33,705 nt of DNA from an uncultured Clostridia bacterium. GTDB taxonomy: Bacteria; Bacillota; Clostridia; TANB77; CAG-508. Under the pieces are notes generated by a model, which was not told the origin of the DNA, ran no database searches, and was given only the letters and a program-made list of their open reading frames with translations. Positions 1 through 33,705 of the stretch are shown here, in pieces. Numbering within the stretch: the stretch's first letter is position 1; each line of letters begins with the position of its first letter. The DNA is taken from positions 1 to 33,705 of the forward strand of contig CANQWL010000002.1 of the NCBI GenBank assembly GCA_947627555.1. Direction: 5' to 3'. A program made the position numbers and the translations under genes.

Positions 1-16
1 TATATATTTTTTTGCA

Positions 17-64
17 TAAAAAAGTAAAGTGCATAAGTTTTGGTACCTTTAACTTACACACTTT
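17..64 (-). terminator. Rho-independent terminator downstream of the acyl-CoA ligase gene
   Basis: Imperfect 14-bp stem, 26-39 pairing with 51-64 (12 of 14 pairs). On the minus strand it is followed by a T6 run (plus-strand A run at 18-23). Confidence 0.55.
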
Positions 65-143
65 ATTTTACACTATCGATTAAACTCAATTTCCTTTTAT
101 AGTCTTATGTTTAAAAAAATTTAAAATTGGATCTATTATTTTA

Positions 144-1868
144 TTATTTCATTTCAAGACATTTTTTAATCTCTTCATTTCTTTTAACTTTCTTTGTTGT
201 TGTTTTTATTAACTCTTCATCCGTTAAAATCATATGTTTAATATATTTATATGGTGGAAAAGTTTTATTAATTTCCTTAATTTGTTCCCAAATAATTTCT
301 TCTAATTCTTCTTTTGAACTATTTGGATATTTTTCCTTTGCTACTTCTTTATCATATACAATTTTTACAGATAATTTAACATCATCTTTGTTACTTACAT
401 TAGGCATACCAAATACTATACATTCTGAAACAAGGTCTAATCTATTAATTAAAATTTCTAGTTCATCTGGAAATACTTTTTTACCATTTTTCAAAACTAT
501 TACATCCTTTTTTCTTCCTGTAATAAATATGTATCCATCTTTATCTATATATCCTAAATCTCCCGTATAGAACCATCCATCTTTCAAAACTTCTTTTGTT
601 GCTTCTTCATTTTCATAATATCCAAGCATTACATTAGGACCTTTTACTTTAATTTCTCCAATTCCATTTTCATCTTTATTTTCAAATTCAATTTCTACAT
701 TTTCCATTGGAATTCCTATTGAACCATATTTTAGTTTTCTTGCATTTTCTGATGCAAGAACTGGAGCTGTTTCTGTTAATCCATATCCTTGTACTAATCG
801 TATACCTAGTTCATTAAACCCTTTAGCAACTTTTTTATCTAAAGGTGCTCCTCCTGATACAACATACCTTAAATGTCCTCCAAGTTCATCTAGTATTTGC
901 TTAAATAATTTTCTTCTAATATCAATGTGGAATTTTAATAATATGTTACTAACTTTTTTTGCAATTTCTACTGTTTTTGTTTTTCCTTGTTTCTCAATTC
1001 CTTGCACCACCTTTTTATAAATTGCTTCTATTAATAATGGAACTCCTATAAATACACTTACTTTATATTCTTTTAGATTTTGTGCTACATATCGTAATCC
1101 ATCTGGAAATGCTGTTGTTACTCCTGCTGCAAGCATTACTATTAATGCAGTTGATCCATAAACATGATGACATGGCAAAAATGCTAAATTTACATCTGTT
1201 GGCAAAATTTCTTCTACTAATAACATAGAATATACATTTGAAGCAATATTGTTTTGTGATAGCATAACTGCTTTTGACTTTGATGTTGTTCCTGATGTAA
1301 ATAATAAAATGTTCATTTTATATGAATCTATTTCTGCTTCTATGTATTCCTTTTTTCCTTCTTCTATTAATTTGTAACCTTCTTCTAGTAATGTTGCTAT
1401 ATCTTTATAGCCTTCTAGTTTACTCATACAAATATATTCTTTTAGGTTTCCATTTCCTCTTTTTTCTATTTCTTTTATATTGTCTTTATATTTTTCATCA
1501 AAAACTACTACATCTGCTTTGCTTCTAATTAAACAACTTTCTAATTCATCTACTTGTAGCTCTTTGTCAAGTGGCACAGATACTATTCCACCTAAAAGAT
1601 TTGCTAAATGTGTTATAGCCCATTCATATCTATTTCTTCCAACAATAGCAACTCTTTTATTTTTAAATCCTAATTCATAAAATTTTGTACCTAATGCATT
1701 TATATCTTCTAATAATTTTTTATATGTAATATTTTTGTATTTTACCTCTTTTTCCTTCTTTTCTTTTATGATATATGCGATATTTTCTGAATATTTTTCT
1801 ACAGCATAATATATTAATTCTTTTACATTTTCACAATTAGGTGACTCAAAGTATTTTTCTCTTTCCAT
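144..1868 (-). CDS. AMP-dependent synthetase/ligase, long-chain-fatty-acid--CoA ligase-like
   Basis: 574 aa. AMP-binding motifs are LFTSGTTSKSKAVML (motif I), QGYGLTE and YTGDLGYIDKDGYIFITGRKKD. An AAGGAG RBS lies 9 nt upstream of the ATG. Confidence 0.9.
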   Translation of the reverse strand: MEREKYFESPNCENVKELIYYAVEKYSENIAYIIKEKKEKEVKYKNITYKKLLEDINALGTKFYELGFKNKRVAIVGRNRYEWAITHLANLLGGIVSVPLDKELQVDELESCLIRSKADVVVFDEKYKDNIKEIEKRGNGNLKEYICMSKLEGYKDIATLLEEGYKLIEEGKKEYIEAEIDSYKMNILLFTSGTTSKSKAVMLSQNNIASNVYSMLLVEEILPTDVNLAFLPCHHVYGSTALIVMLAAGVTTAFPDGLRYVAQNLKEYKVSVFIGVPLLIEAIYKKVVQGIEKQGKTKTVEIAKKVSNILLKFHIDIRRKLFKQILDELGGHLRYVVSGGAPLDKKVAKGFNELGIRLVQGYGLTETAPVLASENARKLKYGSIGIPMENVEIEFENKDENGIGEIKVKGPNVMLGYYENEEATKEVLKDGWFYTGDLGYIDKDGYIFITGRKKDVIVLKNGKKVFPDELEILINRLDLVSECIVFGMPNVSNKDDVKLSVKIVYDKEVAKEKYPNSSKEELEEIIWEQIKEINKTFPPYKYIKHMILTDEELIKTTTKKVKRNEEIKKCLEMK

Positions 1869-1885
1869 ATTTTTTTGCTCCTTAT

Positions 1886-1902
1886 CTAGTATTCAATACT
1901 AG
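1886..1902. promoter_or_regulatory. Perfect 8+1+8 palindrome CTAGTATT-C-AATACTAG in the divergent intergenic region (possible operator)
   Basis: Read directly. It lies 18 nt upstream of the ligase start codon and between the divergent ligase and DUF1836 genes. Confidence 0.3.
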
Positions 1903-2021
1903 ATTATCATATATGCGATAACATGTCAATAAAGTTGACTATCTCTTCTAAAAATGTTATGATATTTTTGCAAATGAATTTTGTAAATAGCTATTATACT
2001 AATATTATAAGAGGTAATTTT

Positions 2022-2543
2022 ATGGAAACATTAGAAAAACTAATTAATTATAATGAAGAAATAAAAAATTTTCACCTTCCAAGATGGCGAGAACTTCCAA
2101 ATATCGATTTATATTTAGATCAAGTTGTATCTCTATTAGACAATTATTTATCTAGCTATTTAAAGGAAGATAGTGAAAAAGATGGTAAATTTATAACAAA
2201 AACTATGATTAATAACTATGTAAAACATGGCGTTGTAAAGCCACCTATAAATAAAAAATATAGTAAAGAACACATTGCTTATTTATTTGTTGTATTTACC
2301 TTAAAACAAGTTTATAGTATAGAAGATATAAAAAAATTAATTGAACTTGCAATAAAAACTTCTCCTACAAAACAAGCTTATAATTTATTTTGTAATGAAA
2401 TAGAAAAAGCAATTAGATTAACTTTTATTGGAGAGAATTATATTGATCATAATAAACTTACTCAGGAACAATATCTTTTAAGAAATGTTGTTCAATCTTT
2501 TGCAAATAGGCTTTATGTTAAAAAAGTTTTTTTAAAAAATTAA
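2022..2543 (+). CDS. DUF1836 domain-containing protein
   Basis: The track ORF is 1923-2543. I prefer the ATG at 2022 (METLEKL...), which is preceded by an AGAGGT RBS. The pattern LPRWRELPNIDLYLDQV...TKTMINNYVKHGVVKPPINKKYSKEHIAYL is typical of the DUF1836 family, judged from memory. Confidence 0.7.
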   Translation: METLEKLINYNEEIKNFHLPRWRELPNIDLYLDQVVSLLDNYLSSYLKEDSEKDGKFITKTMINNYVKHGVVKPPINKKYSKEHIAYLFVVFTLKQVYSIEDIKKLIELAIKTSPTKQAYNLFCNEIEKAIRLTFIGENYIDHNKLTQEQYLLRNVVQSFANRLYVKKVFLKN

Positions 2544-2580
2544 ATTTTTTCTGTCTAGTATTTTTAATATAACTAAAAAA

Positions 2581-2613
2581 CTTAAGGACGCAAATTTATT
2601 ATACGCCCTTAAG
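2581..2613. terminator. Bidirectional terminator hairpin between convergent genes
   Basis: CTTAAGGACG ... CGCCCTTAAG stem, flanked by an A run upstream and a T-rich stretch downstream. Confidence 0.5.
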
Positions 2614-2614
2614 T

Positions 2615-3148
2615 TTAATTTTCTACTTGTATTTGTTCTGTTTCTTGTTTAATTTCATATTGTTCTTTATTTTCATCTTGTAATTTATGCAATTTTAACA
2701 TTACAAATCTTGCAATTGGTTGTGCAATAAAACACTCTACAAAAAATGCAATTGCAAAATTTCTTGGCCATTTATAAAAAAACATATGAATTGGCTCCAT
2801 ACTAATATGTCTTGTTCCAATCCAAGTTCCAATAACAGTTAATAAAATTGACATCAAGAATACTGTACAAAGAACATTAATAATTATATGTGATTTAAAA
2901 CTATCTTTTTCATCTACTATTTGTGCAGTTAGCCATTCTGCAGGTTTATATGTAATAAGAACAACTGCTATTACACTTAACCAAATAAAAGGAATTACTT
3001 TAAGTACATCAGCCCACACATATAGATGAAATCCTACTTCAAAGCATGTAATTAGTGGTGCTAGTATATTGACAGATATTATTGAAATTATTGCCATAAA
3101 TAAAGTAAATTCTTTTTTATTTCTTGGTAATTTCATAAAAAACTCCAT
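2615..3148 (-). CDS. DUF2798-like integral membrane protein
   Basis: 177 aa with several hydrophobic helices and a KLPRNKKE N-terminus typical of DUF2798, judged from memory. The true start may be the second ATG at 3136, which has GGAG 6 nt upstream. Confidence 0.55.
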   Translation of the reverse strand: MEFFMKLPRNKKEFTLFMAIISIISVNILAPLITCFEVGFHLYVWADVLKVIPFIWLSVIAVVLITYKPAEWLTAQIVDEKDSFKSHIIINVLCTVFLMSILLTVIGTWIGTRHISMEPIHMFFYKWPRNFAIAFFVECFIAQPIARFVMLKLHKLQDENKEQYEIKQETEQIQVEN

Positions 3149-3203
3149 TTTTTCTCTTCTTCCTCCTTTCTTCTACTTTAATGGTCTATTTTTTTACAAA
3201 ATA

Positions 3204-3230
3204 AGCGTGAGACCTGTTAGATCTCACGCT
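3204..3230 (-). promoter_or_regulatory. Terminator-like hairpin in the 5' leader of the DUF2798 gene
   Basis: 9-bp GC-containing stem AGCGTGAGA/TCTCACGCT. On the minus strand it is followed by TTATTTTGT. It lies between the predicted promoter (3261-3289) and the RBS, and is enclosed by an outer TAATGGT/ACCATTA pairing. Confidence 0.4.
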
Positions 3231-3260
3231 GAACCATTATACGCGTTTTTCAACGTACCT

Positions 3261-3289
3261 ATTATATATTATCTTTTAATTTTTTTCAA
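3261..3289 (-). promoter_or_regulatory. Sigma-A type promoter, TTGAAA-17 nt-TATAAT
   Basis: Minus strand reads cTTGAAAaaaattaaaagataataTATAATagg. The spacing was counted directly. Confidence 0.55.
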
Positions 3290-3406
3290 GAAATAAATCA
3301 AAATTTTTTTATTTTTATTTTTAAAGTTTAATATATTTTTATGCATTGATAATAAATAAAATTTTAAAAAATATTATTATATAAATTTAAATTAATTAAC
3401 TTATGA

Positions 3407-3448
3407 GATGACGAACAAAGTAAAATAATTTTACTTTATTCGTCCATC
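3407..3448 (-). terminator. Long imperfect hairpin downstream of the VanW gene
   Basis: GATGACGAACAAAGTAAAA ... TTTTACTTTATTCGTCCATC, with one bulge and one mismatch. The T tract is poor, so function is uncertain. Confidence 0.3.
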
Positions 3449-3501
3449 TTTAAGTTAATTTTTTTAAAAAGCATTATACTGCCTTTTTGATTGGCATCAC
3501 A

Positions 3502-4224
3502 TCATTTTGGTATACACCTTACTGTCTTTTCTTTTTTTATTATTTTAAAAATCTTTACGGTAACAGTTTGGCCTTTTGCAATTACTTTTATCCGGATTGG
3601 AACTTTTTTTGTGTTTATTACTTTTAAGTCCTTACCTCCATCATATGTAACTGTAGCTTCATAGTCATTTGGACCTAGATAACCAACAGCTTCAGAATGA
3701 GGCATTGCAACTGTTTTTAATCCTGCTTCTATTGCTGCACTATTAATAGTACTAGCAACTTGGCAAACTCCTCCGCCTAATCCATCAACAAAGTTCCCTT
3801 TTGCTATTACTGTTGCACTCTTAAACCCTTTTTCTGCTGTAGTTTCTCCTACTACCTCTAACCATGAAAAGGTTTCATTTGGCTGCAATTTATAACCTTT
3901 TCCATCTTCTCCATTAATTATATCTCCTGCCACTTTCATATTGACATTGCGATTTCCATAAGAGTGATAATTAGTTATACTATGCTTGCTAATGAGTTTT
4001 TTCTTGTAAGTTACTACCTTTTTGTACTGATATACAATTGGTGTGCTTGTTGGCTCCGGCGCTGGTGTTTCAGTTACAATTGCATTTTCTTGCTCTGCTA
4101 TATTTGGATTGTTAATATTATTTGTCTTTTTTTCGATAATTAAACCAATAAAAAAGGCAAATGTACACAATATTATACCTCCTACTATGCAGATTCTAAA
4201 AATCCGTTGTGTTTTCTTTTCCAT
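3502..4224 (-). CDS. VanW family protein (N-terminal membrane anchor)
   Basis: 240 aa with an N-terminal TM helix. VanW-domain pattern FSWLEVVG...GGGVCQVASTINSAAIEAGL. AAGGAGG RBS. Confidence 0.8.
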   Translation of the reverse strand: MEKKTQRIFRICIVGGIILCTFAFFIGLIIEKKTNNINNPNIAEQENAIVTETPAPEPTSTPIVYQYKKVVTYKKKLISKHSITNYHSYGNRNVNMKVAGDIINGEDGKGYKLQPNETFSWLEVVGETTAEKGFKSATVIAKGNFVDGLGGGVCQVASTINSAAIEAGLKTVAMPHSEAVGYLGPNDYEATVTYDGGKDLKVINTKKVPIRIKVIAKGQTVTVKIFKIIKKEKTVRCIPK

Positions 4225-4411
4225 AATGTGATATCCTCCTTTAGATATATATATTTTATGTTACCGATATATTTTATCACTTTTTTCCTTTTTTGTAAAC
4301 ACTTCTCTTAAAAGATTTTAGTAAAAAAATTCCTTATATCACAATCTATTGCTACAATTTATTTACATTTTATTTGTTTTTATGTTGACACGTATTAGTA
4401 ACTTATAGATA

Positions 4412-6247
4412 TTATTCTTCTACTTCTTCAAACTGACTATTATATAAATCTGCATAGAATCCATTTTGTGCAAGTAACTCATCATGAGTACCTTGTTCAA
4501 CAATATCTCCATGATTTATAACTAAAATCAAATCTGCATTTTTTATAGTAGATAGTCTATGAGCAATTATAAAACTTGTTCTACCTTTCATTAAATTATC
4601 CATTGCTTTTTGAATTCTAATTTCAGTTCTTGTATCTATTGAGCTTGTTGCTTCATCTAAAATTAATATTTTAGGATTTGTTAAAATAACTCTTGCAATT
4701 GTAAGCAATTGCTTTTGTCCTGCTGAAACATTACTTGATTCTTCATTTAATATTGAATTATATCCCTTTGGTAAAGTTTTGATAAAATGATGAACATGAG
4801 CAGCTTTCGCAGCTTGAATTATTTCATCATCTGATGCATCTTCTTTTCCATATTTAATATTGTCTTTTACAGTTCCTCCAAATAACCATGTATCTTGAAG
4901 AACCATTCCAAACATTTTGCGTAGTTCTCCTCTTTTAAAGTCTTTGATATTGTGTCCGTCTATTAATATTTCTCCAGAATTTACATCATAAAATCTCATT
5001 AATAATTTAACCATTGTTGTTTTACCAGCCCCTGTTGGTCCAACAATTGCAATTTTCTGACCTTGTTTTACATCTGCACTAAAGTCATTTATAACTACTT
5101 TTTCTGGATTATATCCAAATTGTACATTTTTAAATTGTACATTTCCTTTTAATTCTGATGTATTAATTTCACCTTTTGATGTTTCTTGTTCTTCTGGTTC
5201 TTCTAAAAATTCAAATATTCTTTCTGCTGCTGCTATCATTGCTTGTAACATTCCTGATATTTGGGCTATTTGTGATATTGGCTGAGTAAATTGTTTGTTG
5301 TATTGAATAAAACTTTGAATATTACCAACTGTAATAGTTCCTTTAATTGCTAAATATCCTCCTGCTACTGCTATTCCAGCATAAGATATATTTCCTATAA
5401 AATTCATTAATGGATGCATTAATCCTGATAAAAACTGTGATTTCCATCCTGAACGATATAATTCATCATTTGCTTTTTTAAATTCTTTCTCCGCTTTCTT
5501 TTCTCCATTAAATACTTTTACAACATTTAATCCACTATATATTTCTTCTACTTGACCATTAACATGACCCAAGTAGTCTTGTTGCTTTTTAAAATACTTT
5601 TGAGATTTTCCTACTATTTGCTTCACAATTAATACTGAAATTGGCAATACGATTAGCGAAATAAGTGTCATTTGCCAGCTAATTGAAAGCATCATAACTA
5701 AAATTCCTATCAATGTGCAAATTGCTGTAATAATTTGAGTTATACTTTGATTTAAGTTCATACTTAAAGTATCAATATCATTTGTAATAATAGATAATAC
5801 TTCTCCATTAGTTTTTCTGTCAAAATAATTCATTGGTAGCTTATTAATCTTTGTTGCAATATCATTTCTTAATTTATAGGTTATTTTTTGTGACACACTT
5901 GTCATTGTAAAACCTTGTATAAAGGAGAATAATGCACTTACAATATATAAACCAAGTAAAGTCAATAAAATTTGTGCAATTTTTCCAAAATCTATTCCAT
6001 CTCCACCAGATAGTTTGCTTATTAGACCATTAAAAATTTCTGTTGTTGCATTTCCAAGTATTTTTGGTCCTACAATTGTAAATATTGTACTTCCAATTGC
6101 AAATATAAATACGATAATTAGTGCAACTTTATATTTTGATAAATAATTATTAATTAGCTTTTTTGTTGTTCCTTTAAAGTTTTTTGCTTTTTCAATTTGT
6201 GGTTTTGCACCTGGTCCTCGTCTTGGTCCACCCATTGGTCCTGGCAT
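4412..6247 (-). CDS. ABC exporter, fused permease/ATPase subunit (consensus ATP site)
   Basis: 611 aa. Six-helix TMD followed by an NBD with Walker A GPTGAGKTT, signature VSAGQKQLL, Walker B ILILDEATS and H-loop IIAHR. The RBS lies 7 nt upstream. Its start is 3 nt after the upstream gene's stop. Confidence 0.95.
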   Translation of the reverse strand: MPGPMGGPRRGPGAKPQIEKAKNFKGTTKKLINNYLSKYKVALIIVFIFAIGSTIFTIVGPKILGNATTEIFNGLISKLSGGDGIDFGKIAQILLTLLGLYIVSALFSFIQGFTMTSVSQKITYKLRNDIATKINKLPMNYFDRKTNGEVLSIITNDIDTLSMNLNQSITQIITAICTLIGILVMMLSISWQMTLISLIVLPISVLIVKQIVGKSQKYFKKQQDYLGHVNGQVEEIYSGLNVVKVFNGEKKAEKEFKKANDELYRSGWKSQFLSGLMHPLMNFIGNISYAGIAVAGGYLAIKGTITVGNIQSFIQYNKQFTQPISQIAQISGMLQAMIAAAERIFEFLEEPEEQETSKGEINTSELKGNVQFKNVQFGYNPEKVVINDFSADVKQGQKIAIVGPTGAGKTTMVKLLMRFYDVNSGEILIDGHNIKDFKRGELRKMFGMVLQDTWLFGGTVKDNIKYGKEDASDDEIIQAAKAAHVHHFIKTLPKGYNSILNEESSNVSAGQKQLLTIARVILTNPKILILDEATSSIDTRTEIRIQKAMDNLMKGRTSFIIAHRLSTIKNADLILVINHGDIVEQGTHDELLAQNGFYADLYNSQFEEVEE

Positions 6248-6249
6248 AC

Positions 6250-8586
6250 TTATTCCTCCTTTCCTTCTTTATTGCTTTCTTTATTTTGTTTTTCTTCACG
6301 TTCATTATTATTTTCTATCATCTTATTGTTATTACCATTAAGTTCTTCTTCTGATAATTGAGATAAAGCAATTTGTCTGTATGTTTCATTATCTCTCATT
6401 AATTCTTCATGAGTACCAGTTCCAACTACTTTTCCTTCATCTAATACAATAATTTGATTTGCATTTAAAATGGTACTAATTCTTTGTGCTACTATAATTA
6501 CTGTTTTATTTTCTGTTTTTTGTGCTAATGCTTCTCTTAGTGCTGAATCTGTTTTAAAATCTAGTGCTGAAAAACTGTCATCAAATACAAATATTTCTGG
6601 ATCTTTCGCAATTGCTCTAGCTATAGATAGACGTTGTTTTTGTCCCCCACTAACATTGCTTCCTCCTTGCGAAATATCATCTTTATATTTTTTCTCTTTT
6701 GTTTCTATAAATTCTACTGCTTGTGCTATTTCTGCTGCCTGTATCATTTGTTCATCAGACATTTCTTCATCTGCATATTTTATGTTTGATTCTATTGTTC
6801 CTGAAAATAAAATTCCTTTTTGTGGTACAAATCCAATAATGTCTCTTAATTTTTTAATTGAAACATCTTTGATATTTACACCATCAATTAAAAGTTCTCC
6901 ACCTGTTACATCATAAAATCTTGGTAATAGATTAACAATAGTTGATTTTCCACTTCCTGTACTTCCTATAATTGCCGTAGTTTCTCCTGGTCTTGCTGTA
7001 AAATTAATATCTTCTAAAATTTCAGTATCTGCATCTGGATATCTAAAACATACATTTTTAAATTCTACTAATCCTTTTTTATTTGTATCAAATTCTTTTG
7101 TTTTTCTTTTTTCTTTTATTGATGGTTCTGTTTCAATTACATCCATTATACGATTTGCTGAAACAGATGCTCTTGGAAGCATAATTGATATCATAGATAT
7201 CATTAAGAATGAAATTAGAATTTGCATCATATATTGGATAAATGCCATCATATTTCCTACTTGTATAATTCCTTGGTCTACTCCATGTCCTCCTACCCAG
7301 ATAATCAAAATCATCATTGAATTCATTACAAACATAAGCATTGGCATCATCATTGACATTGCTCTATTTACAAATATATTTGTTTTCATTAAATCTTGAT
7401 TTGCTTCGTCAAATCTTCCTTCTTCTCTCTTTTCTGTATTAAATGCACGAATAACTGGTAAACCTGTTAAAATTTCTCTTGATACTAAATTTAATTTGTC
7501 TGTTAAGTCTTGTAATTTCTTGAATTTAGGCATTGCAATAAAGAATAGTGTTCCTACAATAAATAGAATTGCAAGTATAGCTACTCCTACAATCCATGCC
7601 ATTGAATTATCACTATTTGTTAAAACTTTAATAAATCCGCCTATTCCCATTATTGGTGCGTATACTACTACTCTAAATAGCATTGTAATTAATTGTTGAA
7701 TTTGTTGTATATCATTGGTGCTACGCGTAATTAATGATGCAGTTGAAAATTCACTTAATTCTTTATTAGAAAAACTTAATACTTTTTTAAATACTTTATT
7801 ACGAAGAGTTTGACCAAGTTTTGCTGCAACTCTAGATGAGAACAATATAATTAATACGGCAGATACCATACTTATTAATGCTACTCCTAACATTTGAATT
7901 CCTGAAAGTAGTATGTAATTATTTTGAAGTTTATCTGTATCTACACCTAGATCTTTATACATTTGCTTTATTGTTGCTACTGCTGCTTGCTCTTTAATAG
8001 AATCTGACATTTCATCTATTTGCTTTGTATATTGTTCTAATAAAGCTTTTCTTTGTTCTTGTGGCATGTTTTTTATTATATCTACTAAATTCTGTGAAAT
8101 AATCATTTGTCTTTGAGCCTCTGGCATATTATTTGCCATTTGCTCTTTTATTTGATTTGCCATTTCTTCATTTTTTATTGTATTTAGTTCCATTAATGGA
8201 GTAGAAATTATCTTTGTAAGCTCTTGTTCTGTTTCCTCTCCTATTTCATTTAATACATAAATACTATTAGGCTCTATCTTATAATTTTTACTGAAATATT
8301 GTTCTATTATTTTACTTTGTTCTTCACTTAAATTACTTCCTAAAAGTGTATAGTTATTCAAAATCTCTTTATTCTGATTTGTAAGAATAAGAATTAATTC
8401 CATATCTTCTTTTGAAATGAATTTTGGTACTAATGTTTCAATTCCTCCTGCTTGAATGCCAACATTTACTATTTTTGATGTATAATCTGGCAATGCTAAA
8501 TCTGCTGCTGCTTGCACACATAGCAATACTACAATAATAACTACTGACCAAAATGATTTTTTTAGATTTTTTAATACCTTTAACAT
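6250..8586 (-). CDS. ABC exporter, fused permease/ATPase subunit with a large TM1-TM2 insertion and a degenerate Walker B
   Basis: 778 aa. Walker A GSTGSGKST, signature VSGGQKQRLS, and Walker B IFVFDDSFS (Asp where the catalytic Glu is expected). There are roughly 165-190 extra residues between the first two TM helices and an acidic, Lys-rich C-terminal tail. Confidence 0.95.
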   Translation of the reverse strand: MLKVLKNLKKSFWSVVIIVVLLCVQAAADLALPDYTSKIVNVGIQAGGIETLVPKFISKEDMELILILTNQNKEILNNYTLLGSNLSEEQSKIIEQYFSKNYKIEPNSIYVLNEIGEETEQELTKIISTPLMELNTIKNEEMANQIKEQMANNMPEAQRQMIISQNLVDIIKNMPQEQRKALLEQYTKQIDEMSDSIKEQAAVATIKQMYKDLGVDTDKLQNNYILLSGIQMLGVALISMVSAVLIILFSSRVAAKLGQTLRNKVFKKVLSFSNKELSEFSTASLITRSTNDIQQIQQLITMLFRVVVYAPIMGIGGFIKVLTNSDNSMAWIVGVAILAILFIVGTLFFIAMPKFKKLQDLTDKLNLVSREILTGLPVIRAFNTEKREEGRFDEANQDLMKTNIFVNRAMSMMMPMLMFVMNSMMILIIWVGGHGVDQGIIQVGNMMAFIQYMMQILISFLMISMISIMLPRASVSANRIMDVIETEPSIKEKRKTKEFDTNKKGLVEFKNVCFRYPDADTEILEDINFTARPGETTAIIGSTGSGKSTIVNLLPRFYDVTGGELLIDGVNIKDVSIKKLRDIIGFVPQKGILFSGTIESNIKYADEEMSDEQMIQAAEIAQAVEFIETKEKKYKDDISQGGSNVSGGQKQRLSIARAIAKDPEIFVFDDSFSALDFKTDSALREALAQKTENKTVIIVAQRISTILNANQIIVLDEGKVVGTGTHEELMRDNETYRQIALSQLSEEELNGNNNKMIENNNEREEKQNKESNKEGKEE

Positions 8587-8673
8587 CTTTACTCCTCCCG
8601 GTACTAAGATACGCTCCTCTTTTCTTTAAAAAAGGAACGTATCTAAATCTCTCTAATTAAATAACACTGTATC

Positions 8674-8703
8674 ATTATATGTGACACAGTGTTATTTTGT
8701 CAA
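8674..8703 (-). promoter_or_regulatory. Sigma-A type promoter TTGACA-18 nt-TATAAT for the ABC operon, overlapped by the inverted repeat AACACTGT/ACAGTGTT (8663-8693)
   Basis: Minus strand reads cTTGACAaaataacactgtgtcacaTATAATgatacagtgtt. The 8-bp arms bracket the -10 box. Confidence 0.55.
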
Positions 8704-8742
8704 GCTAAGCTTTATGAAAATTGTGTGAATTTTTGTAGAATT

Positions 8743-9396
8743 TTACATCTTTCTAAATACTCCTGCAACTTTTCCTAGAATTTCGCAGTTTGGTACTATT
8801 ATTGGGTCCATTGTACTATTTTCTGGTTGAAGTCTAATATGGTCTGTTTCTTTGTAGAATGTTTTTACTGTTGCTTCTTCTCCAATTAACGCTACAACAA
8901 TTTCTCCATTATTTGCAGTATTTTGTTTCTTTACTAAAATATAGTCTCCATCTAAAATTCCTGCTTCTATCATGCTTTCGCCTCTAACAGTAAGCATAAA
9001 GCTTTCTGAATTTCCAACAAAGTCGATTGGAATTGGAAATGTGTCTGTTATGTTTTCTACTGCTAAAATTGGCTCTCCTGCTGTAATTCTGCCTACTATT
9101 GGAACTTCTACTAATTCTTTTTGTGTATAGAAATCTTTGCTTGATGTTGCTTTTGGTTCTCCTGTTCCTCCTTTTAGTAGTCTTAATGTTCTTCCTTTTT
9201 TATCTTGTTTTTTGATATATCCTTTTTCATCTAGTTTTGCTAAATATCCATGTACTGTTGCTGTTGAACTTAATCCTACTGCTTTTCCTATTTCTCTTAC
9301 TGATGGTGGATATCCTTGTGTCATAATTTGTTTTTCAATAAATTTTAGTATTGCTTTTTCTCTTTTATTTAACTCTGGTTTATTTTTTCTTGGCAT
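8743..9396 (-). CDS. lexA: LexA repressor (S24 peptidase)
   Basis: N-terminal winged-helix region ([23 protein letters not shown]), Ala-Gly cleavage site (RITAGEP), catalytic Ser (RGESM) and Lys (VKK). The track ORF starts at a GTG at 9405. The ATG at 9396 has GGAG 8 nt upstream. Confidence 0.95.
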
Positions 9397-9469
9397 ATTT
9401 ATCACTCCATTTCCATTATTTTGCTACATCATATCATACAAACAAAAAAATGTCAAACATATTTTTGAT

Positions 9470-10582
9470 TTATTTTGTTAATTTTATTCCAAATATTATT
9501 TCTATATTTTTTAAATCTTCTAATTTATAAGTATTATTATATTTTAATTCCAGTACAATGTTGTCATTCCAGTCAGACATTTGTGTTACAACTGGTTCAA
9601 AATTATAATAATATTTGTTATCCTTTTTTTCTTCTATTTTTCCTTCTTCGTTGTACCTATTAATTCTTAAAGAGTAATATTTATTTTTAAGTTTTACTCC
9701 TTCTTCTAATGTTATAGAAATTCCAGTTGAATATATTTTATATGATTTTATCATTAAGTATTGACTTTCATCATTTGTATATGGTATATAGTTTTTTGTT
9801 TTATTATCATATACTAGTAATATTTTAAAGTTTTCTAGTTCCTCATTTTGTACTTTATTTTGTTTTATTACATTATTTTCAAAAACATAATTAATTGATT
9901 CTACTGCATTTTCATATTTATCTACTCTATTTACTAAATCTGGCCTTAATTGTCCTTCTATAATAATATTTTGGTTTATTTCATTAACCTCTAATGTATC
10001 ATTTTGATATTTTTCAATTGTTAAAACTATGTCTTTTACATAAGAACTAGAATTGTCTATTAATTTATAATCGCAATTAAATTTATAATAATTGCCTTCT
10101 GCTTTTTCTAATATTTCATTTTGCCAATTCTCATCTTTATTTGTTTTTTCTATATCTATATTTTTATCAACATCTTTATAAATTACTTTTATTATGTCTT
10201 TTCGTGAATTTGCTATATTTAATATTTGTGTTACATCAAATTTATCAATATACATTTGTTTTGCCATTTTTTGAATATATCCATTAAAGCTATCAATTGT
10301 ATTCTTTTCTTCTTGTTTAGCTTTTTCTTTAGTGTAAAATATTTCTTTTAAAGAATAATTATCTATTATTTCAAGTACATTTTTTGTATATTGGGTTAAT
10401 ACTTGATATTGACACGCATATATAATAATAGTACAAATTATGGAAAACGTTATTGCAATTACTTGATTTCTATTATTTTTATATTTTTTAAGTATAGCAA
10501 TTCCAATAATTATTAGTGGTATAATAATTACTGCTGCTATATATACTAAATAAAACCCAAATGCTCTAAATATACTATTCAT
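9470..10582 (-). CDS. Hypothetical membrane-anchored protein
   Basis: 370 aa. Two N-terminal hydrophobic helices, then an Asn/Lys/Glu-rich soluble region. AAGGAG RBS. No domain recognised. Confidence 0.6.
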   Translation of the reverse strand: MNSIFRAFGFYLVYIAAVIIIPLIIIGIAILKKYKNNRNQVIAITFSIICTIIIYACQYQVLTQYTKNVLEIIDNYSLKEIFYTKEKAKQEEKNTIDSFNGYIQKMAKQMYIDKFDVTQILNIANSRKDIIKVIYKDVDKNIDIEKTNKDENWQNEILEKAEGNYYKFNCDYKLIDNSSSYVKDIVLTIEKYQNDTLEVNEINQNIIIEGQLRPDLVNRVDKYENAVESINYVFENNVIKQNKVQNEELENFKILLVYDNKTKNYIPYTNDESQYLMIKSYKIYSTGISITLEEGVKLKNKYYSLRINRYNEEGKIEEKKDNKYYYNFEPVVTQMSDWNDNIVLELKYNNTYKLEDLKNIEIIFGIKLTK

Positions 10583-10608
10583 ATATTACTCCTTTTCAAA
10601 AAAAACTA

Positions 10609-11862
10609 TTAATCTCCAAAAGCAGTTGCACCTATTACTTTTCCTAATCTTTTATCTATATATATACTTATTCCGTTAAGCATATCTGAGTCATTTCTTG
10701 TAAAACAATATACATCTACTGTTTTGTCTGATGTCCAATCTCTTTCTTCTAATTTTCTTGTAAAGAAATTATTCGGTGTTGCAGTTTGTTCTTTAACTTC
10801 TTGTGTTTTTTCATCATATTCTCCCACAACTCTTTTTGCTTCTTCAAATGCTTTTTCTGCTGTTTTAGTTGCATCTTGGAGTGATATCTTATTTGTTGAT
10901 TTGTTATATTCTTGTAAGAATTCATCAAAATTAGTTACAAATATGTTTGTGTCTAATTGCTCTACTTGTTTATCATATTCTACTTTAAAATTATCATTTG
11001 ATACGTTATTTGAAATTTCTACTAAATCTGTATTATATATACAATCTGTGTTTATAATTTTACTAGCTATAAGTAAATGACATGTATATTGATAATTGAT
11101 ATTTTCTATTTTGTTATAAAAATATTTTATATTTCCTACACTTACTTTAACATCTATTTTAGGTTCTAATGATATGGTCAATATTAAAACATTATCTTTA
11201 AATGTTTCATCTGTTATAGCTTCATCAAAAGCTAAATTAAACATTTCTTTATACAAATTATATTGTTCAATATCTTTAATTTGTACTTGATGAATTTTAT
11301 AATTTATTTCTTTCATTTCTTGTAAATATTTATATTCTACTGTATTTAATACATTTCTAGAAATCATTTCTTTATATTCTAGCATATATGATTTCTTATT
11401 TTCTGATATATTTTCTAATTCTTTTTTTATTTTATTTAAGTTTTTTATATTTTGAGCACATACTTTTCCACCTGTTTCTTCAAACTTTATCATTCCTGTA
11501 TTTTCTACTTTTTGTAATGGAATTAAATAATTTTTACTTGCTGTTTTATAGTCCAATTCTATAAATGATTTTTCTTTTATCTCTTCTATCTCTGAATCAT
11601 TTCTTGCTGATCCATTTGAAATATATTCTTTTATAGATTGTTCTAATAAGTTTTTAATTTTATTATATTCCTCTGTATCTTTTAAAAACTCAAAATATTG
11701 TCCTTCTTCGTTTTTATATACTATTCTATCTGGAGGTATAATATTTTTTTCAAAAACATTTATTTCTTCATTTAAATCAATTTTTTGTTTTAAAAATAAT
11801 CCAATAAATAATGACATTGCAATTAGTATTAATACTATAATTGTTACTATCTTTTTTTTCAT
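10609..11862 (-). CDS. Hypothetical protein with N-terminal signal/anchor
   Basis: 417 aa with a single N-terminal TM helix (IVTIIVLILIAMSLFIGLFL). The C-terminal ~70 aa look vaguely PepSY-like, which is a low-certainty impression. Confidence 0.6.
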   Translation of the reverse strand: MKKKIVTIIVLILIAMSLFIGLFLKQKIDLNEEINVFEKNIIPPDRIVYKNEEGQYFEFLKDTEEYNKIKNLLEQSIKEYISNGSARNDSEIEEIKEKSFIELDYKTASKNYLIPLQKVENTGMIKFEETGGKVCAQNIKNLNKIKKELENISENKKSYMLEYKEMISRNVLNTVEYKYLQEMKEINYKIHQVQIKDIEQYNLYKEMFNLAFDEAITDETFKDNVLILTISLEPKIDVKVSVGNIKYFYNKIENINYQYTCHLLIASKIINTDCIYNTDLVEISNNVSNDNFKVEYDKQVEQLDTNIFVTNFDEFLQEYNKSTNKISLQDATKTAEKAFEEAKRVVGEYDEKTQEVKEQTATPNNFFTRKLEERDWTSDKTVDVYCFTRNDSDMLNGISIYIDKRLGKVIGATAFGD

Positions 11863-11919
11863 ATAAAACTCTCTCTTTCATTTTATATTATTTTTAGAAT
11901 ATTCCTATGTGCTAATATA

Positions 11920-12639
11920 TTAATATAATTCTATAATAGAATGCATTGTTTCGTTGTCTTCACTTTTTATTACTACTATATTTTTATTATCTCTCTTTGA
12001 ATAGTGACATTTTACTTTATCTCCTAATTTTATTTCCTTCTTATATACTATTCTTACATTATTAAATGGTCTTTTTTCATATACATCTTCTGGTAATGCT
12101 TCGTATGCTAAATCAAGATAATATAAGTTATGCATATGTTTATTTAAATCAATATCTTTTCTAATCACAGTATATTCTAAGGTAGAAATAATTTCCTCTG
12201 GGGCATCTATTTTTTTTAATTCTTCTGAAAATACCATATGTTCTTCAGGATGATATTTTTCCATAATTTCTTCAGTTAATCTTTCTAGTTTTCTGTTAGT
12301 AATATTAATAAGTGTCCATTTTGAGGTTGCTTTTGCACATAATTTACCATTTTGGTCATATATTTCATAATCACGATAAGTAAAATATTTATTCATTCCC
12401 CTTCCCCATGTATGAATCTCTAATTCTGTTCCATATGTTGGTCTATCTATTACTTCTAGTTTCCAATCTAATAATATCCATGTCAATTTTGTTTCTTCTA
12501 TATTATTAACACCATATCCAGCAATATCAGAATGATATCCTCCTATATCCTCTAAAAATTCTAATATTGCTCTATTTTTTATTTTGTTATCTTTTCCTAT
12601 ATCTTTTAAACCTATTTTGAATTTATCTTTGTATATCAT
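11920..12639 (-). CDS. Acyl-[acyl-carrier-protein] thioesterase
   Basis: 239 aa. Double hot-dog pattern typical of bacterial acyl-ACP thioesterases: RAILEFLEDIGGYHSD, TWILLDWKLEVIDRPTYGTELEIHTWG, NKHMHNLYYLDLAYEALP. Confidence 0.8.
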   Translation of the reverse strand: MIYKDKFKIGLKDIGKDNKIKNRAILEFLEDIGGYHSDIAGYGVNNIEETKLTWILLDWKLEVIDRPTYGTELEIHTWGRGMNKYFTYRDYEIYDQNGKLCAKATSKWTLINITNRKLERLTEEIMEKYHPEEHMVFSEELKKIDAPEEIISTLEYTVIRKDIDLNKHMHNLYYLDLAYEALPEDVYEKRPFNNVRIVYKKEIKLGDKVKCHYSKRDNKNIVVIKSEDNETMHSIIELY

Positions 12640-12752
12640 TTTTTCTTTTTATGATATATCAAGCAATTAATATATCATACACTCCTCTCTATCGTAACAA
12701 AAAATGTAGTCACTTTTTATCACAAAAATTTTATTATGAAATCTTATTATGG

Positions 12753-12793
12753 CAAAAAAGGTTGTCCTCTTTTGTCATAAATGAACAACCCTC
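12753..12793 (-). terminator. Weak terminator candidate downstream of pgi
   Basis: 6-7 bp GGTTGT/ACAACC stem with a 19-nt loop, followed on the minus strand by a T6 run. Confidence 0.3.
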
Positions 12794-12814
12794 TTATCAT
12801 ATATTTTTATATTA

Positions 12815-14122
12815 TTAATACCCTGGTTTTTCTAAAAGTTTGAACATATTCTTTTTATATTCTTCTACTCCTGGTTGATTAAATGGATTTACTCCTAAAA
12901 GCATTCCAGACATAGCACAAGATTTTTCAAAGAAATATATTAATTCTCCTATGTTTTCCTCATCTAAGTGTTCCATTGATATTTCTATATTAGGAACATC
13001 TCCTGATACGTGTGCTTGTATAGTTCCTTCCATTGCTTTTTTATTAACATAGTCCATTCCTTTACCTGCTAAATAATTTAATCCATCTAAATTATCATCA
13101 TCTACATTGATTTTTATGTCTGAATTAGGCTTTTTTATTGATAATACAGTTTCAAATAAATTTCTTCTTCCATCTTGAATATATTGTCCCATAGAGTGTA
13201 AATCTGTTGTAAAGTCTACTCCTGCTGGAAAAATTCCTTTTTTCTCTTTTCCTTCACTTTCTCCATATAGTTGTTTCCACCATTCAGTAAAATAGTGCAT
13301 TTTTGGTTCATAATTTACCAATATTTCTATGTTTTTATCTAATTCATATAATATATTTCTTGCTACTGCATATTGGTAACATTCATTATATTTAATATCT
13401 GGATCATCATATCTTAATTGAGCAATTCTTGCTCCTTCCATTAATTTATCTATATCAATTCCTGCTGTTGCAATTGGAAGTAACCCTACTGCTGTTAAAA
13501 CAGAATATCTTCCTCCTACATTATCTGGAACTACAAATTGTTCATATCCTTCATTTTCTGCAAGCGTTTTTAAAGCTCCTTTTTCTCTGTCTGTTGTAGC
13601 ATAAATTCTACTTCTTGCTTCATCAATTCCATATTTATTTTCTAATATTTCTCTGAAAATTCTAAAAGCAATTGCAGGTTCTGTTGTTGTACCTGATTTT
13701 GAAATAACATTAACTGAAAAATCTTTATTGCTTATATATTCAATTAATTCATTAATGTAATTTGGACTTAAGTTATTTCCTACATATAATATTTGTGGAT
13801 ATTTTCTTTTTTTTGTTGGTAACATATTATAAAATGAACTTGTTAATGATTCGATTACTGCTCTTGCTCCTAAATAAGACCCTCCTATTCCTATTACTAT
13901 AAGAACATCAGATTCTTTTCTTATCTTTTTAGCTGCTTTTTTAATTCTTTCAAACTCATCTTTATCATAATTACTTGGTAGTTCTAGCCATCCTACAAAA
14001 TCATTTTCATCATTTGATCTTTTGTGTAATTCTTTATGTATATTCTCTACTTTTTGCTTATATTCTGCAATATTTTTCTTTTCTATCCCGCTATTTTCTA
14101 AATTTAATTTAATACCATTCAT
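12815..14122 (-). CDS. pgi: Glucose-6-phosphate isomerase
   Basis: Motifs [26 protein letters not shown] and YGESEGK, with the ~440 aa size of the Gram-positive type. The start is set at the ATG at 14122 (MNGIKL), which has AGAGAGG 8 nt upstream. The track ORF begins at 14143. Confidence 0.95.
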
Positions 14123-14154
14123 ATATATTACCTCTCTTTTCATTTGATATACTC

Positions 14155-14183
14155 ATTATATACAAAAATTATTTATAATTCAA
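14155..14183 (-). promoter_or_regulatory. Sigma-A type promoter TTGAAT-17 nt-TATAAT for pgi
   Basis: Minus strand reads TTGAATtataaataatttttgtaTATAATgag. The spacing was counted directly. Confidence 0.55.
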
Positions 14184-14200
14184 TAGTAATTTACAATTTT

Positions 14201-14420
14201 GTGAAACAAGGAGGAGACAAGGGAGGAGACAAGGGGTCAGTCTTCGTGAGACAAGGGGGACAGTCTTCAATTGTCTCATTAAATTGTAAAAAAATGTCGA
14301 ATGAGATATGTAAATAATTAATACTATAATATGACAAAATATGATAAAAATAATGAGACAAATGAAGACTGTCCCCCTTGTCTCACGAAGACTGACCCCT
14401 TGTCTACTCCCTTGTCTCAC
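14201..14420. repeat. GC-rich inverted-repeat element: 54-bp arms (14227-14280 and 14352-14405, 1 mismatch) around a 71-bp AT-rich centre, with degenerate outer arm extensions
   Basis: The reverse complement of the right arm equals the left arm except at 14270. The arms are built from reiterated GAGACAAGG(G) units. The element begins at the spoIIP stop codon and ends just upstream of the pgi promoter. Confidence 0.9.
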
Positions 14421-15610
14421 ATTGCTTCATTCATTACTTTAGCTAAATATTTCATACTAGTTAGGCATTGCTCAAGTGTGTTTCCTGTTGCTCCAACTTC
14501 TATTATGCTTGCGTATTTACCTGTATGTTGATTATATCTTGATTCTGTTAACATTATTGGCTTAAATAATCCTGGATACATTTCTTCTGCTTTTTCTTGT
14601 ATTTTAATTGCAAATTTTAGGTTTTGATTCCAATTTGGATGCCATAAACCTCCAGCATTTGTTCCTATTACAAACATTATTTGTGCTGCCTCATCTGTAT
14701 CTCCTATTTTTACTGTTGGAGCATAATCGCTTCTCGCACCTACTGCATCTCTATGGACATCCATTATTATATCACTTGGAGTTGTTTTTAATATGTTTTC
14801 GACTGTTGCCAATGAACGAGTATATGAACCATTATATGCTGGATAGTCATGATAGTCTGTATTATGTATTACATTATAATTATATTGTTTTAATTGATTT
14901 TCTAATTCTGTTCCAACTCTTGTTACTGTATAGTCTAAATCTGTCGTTCTAAAATTTCCTGTTGGTGTATATGGATATTTTTCACTTGATGTATAACTTT
15001 CGCAACTATGTGTGTGAAATAATACAACATTTTTATTTTCAATAGTAATATTTGGTGTTAACATTTCTTGTGTTAATTCATATCCTGTTTGGTTTTTTAT
15101 TTTAACTTTTCCGTATTCTGTATTATAACTTTCTTGAATTGGATTATTAGTAATAATTTGTGTTGGTAATCCTGTTTGTGCCATTTGAATTTGCGTTTCA
15201 TCTTGCTTTTCTTGAGCTTGCTCACTTTCTTTTTCAGTTCCATTTTTCATATTTTCTTGTTTTTCTTTTTCTACTTTTTTTTCTATATTTTCCATTCCAT
15301 TAATGCTACTAATTTCAGTTTTTAATATTTGTTGTAGAACAGTATCTACGCCTTCTATCTTATTTTCTTCATTTATTTCATTAGTAGAACTTTTATTAAT
15401 TGCTGATATTGTTGGAATTGTTGTATCTATACATTCTAGTGTATTACTTTGTGCTATAGCTTTAGCACTATTCTTTACACCTTCTATAATTTTTCCATTG
15501 TTGTTTCCATCATAAAAATATTTACTTATATAAATTAAAATCAATAAGAATATTAGTCCTATAAAGAACTTCATTATGTCTTTCATTTTTAATACGGTAA
15601 CATTGAACAT
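14417..15610 (-). CDS. spoIIP: Stage II sporulation protein P (SpoIIP)
   Basis: 397 aa. N-terminal TM anchor, low-complexity linker, and a C-terminal SpoIIP amidase/peptidase-like domain (LFHTHSCESY...MDVHRDA...IMFVIG...IIEVGATGNTLEQ). GAGGAG RBS 8 nt upstream. Confidence 0.85.
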   Translation of the reverse strand: MFNVTVLKMKDIMKFFIGLIFLLILIYISKYFYDGNNNGKIIEGVKNSAKAIAQSNTLECIDTTIPTISAINKSSTNEINEENKIEGVDTVLQQILKTEISSINGMENIEKKVEKEKQENMKNGTEKESEQAQEKQDETQIQMAQTGLPTQIITNNPIQESYNTEYGKVKIKNQTGYELTQEMLTPNITIENKNVVLFHTHSCESYTSSEKYPYTPTGNFRTTDLDYTVTRVGTELENQLKQYNYNVIHNTDYHDYPAYNGSYTRSLATVENILKTTPSDIIMDVHRDAVGARSDYAPTVKIGDTDEAAQIMFVIGTNAGGLWHPNWNQNLKFAIKIQEKAEEMYPGLFKPIMLTESRYNQHTGKYASIIEVGATGNTLEQCLTSMKYLAKVMNEAM

Positions 15611-15673
15611 ATTTTTCTCCTCATCTTAAGTCTACTATATATATGTATATTCAATAATCGTATTATTTATAAC

Positions 15674-15720
15674 TAAAAAACAGTCTTAGATAATAGTATC
15701 ATAACTATTATCTAGGACTG
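15674..15720 (-). terminator. Rho-independent terminator downstream of the small membrane-protein gene
   Basis: 17-bp stem CAGTCTTAGATAATAGT/ACTATTATCTAGGACTG with one G-U position, followed on the minus strand by T6. Confidence 0.65.
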
Positions 15721-15788
15721 TTAAATTTGTTTTAATTCAATATTAAATATAATTACTATAATATAAATAATCATATAAAAAATTTAAA

Positions 15789-16127
15789 CTATACTTTTTT
15801 CCAAAACCAATCTAAACTATTATCAATACTTTTCTTTCCTTTTTCTTTAGTTTCAATATCATCTACCCATAAGTATGCAAAAAATGTTATAAAAACAAAT
15901 ACAAAATCTATTGCAATACATTTTGATAAAACAGGTAATAATACTCTATATTCTTCTGATAGTGTTGTAATTTGAACTACATGAGTAACTAGTAATGCTA
16001 GAAAGCCAAATAAGGCAATTGCTCCTACATAACTCTTTTTTATCTCCTGTGCTAAAAATATTAATAATATTGTTGCTATTAACATTAACAATAATGTTAA
16101 TGGATCTGACATATTAACAAAAATCAT
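15789..16127 (-). CDS. Small hypothetical membrane protein
   Basis: 112 aa with three hydrophobic helices. GGAGG RBS 7 nt upstream. Confidence 0.5.
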   Translation of the reverse strand: MIFVNMSDPLTLLLMLIATILLIFLAQEIKKSYVGAIALFGFLALLVTHVVQITTLSEEYRVLLPVLSKCIAIDFVFVFITFFAYLWVDDIETKEKGKKSIDNSLDWFWKKV

Positions 16128-16272
16128 CTTTCTTCCTCCATTTTTCTTTTGTTACCAATAATATAATATCACTAAATATATTAATTATCAATATTTTTTT
16201 GTTACTTTTATATTACATTTTTATTACAATTTCATTTTTATTGTTAATTCTTTGACTAAGATTTTTATTAAT

Positions 16273-17315
16273 TTATTTACTATTTCTAAGTTTTATAATG
16301 TTTTGAATCTTTTTTTCATAAAATTCATATATAACTGTCGAAATCAAAAATATAATAATATACGTAATTCCTACATAACAAATATTATAATGACCTGTTA
16401 GATTTATTATTTTTAATAATATAATATATCCTATATTTTGATGAATTAAATACTGAATAAAAGAAGTCTTACCCATATATAATAATAAATGTAGTTTGCA
16501 TGATTTTATTGGATATTTTATAAGAATAATAAATATAACTGTAAAAATAAAAATGCCTATAAAAACTATTATATTACTAGATATTATAATATTAACAATA
16601 CTCATAAAAAATATAATATAATTAGTTAATTGTTTTTTATTTTCTGTTAATATAAATTTTAATGATATTCCTATTAATAAATATCCTAAATAATCACCAC
16701 CAGTTAGTATGTATAAATATTCAAGTCTACTATAATAACTTGACATTATATTTAATAAATTATTAATTATTAAAATAACAATAAAATAATACTTACCTTT
16801 ATTTAGTTTATCTCTAAAGCAGCTTATATATATAGCAGAAATTATATAAAATATAATTAAATATGTTAAATACCAATGGGCCCCATCAACATGTTTTATT
16901 TGTCCGTACTCCACCTAAAAAAAATAAATTACATATATATTCTAGAAAAGAGGGTTGTCTTCCTTCTAATCCAAAAGTAGAAATACATATAAAAATTATT
17001 GTCATGCATAATACATAAGATGGATATACACGTAATATTTTATTTTTTAAGTAATTAAAAATTTTTATATTTTTTTCAGATTTCGGAAGCATAAAATAGC
17101 CACTTATTATAAAGAAGCAAGCTACTGCTGTACCCCCCCCATTTAGATAATGTAACAAAATTAATTGTTTTTATATTAAATAATTCTTCAAATTTGTATG
17201 TATAATGATAAAATATTACCATTAAAATTAAAATTGCTCTCAGCATTTCTATTCCTAAATTCTTTGATTCATAAATACTTTTTACTTTTATATCATTGTT
17301 ATTAAATTTTTTCAT
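16273..17315 (-). pseudogene. Acyltransferase family 3 (OafA/YrhL-type O-acyltransferase), split into three frames
   Basis: ORFs 17076-17315, 16886-17158 and 16273-16914 together read as one ~347-aa AT3 protein: LGIEMLRAILILMVIFYHY / GGGTAVACFFIISGYFM / RVYPSY / VDGAHWYLTYLIIFY, plus a C-terminal multi-TM region. The first break is at a G8 tract (17133-17140). The second break lies in 16886-16916. Confidence 0.8.
17133..17140 (-). repeat. Poly-G(8) tract on the coding strand, at the first frameshift of the acyltransferase
   Basis: The plus strand reads TACCCCCCCCA. Frames were worked out by hand, and G7 fuses ...FVTLSKWGG to TAVACFFIISGYFM. Confidence 0.9.
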
Positions 17316-17506
17316 AATTAATTTTTATCCTTTTCATATATTATTGAGTAATATTGTTATATTTTTATTGACAAAATTTTTACTTTTTTTATTAAACTCC
17401 TTATATTAATTTTGCTCATATTATTAAATAAAGTTTTTAGAACTGTCTTTTATTAATATAAAATAAATTAATAGATTATATACTTTTATATATTTTCTCT
17501 CATCAC

Positions 17507-18274
<768 letters not shown>

Positions 18275-18302
18275 ATTTCTCCCTCCTACATTTTTTGTAT
18301 AA

Positions 18303-19124
18303 TTATTTCATATATGCTTTATAATAATGATGTGCTATTCTTTCATTTTCTGGTGGTAATTTCATATAATCTCCATACAATATTTTTAAACATTCATCAT
18401 AATTATAAGGAACTCTAAAAGTTTTACCGTTAAAATTTTTATAACATTCTAAATTTTTTCCATCATCTAACATGTTTTTGGTAAATTTTCTATCAAAATT
18501 GCTATTCCAACATAAAACATCAATATATTTTGATTTTTCAAAAGTATATTTTTGTGATATTTTATCAATTTTTTCTATAATTCTATTTAAATTTTTATTT
18601 TTTATCATCAAATAGTAAGGATATTTTAAAATTGTCCTTATTCTTGATTTACTAGGAATAAATGCATTTCTTCCTAGTATTCGTATGTTTTTAATGATAT
18701 GTTCTAATTTTCTATATAACCTTTTGTCATTAATACATACTCCATCTAAAGGATATATATCAACAAATAAACCTAATCCATAATCTTTAGCATCCTTATA
18801 ATCTATATAATATCGTGTATCTGAAAATCTAGCTATTGGATATATATATTTTTCATTTGTTGAGTAATGAATAAGTTCAAATGGTTTTAATTTTTTATTA
18901 TTTTCTTTACAATAAGAAATAAACTTTTCATAATCATCTCTCGGTACCCATACATCTATATCATCATCCCAAGGTATAAACCCTTCATGTCTTATAGCCC
19001 CTAGCAATGTTCCATAAGTTAAATAATACTTCCAACCATTTTCATCAAAAATTTCCTTTATTCTTTTTAAAACTTCAAAACTTCCTTGTTGAATTTGCTC
19101 AAGTGTAAGTTCTTTCTTTTCCAT
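18303..19124 (-). CDS. LicD family phosphotransferase
   Basis: 273 aa with the LicD signature YGTLLGAIRHEGFIPWDDDIDVWVPRDDY. Confidence 0.85.
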   Translation of the reverse strand: MEKKELTLEQIQQGSFEVLKRIKEIFDENGWKYYLTYGTLLGAIRHEGFIPWDDDIDVWVPRDDYEKFISYCKENNKKLKPFELIHYSTNEKYIYPIARFSDTRYYIDYKDAKDYGLGLFVDIYPLDGVCINDKRLYRKLEHIIKNIRILGRNAFIPSKSRIRTILKYPYYLMIKNKNLNRIIEKIDKISQKYTFEKSKYIDVLCWNSNFDRKFTKNMLDDGKNLECYKNFNGKTFRVPYNYDECLKILYGDYMKLPPENERIAHHYYKAYMK

Positions 19125-19148
19125 ATTTTTTACATCTCCTATTATATT

Positions 19149-20594
19149 CTATAAGTGTAATTTCACTAAAAATCTTTTTGCAAAATCACATACAAATTCT
19201 TCTTTTAGAGCTATTAATATTCCAAAATAAATTAATATTGAACCTATAATTTGTAACAATACCATATATAACTGATCTATTCTTAAAAAACTAATTAATT
19301 TCAAATATATACTCATTAAAATAATTACTATTATTTCTTTAAATAAAGTATCATTTATACTTTGCAATTTAAAATATTTTTTCCCAAAGTATACATATAT
19401 AACCATTACTACAAATTCTCCCATAACAGATGCTATTGATGCTCCTATTTCTTGATATCTTTGAATCAAAAAATAATTGAGTATAACATTTGTTACCGCT
19501 CCACATATTACAGGTATAACCATCTTCTTCTCATTATTTGTTACTAAACAAACTCTTGAGCCTAATAAATATCCTATTGGTGATATTAGCAAAATAAGAG
19601 ATACAATTTTTAATACATATGAGCTTCTTATATAGTTATCTCCATATAACTTACAAACTAAATAATTCGAAGTAAACCATATCCCAATTATCATTGGAAT
19701 TGAAACAAGTAAAATTGTTTTTAGTGCTTTTGTTAATACTTCATTATATTCTTTTATCTTTCCTTCTTTGTAATACTCTGATATTCTTGGTACAAGAACT
19801 ACTGTAAATGTATTTACAATTTGTAACAATATTTTATAAATTTTTATTCCATAAGAATAAAATGCTACATTTTCTTTTGAACACATATGTCCAAGCATTG
19901 TAATATCAACAAGTGAATATATTTCTATTGCTAAATTTACTACAACAAGGAAAAAAATGGACTTTAAGTGTCTTTTTAAATTTATATCTTTAAAAGTAAA
20001 CTTAACAAATTTTTTAGAATTCATGATATTTAGTATATAATTTCCAGCAGTTCCAATTACAGTTATTGCAGCATACATTAAATAATCATTAGGTGATTTT
20101 ACAAAAATAACTAATAAAAACAGTGAAAAAATTTTAAAAATAAGATTTCTAACTGATATATACTTGAATTCTTCTAATCCTTCATATAGCCATGAATTAT
20201 TTAAAACATTTAAAATAATAGAAATACCTACAACTAAAAATAATTTTAAATCTTGACTATATTTAGGAATGTGCAAAATTAGATAAAGATATAATAATGT
20301 AAAAATAATTGTGGATATAAAGTTTATTATCATTAATTCAGAATATACTTTATTTAATTTTTCTTTATCTTTTTTACATTTTGAAATCTCTCTTAAGCCA
20401 TAAGTTGGTATTCCTAAAAAAGAAAATATTACAAAATATTGTGCAAAGTTTCTAGCTATTTCAACTTGTCCAATTGTATCTGGTAGTAAAATATGTGTTA
20501 CATAAATGCCAGTAACAAATGGAAAAACTATATTTATCAAATTGTAAAATAAATAAAATATCGAATTAAAAGTCAATGATTTATTACTTTTCAA
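19149..20594 (-). CDS. Wzx-type oligosaccharide flippase (MOP superfamily)
   Basis: 481 aa and highly hydrophobic, with ~12-14 helices. Its position is typical of a Wzx/Wzy-type locus. TTG start with AAGGAG 9 nt upstream. Confidence 0.7.
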   Translation of the reverse strand: MKSNKSLTFNSIFYLFYNLINIVFPFVTGIYVTHILLPDTIGQVEIARNFAQYFVIFSFLGIPTYGLREISKCKKDKEKLNKVYSELMIINFISTIIFTLLYLYLILHIPKYSQDLKLFLVVGISIILNVLNNSWLYEGLEEFKYISVRNLIFKIFSLFLLVIFVKSPNDYLMYAAITVIGTAGNYILNIMNSKKFVKFTFKDINLKRHLKSIFFLVVVNLAIEIYSLVDITMLGHMCSKENVAFYSYGIKIYKILLQIVNTFTVVLVPRISEYYKEGKIKEYNEVLTKALKTILLVSIPMIIGIWFTSNYLVCKLYGDNYIRSSYVLKIVSLILLISPIGYLLGSRVCLVTNNEKKMVIPVICGAVTNVILNYFLIQRYQEIGASIASVMGEFVVMVIYVYFGKKYFKLQSINDTLFKEIIVIILMSIYLKLISFLRIDQLYMVLLQIIGSILIYFGILIALKEEFVCDFAKRFLVKLHL

Positions 20595-20609
20595 CTTTAA
20601 CTTCTCCTT

Positions 20610-21776
20610 TTAGTCTCTACTATATAAATCTCTTGTATAAACTTTATCTTTCACTTCAAAAAGTTTATCTTCATATCTATTTGCTAATATTACATCTGAT
20701 TCTTTTTTAAATTTTTCAAAATTATTTATTACATTGCAATCTAAAAACTTATCTTTTTTCAACGTTGGTTCATATATTATTATTTCAACGCCTTCTTTCT
20801 TTAAGTTTTCTATTACTCCTTGTATTGCACTAAATCTAAAATTGTCTGACTCTGATTTCATTGTTAACCTATATACTCCAACTATATCTGGATCTCTTCT
20901 CATTATCATTTCTGCTATATGTTTTTTCCTCGTTCTATTACTTCTTACTATTGCTCTTATTAAGTTTTGTGGTACATTTTCAAAGTTTGCTAACAACTGT
21001 TTTGTATCTTTTGGTAAACAATACCCTCCATATCCAAATGATGGATTATTATAATATGTTCCTATTCTTGGATCTAAACAAATTCCATCTATGATATCTT
21101 TTGAATTTAATCCCTTTATTTCTGCATAAGTATCCAATTCATTAAAATATGATACTCTCAATGCTAAATAAGTATTTGCAAATAATTTTACTGCTTCTGC
21201 TTCTGTTGAATTCATATATTTTACTTCTATTTTTTCTTTTAGTGCTCCTTCTTTTAAAAGATTAGCAAATTCTATTGCCCTTTTACTTTTTTCTCCCATT
21301 ATTATTCTTGAAGGATATAAATTATCATATAATGCTCGTCCTTCTCTTAAAAATTCTGGACTAAACATTATATTGTCTATTCCATATTTTTGTTTTATAC
21401 TCTCTATGTATCCTACTGGAATAGTTGATTTTACTACTATTGTTGTATCCATTTCCATTGATATTACTTTTTCTATTATATCTTCTACACTTGATGTGTC
21501 AAAATAATTTCTTTCATCATCATAATTTGTTGGTGTTGATATAACTATATACTTTGCTCCTTCAAAAGCGTCTTTATAGTCTAATGTTGCTTTTAAATCT
21601 AATGTTTTATTTGCAAAAAAATCTTCTATTTCTTTATCTCTTATTGGAGAAATTCTTTTGTTTATCATTTCAACTTTTTCTGGTATTATATCTAATGCAA
21701 CAACCTCATTTTTTTGACTTAATAATGTTGCTATTGATAATCCTACATATCCTGTTCCTGCTACTGCTATTTTCAT
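20610..21776 (-). CDS. ugd: UDP-glucose 6-dehydrogenase
   Basis: [14 protein letters not shown]ossmann N-terminus and catalytic [14 protein letters not shown]. By memory it resembles streptococcal HasB along its whole length. I place the start at the ATG at 21776 rather than the track's 21809. Confidence 0.9.
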
Positions 21777-21815
21777 TTTTATTATTTCCCTTCGAATTTT
21801 ATTTTTCATGTAAAA

Positions 21816-22844
21816 CTAATTCATATAGAATTCTTTATACCACTGCGCAAATTTTCTTAATCCTTCTCTTAGTGAAGTATGTGGTTTGAATCCAAAATCT
21901 CTTTCTAATGGTATTGTATCTGCATAAGTTACTGGTACATCTCCTGCTTGCATTGGTACTAATTCTTTATGTGCTTCAAAATCATAGTCTTCTGGTAATA
22001 CCTTTGCTCTTATTAATTCTTCTTGCAATATATTTACAAAATCTAATAAATTTTCAGGATGATTATTTCCTATATTATATATTGCATATGGTGGTATTGG
22101 TAAACCATCTTTTCCATTTTCCTTTTTAGGAGGTTTCTTTATTACTCTCACTATGCCCTCAACTATATCATCTATATATGTAAAATCTCTTTTGCAATTT
22201 CCATAATTAAATATCTTTATTTTTTCTCCTTTAAGTAATTTATTTGTGAATCCAAAATATGCCATATCTGGTCTTCCAGCTGGTCCATACACTGTAAAAA
22301 ACCTTAATCCAGTAGATGGAATATTATATAATTTAGAATAACTATGCGCTAATAATTCATTTGATTTTTTAGTTGCTGCATATAGTGAAACTGGATTATC
22401 AACTTTATCATCTGTTGAAAATGGTACCTTTGTATTTCCACCATAAACTGATGAACTAGAAGCATATACTAAATGTTCTACTTTGTAATATCTACAACAC
22501 TCTAAGATGTTGTAAAATCCTATTAAATTAGATTCAATATATACATCTGGATTTGTTATACTATATCTAACTCCAGCTTGTGCTGCTAAGTTTATTACTA
22601 TCTCTGGTTTATATTCTTTAAAAATATTTTCAACTGTTATTTTATCTGCTAAATTTCCTTTTATAAATATAAAGTTTTTAAATTTATTCAGTTCTTTTAA
22701 ACGATACTCTTTAATTTTTACATCATAATAGTCATTCATATTGTCTAAACAAATTACTTTGCAATCTACTTCATCTTTTAAAATCCTTTTGGCTAAATTT
22801 GAACCTATAAAGCCTGCTGCTCCTGTAATAAAATATATTTTCAT
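21816..22844 (-). CDS. NAD-dependent epimerase, UDP-glucuronate 4-epimerase-like
   Basis: 342 aa with ITGAAGFIGSNL and YAATKKSNE (YxxxK). It lies directly upstream of ugd. ATGA start/stop overlap with the preceding gene. Confidence 0.7.
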   Translation of the reverse strand: MKIYFITGAAGFIGSNLAKRILKDEVDCKVICLDNMNDYYDVKIKEYRLKELNKFKNFIFIKGNLADKITVENIFKEYKPEIVINLAAQAGVRYSITNPDVYIESNLIGFYNILECCRYYKVEHLVYASSSSVYGGNTKVPFSTDDKVDNPVSLYAATKKSNELLAHSYSKLYNIPSTGLRFFTVYGPAGRPDMAYFGFTNKLLKGEKIKIFNYGNCKRDFTYIDDIVEGIVRVIKKPPKKENGKDGLPIPPYAIYNIGNNHPENLLDFVNILQEELIRAKVLPEDYDFEAHKELVPMQAGDVPVTYADTIPLERDFGFKPHTSLREGLRKFAQWYKEFYMN

Positions 22845-23917
22845 TTTTTTGCTCCTTCTTGTTCATCTTTCATAAATTCTATCATTCTAATATACATTTC
22901 TTCTAAATCTTTTTTTGCTTTCCAACCTAATTTTTTTATTTTTTCTGTATCTAAATTCATGTGTAAAGTAGGTGCATATCCAAATTTATTTAAATTTTCT
23001 TCTACTATACACTTTACTCTTATATTTTGATTATTTTTTGACACTAAATTAGCCATTTCTAAAATTGAACAATATGTATCTTCATTAGCAAGGTTATAAA
23101 TATTATTTTCACTATTTTTTAATAAAATCTGTAAAACGGCACTTATTGCATCTGATACATACAAATAACTTCTTTTTGTATCTCCCTTTGTGTGAAGTAT
23201 AATATCTCTAGTTTCTATAACGCATCTAGCAAACTCTGCAAATACTCTTTCATCTTCATATCTAACACCAGACCCAAATGTTTGAGTTAACCTAATTATA
23301 CTTATAATAAAATTATATTTATTTGCATAACATGTACATAAATTTTCACACATAATTTTACTTATTGGATAACAATTTCTTGTATTAATAGTTGATAAAT
23401 CAATTCCATGTTCTTCTGTTATTTTTTCATCTGTTGATGGATGTCCATATACTTCCATGGTAGAAAAAAAGATGAACTTACTTATATTCTTTTTTTTTGC
23501 TAATTCTAATACATTTCTAGTTCCTCTTAAATTTATATCTATTGTTTCTAATGAATTTTGTATAAAAAATTTGCTTGAAGTTTGACTCGCAGCATGAATT
23601 ATATAATCAATATTTCCATTATATATAATTTCATCTACTATATTTCCTTCTATAAATTCTAACTGTCCTTTGTTAAATATCAGCTGTTTTTCAAACATTT
23701 TTTTTGCTTTATTTAAATTTCTTACTAATGCAATAACTTTACAATTTAAATTATATTCATAATTAGCATATATAATTGTATTTACTAATAGACTACCTAA
23801 TAGTCCAGTAGCACCTGTAACAAAAATATTTTTATTTTTTAATAATTTCCAGTTTATTTTTTCATTAAAAACATTTTCTTCTATATCTTCTTTATAAATT
23901 TTATTTTCAAAATTCAT
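22841..23917 (-). CDS. NAD-dependent epimerase/dehydratase family SDR
   Basis: 358 aa with VTGATGLLGS and YPISK. It lies immediately downstream of an IspD-like cytidylyltransferase, so it could be a CDP-ketose or alditol reductase. Confidence 0.7.
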   Translation of the reverse strand: MNFENKIYKEDIEENVFNEKINWKLLKNKNIFVTGATGLLGSLLVNTIIYANYEYNLNCKVIALVRNLNKAKKMFEKQLIFNKGQLEFIEGNIVDEIIYNGNIDYIIHAASQTSSKFFIQNSLETIDINLRGTRNVLELAKKKNISKFIFFSTMEVYGHPSTDEKITEEHGIDLSTINTRNCYPISKIMCENLCTCYANKYNFIISIIRLTQTFGSGVRYEDERVFAEFARCVIETRDIILHTKGDTKRSYLYVSDAISAVLQILLKNSENNIYNLANEDTYCSILEMANLVSKNNQNIRVKCIVEENLNKFGYAPTLHMNLDTEKIKKLGWKAKKDLEEMYIRMIEFMKDEQEGAKK

Positions 23918-23929
23918 ATAAATTTTCCT

Positions 23930-24700
23930 CTATTCATTTTTTATTATATTGTACTGTATTCCTATTTTATTAGTCTCACCAAGGTTAAAAATTTGTTCAC
24001 TTTCTTTGTATTGTAAAAAAGCTTTAAATGTAAATACGTCTTCAGGAGTCGTAATTTTTATATTTCCTCTATTACCCTTTACCAAGTGAATACTTTTTCC
24101 TAATTTTCTAAAAATAGTACATGCATCAACCATATTTTTATATCCATCTTTTGAATTTCTTATCTTTTCATGTGCCTCAATAATGTCTTTTAAATAAAAA
24201 CTTTGCGGAGCTTGTCCAATAAAAGTTTCGTTCCTTGTTGTTACTGCATCTATGTAATTATTATCTTTGCTTATCATTATAGTCTCAAATGCTGGTATAC
24301 TAGTAATAGCGTTTCCAAATTTTTTTACTCCTTCTATATTGCTAGAAATAACATCAGATGAAACAAATGGTCTAACACCATCATGTAACAAAACTATTGT
24401 ATTTTCAGGATTTTCTTTTTCTACTTCTTTTAAAGCATTATATATAGAATCTTGAGCAGTTTTACCACCTTCTACAATAGAAACTACTTTATCTAATTTA
24501 TATATGTTTATTAAATTATTCACGTATCCTATGTAATTTTTTAAAGTTGAAATGTATATTTTATCTATTTCTTTATTATATTGAAATAGTTCTACTGTAT
24601 GAACCAATATAGGTTTACCATTTATCTCTAAAAATTGTTTAGGTATCTCTGATTTCATTCTTGTTCCTTTACCACTTGCAAATATTACTGCTACATTCAT
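23930..24700 (-). CDS. IspD/TarI-family cytidylyltransferase (CDP-alditol type), copy 1
   Basis: 256 aa with IFASGKGTRMKSEIPKQF and HDGVRPF. AAGGAG RBS. Confidence 0.8.
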   Translation of the reverse strand: MNVAVIFASGKGTRMKSEIPKQFLEINGKPILVHTVELFQYNKEIDKIYISTLKNYIGYVNNLINIYKLDKVVSIVEGGKTAQDSIYNALKEVEKENPENTIVLLHDGVRPFVSSDVISSNIEGVKKFGNAITSIPAFETIMISKDNNYIDAVTTRNETFIGQAPQSFYLKDIIEAHEKIRNSKDGYKNMVDACTIFRKLGKSIHLVKGNRGNIKITTPEDVFTFKAFLQYKESEQIFNLGETNKIGIQYNIIKNE

Positions 24701-24713
24701 TATATCTTACTCC

Positions 24714-25637
24714 TTATAACCAATTTAATAAAACCTTACAAATAAATATAAATCTTTTTTCATCTATATTTTTATATACATTTTGACTAAAAATTAATTT
24801 TATTTTATTTCTTATGTTCTTTCTATAATTAACTATTTGCTCAACAACTAATTTATCTTTTTCATTTAAATCAATTTTATTTAACAGTTCACTTGCTATT
24901 TTACTTCTTCCATTTCTTAACGAATCATTAAATATCTTTTTCTTAATAATTTTTAATTTTCTTTTCAATCCATTATCTATTCCAACAGTATTTTTATTAT
25001 GTATTCTATAATTTATATAAGAGTTTTCATCGTATATAACATATCCTATTGCTGATGCAACAAGTATAACCCAGACATCATGCATTCTTATACGTAAAAC
25101 ATCATTATTAGGTCTTCTATTTTTTTCAGAAATTATATTTCTTAGTTGTTTATTCATTACCATTGTACATCCTGCAATGTGATTTCCAAAAATAATATTG
25201 ACAAGTGAAATATTAGGATTTCTATTATATCTTAACCCTTCTATTTTATTTTCTCGAAAGATTGTCTGATTAGAACAATATAATGCTGGTTTATCATATT
25301 TTTCTATTTTTTCTATTGCCTTATATAATTTATTTTCTTTCCAGATATCATCTTGATCTGCAAAAGCATAATAATCATATTCTTGTGGTGCTTCATATAA
25401 TAGTTGCATAAATCCTACTGCTGGTCCTAAATTTTCGTCGCCTAATATCACTTTTACTTTATTTTCTTTTTCTATTGTTTTTAGATATTCTCTTGTTCCA
25501 TCTGTTGACATATCATCTCTTATAATTAAATATACTTCTACATCCTTTTGGTTTAAAATAGATTGAATTTGTTCTTCTATATATTTTTTTCCATTATATG
25601 TAGCCATTAATACACATATTTTTTTATTATCCATCAT
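24714..25637 (-). CDS. Glycosyltransferase family 2
   Basis: 307 aa with CVLMATYNGKKYIEEQIQSILNQ, RDDMSTDGT and FADQDDIW (DxD). Confidence 0.85.
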   Translation of the reverse strand: MMDNKKICVLMATYNGKKYIEEQIQSILNQKDVEVYLIIRDDMSTDGTREYLKTIEKENKVKVILGDENLGPAVGFMQLLYEAPQEYDYYAFADQDDIWKENKLYKAIEKIEKYDKPALYCSNQTIFRENKIEGLRYNRNPNISLVNIIFGNHIAGCTMVMNKQLRNIISEKNRRPNNDVLRIRMHDVWVILVASAIGYVIYDENSYINYRIHNKNTVGIDNGLKRKLKIIKKKIFNDSLRNGRSKIASELLNKIDLNEKDKLVVEQIVNYRKNIRNKIKLIFSQNVYKNIDEKRFIFICKVLLNWL

Positions 25638-26931
25638 CTAAATCTCCATTTATTTTATAATTCACATGTTTATTATTATACTTTATTTTAAAATTGTTAT
25701 TGAATACAATTCCAATTATAAAACACCAAATAAATCTTTCCATAAATGAGGTTGTTGTGTAGTACGATCCAAAAAAAGATAATATGCTAAATGTTATATA
25801 ACAGCAAAAAAATATATTTTTTCTGTCATTATTATTAAAATGTATATTTAAGAATATGCATTCACTAATAAATCCCCATAAGATACTGAATATTCCAAAA
25901 GCTAATATATTTCCATTTCCATATGCCATTGTCATAGTAGAAACTACATTTCCTTCTTGAGCTTCAAACCCACTAGAAATTGTTGTTACAGAAGGAAAAG
26001 AACTTAAATATGGTAAATTTTCAGCAACTTGTCCTCCCATTTTTATTCCGAAAAATTTATTTATAATCATATCCGGAAAAGCAAATATAATATCCCATAT
26101 ATAATCAAAACCATTAGTAATAACTTGGCTTGATGATGATGTAATTAAATTAGAATTTATAATTCCTCCTGCAATATAAGTCCACAAACGATATACATAG
26201 TATGTCCCTTCTACATTTTCAACAAAACCTTGTAAAATAAATTTTGATGCATAATTAGTAATAAACACAATACCTATTAAAGGGAAAATTAAAAATAAAC
26301 CTCTTTTAAAATATTTTTTATCTTTTAATGAACAATATATATAAGTAGATAAAACCAGTGATATGATTTGTGCTTTTTCAGTTTCTATAAAAGAATATAT
26401 TGCATAGATTAAAAATAAAATTAAATACTTCTTATCTTTTTTATTTTTAAGCCAATGATAAAAATATAACATCATTAATGGAAATACTGAAAGCATTAAA
26501 TGAGATACCGGTCCTCTAGATACAAACATTTTAAAATCATTTTCAATCATTCCATGTAAACCATAATTAAAATAATATTTTAATAATTGTGCAGATCTTA
26601 TTAGTAAAACTATGATTACATATGGTACTGTTTTTTCTACTAAAATTTTATTTGTATTTATTTCTTTATTATTATTTTTTTTAAATCTATTTGATATTGT
26701 TAATATGCAAAATACTGAGCCAATAAAGAAAAAAATTATACCTAAAAAAATCATCCATTGTGTATCTGAGTTGATTTCTTTAAAATAAAATTTCGTAGCA
26801 ATATGATTATTAATTAATAATATAACCACATAAGGTAACATTATAGCATTAAATGAATTTATACTTCTTTTATAAATTTTCTGATAAAATATAACTATTA
26901 ATATAGTAATAATATAAATTGCAATTTCCAT
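25627..26931 (-). CDS. Wzy-like oligosaccharide repeat-unit polymerase (polytopic membrane protein)
   Basis: 434 aa with ~10-12 hydrophobic helices. Called from locus context together with Wzx. No diagnostic motif recognised. Confidence 0.5.
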   Translation of the reverse strand: MEIAIYIITILIVIFYQKIYKRSINSFNAIMLPYVVILLINNHIATKFYFKEINSDTQWMIFLGIIFFFIGSVFCILTISNRFKKNNNKEINTNKILVEKTVPYVIIVLLIRSAQLLKYYFNYGLHGMIENDFKMFVSRGPVSHLMLSVFPLMMLYFYHWLKNKKDKKYLILFLIYAIYSFIETEKAQIISLVLSTYIYCSLKDKKYFKRGLFLIFPLIGIVFITNYASKFILQGFVENVEGTYYVYRLWTYIAGGIINSNLITSSSSQVITNGFDYIWDIIFAFPDMIINKFFGIKMGGQVAENLPYLSSFPSVTTISSGFEAQEGNVVSTMTMAYGNGNILAFGIFSILWGFISECIFLNIHFNNNDRKNIFFCCYITFSILSFFGSYYTTTSFMERFIWCFIIGIVFNNNFKIKYNNKHVNYKINGDLDDG

Positions 26932-26972
26932 ATAAAAATTTCCTTTTAAATAGAATTTTATTTTTTATTCAA

Positions 26973-27728
26973 TTATCGATTATAACTATTACATTTCCAT
27001 AAATAATAAAATATGACAATTACCATTGCTAGTATGTAAAATAAATCATAATATACTGATAATAGTCCGTATAAATTAAAAAATGGACATAAAAATAATA
27101 TAAACATTGGAATTCCTACTATTCCACATTCTACTCCAACCATTTTTCTAAATTTCTGAAATCCTTTTAAAGTATATTGATTATTTCCTTTTTCTATTTT
27201 TTTACCTGTTTTTATTTCTACTTGAGTTGCCTCAAAAGCAAATTTTTGATGAATAAGTCTAGATAAGGCATTACCTGTAGATGCTACACCAGCAAAAATC
27301 AATAAATATTTATCAGATATATTTAATTGATTATATCCTACATTAATGCTCGCACAAGCTAGTGAAATTGGCAAAAAAATTGTTATTATATAACCGCTCA
27401 TAGCATCAATAAATTCACCAAAATATGATTCTGTCTTTGTATATCTTGCAATATTTCCATCTATGCAATCAAATAAATGCCAAATAGGTACTAAGATTAC
27501 ACCTATAACACGTATTATATTATTAGGAATTGCCATAAATATGCATGCAAGAAAAGCAATTATAATTGATAATACACTTACTTGAAAAGCACTTGCTCCT
27601 ATTTTTAAAAACGGTATAGTAACCCAATATGATATTTTTCTTACAGGAACTATTATTCCATATATTGATTCTACAGATTTTTTTTCTTTTGGAAAAGTAT
27701 TTTTTAAGTCATTATACGTTACTTTCAT
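26973..27728 (-). CDS. CDP-alcohol phosphatidyltransferase family protein
   Basis: 251 aa membrane protein carrying DCIDGNIARYTKTESYFGEFIDAMSG. This matches D-x2-DG-x2-AR-x8-G-x3-D, but the final x3-D position is Gly. Confidence 0.75.
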   Translation of the reverse strand: MKVTYNDLKNTFPKEKKSVESIYGIIVPVRKISYWVTIPFLKIGASAFQVSVLSIIIAFLACIFMAIPNNIIRVIGVILVPIWHLFDCIDGNIARYTKTESYFGEFIDAMSGYIITIFLPISLACASINVGYNQLNISDKYLLIFAGVASTGNALSRLIHQKFAFEATQVEIKTGKKIEKGNNQYTLKGFQKFRKMVGVECGIVGIPMFILFLCPFFNLYGLLSVYYDLFYILAMVIVIFYYLWKCNSYNR

Positions 27729-27763
27729 AACTTTACTCCTCTTACTAAATAAAATTTTATTTT

Positions 27764-28659
27764 TTATATATTAAACAAATTACCCAACTCAAAATCATAT
27801 TCGTCTGGTTCAAACATAAAATATCCACTTGCATTAAAGAATGTCATTTCTCCAAAAAATATATTACCATCTATATTGTAAAAATCCACTCTTACATGAG
27901 GAAAACCCTTTGATAATTTCTTTGCCATTTCAACCATCTTTTCAAAGTTTTTTGGTTTTTCCGGTTGCCTCAAAATTGGTTTAAAATCTTTACGATGAAC
28001 ATCTAATAATTTAAAATTCATATCAAAAAATCCTAACTCACCTAAATCATGATTTTCTCTATAATTTTGCATCATATATAAACATATTGGTTTTCCATCA
28101 AAACAAAAAAACTTATAATCTGGTAAATCCCCATCTAAGCCGTCTAATTTTTTTTCTACTATTATACGATGCTTTTTATTATCATAACACCATTCTCTAC
28201 CAACATTCTTTTTGTTTATAGGTTCATTTACCCATTTTTTCATTTGAGATATTAATTCGTTTTTATTACATGAATTTTTATCATTTATTAGCAGAACAGA
28301 GGTTCCACCCCCCCTAATGTATCTTTTAATACAAATTTATTTGGGAGTTTATCAAAATCAATTTCTAATGGATTGTCATATACTCCATAACATTTATTTA
28401 ATATATTTTCTAAACCACATTGTTTTACATATTTTCTAACTTCATATTTATCTACACATTTTTCCATAAGTGGATTTCTATATTTCAACTTATATAATTG
28501 TAATTTTTCAGTATATCTTTTGGGATTATTTAAATTTAATTTTCGTCCTGTTTTTATCCTATATTGTAAAGATAACATTTGTTTATCAGGAATAAAATTT
28601 AATAATCTTAAAATTCTTATACGTACATTTTTAGATTTTATAATTTTCTTATAATCCAT
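27764..28659 (-). pseudogene. TupA-like ATP-grasp protein, split in two by a frameshift at a G7 tract
   Basis: ORFs 28288-28659 (NLNNPKRYTEKLQLYKL...KFVLKDTLGG) and 27764-28243 (DYKFFCFDGKP...VRVDFYNIDGNIFFGEMTF) are the N- and C-terminal halves of one ~298-aa protein. Adding one G at 28308-28314 gives an open frame through ...TLGGGGTSVLLINDKNSCNKNELISQMKKWVNEP... Confidence 0.8.
28308..28314 (-). repeat. Poly-G(7) tract on the coding strand, at the ATP-grasp frameshift
   Basis: The plus strand reads CCACCCCCCCTAA. Codon-by-codon check: there are 71 nt from the first G to the downstream ATG, so +1 G restores the frame and no stop codon intervenes. Confidence 0.9.
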
Positions 28660-28671
28660 ATTTACCTCTTT

Positions 28672-29766
28672 TTAATTTATTTTTTCTAAATATTTTTCTA
28701 TTACTATATTTCTATTAAATTGTTTAATCATTTTTTCTCTTCCTGCTAATCCCATATTCTTTTTTTGTTCGTATGATAATTTAATAAATTTTTCTATTTT
28801 ATTAACTAAATCTTTTACATTTCCCTTTTCATAAATATATCCTGTATATCCGTTATTTACTGTTTCAAAACATCCAGGATTATTTGTAGTAATAATTGGT
28901 CGTCCAGAAGATGCATTTTCTAATAACACATTCGACATACCTTCTCCATATTTAGAAGGATGAATAATTGCATGAGACCTTTTGATATAAGGAATAACAT
29001 CCTTTTGCTCTCCTCTATAAATAATTATTCCATCATCTTCTAATTTTTTAAAATCATCTATATAATGTTTTTCCGTTGGTTCAATAAAACCAATTATATT
29101 AAATTCGGTATTTTTATATTTCTTTTTAATTTCTTTCGCTGCTTCTATATAATCATCTATACCCTTTTCTTTTAAAACTCTGCCAAAATAATTAAATACA
29201 ATTTTTTCGTCATTTGGAGGATATTCTTGTAGCGAGAATTTATTTATATTAACTCCAGATCCTGGAATTAGTTGATAATCACCAGATATTATTTTCTTAT
29301 TTAATATTAGTTTCATGTTAGTTTCATTTTGAAAAAATACACATTTAGATTCTTTTAATGCAAGTTTTAATAATTTATATATTAAATTTTGTAAGAGTTT
29401 CCCTTTATTTAATATACTGCCTAAACCTGTAATATTGTTTATATATTCTACTTTACAAAATCTACATGCGATACTTGCATAAACATTCGGTTTTATTGTA
29501 TATGCTAAAACAATATCTGGTTTATATTTATTTAAAAATTTAATATAATGTAACAATAGTTTAAAATCTTTTAGTGGATTTATTCCCCTTCTATCTATAA
29601 TAGGATTATCTAATTTGAATTTTATATTATTCATTAAATCTAATTTTTCACCATATGGACAAGAAATTATTATTTCATTTTTTTCTAAATATAATTTTTC
29701 AATTAATTCTTTTCTAAAACAATATATATCATCAGCATGATTTGCTACTATTGCTATTTTTTTCAA
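28672..29766 (-). CDS. Glycosyltransferase family 4
   Basis: 364 aa with the GT-B/GT4 E-x7-E region PSKYGEGMSNVLLENASSGRPIITTN. Confidence 0.85.
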   Translation of the reverse strand: MKKIAIVANHADDIYCFRKELIEKLYLEKNEIIISCPYGEKLDLMNNIKFKLDNPIIDRRGINPLKDFKLLLHYIKFLNKYKPDIVLAYTIKPNVYASIACRFCKVEYINNITGLGSILNKGKLLQNLIYKLLKLALKESKCVFFQNETNMKLILNKKIISGDYQLIPGSGVNINKFSLQEYPPNDEKIVFNYFGRVLKEKGIDDYIEAAKEIKKKYKNTEFNIIGFIEPTEKHYIDDFKKLEDDGIIIYRGEQKDVIPYIKRSHAIIHPSKYGEGMSNVLLENASSGRPIITTNNPGCFETVNNGYTGYIYEKGNVKDLVNKIEKFIKLSYEQKKNMGLAGREKMIKQFNRNIVIEKYLEKIN

Positions 29767-30537
29767 TTATTTTAACACTCCTATCACTGTATCTATACAT
29801 ATCTTAAAATCATTTATTAAACTAAATTTTTTTATGTATTCTAAATTATATTTCATTTTCTTTGGTAATACTTCTTCTATATAGATATCATCAATATCTT
29901 TTATATTTTTCATACTTTCAGATGAATCTTGCATTTCTTCAACAGTTGTTATATTAGCATACATTCGCTCTCTATTTTTTAACATATATTTATTTAAAAT
30001 TTCGTTTTCATTTTTATATTTAATACTTGCATATGATGTTACTCCTGCTGGCATTAATAAAGTTGCTTTCATTTCATCTGTATACTTATCTACATATTTT
30101 TTTACTTCTGGTCTGGTTCCTACAAATGACATGTCTCCCTTTAGTATATTTATCAATTGCGGAAATTCATCTAATCTTAATTTCCTTATTATATTTCCAA
30201 CTCTAGTTATCCTAGAGTCTTCATTTAATGTTATTAAATTTCCTATCTTGTCTGCATCTTGTATCATAGTTCTAAATTTTAATATTTTAAAAATTCTATT
30301 ATATTGTGTTATTCGTGGTTGCTTATAAAACACTGGTCCTTTTGAGTCAATTTTTATAACTATAGCTAATATTATAAATATTGGCAAAAGTACTATTAAC
30401 AATATAATTGAAAAGAATATATCAAAAAATCGTTTTAGTAATAAACTTATTTTTCTTTTTTTCAATTCATCATAATATATACGTGTTTTTTCATTTTTAA
30501 TATTTTCTGGCAAGTCTTCCCATTTTTTTAAAATCAT
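29767..30537 (-). CDS. Initiating sugar-phosphate transferase (bacterial sugar transferase family, PglC/WbaP C-terminal-domain type)
   Basis: 256 aa with a single N-terminal reentrant/TM helix, FKILKFRTM and DEFPQLINILKGDMSFVGTRP. There is an extra ~40-aa acidic insertion before the C-terminal helix. Confidence 0.85.
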   Translation of the reverse strand: MILKKWEDLPENIKNEKTRIYYDELKKRKISLLLKRFFDIFFSIILLIVLLPIFIILAIVIKIDSKGPVFYKQPRITQYNRIFKILKFRTMIQDADKIGNLITLNEDSRITRVGNIIRKLRLDEFPQLINILKGDMSFVGTRPEVKKYVDKYTDEMKATLLMPAGVTSYASIKYKNENEILNKYMLKNRERMYANITTVEEMQDSSESMKNIKDIDDIYIEEVLPKKMKYNLEYIKKFSLINDFKICIDTVIGVLK

Positions 30538-30541
30538 ATTA

Positions 30542-31738
30542 TTACTCCAAAATTTTTTTAAAGTTTTTTATTATATATTCTATTTGTTCATCTGTTAATA
30601 AAGTATGCAGTGGTAATGTTATTTCATTTTTATACATTTCATAAGAATTTGGATAATCTTTTATATCAAATCCCAAATTTTTATATGCCATCATCATCGG
30701 TAATGGTTTATAATGTACATTTGTCGGTATTCCTAAGTTTGACATCTTCTTTATAATATTATTTCTATATTCTTCATCTTTACCTAGTAGTCTAACAAAA
30801 TATAAATGTCCGCTTGATTGAATTTTATCATTATAATGTTCTAATATTTGAATATTATTATCTTTTAGTCCTTCATTATACATTTTTATAATTTCTTTTC
30901 TTCTTTTTAATAGTTCATTATATCTACATAATTGTGCTAATCCAATTGATGCCATAATATCTGTCATATTGCATTTATAAGCTGGCATTTTTATGTCATA
31001 TTCCCAACCATTTGATTTAGTTTTTGATAAGGCATCTTTGTTTTGCCCATGCAAAGACCATAACATAAATTGCTCATATATTTCTTCATCCTGTATGCCT
31101 CTGATTTTTTTCCAAGTTACTGCTCCTCCTTCTGCTGTAGTTAAATTTTTGACTGCATGAAATGAAAAACTTGTAAAATCCGCAATATTACCAGTATTAA
31201 TACCTTTGTATTTAGCCCCAAAAGAATGTGCTCCATCTGCTATTATTACTATTTTTCCTATTGCTTTTTGTATTTTATTTTTAGCTATAAATTTTTCTTT
31301 ATTATTTTCTATTATCTCATATATTTTATCGTAATTCGCTGGTATTCCAGCTAAATCAACTGCTATAATAGCTTTGGTTTTATTTGTTATTTTTTCTTCT
31401 ATTCTTTCATAGTCCATTTCATAAGAATCTTTTGCTGTATCAAGAAATACAATTTTTGCTCCTACATGTTCAATTACACTTGCTGAAGCTGTATATGTAT
31501 AGGCTGGAACAATTACTTCATCATCTTTACCTATTTCTAATATTCTTAATATCATTTCTAATCCTGCGGTTGCAGAATTTAAGCAAACTGCTTTGGGTGT
31601 ACCACAAAATTCTGCTATTTGTCTTTCAAATAATTTTGTTTTTGGACCAGTTGTAATCCATCCTGATTTTAATGTATCTACCACTTCATCAATTTCTTTT
31701 TGCGTTATATCTGGTGGTGAAAATTTTATACATTCCAA
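30542..31738 (-). CDS. DegT/DnrJ/EryC1/StrS family PLP-dependent sugar aminotransferase
   Basis: 398 aa with SGWITTGPK, DGAHSFG and FSFHAVKNLTTAEGGA (PLP lysine). TTG start with AGAAGGA ~6 nt upstream. Confidence 0.9.
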   Translation of the reverse strand: MECIKFSPPDITQKEIDEVVDTLKSGWITTGPKTKLFERQIAEFCGTPKAVCLNSATAGLEMILRILEIGKDDEVIVPAYTYTASASVIEHVGAKIVFLDTAKDSYEMDYERIEEKITNKTKAIIAVDLAGIPANYDKIYEIIENNKEKFIAKNKIQKAIGKIVIIADGAHSFGAKYKGINTGNIADFTSFSFHAVKNLTTAEGGAVTWKKIRGIQDEEIYEQFMLWSLHGQNKDALSKTKSNGWEYDIKMPAYKCNMTDIMASIGLAQLCRYNELLKRRKEIIKMYNEGLKDNNIQILEHYNDKIQSSGHLYFVRLLGKDEEYRNNIIKKMSNLGIPTNVHYKPLPMMMAYKNLGFDIKDYPNSYEMYKNEITLPLHTLLTDEQIEYIIKNFKKILE

Positions 31739-31998
31739 ATCAATTCCTTCTTTCTTCTTTCCTTATAGTTAATGTCTTTTATACATTTTGTATTTCATTA
31801 ATTTTCATTATTACAACATAGAATCAATGAATATTTTGCTTCTTCATCTATACATTTCAGTATAGATTTGCGATATTCAACATAACTACATAAACATATA
31901 GTTTATGCACTTACCTATATGTTTTTATTTCACATAGGCTTTTTATTTATAAGTTTTACATTTAGAGTATTTATTTTGTTTTTTATAAAATTTTTAAT

Positions 31999-33252
31999 TT
32001 ATATTTTTTTGTCATATTTCCTTAAGCAACCCAATGCTATGTTCATTGCACAATTAAAGAAATAATCTGCTTGATGTCCATTTTTACAAATTGCCTTATC
32101 TTCTATTATTTTTTTATTTGTTTGTTTCCTTATTTTTCTTTCCATTACTTCTCCACATTTGTAGCATTTATCTGTTTTTTCTGTCATATCAACAAATGTT
32201 ACAAGAATATTTTCTTTAAATGCTTTATATCTAACGTAGTTTGTGATTCTATCTCTTAATGTTGCTGGATTAAATCTTTTTGAATATTTTAAAAAGATTT
32301 TGTCACTTCTAACATTTGATAGTGCTATTATTGTAACTTCATTTTCTACGCAAAAATCTACAATATTTCTGCTTATTACATGTGAAAAATGTGTGGTATA
32401 TTTTGATATCTTTTTCCAGTACTTTTTATTTGAACCTTTAACTTTATTTGAATTTTTAGCTATATGAGTATTTCTTTGTATCTTCCTCATAGCTTGGCTT
32501 GTTAAATATTTATATTCGTCTCCTCCTGAAATAAATAAAGTTTTCACAAATTTACCGTTAATATCTACTACTACACATGTTGCAATGTTGTTCTTTCCGG
32601 AAAATGCTACTCCACATACTCGTGTGTTCTTATCTTCCATTCTTTCTTTTATTGTTGTAAGATTTTCTACTGTACACCTTACTGGAATGTCTACTAATAC
32701 AAATTTCTTTTCTACCTTGATTTTTGGAGATAAGAGCTCTGCATTTTCAGGTATGTCCCATTTACTAAACTTTGCTTCATACCATTTCCAGTCTGTTCCG
32801 TTATAGAGTTTGAATTTAATTTTTCTATCTTCTAAGTATTGATACATTTCTTGATAATATGTTGTAGGAAAATTAAATTCTTTTGCTATACTTGGAAGTT
32901 TATTGTTTTTACTGCTGTCAACACTTTTTTCTAAGTTTGTAAAATATGCTTTTGCTTGTCCTATCGCTTGCATCATAGCTGACCTTCTGAACCTAGAGGG
33001 TACATCACATTTGAAATATTCTTTTGGAATTTCTCCGTATTTATTTATACATGTTATATTTTCTAGCTTTGTTCTACAGTTTCTAGAAGATTCTTTGAGA
33101 AATTCTTGATATTTAAATAGTAAATTATAATATTTTAGTACAAGTTCATTAAATTTTTGATTCGTTAATTTAAAGTATTCTAAATATTCTGTGTATAGCC
33201 TTCTTTTATAAATTACTGTGTAATACCCTTGTTTTTGCTCTTCTTCAGCCAT
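31999..33252 (-). CDS. TnpB-like (IS605 OrfB family) protein with substituted RuvC-I and RuvC-II catalytic positions
   Basis: 417 aa. TnpB hallmarks are HVISRNIVDFCVENEVTIIALSNV, YVRYKAFKENILVTFVDMTEKTDKCYKCG...CKNGHQADYFFNCAMNIA (zinc ribbon plus RuvC-III). The expected G-[IV]-D-x-G is GVAFSG and the expected I-x-x-E-D-L is IIALSNV. GGAGG RBS 6 nt upstream. There is no tnpA nearby. Confidence 0.8.
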   Translation of the reverse strand: MAEEEQKQGYYTVIYKRRLYTEYLEYFKLTNQKFNELVLKYYNLLFKYQEFLKESSRNCRTKLENITCINKYGEIPKEYFKCDVPSRFRRSAMMQAIGQAKAYFTNLEKSVDSSKNNKLPSIAKEFNFPTTYYQEMYQYLEDRKIKFKLYNGTDWKWYEAKFSKWDIPENAELLSPKIKVEKKFVLVDIPVRCTVENLTTIKERMEDKNTRVCGVAFSGKNNIATCVVVDINGKFVKTLFISGGDEYKYLTSQAMRKIQRNTHIAKNSNKVKGSNKKYWKKISKYTTHFSHVISRNIVDFCVENEVTIIALSNVRSDKIFLKYSKRFNPATLRDRITNYVRYKAFKENILVTFVDMTEKTDKCYKCGEVMERKIRKQTNKKIIEDKAICKNGHQADYFFNCAMNIALGCLRKYDKKI

Positions 33253-33273
33253 TTTATTCCTCCGAATTTACAC

Positions 33274-33296
33274 CATAAAGTCAAAGACTTTATGAT
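33274..33296. repeat. IR-L: 23-bp site CATAAAGTC-AAA-GACTTTATGAT, the perfect inverted copy of 33577-33599
   Basis: Read directly. 9-bp palindromic arms flank an asymmetric AAA core. It lies 21 nt upstream of the tnpB-like start codon. Confidence 0.9.
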
Positions 33297-33310
33297 TTTT
33301 AGGCATAATA

Positions 33311-33352
33311 AAAAAAGGCAATGAGCCTATTATTAGCTTTATTGCCTTTTTA
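33311..33352 (-). terminator. Rho-independent terminator (bidirectional shape, stronger on the minus strand) inside the IR-bracketed segment
   Basis: AAGGCAAT/ATTGCCTT stem extended by AGC/GCT. T6 follows on the minus strand and T4 on the plus strand. Confidence 0.65.
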
Positions 33353-33537
33353 GTATTACATATTTAGTTACTTATTTTTATAATTATAACAATATATTAA
33401 AATATTTTGTTTTAATTCAATGTTATGTTAGGTTTTATATGATATTTTTTTTGTTCTCATATCCTCTGTACCCCCCTTATATATCTGTTACTTCTATAAA
33501 TTTTTTAGAAGATAATCTAAAAAAATGTCAATAAGTA

Positions 33538-33566
33538 TTGAACTATTTATAAACTTGTGTTAAAAT
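33538..33566 (+). promoter_or_regulatory. Promoter P1: TTGAAC-17 nt-TAAAAT with a TGn extended -10, inside the IR-bracketed segment and pointing out through IR-R
   Basis: Plus strand reads TTGAACtatttataaacttgTGtTAAAAT. The spacing was counted directly. Confidence 0.55.
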
Positions 33567-33576
33567 AAAAATTGAT

Positions 33577-33599
33577 ATCATAAAGTCTTTGACTTTATG
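33577..33599. repeat. IR-R: 23-bp site ATCATAAAGTC-TTT-GACTTTATG, the perfect inverted copy of 33274-33296
   Basis: Read directly. Its reverse complement is identical to IR-L over 23 bp. Confidence 0.9.
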
Positions 33600-33617
33600 A
33601 TTTTTTATGTATATAAT
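33589..33617 (+). promoter_or_regulatory. Promoter P2: TTGACT-17 nt-TATAAT, with its -35 box formed by IR-R
   Basis: Plus strand reads TTGACTttatgattttttatgtaTATAAT. The spacing was counted directly. Confidence 0.55.
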
Positions 33618-33649
33618 CTTCCGGCTATGCCCAATGTCAACAACTTAAG

Positions 33650-33688
33650 AAAAAGAAGAAGTTTTTATACAAAATTTCTTCTTTTTTG
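33650..33688 (+). terminator. Rho-independent terminator about 65 nt downstream of P2
   Basis: AGAAGAAGTTTT ... AAAATTTCTTCT stem of ~12 bp including one G-U, followed by T5. Confidence 0.55.
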
Positions 33689-33705
33689 ATATAATTTTGG
33701 TAGGG

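Follow-up and report, generated by a model that had tools for sequence, protein, structure and literature searches.

A slipped poly-G tract in the catalytic-loop codons of a TupA-like amidoligase gene: a candidate phase-variation switch in a polysaccharide locus of a gut-type Clostridia bacterium

When surface glycans of gut commensals vary in phase, this is mostly credited to promoters that invert, and switches based on homopolymers are textbook knowledge for a few pathogens only. Campylobacter jejuni varies in phase mainly through poly-G tracts in its genes for capsule decoration, in which insertions and deletions arise at 1e-4 to 1.6e-3 per division (PMC8355987). In Bifidobacterium breve UCC2003, sortase-dependent pilus genes are switched by replication slippage at a G tract inside the gene, as shown by deep sequencing (PMC9187656). 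[quoted passage not shown] 2022 describes the C-terminal domain of Cj1438 from C. jejuni NCTC 11168 as a TupA-like ATP-grasp amidoligase that places an amide on the C6 carboxylate of GlcA. Our literature search turned up no account of polysaccharide loci in gut Clostridia that undergo phase variation at homopolymers, which does not prove that there are none.

Here we analyse a stretch of DNA (the window) that constitutes a complete contig of 33,705 bp from a spore-forming Firmicute encoding SpoIIP, LexA and PGI, and in which a TupA-like ATP-grasp gene is split at a G7 run. The arrangement resembles that of the C. jejuni capsule and LOS genes cj1420-cj1422, cj1426, cj1429 and cj1437 in that (i) the G run is intragenic and lies in a non-essential decoration gene of a polysaccharide locus, (ii) gain or loss of one G toggles the reading frame, and (iii) the locus contains several tracts. 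The sugar decorated in C. jejuni HS:2 is likewise an amidated glucuronic acid, the amidation being a prediction for the window. The hosts differ, the window stemming from a spore-forming member of the Clostridia with 25% G+C that presumably possesses mismatch repair, which C. jejuni lacks. The tract of the window is also shorter (7/8 nt versus typically 8–11 nt), and it is located on a catalytic Gly-rich loop, where it could stem from synonymous drift. With Cj1438, the window protein shares the PF14305 family or fold and a capsule locus with a UDP-glucose dehydrogenase; Cj1438 unites three domains and includes a GT2, whereas the window protein is a stand-alone enzyme of 298 aa encoded beside a GT4/GT1 gene. 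B. breve UCC2003 is, like the gut-type host of the window, a Gram-positive gut commensal with a G run inside a surface-structure gene, and it forms ON and OFF sub-populations. It differs in that the gene encodes a pilus component, the organism is a high-G+C actinobacterium and the switch has been demonstrated, whereas the evidence for the window is comparative.

The poly-G tract and the frame break in the TupA-like gene

The whole TupA-like ATP-grasp (PF14305) gene extends over positions 27764..28659 on the minus strand and encodes, when read with G8, a protein of 298 aa, a predicted amidoligase acting on a uronic acid of the polymer. The G7 homopolymer at 28308..28314 (minus strand; C7 on the plus strand) lies within the stretch that encodes the Gly-rich loop KDTLGGGG, and the minus-strand sequence at the break reads ACA TTA GGG GGG GTG GAA CCT CTG TTC TGC TAA. 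As sequenced, the N-terminal fragment ORF (28288..28659, minus strand) comprises 123 aa, ends with KDTLGGVEPLFC at the stop codon and lacks the catalytic part of the ATP-grasp fold. The C-terminal fragment ORF (27764..28243, minus strand) comprises 159 aa, starts at an internal ATG (MKKWVNEP...) in a different frame and lacks the Lys and the Gly-rich loop; inspection of the sequence by eye revealed no Shine-Dalgarno-like sequence 5' of this ORF. Addition of one G (G8) yields the 298-aa ORF, which reads KDTLGGGGTSVLLINDKNSCNKNELISQMKKWVNEP across the tract. A preliminary description of this DNA, made from the sequence, had placed the G7 run exactly at the frameshift and had assigned the 298-aa ORF to G8, and both statements were confirmed on the coding strand.

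The predicted product sizes are 298 aa for G8 and 125, 123 and 126 aa for G6, G7 and G9, respectively. Tract length alone therefore toggles between the intact and the truncated TupA-like product, and the gene carries no other lesion. G5 is likewise in frame, but one residue of the conserved G-G/S-G-G loop is lost; therefore, we consider G8 to represent the natural ON length.

The G8-repaired ORF matches the Pfam profile PF14305 (TupA-like ATP-grasp) over positions 1–240 of 241 with an E value of 2.8e-41 and 142 bits (cut-off 25). Together with the content of the locus, this match upholds the earlier assignment of the gene as encoding a TupA-like ATP-grasp protein, a predicted amidoligase within a polysaccharide locus. 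The repaired protein has 7485 homologues, the best of which shows 71% identity over 99% of the length, and it aligns end to end with homologues of ~300 aa. All columns invariant across 26 sequences are kept (85/85), and, of the 86 columns without variation among the other 25 sequences, one deviates by a conservative exchange of F to Y, compared with 0–4 deviations in intact homologues. The residues K112, D113, L115, G116, G118 and G119, invariant in the 26 family members, are restored by G8, and the loop K-D-T-L-G-G/S-G-G is complete in the G8 reading only and truncated in the sequenced G7 state. We take the KDTLGGGG loop to correspond to the Lys and the Gly-rich ATP loop of ATP-grasp enzymes, e.g. 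KASGGGGGRG in biotin carboxylase. NCBIfam contained no model matching the TupA-like protein, and a sequence-profile search found no solved structure for the family.

At a G+C content of 25.1%, the window contains two G/C runs of at least 7 nt, compared with an expectation of 0.06 (independent bases) to 0.16 (first-order Markov), which bears out the earlier remark that a G7 run is improbable in DNA this rich in A and T. One further G/C run has a length of 6. In the intact genes of the window, GGG accounts for 23 of 494 Gly codons (4.7%), and none of the 32 Gly-Gly codon pairs is GGG-GGG. Both G/C runs of at least 7 nt are located in decoration genes of the polysaccharide locus, and none of the ~70 A/T runs of at least 7 nt in the window interrupts a gene.

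The polysaccharide locus and a second G tract

The TupA-like gene lies within a co-directional polysaccharide locus of ~15.5 kb (16.2–31.7 kb, minus strand) and thus in a surface-structure, contingency-type context. The locus starts with genes for a DegT-type aminotransferase, a Bac_transf priming transferase and a GT4/GT1-family glycosyltransferase of 364 aa (28672..29766, minus strand), which lies directly upstream of the TupA-like gene, a pairing that is also found in Ruthenibacterium lactatiformans. After the TupA-like gene follow a CDP-alcohol phosphatidyltransferase, a DUF6337 membrane protein, a GT2 glycosyltransferase, an IspD-like cytidylyltransferase and two epimerase/dehydratases, and the locus ends with a UDP-glucose 6-dehydrogenase-like gene, a Wzx-type flippase, LicD, a second IspD-like gene and an Acyl_transf_3 gene. 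The UDP-glucose 6-dehydrogenase-like gene (20610..21809, minus strand) matches NF011631 with an E value of 1.9e-171 but short of the equivalog cut-off, and TIGR03026 above its cut-off. Its presence suggests a uronic acid in the repeat unit, and it likely supplies the uronic acid carboxylate for the TupA-like amidoligase. Taken together with the biochemistry of the C-terminal domain of Cj1438 and the description of the family, it leads us to predict, by analogy, that the TupA-like enzyme of the window amidates a uronic-acid carboxylate of the polymer.

The locus borders a TnpB-like gene. The PGI encoded in the window is 98% identical to that of the MAG GCA_947589135.1 and 86–91% identical to many metagenome proteins, and the polysaccharide locus is absent at the corresponding position of GCA_947589135.1. 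The proteins of the locus form single-member 90% clusters, with no relatives of at least 90% identity in the protein collection; the best homologue in the GTDB scan is 64% identical. The locus is strain-specific, and it may represent a recently acquired, eroding island.

A second poly-G tract, which is missing from the list of features in the preliminary description, is found at 17133..17140 on the minus strand. It consists of G8 followed by TACAG and lies out of frame in an Acyl_transf_3 O-acyltransferase pseudogene (16273..17315, minus strand), which is split into three frame fragments (17076..17315, 16886..17158 and 16273..16914). G7 or G10 would join the first two of these fragments. A second frameshift, an excess of 1 nt at 16884..16904 (minus strand), is situated outside long homopolymers, and dropping one A of an A4 at this site leads to a gap-free alignment with homologues. 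Both the G8 tract, in identical form, and the second frameshift are present in an independent contig (L086, ERZ27249013). With both sites repaired, the acyltransferase aligns gap-free with 11 homologues and shows 7 deviations at otherwise invariant columns, compared with 0–6 (median 2) in intact proteins. The predicted G7, G9 and G10 products of the acyltransferase gene were absent from the protein collection by exact look-up, and so were the products predicted for the IspD-like gene with one to three CA units more or fewer. The acyltransferase gene is decaying, since the out-of-frame G8 is accompanied by a second frameshift and by excess deviations at invariant columns. This second lesion implies that slippage in the locus can mark the onset of decay instead of a maintained switch.

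Tract length in the lineage of the window and in homologous genes

Four additional contigs (L082–L085) encode a product identical to the 123-aa one down to its frameshifted tail; they belong to ERZ27249487, ERR10663716 (a Logan assembly), ERZ27248999 and ERZ27249013 (ERZ denoting ENA assemblies). These contigs show 0–2 differences from the window (99.9–100% identity) and all carry G7, so that G7 is found in five of five lineage assemblies, the four added contigs having 2–3x coverage and probably originating from one study. Contig L082 carries an exchange Q232R at a nearly invariant residue in the downstream half of the TupA-like gene, which at 2.9x coverage may be an error, and a dubious 1-nt deletion that would break the GT gene. 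The frameshift is real and unlikely to be a one-off assembly error: a random homopolymer error is unlikely because four further contigs repeat G7, the second tract is also reproduced and the ~70 A/T runs are gene-neutral. The homopolymer sequencing error that the preliminary description had named as its alternative has accordingly lost most of its ground with the recurrence of the same G7 in these contigs.

The TupA-like products predicted for G5, G6, G8 and G9 were absent, by exact look-up, from a collection of ~15 billion proteins. A pattern scan of JGI metagenomes for the tract, in which lengths of G5–G11 were allowed, returned 0 matches, and exact-product look-ups of neighbouring genes, performed to obtain close relatives of the locus for comparison of tract length, gave one 930-nt contig only.

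A homologue with the same tract is present in R. lactatiformans. Strain 585-1 carries CTC GGG GGG GGT GGA on the same motif, in frame, and thus the codons GGG GGG GGT GGA of the window. Its G8 product, WP_050005121.1 (303 aa, 'ATP-grasp fold amidoligase family protein'), is 56% identical to the window protein and contains the KDTLGGGG loop, and the gene order of Bac_transf, 364-aa GT and TupA-like gene is the same. We predicted the G7 and G9 products from the reference gene and matched them by exact sequence. The contigs encoding these products numbered 88 for G8, 14 for G7 (123 aa, truncated to the same size as the product of the window) and 22 for G9 (127 aa). DNA was inspected for 8 G7 and 9 G9 contigs from many different studies, and the run lengths were as predicted. 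The flanks (~2 kb) show 0 mismatches to the G8 reference in 9/9 G9 and 6/8 G7 contigs, and the remaining two G7 contigs diverge from the reference on one side. JGI metagenomes contained two more R. lactatiformans G8 copies. The R. lactatiformans tract alters its length in both directions faster than its flanks gain substitutions and thus behaves as a phase-variable repeat. The occurrence of G7, G8 and G9 on identical flanks shows that such tracts do slip in Clostridia. The difference to the window lies in the alleles observed: the reference strain of R. lactatiformans is in the G8 (ON) state and all three lengths occur in nature, whereas the lineage of the window has G7 only.

The homologous genes across 80 GTDB loci are all in frame through the motif. 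The preliminary description had also asked whether orthologues carry a G tract at the same codons; among 82 aligned homologous genes (80 loci), 2 have G8 at the motif, those of R. lactatiformans 585-1 and of a Fibrobacterales MAG. By a rough estimate that assumes GGG to make up ~12% of Gly codons, this frequency is about that expected from codon usage. Enrichment of G8 at the Gly4 motif had been considered as a sign of selection and was dropped, the rate being near this expectation. The closest homologue (71% identity) has the motif codons GGG GGA GGC GGA, from which, in a reading of the codons, few synonymous changes lead to G8. The tract could thus arise by synonymous drift on the Gly4 motif without selection, and, given the codons of this homologue, the tracts of the window and of R. 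lactatiformans may have arisen independently. In a Muribaculaceae TupA-like gene with a poly-G tract at another site, G8, G9 and G10 are found on 10, 70 and 45 contigs, respectively.

Phase variation, decay and the wider poly-G pattern

We conclude that the TupA-like amidoligase gene carries a real slippage frameshift, located at a hypermutable G tract in the codons of its catalytic loop. The best reading of this frameshift is a reversible phase-variation switch caught in the OFF state, a reading that is not established and that we give an even chance. In the working gene, the ATP-binding loop KDTLGGGG would be encoded by GGG GGG GGT GGA with its G8 run. Slipped-strand mispairing during replication would have removed one G in the sequenced population and converted G8 to G7. 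In the G7 state, translation ends 8 codons on, neither fragment possesses a complete active site and the gene would be OFF. The enzyme would then be null because the 123-aa product is devoid of the catalytic domain and the downstream ORF has neither the Lys/Gly loop nor an evident ribosome-binding site. A pure run of G7 or G8 would keep slipping, and reversion from G7 to G8 would restore the enzyme in a fraction of cells. The outcome would be stochastic, heritable and reversible ON/OFF switching of a single decoration, with an amidated carboxylate in the ON state and a free, negatively charged carboxylate in the OFF state, so that the charge and antigenicity of the polymer would be altered and its synthesis would not be stopped. 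In this scheme we infer the reversion in the lineage of the window, the substrate, the phenotype, any polar effects on genes downstream and the selective use of switching. The TupA-like gene resembles phase-variable genes, whose defining feature is length polymorphism within a strain, in its anatomy and in its reversibility through a single lesion: the frame break at the tract is its one lesion, and the acyltransferase gene has a second. The ON/OFF switch captured OFF that the preliminary description had proposed is thus strengthened in its anatomy, in G8 as the ON length and in the slippage of such a tract in Clostridia; switching within the lineage itself, where all contigs are G7, stays a prediction. 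That G7 is the only length seen in this lineage, from few contigs of low coverage, tempers the reading, and Clostridia normally possess mismatch repair, which lowers slippage rates.

The main rival is an effectively fixed pseudogene, in which G8 arose by synonymous drift, a single slip led to G7, the decoration was not needed any more and reversion, which may take place chemically, has no biological role. We consider this a serious possibility, although one that falls short of even. It accounts for the uniform G7 in five assemblies and for the ON product not being found, and the nearby acyltransferase gene took such a path, from an out-of-frame G8 to a further frameshift and a surplus of substitutions at conserved positions. 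The frequency of G8 at the motif close to the codon-usage estimate, the possible Q232R variant in L082 and the position in a strain-specific locus next to a TnpB-like gene, which may be an eroding recent island, point in the same direction. The TupA-like gene itself, however, has acquired neither a second lesion nor excess substitutions at conserved sites, and its tract is still a pure run. Of the two signs by which the preliminary description would have recognized a plain pseudogene, uniform G7 and additional decay, it therefore displays the first but not the second. Moreover, the OFF alleles of R. lactatiformans, G7 and G9 both being common, lie on flanks identical to those of the ON allele, which resembles ongoing two-way switching rather than one-way loss.

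Two further explanations dispense with an inactivated gene. If the true state were G8 and the gene intact, G7 would be an error made at the homopolymer in sequencing or assembly. Runs of one base are prone to such errors, the coverage of the supporting contigs is 2–3x, these contigs seemingly come from one project and possibly one chemistry, and L082 has, at another site, the 1-nt deletion that would break the GT gene. Yet five assemblies concur on G7 and two on the G8 of the second tract, and the many A/T runs of the window break no ORF. Illumina-type consensus errors at runs of 7–8 nt are rare and would not recur identically; we regard an error as very unlikely. Alternatively, G7 could be the normal state and full-length protein could be produced at a low, set level by recoding, either through −1 ribosomal slippage of tRNA-Gly on G GGG GGG or through transcriptional slippage. 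In a reading of the sequence, tRNA-Gly that slips by −1 in the P site on the second GGG would find a perfect new pairing, and the product would contain exactly ...LGGGGTS..., the consensus loop of the family. The same reading, in contrast, finds the zero frame free of a canonical X XXY YYZ heptamer, no significant RNA structure lies downstream (MFE z-score −1.1; 29 of 200 shuffled sequences fold equally well), and the in-frame motif of the homologues in 80 GTDB loci means that the out-of-frame arrangement is not conserved. We give recoding only a slight chance of being correct.

Related polysaccharide loci of numerous gut anaerobes commonly contain long poly-G tracts on the coding strand. In the 80 homologous loci (725 kb, nearly all from MAGs), we counted 36 coding-strand G runs of at least 8 nt against a Markov expectation of 7.9, and 2 C runs. 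The base following these 36 G runs is T in 25 and the base thereafter A in 26, and the preceding base is C in 18; for comparison, TA follows 7–10% of G3–G6 runs. The genes that contain the long runs encode PF14397 ATP-grasp proteins, GT2, Acyl_transf_3, SDR and hexapeptide transferases; in the reference genome, part of these runs keep the frame and part break it, and in the loci L044 and L075, for example, a full-length PF14397 match is obtained only with a −1 correction. These observations lead us to a tentative proposal, which we consider less likely than not: poly-G contingency switches in polysaccharide-decoration genes might be broadly distributed and largely undescribed across gut-anaerobe phyla, in lineages that include Lachnospiraceae, Oscillospiraceae, Muribaculaceae, Prevotellaceae, Fibrobacterales and Thermoguttaceae. 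The Gly4 loop of TupA-like genes might then have been recruited independently in at least three lineages (the window, Ruthenibacterium and the Fibrobacterales MAG), the C-G(8-15)-TA context of most long tracts might reflect a common constraint or mechanism, and a small 'phasome' in the locus of the window might consist of G7, G8 and a (CA)16 repeat.

R. lactatiformans is cultivable, and its G8, G7 and G9 alleles are on record, which makes it a direct test system. If this tract and the many similar ones in related loci switch, slippage allows gut Clostridia and Bacteroidales to vary single decorations, for instance O-acyl groups or amides that alter the charge, and recognition by phages and antibodies would be affected. 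In MAGs, genes of this kind are routinely recorded as pseudogenes or as split ORFs, which leads to an undercount of functional decoration genes.

Poly-G runs in homologous polysaccharide loci

We counted long homopolymeric runs on the coding strand of the 80 homologous loci fetched for comparison (L002–L081), nearly all of which derive from MAGs. Poly-G runs of 8–15 nt are frequent in the polysaccharide loci of many gut anaerobes in this set. Runs of at least 8 nt comprise 36 of G and 2 of C, whereas a Markov model predicts 7.9 for G. A C-G(n)-TA context is common to most of the long poly-G runs. Their host genes encode ATP-grasp, GT2, acyltransferase, SDR and hexapeptide-transferase proteins, and the runs occur in part in-frame and in part out-of-frame. 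Examples include L031:2145 (G12), L031:6045 (G15), L029:734 (G11), L051:5906 (G11) and the G10 runs of L062 at 6636, 9150 and 10746; a single locus, L063, carries five poly-G tracts.

In several TupA-like genes of Clostridia, the last codons themselves contain poly-G (L063:4925 and 5899, L024:5914, L026:4928 and the G11 run of L051). A distinct arrangement is found at L058:5918, L067:5918 and L071:5919, where poly-G follows the TupA-like gene and, beyond it, the C-terminal half of the domain is encoded once more. L067 comes from a MAG that carries the label 'uncultured Staphylococcus sp.', the other two loci from Prevotellaceae and Muribaculaceae MAGs. Here, the length of the poly-G run sets the product, ~310 aa vs ~448 aa, and for L071 the products of the G8, G9 and G10 lengths are present on 10, 70 and 45 contigs, respectively.

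Further repeats and variants in the window

The window's second poly-G tract (G8) is located at 17133–17140 on the minus strand, inside the Acyl_transf_3 O-acyltransferase gene 16273..17315, and runs directly into TACAG. This gene is out of frame at G8, and G7 or G10 are the ON lengths that would restore the frame at the tract. It contains a further frameshift near 16884–16904, and substitutions are in excess at its conserved sites. An independent contig from another sample (L086) is identical to the window here and ends ~20 nt from a perfect dinucleotide repeat at 17517–17549, (TG)16.5, corresponding to (CA)16 on the coding strand. The IspD-like cytidylyltransferase gene 17507..18274, located just upstream of the acyltransferase gene, has this repeat in its final codons, and the protein tail reads ...THTHTHTHTHTQYI*. 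An altered number of CA units would affect only this C-terminal tail (253–284 aa); exact look-up returned no length variants of the repeat.

A third G run, G6 on the minus strand (C6 on the plus strand), is intergenic at 33471–33476, upstream of a TnpB/Cas12f-like gene (31999–33252, minus strand; OrfB_IS605 match, NF040570 below cut-off) that adjoins the polysaccharide locus. It is followed by TACAG, the same bases that follow the acyltransferase tract.

The low-coverage metagenome contig L082 (ERZ27249487) differs from the window at two positions, 27966 and 29300: Q232R replaces a nearly invariant residue in the C-terminal half of the TupA-like protein, and a 1-nt deletion would split the GT gene. 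These differences are either real sub-population variants or errors of 2.9x coverage.

Differences from a related genome

Genome L095 (GCA_947589135.1), whose PGI is 98% identical to that of the window, differs from it in gene content. Two minus-strand ORFs of 370 aa (9470–10582) and 417 aa (10609–11862), both without any Pfam or PADLOC match, lie in the window between the genes for LexA and acyl-ACP thioesterase. These two genes are neighbours in L095, so the ORF pair is a two-gene insertion. At the place of the acyltransferase gene and the polysaccharide locus, L095 has a phosphoglucomutase gene; the polysaccharide locus, with the TnpB/Cas12f-like gene at its border, may therefore be a strain-specific island.

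Follow-up and report, generated by a model that had tools for sequence, protein, structure and literature searches.

The 260-nt spacer (positions 31739-31998) that separates a TnpB-like gene from a polysaccharide operon in a 33,705-nt stretch of DNA from an uncultured Clostridia bacterium (the whole stretch analysed here, hereafter the window) probably codes for a guide-type RNA cognate to the neighbouring TnpB-like protein, which is nuclease-dead. The pair would be TldR-like, with the tail of the RNA acting as a short fixed guide. The partnership between RNA and protein is well supported by comparative analysis of homologous loci, and guide function and repression are what we infer for the pair.

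The window belongs to a metagenome-assembled genome (MAG) of 1.29 Mb, 81% complete and 26% G+C, whose relatives are uncultured Clostridia of the rabbit gut; the stretch was found in four DNA runs, all from one rabbit-gut sample. On the minus strand, the TnpB-like gene is followed by the spacer and then by an operon in which the DegT gene comes first and Bac_transf and GT4 genes follow (Table 1). A consensus scan of the linker between stop codon and RNA found no promoter-like site on the minus strand, and in most relatives the first helix of the RNA, P1, begins 2-25 nt past the stop codon or overlaps it. The leader on the other side of the RNA differs between loci and displays no conservation. 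Upstream of the TnpB-like gene lies a palindromic repeat, ATCATAAAGTC nnn GACTTTATG, present in two copies in opposite orientation.

Table 1. Coordinates of features at the locus and of homologous genes with a broken frame. Positions refer to the window unless a locus is named.
Feature	Position	Strand	Basis or detail
Candidate invertible promoter: 23-bp inverted repeats around ~280 bp	33274..33601	.	Upstream of the TnpB-like gene
TnpB-like (TldR-type) nuclease-dead gene, 417 aa	31999..33252	(-)	Pfam, AF2/Foldseek, RuvC motifs
AT-rich linker, TnpB-like stop codon to RNA	31946..31998	(-)	Conservation absent
Structured RNA, omega-RNA-derived scaffold plus 3' tail	31812..31945	(-)	R1, fold z, covariation
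P1 hairpin	31914..31938	(-)	CCUAUGUG / CAUAUAGG; 31931-31938 pairs with 31914-31921
P2 hairpin, conserved CUAUAU loop	31887..31911	(-)	31901-31911 pairs with 31887-31895
Junction GUUGAAUAUCGC between P2 and P3, near-invariant	31870..31881	(-)	Columns invariant in 18/18 sequences
P4 hairpin, enclosed by P3	31846..31867	(-)	31860-31867 pairs with 31846-31853
P3 3' strand AUAUUCA, scaffold closure	31828..31834	(-)	Pairs long-range with 31873-31879
Single-stranded tail UUGAUUCUAUGUUG, 14 nt, candidate guide or seed	31814..31827	(-)	After P3
Locus-specific leader	31739..31813	(-)	RBS AAGAAGGAA at 31744-31752, TTG start at 31738
DegT-family aminotransferase, operon gene 1	30542..31738	(-)	Pfam E 4.6e-93
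Gene with broken frame, L013	13-1210		
Gene with broken frame, L023	89-1322		
Gene with broken frame, L024	3995-5219		
Gene with broken frame, L011	3995-5246		
Gene with broken frame, L022	3989-5222		

A conserved block in the spacer was first seen by aligning the DNA 3' of the gene from 14 genome loci. It corresponds to an RNA of 134 nt in total, made up of a scaffold of ~120 nt with four helices (P1, P2, and P3 around P4) and an unpaired tail of ~14 nt. A first-pass annotation of this DNA had described the spacer as structured, and folding bore this out: the 260-nt spacer has an MFE of -42.4 kcal/mol (z = -4.07) and the core at 31812-31945 an MFE of -33.7 kcal/mol (z = -5.22), values equalled by 0 of 200 shuffles in each case. 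For the core, the single-sequence MFE structure is identical to the comparative consensus. In an alignment of 18 sequences, 94.1% of cells are paired and 19 of the 34 pairs carry compensatory changes, a level matched by none of 500 shuffles. The 27-sequence alignment, which includes GC-rich relatives, has 95.1% of cells paired and compensatory changes in 23 of the 34 pairs, figures biased towards the structure because this alignment was fitted to the model. The 27 homologous loci derive from rabbit-gut MAGs, human-gut contigs and one complete-quality genome of another family. As a control, partners were slid by 1-3 columns, upon which only 31-53% of cells could pair in either alignment.

Compensatory changes are spread across the helices. 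They affect 5 of the 8 pairs of P1 in alignment A3 and 6 of 8 in alignment A6 (92-96% of cells paired), 7-8 of the 12 pairs of P2 (95% of cells paired) and 7 of the 8 pairs of P4 (A6). The long-range helix P3, whose 5' strand is the UGAAUAU of the junction (31873-31879), is paired in 99% of cells and has undergone A-U to G-C double changes in 2 sequences. On these comparative grounds, the covariation shows that selection acts on the base pairs of the scaffold.

The coordinates and sequences given for hairpins in the first-pass annotation were all exact on re-reading, and two of these hairpins belong to the conserved fold. The pairing of 31931-31938 (CCTATGTG) with 31914-31921 (CATATAGG), which had been offered as a mutually exclusive alternative, is P1, and the 8-bp hairpin ATCTATAC...GTATAGAT is P4; both are backed by covariation. 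The 9-bp hairpin that had been favoured instead (31915-31923, AACATATAG, with 31893-31901, CTATATGTT) conflicts with both P1 and P2, and we rejected it from the fold because its covariation does not rise above that of shuffles: of 500 shuffles, 256 do as well in paired percentage and 189 in covariation score. P2 and the long-range P3 did not figure in that annotation. The 9-bp hairpin joins the 3' arm of P1 to the complementary loop and 3' arm of P2 (31893-31923). It is pairable in 84% of relatives' cells and does not covary, and may represent a second conformer or simply follow from sequence conservation. Folding of the full 260 nt allows a further pairing that competes with P3, that of the P3 end and the tail with AAUUAAUGAA, ~25 nt downstream (31790-31835). 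The published guide of Efa1TldR is likewise a stem-loop in the binary complex.

The spacer had been proposed to encode the RNA of the tnpB-like protein, with the scaffold end located there. The first part of this proposal is strengthened by covariation, linkage and the shared P1/P2 module, which point to a minus-strand non-coding partner; the second needs amending, as the whole scaffold lies in the spacer, 54-61 nt past the stop codon and with no overlap with the ORF. The guide end falls where it was expected, upstream of the operon's first RBS. A consensus scan of the minus strand of 31739-31998 listed neither a sigma-70-like promoter nor an intrinsic terminator, in agreement with the reading by eye. 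The possibility that the spacer is simply the promoter and leader of the operon is disfavoured, given the lack of a promoter-like site and the 19-23 of 34 pairs with compensatory changes.

A covariance-model search had been suggested as a check. Permissive scanning of 30500-33705 with Rfam 15 returned chance-level matches only, and zero within 31739-31998. Because Rfam holds no matching model, we replaced this test with R1, a covariance model built from the homologous loci in this analysis. R1 matches 31812-31945 with 112.6 bits (E ~1e-16), its sole match in the 1.29-Mb genome, in which the spacer has no second copy.

The 417-aa protein matches Pfam OrfB_IS605 and Cas12f1-like_TNB, both below the gathering threshold, and the Pfam entry given for the family by the protein index is PF27142. 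Its AF2 model (pLDDT 84.6, from a 15-sequence alignment) was searched with Foldseek, and the best matches were Cas12f/TnpB ternary complexes over the full length, with E down to 5e-15. They include complexes of AsCas12f, OsCas12f, and the ISDra2 and ISFba1 TnpBs (E 5e-15 to 1e-9), at TM scores of ~0.37-0.6 (0.37-0.42 for ISDra2, 8exa). The family profile aligned with TnpB/Cas12f chains at E 1e-7, PDB 9n9c was among the fold matches, and the zinc-finger residues C-x2-C ... C-x3-H are conserved in the family alignment. The predicted structure has the bilobed WED-REC-RuvC-TNB fold of TnpB/Cas12f.

RuvC motif I reads CGVAFS, with Ala216 in place of Asp (family consensus CG[VI]AFS), and motif II reads IIALSN, with Glu absent; Asp396 of motif III is retained in the window protein and lost in GC-rich relatives. 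The D-E-D triad is incomplete, and at least two triad mutations are conserved across the clade, as in the definition of TldR proteins. A profile search of 1.84 billion representatives returned 109 clusters (50% identity) at E <= 1e-30, a count that also takes in close relatives whose catalytic triad is intact. Motifs were tabulated for 74 full-length members: all of the closer ones are dead, and more distant ones, among them P0047 and P0144, keep D..E..D. Protein-pattern scans of JGI metagenome and viral collections found no relatives, a phage collection gave no match and a plasmid collection gave remote TnpBs only. In its own genome the TnpB-like gene is single-copy, with no adjoining TnpA / Y1_Tnp gene and no transposon ends.

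RNA and gene travel together. The RNA adjoins the gene in 14 of 14 genome loci found with the protein, and in 12 of these 14 Bac_transf, DegT or Polysacc_synt_2 genes come after it on the same strand; G061, G063, G026 and G029 carry several loci each. Across 101 genomes of the genus, R1 matches were found in 4 only, each beside a copy of the gene (for G114, as judged through the matching locus L015). Human-gut metagenome contigs (48% G+C) yielded 13 full-length R1 matches plus two cut at contig ends. On the three such contigs inspected (L048, L065 and L076), the RNA lies 3' of a 400-424-aa homologue, 28% identical and with all three catalytic residues lost, and precedes genes of the DegT, Bac_transf or Polysacc_synt_2 type. 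In G502, a genome that is 100% complete and represents another family, the RNA lies directly 3' of all four paralogues, amid MucBP/Listeria-Bacteroides-repeat adhesins, serine and tyrosine recombinases and unrelated housekeeping genes; for two of the four RNAs, an intrinsic terminator ~17-20 nt past P3 marks the end. Locus L012 (2402-5138) is a tandem array in the order gene-RNA-gene-RNA, followed by a Bac_transf gene; the two genes encode 412 and 404 aa, the second being 38% identical to the family profile (hhalign), and each RNA copy has a different tail. The order in G029 is RNA-gene-operon. Judged by this linkage, which is seen down to 28% identity, the RNA belongs to the protein and not merely to the operon.

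In this arrangement, seen in L007 (G029:C8, 1459-2923) and L005, the RNA is upstream of the TnpB-like gene, with the tail reaching that gene's RBS; Bac_transf stands directly 3' of the gene with no RNA between, and is split into three ORFs. Five of the 14 genome loci combine an intact downstream RNA with a protein reading frame that is interrupted or shifted at its C-terminal end (Table 1). The break sites in L013, L023, L024, L022 and L011 contain no long homopolymer tracts, and the breaks could reflect MAG assembly error or real decay.

Among the relatives found, the one nearest to the dead family that is clearly mobile is a 2144-bp IS200/IS605-type element in G869, present in two identical copies (L202 / L213, G869:C1). 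Besides a Y1 TnpA it encodes a 444-aa TnpB whose triad is intact, and it has CTGACTTCAGTCAG hairpins at either end; by these features it is a bona fide IS200/IS605 transposon. Directly 3' of the tnpB stop codon in active relatives, R1 gives weak matches to P1 and P2, including the CUAUA loop, and in G869 this P1/P2-like region lies inside the transposon. The presence of the P1/P2 module just after tnpB in active relatives therefore links the RNA to omega-RNAs by descent. In its 3' half (P3/P4), the scaffold is unlike the RNA region of the active relatives. Most scaffolds end in ...UUCA; in the active relative, the element's right end reads ...GGTTCAA.

The 14-nt tail is our best candidate for a guide. 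Its identity within subgroups is 9-14 of 14, compared with only 2-10 of 14 for the next 14 nt, and its length is bounded to ~17-20 nt past P3 because the G502 terminators begin there. Published TldR guides measure 9-16 nt (10.1101/2023.11.30.569447). A genome search with the guide region, as the first-pass annotation had proposed, gave no second match to the tail beyond chance: 12-mer and mismatch-tolerant searches of the tail's own genome (81% complete) returned chance-level matches, the best non-self one (16 of 18 nt, contig C14) lying antisense inside a gene, with 0.52 such matches expected per shuffled guide. In three related MAGs, the subgroup-C tail found only its own sites, and within-locus and cross-locus searches gave self or chance-level matches only. 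The G502 candidate guides had no target in the G502 loci, a 9-mer that they share was not enriched in G502 (67 matches versus ~197 for the reversed control), and the human-gut tail had no target in its own contigs. No TAM could be derived from the searches of the window's genome, the three MAGs, the cross-locus set or G502. By eye, the tail also seemed able to base-pair with the last part of the ORF in subgroups B and D, and at 12 of 14 positions in the window's own ORF, but not in the close relatives L011 and L013 or in the human-gut RNAs.

In the mechanism that we favour, transcription would begin at the candidate invertible promoter that precedes the TnpB-like gene and proceed through the RNA into the polysaccharide operon, and host RNases would trim the RNA out of this transcript. 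The TnpB-like protein would bind the scaffold, and the tail, as a short fixed guide or seed, would direct the dead complex to a TAM-flanked DNA site, where the bound complex would block RNA polymerase in the manner of TldR complexes. The ON state of one phase-variable surface locus would in this way be coupled to repression of a competing locus or of its own read-through. In L022, L065, L198 and L199, the homologues have recombinase genes beside them and similar repeat pairs whose core is related (TCATAAAGT-like), which suggests that the family marks seemingly phase-variable surface loci. A role in regulatory coupling is likely because the family heads polysaccharide loci and tails adhesin loci with inverted repeats and recombinases. 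By analogy, one might extend this to RNA-guided mutual exclusion, in which the module of each inverton-controlled polysaccharide or adhesin locus, once ON, would silence competing loci or a shared regulator with a guide cut from the operon leader, as a TnpB-derived functional counterpart of Bacteroides UpxZ; this extension is speculative and, in our view, unlikely.

The RNA might instead act in cis, as the 5' leader of the operon, with the dead TnpB-like protein as its RNA-binding partner and no DNA targeting; control by processive antitermination, mRNA 5'-end protection or translation could be envisaged. We think this unlikely on balance, but it is the main alternative. Long polysaccharide operons often need leader RNAs, with the EAR element of Bacillus eps and the LoaP leader hairpins as examples, and in every polysaccharide-linked locus examined, in the window, rabbit MAGs and human-gut contigs alike, the RNA shares the transcription unit of the first biosynthesis gene and immediately precedes it. 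There, no terminator follows the RNA, and 30-110 nt (327 nt once) separate it from the first start codon of the operon; in G029, TnpB-like gene and operon together have the RNA as their 5' leader. This terminator-free position and the G029 order fit a cis leader equally well, no trans target was found for the tail, and several loci have an intact RNA despite a broken protein frame. A leader role sits poorly with G502, where a gene-RNA pair is found at the 3' end of adhesin genes with a terminator within ~20 nt: terminated before unrelated genes, this RNA leads nothing. Nor does it sit easily with L012, whose first RNA precedes another TnpB-like gene, or with a protein that keeps the whole TnpB/Cas12f DNA-binding architecture, including the zinc-finger TNB domain.

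A variant of the guide model places the target in cis, with the complex binding the DNA that encodes its own tail, a match perfect by construction, and throttling read-through into the operon. For each tail, the genomes examined contain one perfect match only, the site that encodes it. Pairing of the RNA-sense tail would be with the template strand, and Cas12-type roadblocks stop elongation when oriented in this way; the UUCA scaffold end, set against the GGTTCAA of the active relative's right end, can be read in the same direction. Such self-targeting is nevertheless very unlikely. The 3' terminus of the scaffold would also have to serve as a TAM, an arrangement avoided by transposon-borne TnpB systems; tail conservation within subgroups would go unexplained, since any sequence matches itself; and the G502 copies have nothing downstream to throttle. 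That the RNA is a non-functional relic, the decaying right-end/omega-RNA remnant of an old IS605 insertion, strikes us as highly improbable. A single-copy protein without TnpA or transposon ends and the frameshifts in some homologous genes would suit a relic, but compensatory changes are present in 19-23 of the 34 pairs, the RNA is kept beside 28%-identical proteins in AT-rich and GC-rich hosts alike, and the spacer contains no promoter-like site.

The guide-RNA reading places the pair close to known systems. Only three TldR-gRNA clades, associated with fliC, csrA and oppF, have been described (10.1101/2023.11.30.569447; 10.64898/2026.09.22.753285), and their authors consider the roles of most dead-TnpB lineages unknown. 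Like TldRs, the TnpB homologue of the window has lost at least two RuvC residues, lacks TnpA and transposon ends, and is stably associated with host (non-transposon) genes in varied contexts; an omega-RNA-like RNA lies beside the gene, with a short 3' segment at the guide position. As in the fliC clade, the associated loci encode surface antigens. The neighbours differ, being polysaccharide operons here (Bac_transf, DegT, Polysacc_synt_2) and MucBP adhesins in another family, with inverted repeats and recombinases near the gene-RNA pair; no fliC, csrA/flagellin or oppF gene is a neighbour, which sets the family apart from the published clades by gene neighbourhood. Here, in addition, gene and RNA precede the operon, the RNA doubles as its 5' leader (one genome has the RNA first), and the scaffold lies wholly outside the ORF. 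The TldR literature that we found contains no clade tied to polysaccharide loci or invertons, although these proteins may already be among the 506 catalogued dead TnpBs. The pair looks like a TldR-type RNA-protein pair from a clade for which we found no description in the literature, distinguished by its neighbourhood.

Omega-RNAs (reRNAs) of IS200/IS605 elements such as ISDra2 and the G869 element also lie 3' of the gene on the same strand and consist of a multi-helix scaffold followed by a guide, and the omega-RNA regions of the active relatives share the P1/P2 module and CUAUA loop with the window RNA. The window locus differs in having no right end, no TnpA and a single copy, and in its P3/P4 half. 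Since its protein is catalytically dead, the RuvC-dependent self-processing known for TnpB cannot make the 5' end of the RNA. The UpxY/UpxZ system of Bacteroides, from which the idea of cross-locus repression was taken, resembles this locus in that the regulator genes come first behind an invertible promoter, heading each polysaccharide locus, and in that one genome may hold several such loci; UpxY is NusG-like and UpxZ a small protein, neither with kinship in sequence or fold to the TnpB-derived protein, and the likeness is one of analogy only. The dead Cas12f of Bacteroidetes that works with sigma-E likewise represents an exapted dead TnpB/Cas12f fold with a guide RNA and glycan-related host genes, but it activates transcription and belongs to another lineage, and the window locus has neither an adjacent sigma factor gene nor a CRISPR array (PMC13472631).

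Taken together, these comparisons describe a sizeable lineage with a covarying RNA partner, located at capsule-like and adhesin loci of rabbit- and human-gut Clostridia. Phase variation of the bacterial surface has a central part in gut colonisation, immune evasion and phage resistance, and if the RNA is a guide, the lineage would join RNA-guided transcription control to this process. It would also offer a compact protein of ~400-417 aa and a scaffold of ~120 nt for programmable repression. Should the RNA prove to be a cis leader in a ribonucleoprotein, this would constitute a new use of the TnpB fold.

Two sets of loci merit mention for their repeats. In L022, the tail (5403-5422) has 10 nt, TTGTACTTTA, in common with both arms of the inverted repeat upstream of its own gene (3669 and 3944-3953), a sharing that is not significant on its own, and the P4 hairpin has the same GTACTTT/AAAGTAC half-sites. 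In L198 (G502:C5:160000-178000, 2059-11018), L197 and L199, the module stands directly after large adhesin genes, near Resolvase or Phage_integrase genes, and inverted-repeat pairs are located at 6598/6700 in L198 and 8801/8947 in L199.

Follow-up and report, generated by a model that had tools for sequence, protein, structure and literature searches.

Among natural RNA-guided transcription factors, the nuclease-dead relatives of TnpB and Cas12f have been recognised as a class only recently. The control of surface polysaccharides by DNA inversion is known from the capsule loci of Bacteroides, several of which occur per genome, with promoters that are flanked by inverted repeats and flipped by a site-specific recombinase, and with a regulatory pair, the NusG-like UpxY and UpxZ, encoded by their first two genes; Patrick et al. 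reportedly worked on these capsular polysaccharide loci. Phase variation of capsules governs both phage susceptibility and host immune recognition, and we know of no account of how several switchable polysaccharide loci are coordinated in Firmicutes.

Three described groups of inactivated proteins bear on the locus presented here. TldRs, which are TnpBs without nuclease activity, use guides of 9-16 nt to repress transcription (PMC10705468), and their clades are associated with fliC, oppF and csrA (Wiegand et al., PMC10705468; Xiao et al., 10.64898/2026.09.22.753285). The dCas12f-sigmaE systems are RNA-guided transcription activators (Hoffmann et al., PMC13472631; PDB 9n9c). Finally, the main text of the survey by Altae-Tran et al. 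from 2023 describes fully inactivated TnpBs that are associated with tyrosine recombinases (PMC10691335). That text treats them as transposon associations and reads the accompanying repeats as attachment sites; polysaccharide loci, an invertible promoter and an RNA are not mentioned there.

We analysed a stretch of 33,705 nt (the window), in which we found that the gene upstream of a polysaccharide locus encodes a domesticated, catalytically dead TnpB/Cas12f-like protein (Table 1). The initial annotation had seen the TnpB/IS605-OrfB layout in this 417-aa open reading frame, and both the frame and a TnpB/Cas12f fold were borne out. Domain matches to OrfB_IS605 and Cas12f1-like_TNB, and likewise the NCBIfam matches to Cas12f2 and guided_TnpB, are specific but sub-threshold. 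A search of the PDB with the single sequence returned dCas12f 9n9c as the top match (E 8.7e-5), and profile-profile alignment of the dead protein with active relatives gave an hhalign probability of 100% and an E value of 1e-57. An AlphaFold model (pLDDT 88.8, pTM 0.78) was matched by Foldseek to AsCas12f, CnCas12f1, OsCas12f, ISDra2 TnpB and dCas12f, with a probability of 1.0 and TM scores of 0.5-0.63, in line with the WED-REC-RuvC-zinc-ribbon architecture of the superfamily. A second frame of 417 aa in the window (10609-11862) was inspected as a possible relative and is unrelated in sequence.

Table 1. Positions of the features described in the text, numbered from the first letter of the window
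Feature	Position	Strand	Basis or remark
Nuclease-dead TnpB/Cas12f-like protein, 417 aa	31999..33252	-	Domain matches, predicted structure, profile alignments, dN/dS
Ribosome-binding site GGAGG	33259..33263	-	Sequence reading; ATG 6 nt further downstream
Conserved structured RNA, candidate omega-RNA-derived guide-RNA scaffold	31826..31943	-	Conservation, covariation, cmsearch
RNA 3' tail TTGATTCTATGTTGTAATAATG, candidate guide	31806..31827	-	Sequence comparison
Polysaccharide biosynthesis locus	16273..31738	-	Co-oriented with the dead TnpB gene
Gene-proximal inverted-repeat arm, lox-like, CATAAAGT-CAAAG-ACTTTATG	33274..33296		Ends 21 nt before the start codon
Distal inverted-repeat arm, same half-sites, inverted 5-nt spacer CTTTG	33577..33599		T-run on the outward side
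Putative invertible segment, 280 bp	33297..33576		Same architecture upstream of homologues
Sigma-70-like promoter TTGAAC-17-(TGt)TAAAAT	33538..33566	+	Consensus match only; points away from the gene
Terminator-like hairpin between A-run and T-run	33312..33351		Gene-proximal end of the segment; analogous hairpins in other loci

The RuvC Asp-Glu-Asp triad of active TnpB/Cas12f nucleases is absent from this protein, which has A/S/F instead. In the profile alignment (hhalign against active relatives), A216 takes the place of the RuvC-I Asp and S312 that of the RuvC-II Glu, so that both substitutions first proposed by eye stand. The RuvC-III block had been taken as kept, and this part of the initial annotation was not upheld: gapless HMM and profile alignments place F398 in the Asp column, and with it all three catalytic residues (A216, S312, F398) are gone. 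D396 lies two residues upstream of that column and is not conserved, being N in homologue P0010 and N or another residue across the wider dead clade. The zinc ribbon is indeed retained, with the CCCH ligands C363, C366, C389 and H393. All full-length members of the close clade that we aligned lack the triad; more distant relatives retain VDLGIN / IVFEHL / NADLNA.

The gene's orientation with the polysaccharide locus, and its position 260 bp upstream of it, were also as first described; the first genes are those of the dead TnpB homologue, DegT and Bac_transf. The locus encodes a DegT aminotransferase, a Bac_transf priming transferase, GT1, a split TupA-like ATP-grasp protein, CDP-OH_P_transf, DUF6337 and GT2, together with two IspD proteins, two epimerases, a UDP-glucose dehydrogenase, a flippase, LicD and a truncated acyltransferase. 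Wherever the flanks of a homologue could be read, a polysaccharide locus headed by Bac_transf or DegT follows immediately downstream in the same orientation, and this arrangement spans 25%-GC Clostridia of the rabbit gut and a 52%-GC lineage of the human gut. The proposed link to variable polysaccharide loci is borne out and holds across ~30% protein identity and GC contents of 25-52%.

Two features of the window had been absent from the earlier reading, namely a structured RNA in the 260-bp spacer and an inverted-repeat switch upstream of the gene. The RNA is ~115 nt long, follows the stop codon directly, in the same position as an omega-RNA or guide RNA, and folds into three hairpins and a long-range helix (TTGAATAT/ATATTCAA). 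It is present 3' of the stop codon in all loci, next to every homologue, with a GC-rich version in the human-gut loci. RNAalifold found compensatory changes in 19 of its 37 pairs, 95.5% of the alignment cells were paired as against 30-50% in slid controls, and none of 500 shuffles reached the observed values; cmsearch gave 98.5 bits (E 9e-17). No Rfam family matched the RNA at either gathering or permissive thresholds, and a pattern scan of metagenomes returned 120 matches, most of them by chance, of which 21 passed the covariance model. A cognate RNA exists. It lies in the stretch that joins the dead TnpB gene to the first polysaccharide gene, which no terminator interrupts, and we infer that the protein binds it.

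Upstream of the homologues we found paired sites of the form CRTAAAGT-N5-ACTTTAYG, in which the spacer of one arm is the inverse of that in the other. The proximal arm lies 21-37 nt from the gene start in most loci and ~240 nt from it in L007. Short switches consist of a promoter and a terminator and hold no recombinase; the promoter, a consensus match, is at the same position in all eight of them, and 9-12 nt from the distal arm in seven. In related loci a tyrosine recombinase gene often lies inside the switch or adjoins it. The palindromes were also considered as REP-like repeats or as terminators of genes on the + strand, and were rejected as such given that only two copies occur in the window, that the arrangement is conserved upstream of homologues and that the spacers are inverted.

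Several loci differ in the orientation of the switch. L016 and L022 carry orthologous recombinases (62% identity) in opposite orientations inside segments flanked by inverted repeats, the promoter of L016 (by consensus match) faces the gene, and the long switch of L016 is oriented opposite to those of L022, L009, L015 and L007. Within the human-gut lineage, the switches of L066, L133 and L078 have the opposite orientation to that of L049. All eight short switches, the one in the window included, were assembled in one orientation, so we infer inversion of the short type from that of the long type. A promoter on a segment flanked by inverted sites, directly upstream of an operon, is the defining trait of an inverton. 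The polysaccharide locus of the window shows this arrangement, with a predicted promoter, and its switch is apparently in the OFF orientation, judging by the direction of its predicted promoter.

We are highly confident of the identity and architecture of the dead TnpB-RNA module. We propose that the protein and its ~115-nt RNA would form a ribonucleoprotein module, with which a phase-variable polysaccharide operon begins. The 280-bp promoter segment between the lox-like inverted repeats would be flipped by a tyrosine recombinase: as assembled (apparently OFF), the predicted promoter is directed away from the gene and the terminator hairpin faces it, and after inversion a single transcript would extend over the dead TnpB gene and the RNA and on into the polysaccharide genes. 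Since the promoter on the switch would drive module and locus together, the protein-RNA complex would be made only when its own locus is ON. By analogy with TldR, the complex would bind DNA under RNA guidance and repress transcription by blocking RNA polymerase wherever the RNA's 3' tail directs it, for example at another, competing surface-polysaccharide locus, which would be silenced, or at the recombinase. On this analogy the most likely function is that of a TldR-like RNA-protein regulator, made only with its own locus ON. We give the whole explanation, mechanism included, a probability of about 50%; its trans-acting RNA-guided repressor is a tentative element, which we hold at slightly less than even odds.

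The 3' tail of the RNA is a candidate guide, and its first ~14 nt are conserved within the subfamily. Exact and mismatch searches of the window yielded no TAM-flanked match to it, comparison of all tails with ~45 related loci, switch regions, recombinase genes and dead-TnpB genes yielded nothing above chance, and in viral contigs an exact 20-mer of the tail had 0 matches and a degenerate pattern only chance-like ones. Two sets of near-matches, one to a conserved motif in aminotransferase coding sequence (ENIESRP) and one between AG-type tails and the EMYKYL codons in the gene of L014, did not exceed the number expected by chance. A role of the tail as an alternative partner for stem 1 was ruled out by sequence inspection, and complementarity to the recombination sites or spacers was rejected on the grounds that L005 and L006 have the same tail and different spacers. 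Identical tails occur in paralogous loci (L005/L006; L018/L019), and simple mutual repression between loci therefore does not fit. Tails of the G-type subfamily show complementarity, G.U pairs included, to the final codons of their own ORFs, and this pairing may represent an RNA helix rather than a guide.

The best-surviving alternative is that the dead TnpB binds the RNA in the nascent operon transcript, as a cis-acting leader ribonucleoprotein with no DNA target. The RNA would then be the 5' leader of the polysaccharide genes, through which the protein would control its own operon at the level of elongation, termination, mRNA stability or translation, in an antiterminator or attenuator role comparable to those of UpxY, the EAR element or LoaP. 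The constant placement of the RNA between gene and first polysaccharide gene, without an intervening terminator, agrees with this, as do the failure of the tail searches to find a DNA target and the G-type pairing, which includes G.U pairs as RNA would. Furthermore, the ribosome-binding site of the next gene lies at most 15-20 nt past the scaffold in several loci, which limits the space for a guide, the RNA of L022 and L024 is followed by a U-rich tract, and identical modules at different loci would be harmless for a cis factor. However, no TnpB/Cas12 relative is known to work in this manner, and the position of the RNA, being that of the ancestral omega-RNA, adds nothing to the case. Selection has retained the parts that serve DNA and heteroduplex binding, namely the zinc ribbon and the complete REC and WED lobes, and the tandem modules of L007 are more easily explained as two guides. 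We therefore consider a leader function unlikely, though it is the alternative we take most seriously.

It is also conceivable that the ribonucleoprotein serves the inversion switch itself, biasing or locking its orientation either by acting near the recombination sites or by repressing the recombinase. The closeness of the gene start to the proximal arm (L007 excepted) and the recombinase gene inside or beside the switch would suit such a role, and the main text of Altae-Tran et al. 2023 (PMC10691335) reports at least three independent associations with tyrosine recombinases, always with complete inactivation of TnpB. Given that the tails match neither the arms, the spacers nor the recombinase genes, and that L005 and L006 share a tail despite different site spacers, we regard this role as distinctly improbable.

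The remaining alternatives concern mobility. We found 17 close homologues of the dead protein, and a wider search gave 282 clusters at E<=1e-3, 44 of these at E<=1e-30; none of the homologues had a name in any source searched. Values of dN/dS between 0.04 and 0.25 among the dead homologues point to purifying selection, full-length ORFs are maintained down to ~25-30% identity, and the zinc ligands and non-catalytic residues are invariant. One MAG holds several paralogues that are 40-64% identical to the query and have thus diverged. The only identical copies are the modules of L005 and L006 in one metagenome, each at the head of a different polysaccharide locus, and L007 has two tandem dead-TnpB paralogues, each with its own RNA variant. 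In the window and the homologous loci we found neither tnpA, as the initial annotation had stated for the window, nor dispersed near-identical copies, as marks of IS200/IS605 or IS607 elements. Purifying selection and the divergence of paralogues within genomes, L005/L006 excepted, support the view of the initial annotation that the gene encodes an exapted nuclease-dead TnpB-family protein and is not an IS. Separately, we observed that the L014 homologue is frameshifted and that those of L005 and L006 are C-terminally truncated.

A recombinase, inverted repeats and a TnpB homologue could together make up a tyrosine-recombinase transposon or integrative element, in which case the repeats would be attachment sites and the polysaccharide adjacency an insertion hot spot. 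Much the same view is taken in the main text of Altae-Tran et al. 2023, where these cases are listed as associations with transposons and the repeats are described as 'indicative of attachment sites' (PMC10691335), and the identical module in two loci of one metagenome would be in keeping with it. We judge it very unlikely, since the segment between the repeats does not include the dead TnpB gene and the inverted orientation of the sites implies inversion, not excision. Short switches hold a promoter and a terminator without a recombinase, the position and orientation of the module relative to the polysaccharide genes are constant across deep divergence, and dN/dS is low. A functionless, decaying IS200/IS605-type remnant, to which the lost triad, the frameshift in L014 and the truncations in L005 and L006 might point, is effectively refuted by the ~44 dead clusters, the dN/dS range and the lack of tnpA, and also by the maintained full-length ORFs, the invariant zinc ligands and non-catalytic residues, the covarying RNA and the fixed synteny.

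Our results suggest that capsules in gut Clostridia are subject to a layer of RNA-guided control that has not been described before. They give the clade a clear and testable physiological setting, the phase-variable capsule or exopolysaccharide loci of these bacteria, and the clade includes a lineage that is common in human-gut metagenomes. The 'attachment sites' in the main text of the 2023 survey would be reinterpreted as an invertible promoter switch. Being compact (~400 aa plus a ~115-nt RNA), the module could also be a source of small programmable DNA binders. More speculatively, and with considerable doubt on our part, gut Firmicutes that have several inversion-switched capsule loci might use the module of the ON locus as an RNA-programmed signal across the genome that silences competing polysaccharide loci or the recombinase, so that one capsule is made at a time. 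If true, exapted RNA-guided nucleases would have a new physiological role, and the module would do for these bacteria, in RNA-guided form, what UpxZ/UpxY do for Bacteroides.

Compared with active nucleases, the protein shares its fold (TM 0.5-0.63) and zinc ribbon with AsCas12f (8j12/8dzj), CnCas12f1 (8hr5), OsCas12f (9nzq) and ISDra2 TnpB (8h1j), and it resembles active TnpB/Cas12f systems in the ~115-nt RNA beside the gene; it differs from them in the change of D/E/D to A/S/F, in having no CRISPR array or IS ends and in its fixed synteny. Like dCas12f-sigmaE, it combines a nuclease-dead Cas12f-like protein with an RNA (a guide there, a candidate guide here) at loci of surface or envelope functions. 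In contrast to that system, no sigma-factor or HTH gene adjoins the dead TnpB gene in the window or the homologous loci, the protein is full length with a zinc ribbon where the dCas12f-sigmaE protein is C-terminally truncated, and the hosts are Firmicutes rather than Bacteroidetes. With the capsule loci of Bacteroides the present loci have in common their multiplicity, a putatively switchable promoter between inverted repeats, a putatively regulatory first gene and half-sites shared between loci. They differ in their Clostridia hosts and in lacking both UpxZ and a NusG-like UpxY; they begin instead with the gene of a dead RNA-guided nuclease homologue and its RNA.

The likeness to TldR lies in an inactivated RuvC domain in a TnpB-family protein, the lack of transposon ends and tnpA, a conserved, non-mobile neighbourhood, a structured RNA at the 3' end of the gene and neighbours for a variable surface structure. 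Unlike in TldR, the gene is the first of an operon, the RNA lies mid-operon and expression would be gated by DNA inversion; the neighbours are polysaccharide biosynthesis genes, and no guide-target pair was found here. The fliC and oppF clades of TldR are said to descend directly from mobile TnpBs, while the nearest solved relatives of the present protein are Cas12f and Cas12f-like TnpBs, which suggests a separate origin, and on these relationships the clade looks like an independent domestication. The group described in the main text of Altae-Tran et al. 2023 (PMC10691335) has likewise lost all three catalytic residues, it has an upstream recombinase of the phage-integrase type in either orientation with inverted repeats around it, and some of its loci lack the recombinase and still have the repeat site. 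The clade presented here is very likely the same group as that one, or its sister group.

The dead TnpB, a 417-aa protein whose RuvC triad has been replaced, is a TldR-like, exapted and putatively RNA-guided protein, and it forms the first module in polysaccharide loci that gut Clostridia probably control by DNA inversion. Every homologue with readable flanks lies immediately upstream of a polysaccharide locus and in the same orientation, which extends to the whole set the co-orientation first noted in the window. The adjoining loci begin with a Bac_transf priming transferase or a DegT aminotransferase, their hosts are uncultured Clostridia of the rabbit gut, and genomes carry several loci headed in this way. 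Two different polysaccharide loci of one metagenome are headed by an identical dead TnpB, with 100% identity that starts at the proximal (gene-side) repeat arm and runs until 23 nt beyond the RNA scaffold; on either side of it they are unrelated.

Features of the dead-TnpB module in the window and in related loci (L numbers)
Feature	Location	Strand	Description
Dead TnpB/Cas12f-like ORF	window 31999-33252	-	417 aa
Structured RNA	window 31826-31943	-	conserved ~115-nt element right 3' of the dead TnpB stop codon
Inverted repeat arms	window 33274-33296 and 33577-33599		perfect, 23 nt
Short switches	window, L001, L005, L006, L018, L019, L023, L025		188-280 bp
Long switches	L007, L009, L015, L016, L022, human-gut loci		1.2-1.5 kb, enclosing a tyrosine recombinase gene
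Tandem dead-TnpB paralogues	L007 2402-5130		412 and 404 aa, one RNA copy each
T-type tail	window group		TTGATTCNATNTTG
G-type tail			GAGWTNYCRAATT
A-type tail			AAGGCAGTARAATCCAA
AG-type tail			AGATATTTGTA

The 417-aa ORF gave specific, sub-threshold matches to OrfB_IS605 and Cas12f1-like_TNB in Pfam and to Cas12f2 and guided_TnpB in NCBIfam. Its top single-sequence match among solved structures was 9n9c ("nuclease-deactivated Cas12f", E 8.7e-5), and a profile from 17 close homologues matched CnCas12f1, Cas12f-like TnpB, OsCas12f and AsCas12f. An AlphaFold model built from a 39-sequence alignment was confident (pLDDT 88.8, pTM 0.78) and superposed on Cas12f, TnpB and dCas12f structures with probability 1.0 and TM 0.5-0.63. 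Together, the profile matches and this superposition show that the ORF encodes a complete TnpB/Cas12f-fold protein.

We read the catalytic columns from three independent alignments, all in agreement: HMM alignments made against Cas12f structures, 88 family representatives (active relatives among them) aligned with MAFFT, and a profile-profile (hhalign) comparison of the close family with 23 triad-keeping relatives (probability 100%, E 1e-57). A216 replaces the RuvC-I Asp within an invariant CG[VI]AFS motif, and S312 replaces the RuvC-II Glu (A, T or P in paralogues); the profile-profile placement of both residues bears out the substitutions that the initial annotation had read by eye. Its view that RuvC-III is kept with a two-residue insertion did not hold, since F398 fills the Asp column and D396, two residues upstream, is not conserved. 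The CCCH zinc ribbon is invariant among homologues. With all three catalytic residues lost and the association conserved, the core observation is stronger than originally stated.

The window's polysaccharide locus encodes DegT, Bac_transf, glycosyltransferases, two IspD-type cytidylyltransferases, LicD, a flippase and sugar-nucleotide enzymes. Its last IspD-like gene (17507-18274, -) ends 3' in a perfect (TG)16.5 dinucleotide repeat (17517-17549), which encodes an HTHTHTHTHT tail and is a candidate slipped-strand hypervariable tract. A single TupA-like ATP-grasp domain is shared out over adjacent ORFs, its C-terminal part matching 27764-28243 and its N-terminal part 28288-28659; the gene is apparently split or frameshifted. 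The Acyl_transf_3 ORF at 16273-16914 lies distally in the locus and, covering profile positions 119-325 only, encodes an acyltransferase with a truncated N terminus. Two of the ORFs at 8743-9405, 12815-14143 and 14417-15610 resemble LexA and glucose-6-phosphate isomerase by sequence appearance and the third has a SpoIIP match in Pfam, which, with a GC content of 25%, indicates a spore-forming Clostridia host. Elsewhere, L007 carries two tandem dead-TnpB paralogues, and in L001 the recombinase and switch are directly preceded, on the same strand, by a second polysaccharide locus (1-8272), so that two glycan loci are adjacent.

Expression of the dead TnpB appears to be tied to the ON state of the invertible polysaccharide operon, through a switch flanked by inverted repeats upstream of the gene. 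Each window arm is lox-like (CATAAAGT, a 5-nt spacer, ACTTTATG), with the spacer inverted from one arm to the other (CAAAG versus CTTTG). Sites of the same type (CRTAAAGT-N5-ACTTTAYG, with locus-specific spacers) occur upstream of the homologues, and in most loci 21-37 nt separate the proximal arm's end from the start codon. There are two architectures, short and long. All eight short switches contain a putative promoter (TTGAAn-17-TAnAAT) directed away from the gene, and their gene-proximal end holds a terminator-like hairpin; the promoter ends 9-12 nt from the distal (far-side) arm in seven and 23 nt from it in L025. We read this assembled orientation as the OFF state. The window extends 106 nt past its switch, and a recombinase gene beyond would fall outside; past the distal arm, at the contig edge, there is another terminator-like hairpin at 33650-33686 (AAAAAGAAGAAGTTTT / AAAATTTCTTCTTTTT).

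Among the long switches, that of L016 has a divergent recombinase and a promoter of the same geometry facing the gene. The recombinase is co-oriented in L022 (62% identity to that of L016), L007, L009 and L015, and in L009, where the sequence was read, a terminator abuts the dead TnpB gene. Human-gut loci L066, L133, L078 and L141 share one orientation and L049 has the opposite: the recombinase-end, terminator and repeat sequences of the two groups are homologous but have changed sides. Inverted recombination sites lead to inversion, not excision. Given this site arrangement and the presence of both states among related long switches, we conclude that loci with these switches are probably phase-variable, the window itself being seen in a single orientation.

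The ~115-nt element directly follows the stop codon in every locus. An alignment of 17 loci predicts three hairpins and a long-range helix (TTGARTAT/ATAYTCAA), with compensatory changes at 19 of 37 pairs and 95.5% of alignment cells paired, versus 30-50% with partners slid; none of 500 shuffles reached the observed values. This is strong comparative support for an RNA structure, and an Rfam search matched no family. The second RNA of L007 differs in its 3' tail and, by a compensatory change, in its long-range helix (GAGTAT/ATACTC). A covariance model from the 17-locus alignment, applied to metagenome pattern-scan matches, recovered 21 true matches, mostly from human-gut assemblies, in which the same RNA takes a 52%-GC form with GC stems in place of AT stems. 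Where flanks were readable, a 400-424-aa dead homologue (hmmsearch E about 1e-140; motifs CSVQFTNTD / VIVLPAYD / GHQGSRFLNSARNLG) lay upstream and polysaccharide genes (DegT, Bac_transf, a CapD-like protein) downstream. The protein-RNA-polysaccharide arrangement therefore outlasts divergence to ~30% protein identity and a large GC shift. In L066 (8985-9013) and L078 (2655-2678), a palindrome, GTGAATATTCAC, just 5' of the scaffold repeats the scaffold-terminal AATATTCA, and thus a direct repeat brackets the scaffold.

The 3' tail past the scaffold, a candidate guide, is group-specific, and its first 11-17 nt are conserved inside protein subfamilies; TldR guides are 9-16 nt (PMC10705468). By analogy with TldR, we infer that the dead TnpB would bind the RNA downstream of its gene and that the complex would bind DNA picked by the tail and block transcription. 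The suggestion that it might silence a competing locus is a plausible hypothesis. A search for a DNA target of the tails in the window, about 45 related loci and viral contigs found none, which leaves the guide idea unproven; the window's T-type tail also showed no consistent pairing partner. Nucleotides 3-15 of the G-type tail pair with the ORF's terminal Lys-Phe-Gly codons (9-11 of 13 positions, G.U pairs included), and L009 and L022 differ there by a single compensatory change. Such pairing may form a closing RNA helix, or the tail may be complementary to the 3' end of the gene itself or of a paralogue. A cis-acting leader role of protein and RNA is a live rival to the TldR-like reading, as is a part for both in the inversion itself.

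The dead TnpB/Cas12f-fold protein is under selection, and the RNA encoded where an omega-RNA would lie looks cognate to it. An exhaustive search among 1.84 billion cluster representatives returned 282 relatives at E<=1e-3, of which 44 reached E<=1e-30; the triad is absent from all full-length close relatives aligned, and canonical VDLGIN / IVFEHL / NADLNA motifs are present in more distant ones. The gene is not a decaying IS, a reading rejected by pairwise dN/dS of 0.04-0.25 between homologues, by the lack of any tnpA in the window and the homologous loci and by copies within one MAG being diverged paralogues (40-64% identity to the query), and the earlier proposal of exaptation stands. Individual homologues vary: that of L014 (13-1300; MAG Lapin-016 bin76) is interrupted, with a 299-aa ORF, the remaining coding sequence out of frame and an intact RNA downstream, and that of L005 and L006 is a truncated 399-aa form that stops just short of the NxAMNI motif.

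Full-text literature searches for dead TnpB or Cas12f with capsule loci or invertons found no paper. The 2023 TnpB/Cas12 survey (Altae-Tran et al., PMC10691335) describes fully inactivated TnpBs with a tyrosine recombinase upstream "in a seemingly random orientation", inverted repeats around it "indicative of attachment sites", and a site at times kept without the recombinase. That description matches our homologues exactly; its passages on inactivated TnpBs mention neither an inversion switch nor the ~115-nt RNA, and "polysaccharide" and "glycosyl" are absent from its main text. Published TldR clades are associated with fliC, csrA and oppF (PMC10705468; 10.64898/2026.09.22.753285), and dCas12f partners sigmaE in Bacteroidetes (Hoffmann et al., PMC13472631). 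The dead TnpB described here probably had an independent, Cas12f-like origin. Exapted RNA-guided proteins were already known, and what is new is the place of one at the head of switchable polysaccharide loci; the TldR clades and dCas12f-sigmaE have no tie to polysaccharide synthesis or invertible promoters.

Follow-up and report, generated by a model that had tools for sequence, protein, structure and literature searches.

A candidate invertible promoter switch upstream of a predicted nuclease-dead TnpB-like gene and a polysaccharide operon in an uncultured Clostridia bacterium

The lead gene, its RNA and the polysaccharide operon

The window, meaning the whole stretch of 33,705 nucleotides that was analysed, is a complete contig with the features of an endospore-forming Firmicute (SpoIIP) and a GC content of roughly 25%. 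According to the gene annotation, positions 17507-31738 of the minus strand are occupied by a co-oriented glycopolymer biosynthesis operon encoding a DegT aminotransferase, an initiating sugar transferase, glycosyltransferases, a UDP-glucose dehydrogenase and a Wzx-type flippase. The operon lies downstream of the putative switch described below, under which the first gene (31999-33252, minus strand) encodes a TnpB-like protein of 417 amino acids with a precomputed Pfam assignment to PF27142. Among NCBIfam models, Cas12f2 (E=2.6e-14) and guided_TnpB (E=1.4e-11, residues 33-406) match this lead protein without reaching their curated cutoffs, and TnpB/Cas12f entries of the PDB match it at 1e-7. 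Another ORF of 417 amino acids (10609-11862) was considered as a paralog of the lead gene and rejected, as no paralogy was found.

In alignment A3, distant relatives carry the RuvC motifs VDLG, IVFExL and aDLNAs and keep the catalytic D-E-D, whereas the clade of the window carries CGVAFS, IIALSN and DYFFN, with the catalytic substitutions D to A, E to S and D to F. HMMER alignment to the PDB entries 8hr5 and 9nzp agrees on the loss of the catalytic residues in RuvC-II and RuvC-III. As judged from these alignments, the lead protein has lost all three RuvC catalytic residues by replacement and is predicted to be nuclease-dead.

Directly downstream of the TnpB-like gene, there is a conserved structured RNA scaffold with three hairpins and a long-range helix (31828-31938, minus strand), for which covariation gives strong support. 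RNAalifold applied to the scaffold alignment A2, which comprises 13 copies, gave 16 compensatory pairs out of 27. Over 34 scaffold pairs, 95% are paired and 18 show double changes, compared with 6.6 in shuffles, while slid controls reach 23-58%. One copy of the scaffold accompanies each gene, tandem paralogs included, and no Rfam family matched it even at E<=1. The scaffold is a candidate guide RNA of the omega-RNA type, and the variable tail that follows it (TTGATTCTATGTTGTA, 31812-31827, minus strand) is the candidate guide. Exact 11-16-mers of the RNA tails were searched against all compared loci for a guide target and returned AT-rich noise only. The tail of the window matches its own proximal site (33269-33284) at 13 of 16 positions, which chance can account for (5 hits, with 1.9 +/- 1.4 expected); the match was not reproduced in other loci, where tails match their own switch regions no better than foreign ones. 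Between the RNA and the first operon gene, no terminator is evident in the sequence.

A non-coding segment between two paired sites

The lead gene has a GGAGG ribosome-binding site (33259-33263, minus strand, read from the sequence), and upstream of it lies a putative invertible segment of 280 bp (33297-33576), non-coding, bounded by two sites and termed small type. Its promoter P1, by consensus-level prediction a strong one of the sigma-A type (TTGAAC-17-TGtTAAAAT, 33538-33566, plus strand), lies 14 nt inside the distal site and points outward, away from the operon. At the proximal end, an intrinsic terminator is predicted at 33311-33352, with U-runs on both sides of the hairpin. Both elements had been named in an initial annotation made from the sequence alone. 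The promoter (TTGAAC-17-TAAAAT with TG) was confirmed within the segment, in the same position and direction, and the strong terminator is not only real but also bidirectional, with -18.2 kcal/mol on either strand and z = -3.6. No other promoter directed at the TnpB-like gene was found in the stretch from the terminator to the ATG, and the switch region has no Rfam match even at E<=1. The same annotation had noted the lack of a recombinase gene in the window, which a tblastn search of the window with five family recombinases bore out.

The segment is flanked by a perfect inverted repeat of 23 nt with 280 nt between the arms: as originally claimed, 33274-33296 (CATAAAGTCAAAGACTTTATGAT) and 33577-33599 are reverse complements without a mismatch. 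When positions 32500-33705 were shuffled 300 times, perfect inverted repeats within 400 nt reached at most 8-14 nt, which puts the observed 23 nt far beyond chance. The motif CATAAAGTC-N3-GACTTTATG occurs in the 33.7-kb window at the two switch sites only, even with 3 mismatches, where 0 occurrences are expected. Each site is also palindromic in itself, with arms of 9-11 bp and a 3-nt centre (AAA/TTT), and is predicted to fold at -11.1 to -11.6 kcal/mol. Because of this internal symmetry the pair scores as a 36-nt direct repeat with 83% identity as well, and its inverted status is set by the centre alone. The similarity between the flanks of the two sites in direct orientation consists of AATT and a T-run and was judged not meaningful.

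The proximal recombination core site (IR-L, 33274-33296) shows on the plus strand the arms CATAAAG and CTTTATG around the spacer TCAAAGA. The ATG of the TnpB-like gene follows 23 nt downstream of this site, whose gene side is free of a T-run. The distal core site (IR-R, 33577-33599) has the same arms, and its spacer TCTTTGA is the proximal one in reverse complement. TTTTTT comes next on the plus strand, giving a terminator-like match at 33577-33601 (plus strand) with a hairpin of -11.1 kcal/mol, so that the distal site doubles as a predicted intrinsic terminator for P1 in the present orientation. Since the window is a complete contig, the switch is situated about 100 bp from a contig end.

The initial annotation had divided each site into 9-bp palindromic arms and a 3-bp core, in the manner of lox or hix. 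The palindromic arms stand, and comparison among loci redefines the division as arms of 7-9 bp around an asymmetric 7-bp spacer (TCAAAGA/TCTTTGA). The likeness to lox and hix was therefore right in spirit, with a spacer of 7 bp as at tyrosine-recombinase sites. The layout of core-type sites (lox/FRT/dif) is found in full, namely inverted arms, a 7-nt asymmetric spacer and matching spacers in the partner sites. A dispersed or REP-like repeat element was considered and rejected: dispersed copies of the site motif were not found in the 185,579 reference genomes scanned, and CATAAAGTC-N3-GACTTTATG gave 28 single unpaired matches in unrelated taxa, which is about chance.

A family of related loci and their recombinase

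Fourteen distinct loci were compared, comprising the window and L029, L030, L031, L035, L037, L041, L043, L047, L048, L049, L050, L051 and L052. Although their lead proteins are only 37-64% identical, the loci share a site consensus, C[A/G]TAAAG-N7-CTTTA[T/C]G, located just upstream of a TnpB-like homolog that heads a polysaccharide operon. Each locus has one pair of sites, and the 13 others resemble the window in where the consensus proximal site is placed; in L047 and L052 the proximal site alone is visible. The distance from site to ATG is 22-26 nt in 9 of 12 loci, and in most the site lies 22-33 nt upstream of the lead-gene ATG. Within each 2-34-kb stretch, the strict motif TAAAG-N7-CTTTA marks the switch sites only, and the arm-variant sites of L029, L030, L043 and L048 were located separately from this strict-motif scan. 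In every one of the 12 loci with both sites visible, the two 7-nt spacers are exact reverse complements of each other.

Two architectures can be distinguished. Small-type segments of 184-238 bp are found in L029, L030, L037, L050 and L051, while large-type segments of 1.06-1.2 kb enclose a recombinase gene (L031, L035, L041, L043, L048, L049). A promoter of the form TTGAAx-17-TGnTAAAAT is predicted 10-25 nt inside one site, firing out through that site, in 13 loci; the contig of L052 ends before the promoter end of the segment. In most of the other loci a terminator hairpin is located just inside the site opposite the promoter, with none evident in L051. An outward T-run follows the distal site wherever the outer flank is visible, and the gene side of the proximal site has no T-run. 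The recombinase-free copies (the window, L029, L030, L050 and L051) have a perfect site pair, a promoter and usually a terminator. Searches for further relatives of the locus in JGI metagenomes, IMG/VR and phages found none, and a tblastn search of plasmids returned distant TnpBs only, annotated as TnpB.

The initial annotation had proposed a search for a tyrosine or serine recombinase nearby or elsewhere, and this search turned up a tyrosine recombinase at 9 related loci. It is an orthologous, Xer-like protein of about 305 amino acids with 48-79% identity between loci. Its gene lies inside the segment in L031, L035, L041, L043, L047, L048, L049 and L052 and just outside it in L037. The recombinases of L037 (outside) and L049 (inside) are nonetheless 79% identical, which points to rearrangement of the module. 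All linked recombinase genes carry a precomputed PF00589 assignment, and the catalytic R..HxxR..Y motifs are present in the translations as GLRLGE, H(I/V)LRHTFAT and LN(R/K/L)YVH. Xer-type NCBIfam models match down to 1e-27, all below equivalog cutoffs, and there is weak similarity to NCBIfam models of the 'tyrosine-type DNA invertase'. At the level of sequence, the clear site consensus, the dedicated recombinase and the two architectures define a family of predicted invertible switches.

Orientation and the evidence for inversion

A check proposed at the outset was to compare the orientation of the segment among relatives. The promoter faces away from the operon, i.e., in the OFF orientation, in 13 of 14 loci; the window is among them, so that its reading as OFF agrees with the majority. 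L048 is the sole ON locus. Its whole segment is mirrored exactly at the sites, with the promoter 11 nt from the proximal site and facing the gene, and both orientations are thus represented at the family level. The L048 segment is inverted relative to six other large-type loci, and blastn against five large-type loci gave minus-strand matches of 835-947 bp. Insofar as sequence comparison can do so, L048 proves inversion at the sites in evolution rather than physiological switching, because it is a diverged paralog or ortholog. Within single loci, the flipped state was not found: wherever a locus was recovered as contigs from 2-4 samples, these agree in orientation (L031/32/34, three contigs; L035/36, two; L037-40, four; L041/42, two; L043-46, four).

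With good confidence, the locus can be explained as a site-specific DNA inversion switch (inverton) upstream of a surface-polysaccharide cluster, captured in the OFF state. This reading, which the initial annotation had put forward, held up in all its testable parts and gains support from the recurrence of the site pair, outward promoter and terminator at 13 other loci, from the tyrosine recombinase linked in 9 of these and from the mirrored L048. The 280-bp segment can probably be flipped by a recombinase. An Xer-like tyrosine recombinase would bind the two core sites through their 7-9-bp arms and exchange strands within the 7-bp spacer; as the two spacers are reverse complementary, recombination would flip the segment and not delete it. 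In the OFF state, the P1 transcript would fire outward and be stopped almost at once by the distal hairpin and the T-run of the fixed flank, while the internal terminator would shield the operon from upstream read-through. In the ON state, the inverted P1 would read across the T-run-free proximal site into the ribosome-binding site, and transcription would cover the TnpB-like gene, the structured RNA behind it and the polysaccharide operon. The predicted ON junctions of the window would comprise TTTACAC/CATAAAGTCAAAGACTTTATGAT/ATCAATTTTTATTTT and its partner, an example of a flipped junction being ...TTTACAC-CATAAAGTCAAAGACTTTATGAT-ATCAATTTTTATT... The recombinase for the window copy would be encoded elsewhere and act in trans. 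We infer the flipping of the window locus, the activity of promoter and terminator and this trans action of the recombinase.

It is unlikely that the sites are static palindromes that never recombine, acting as RNA hairpins or as operators of a dimeric regulator with the operon under another promoter. Such an arrangement could consist of a bidirectional terminator or insulator upstream and a 5' stabiliser downstream, and several observations agree with it: each site is a stable predicted hairpin, the distal one is bordered by A- and T-runs as bidirectional terminators typically are, there is a weak direct-orientation match between the flanks of the two sites in the window, and 13 of 14 loci and all multi-sample observations have one orientation. 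However, the spacer, which would be the loop of the hairpin, is always the exact reverse complement of its partner while varying across loci. This relation is demanded by strand exchange of a tyrosine recombinase, whereas hairpins or operators give no reason for it. Nor would static sites account for the conservation of the arm sequence, beyond pairing, across loci whose proteins are 37-64% identical, or for the linked tyrosine recombinase and the mirrored segment of L048. Nor was another promoter facing the gene found between terminator and ATG.

Even less probable is a small integrase-bearing mobile or integrative cassette, of which the 280-bp copy of the window would be a decayed remnant without switching function. 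The 1.1-1.2-kb unit of eight loci does hold little beyond a tyrosine recombinase gene between inverted sites, the small type could arise from the large type by deletion, and the recombinase placement in L037 versus L049 shows that the module rearranges. Yet the unit always sits at the same place upstream of the lead gene and never elsewhere in the compared loci, there are no evident target-site duplications, and the reference genomes scanned show no dispersal of the motif. The recombinase-free copies have moreover kept perfect sites, a promoter and usually a terminator, and this intactness suggests selection on the switch rather than decay. The adjoining relative of TnpB also brings to mind an IS200/IS605-type transposon carrying this gene, with the hairpins as its subterminal ends, since the ends of such elements are imperfect hairpins. 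This origin has next to no probability and is effectively refuted on anatomy: both hairpins are upstream of the gene instead of flanking it, tnpA is absent, all three RuvC catalytic residues are lost, and in 14 of 14 loci the gene stands in synteny with polysaccharide operons.

Known systems and possible meaning

Capsule loci preceded by invertible promoters are textbook knowledge for Bacteroides, and in Firmicutes such promoters are much less characterised. In Bacteroides, Mpi-dependent segments of about 200 bp flanked by inverted repeats lie directly upstream of capsular-polysaccharide operons; a genome may hold several of these loci, the majority being OFF. The present locus is alike in having a promoter segment flanked by inverted repeats upstream of a polysaccharide operon. 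It differs in the Firmicute host, in the sequence of the repeats and in the use of a tyrosine recombinase rather than the serine recombinase Mpi. The first genes of the Bacteroides capsule operons, UpxY and UpxZ, are locus-specific regulators and not enzymes (PMC11685472). Here, the lead gene encodes a TnpB-like protein, predicted to be nuclease-dead and accompanied by a structured RNA, in place of NusG-like UpxY and of UpxZ.

Other inversion systems share parts of this design. In the fimS switch of E. coli, the tyrosine recombinases FimB and FimE invert a promoter segment of about 300 bp with short inverted repeats, and the population is OFF-biased. The Fim recombinases are encoded outside the segment and have about 200 amino acids, whereas the family recombinase is longer (about 305 amino acids), lies mostly inside the segment and is best matched by Xer-type models, below cutoff. 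The H-segment of Salmonella contains hin and the fljBA promoter and is inverted at hix sites by Hin, a serine recombinase whose crossover spans 2 bp and which needs Fis and an enhancer. The large-type loci (L031, L035, L041, L043, L048, L049) likewise carry the recombinase inside the segment together with an outward promoter, but here with a tyrosine recombinase and 7-bp spacers. In Clostridioides difficile, the tyrosine recombinase RecV acts in trans on several surface-structure switches (flgB, cwpV, cmrRST) that have inverted repeats of about 20 bp around 150-300 bp and to which its gene is unlinked. Several of these switches act after initiation, through a leader terminator or Rho, and not by moving a promoter; they are not known to involve a polysaccharide operon or a lead gene of the TnpB-like kind. 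Both systems combine a Firmicute host with a tyrosine recombinase, which in the present family is linked in 9 relatives.

Sequencing reads have verified invertons in Clostridia that match this size and have a linked tyrosine recombinase (PMC11892184). In the Clostridia 'inverton group 139', linked to the tyrosine 'invertase group 35' and described with PhaseFinderDC, segments of about 206-228 bp lie between inverted repeats of 14-26 bp, a tyrosine recombinase is encoded no more than 5 kb away, and flipping was read-verified in culture (PMC11892184). The present locus resembles group 139, as described, in class, size and recombinase linkage. That study makes no mention of TnpB (PMC11892184).

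The present switch is unusual in that its first product would be a TnpB-like protein, nuclease-dead and paired with a conserved RNA of its own. TldRs are nuclease-dead TnpB-like repressors, of which three clades, associated with fliC, csrA and oppF, have been characterised. The lead gene and its covarying RNA resemble a TldR-type RNA-guided regulator in the inactivated RuvC, in the stable link to a host operon instead of a transposon and in the structured RNA immediately 3' of the gene. They differ in belonging to another clade, below the Pfam and NCBIfam cutoffs for TnpB, and in their association with polysaccharide operons and an invertible promoter, a setting for which no TldR clade was described in the TldR papers searched. 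If the lead protein is RNA-guided, it would place such regulators in a fourth context, that of surface glycans and phase variation, beside the three characterised clades. It would also link DNA inversion with RNA-guided DNA binding, which have until now been separate regulatory mechanisms.

More tentatively, the switch could control a new class of phase-variable RNA-guided regulator that enforces polysaccharide expression from one locus at a time by binding DNA elsewhere. Each polysaccharide locus would then possess a nuclease-dead TnpB-like protein with its own guide RNA, expressed only when its inverton is ON, and the ribonucleoprotein would bind elsewhere, for example at competing polysaccharide loci or their switches. 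If true, this would be an RNA-guided functional analogue of the UpxY/UpxZ hierarchy of Bacteroides.

With conserved arms around spacers specific to each locus, the sites resemble natural heterospecific ones. Where one recombinase serves several switches, such spacers may prevent recombination between one switch and another, and in this way would let a single recombinase run many independent (orthogonal) switches. The spacers differ among the loci, the exception being L029 and L035, which carry the same one.

Probable recombination sites in the window and in related loci

The initial annotation had described a pair of perfect inverted repeats near the end of the contig, and these were confirmed as exact reverse complements of 23 nt each, 280 nt apart, at 33274-33296 (the proximal site, on the gene side) and 33577-33599 (the distal site). 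The window is the whole contig, and the switch lies ~100 bp from the contig end. When the final 1.2 kb of the window was shuffled 300 times, perfect inverted repeats within 400 nt reached a maximum length of 8-14 nt. No further copy of the site motif was found in the window with 3 mismatches tolerated (0 expected). Each site is palindromic around its 3-nt centre (AAA or TTT) and folds into a hairpin of about -11 kcal/mol. As a result, the pair is equally a direct repeat apart from the centre.

Close homologs of the tnpB-like protein encoded below the switch number only 16 among 5.8 billion sequences. The DNA around 12 of them was examined and provided 13 further distinct loci (labelled here between L029 and L052), one protein, P0002, occurring at two of them. 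In each locus the homolog is the head of a same-strand polysaccharide operon, of which the shortest contigs show only the start downstream. Immediately upstream of the homolog gene, every locus carries a site of the form C[A/G]TAAAG - 7-nt spacer - CTTTA[T/C]G, and the strict motif TAAAG-N7-CTTTA is restricted to switch sites in each 2-34-kb stretch. The comparison among loci corrects the earlier description in one respect, giving a 7-nt spacer between the arms in place of the 3-bp core.

The paired spacers are exact reverse complements in all 12 loci with both sites visible. Between loci the spacers vary: TCAAAGA in the window, TTCAATA in L029, TTATGTA in L030, TTGCATA in L031, TTTCTTA in L037, GACTAAA in L041, TAGTGTA in L043, GAGAATA in L048, TTTTTTA in L049, TATATTG in L050 and TAATAAA in L051. 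The one exception is L035, whose proximal spacer TATTGAA is that of L029 in the opposite orientation. The arms and 7-nt spacer have the layout of a tyrosine-recombinase core site, and the spacer pattern is that which would be expected if strand exchange needs spacer identity. The sites could instead be terminators or operators rather than recombination sites, but such a model offers no reason for spacers that are reverse complements within a locus and vary by locus.

Predicted promoter and terminator, and orientation of the segment

Both regulatory elements proposed for the segment were located. The promoter, TTGAAC-17-TAAAAT with TG, is a consensus-level prediction at 33538-33566, and the terminator at 33311-33352 folds with -18.2 kcal/mol on either strand. 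Its U-runs on both sides, together with the equal fold, indicate that the terminator is bidirectional. In 13 loci a promoter of the TTGAAx-17-TGnTAAAAT type is positioned 10-25 nt in from one site and reads outward through it; L052, whose contig stops short of that end, was left out of this count. At the other end of the segment, most loci have a terminator hairpin immediately within the opposite site. On the outward flank of the distal site most loci carry 5-7 consecutive T, whereas on the gene side of the proximal site the RBS comes without a T-run, with a site-to-ATG distance of 22-26 nt in 9 of 12 loci. This asymmetry suggests that in the OFF orientation the outward transcript would be stopped at once by the distal-site hairpin with its T-run, whereas in the ON orientation the gene-facing promoter would read through the proximal site toward the RBS.

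Beyond these elements, a promoter-like TTGACT-17-TATAAT (11 of 12) at 33589-33617 (+) has its -35 within the distal site and points to the contig end, and a promoter-like TTGACA-16-GATTAT at 33613-33640 (-) is directed into the segment from outside. Neither has a conserved counterpart in the other loci inspected. A bidirectional terminator-like hairpin at 33650-33686, with 16-nt arms that are 94% complementary, separates the switch from the contig end and is probably the terminator of an upstream gene off the contig; against Rfam it gave a weak, sub-threshold match to RF02592 (E=0.097).

In 13 loci, including the window, the promoter lies at the distal site and faces away from the operon. L048 is the sole mirror-image locus among the 14. 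There the recombinase gene is on the opposite strand, the terminator abuts the distal site, and TTGAAA-17-TGaTATTAT stands 11 nt short of the proximal site and is directed at the tnpB-like gene. In blastn comparisons with five other recombinase-containing segments, the L048 segment gave minus-strand matches of 835-947 bp, and the mirrored block begins and ends at the sites. The arrangement shows that inversion at these sites has occurred in the past, and speaks to its occurrence, not its frequency. Comparison among relatives bore out two orientations at the family level (13 OFF, L048 mirrored) but not within one locus, since contigs of the same locus from 2-4 samples agree and none was found in both orientations. 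The 13:1 bias is compatible with a genome carrying several such loci, mostly OFF, and also with rare switching. Three of the loci (L029, L030 and L047), each with its own spacer, came from a single sample. With the repeats confirmed, the layout shared by 13 further loci and L048 mirrored, the reading of the window as an invertible promoter switch captured OFF is supported.

The L047 contig starts inside its distal site (1-10), and that of L033 ends just past its proximal site (1-12). These ends may reflect assembly-graph branching at recombination sites, an anecdotal observation at low coverage (~3x for L047).

Linked recombinase and relation to known switches

The window contains no recombinase gene, as had been noted initially, and the search in relatives identified an orthologous tyrosine recombinase of ~305 aa encoded in 9 related loci. 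These enzymes share 48-79% identity and retain the R..HxxR..Y motifs; their matches to Xer-type models fall below cutoff. Two architectures were found. In the small type (window, L029, L030, L037, L050 and L051), 184-288 bp of non-coding DNA separate the sites and the neighbourhood lacks a recombinase, except in L037, where it lies just outside the segment and is divergently transcribed. In the large type (L031, L035, L041, L043, L047, L048, L049 and L052), the recombinase gene lies within the segment, which measures 1.06-1.2 kb where both sites are visible. The recombinases of L037 (4592-5509) and L049 (3037-3954) are 79% identical, one outside and divergent and the other inside the segment, indicating that the module was rearranged between close relatives; a single inversion cannot account for this.

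In its action the switch is like other invertible promoters. The Bacteroides capsule promoters are closest for function and for their regulatory lead genes, read-verified clostridial invertons with tyrosine recombinases (PMC11892184) are alike in size and enzyme class, RecV and fimS in enzyme class, and Hin in the recombinase-inside architecture of the large type. As the linked enzyme is a tyrosine recombinase, the switch falls outside the Mpi and Hin families. The window switch belongs to a coherent, previously uncharacterised family of an uncultured clostridial lineage. As a switch it is of a known type; the novelty lies in the locus-specific spacers, a recombinase that the segment itself can carry and, as first switched product, a nuclease-dead TnpB-like protein with its RNA, and these three features make the system worth experimental follow-up.

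The lead gene and its structured RNA

The tnpB-like gene (31999-33252, minus strand) begins 23 nt downstream of the proximal site and heads a co-oriented glycopolymer operon encoding a DegT aminotransferase, an initiating sugar transferase, glycosyltransferases, a UDP-glucose dehydrogenase and a flippase. A SpoIIP homolog at 14417-15610 (-) (E=4e-62) and a window GC of ~25% place the host among endospore-forming Firmicutes. Two adjoining ORFs of 370 and 417 aa at 9470-11862 (-) are without Pfam match, and the latter is unrelated to the tnpB-like protein despite equal length.

The lead protein is a weak, full-length relative of TnpB/Cas12f, and a deep profile search recovered 86 clusters at E<=1e-30 and 1,045 at E<=1e-3. 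In the alignment, distant full-length relatives keep the RuvC triad D-E-D (VDLG, IVFExL, aDLNAs.NIG), whereas the window's clade has CGVAFS, IIALSN and DYFFN in the same columns and thus retains none of the three catalytic residues (D->A, E->S, D->F). For RuvC-II and RuvC-III, HMMER alignments to PDB TnpB/Cas12f structures give the same result. By its sequence, the protein is predicted to be a nuclease-dead TnpB derivative.

Every family gene is followed immediately on its 3' side by a conserved RNA element, at 31828-31938 (-) in the window, or 31812-31938 (-) with its variable tail. Copies elsewhere include L029 7254-7400, L031 6932-7075, and L035 3644-3780 and 5011-5150. The predicted fold comprises three hairpins and a long-range helix. 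Across its 34 pairs, 95% of cells are paired, and compensatory changes occur at 18 pairs, compared with 6.6 +/- 1.9 in shuffles. In slid alignment controls pairing drops to 23-58%. No Rfam family matches the element, which is likely an omega-RNA-type guide RNA. The variable tail could be a guide; no target for it was found in the window or related loci. By sequence, the lead gene is TldR-like, with homology to TnpB, an inactivated RuvC site and a structured RNA on its 3' side. In the TldR literature, fliC-, csrA- and oppF-associated clades are described, and none tied to polysaccharide loci or invertons was found in the part searched.

Several loci vary in this module. L029 5705-7434 and L030 5405-7181 (both ERZ27060014) carry an identical 399-aa lead protein and identical RNA, yet differ in spacer (TTCAATA vs TTATGTA), upstream genes and downstream polysaccharide genes, which suggests recent duplication or recombination of a switch-regulator module between loci. 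This protein looks C-terminally frameshifted, since the usual NCAMN motif is encoded just past the stop. Tandem tnpB-like paralogs lie between the switch and the polysaccharide genes in L035 (2402-5004) and L047 (1364-3971), with one RNA copy per gene. Contigs from several samples show the lead gene at L031 5736-6933 (and in L032-L034) as two overlapping ORFs of 299 and 112 aa, perhaps a frameshifted pseudogene whose switch is otherwise intact.
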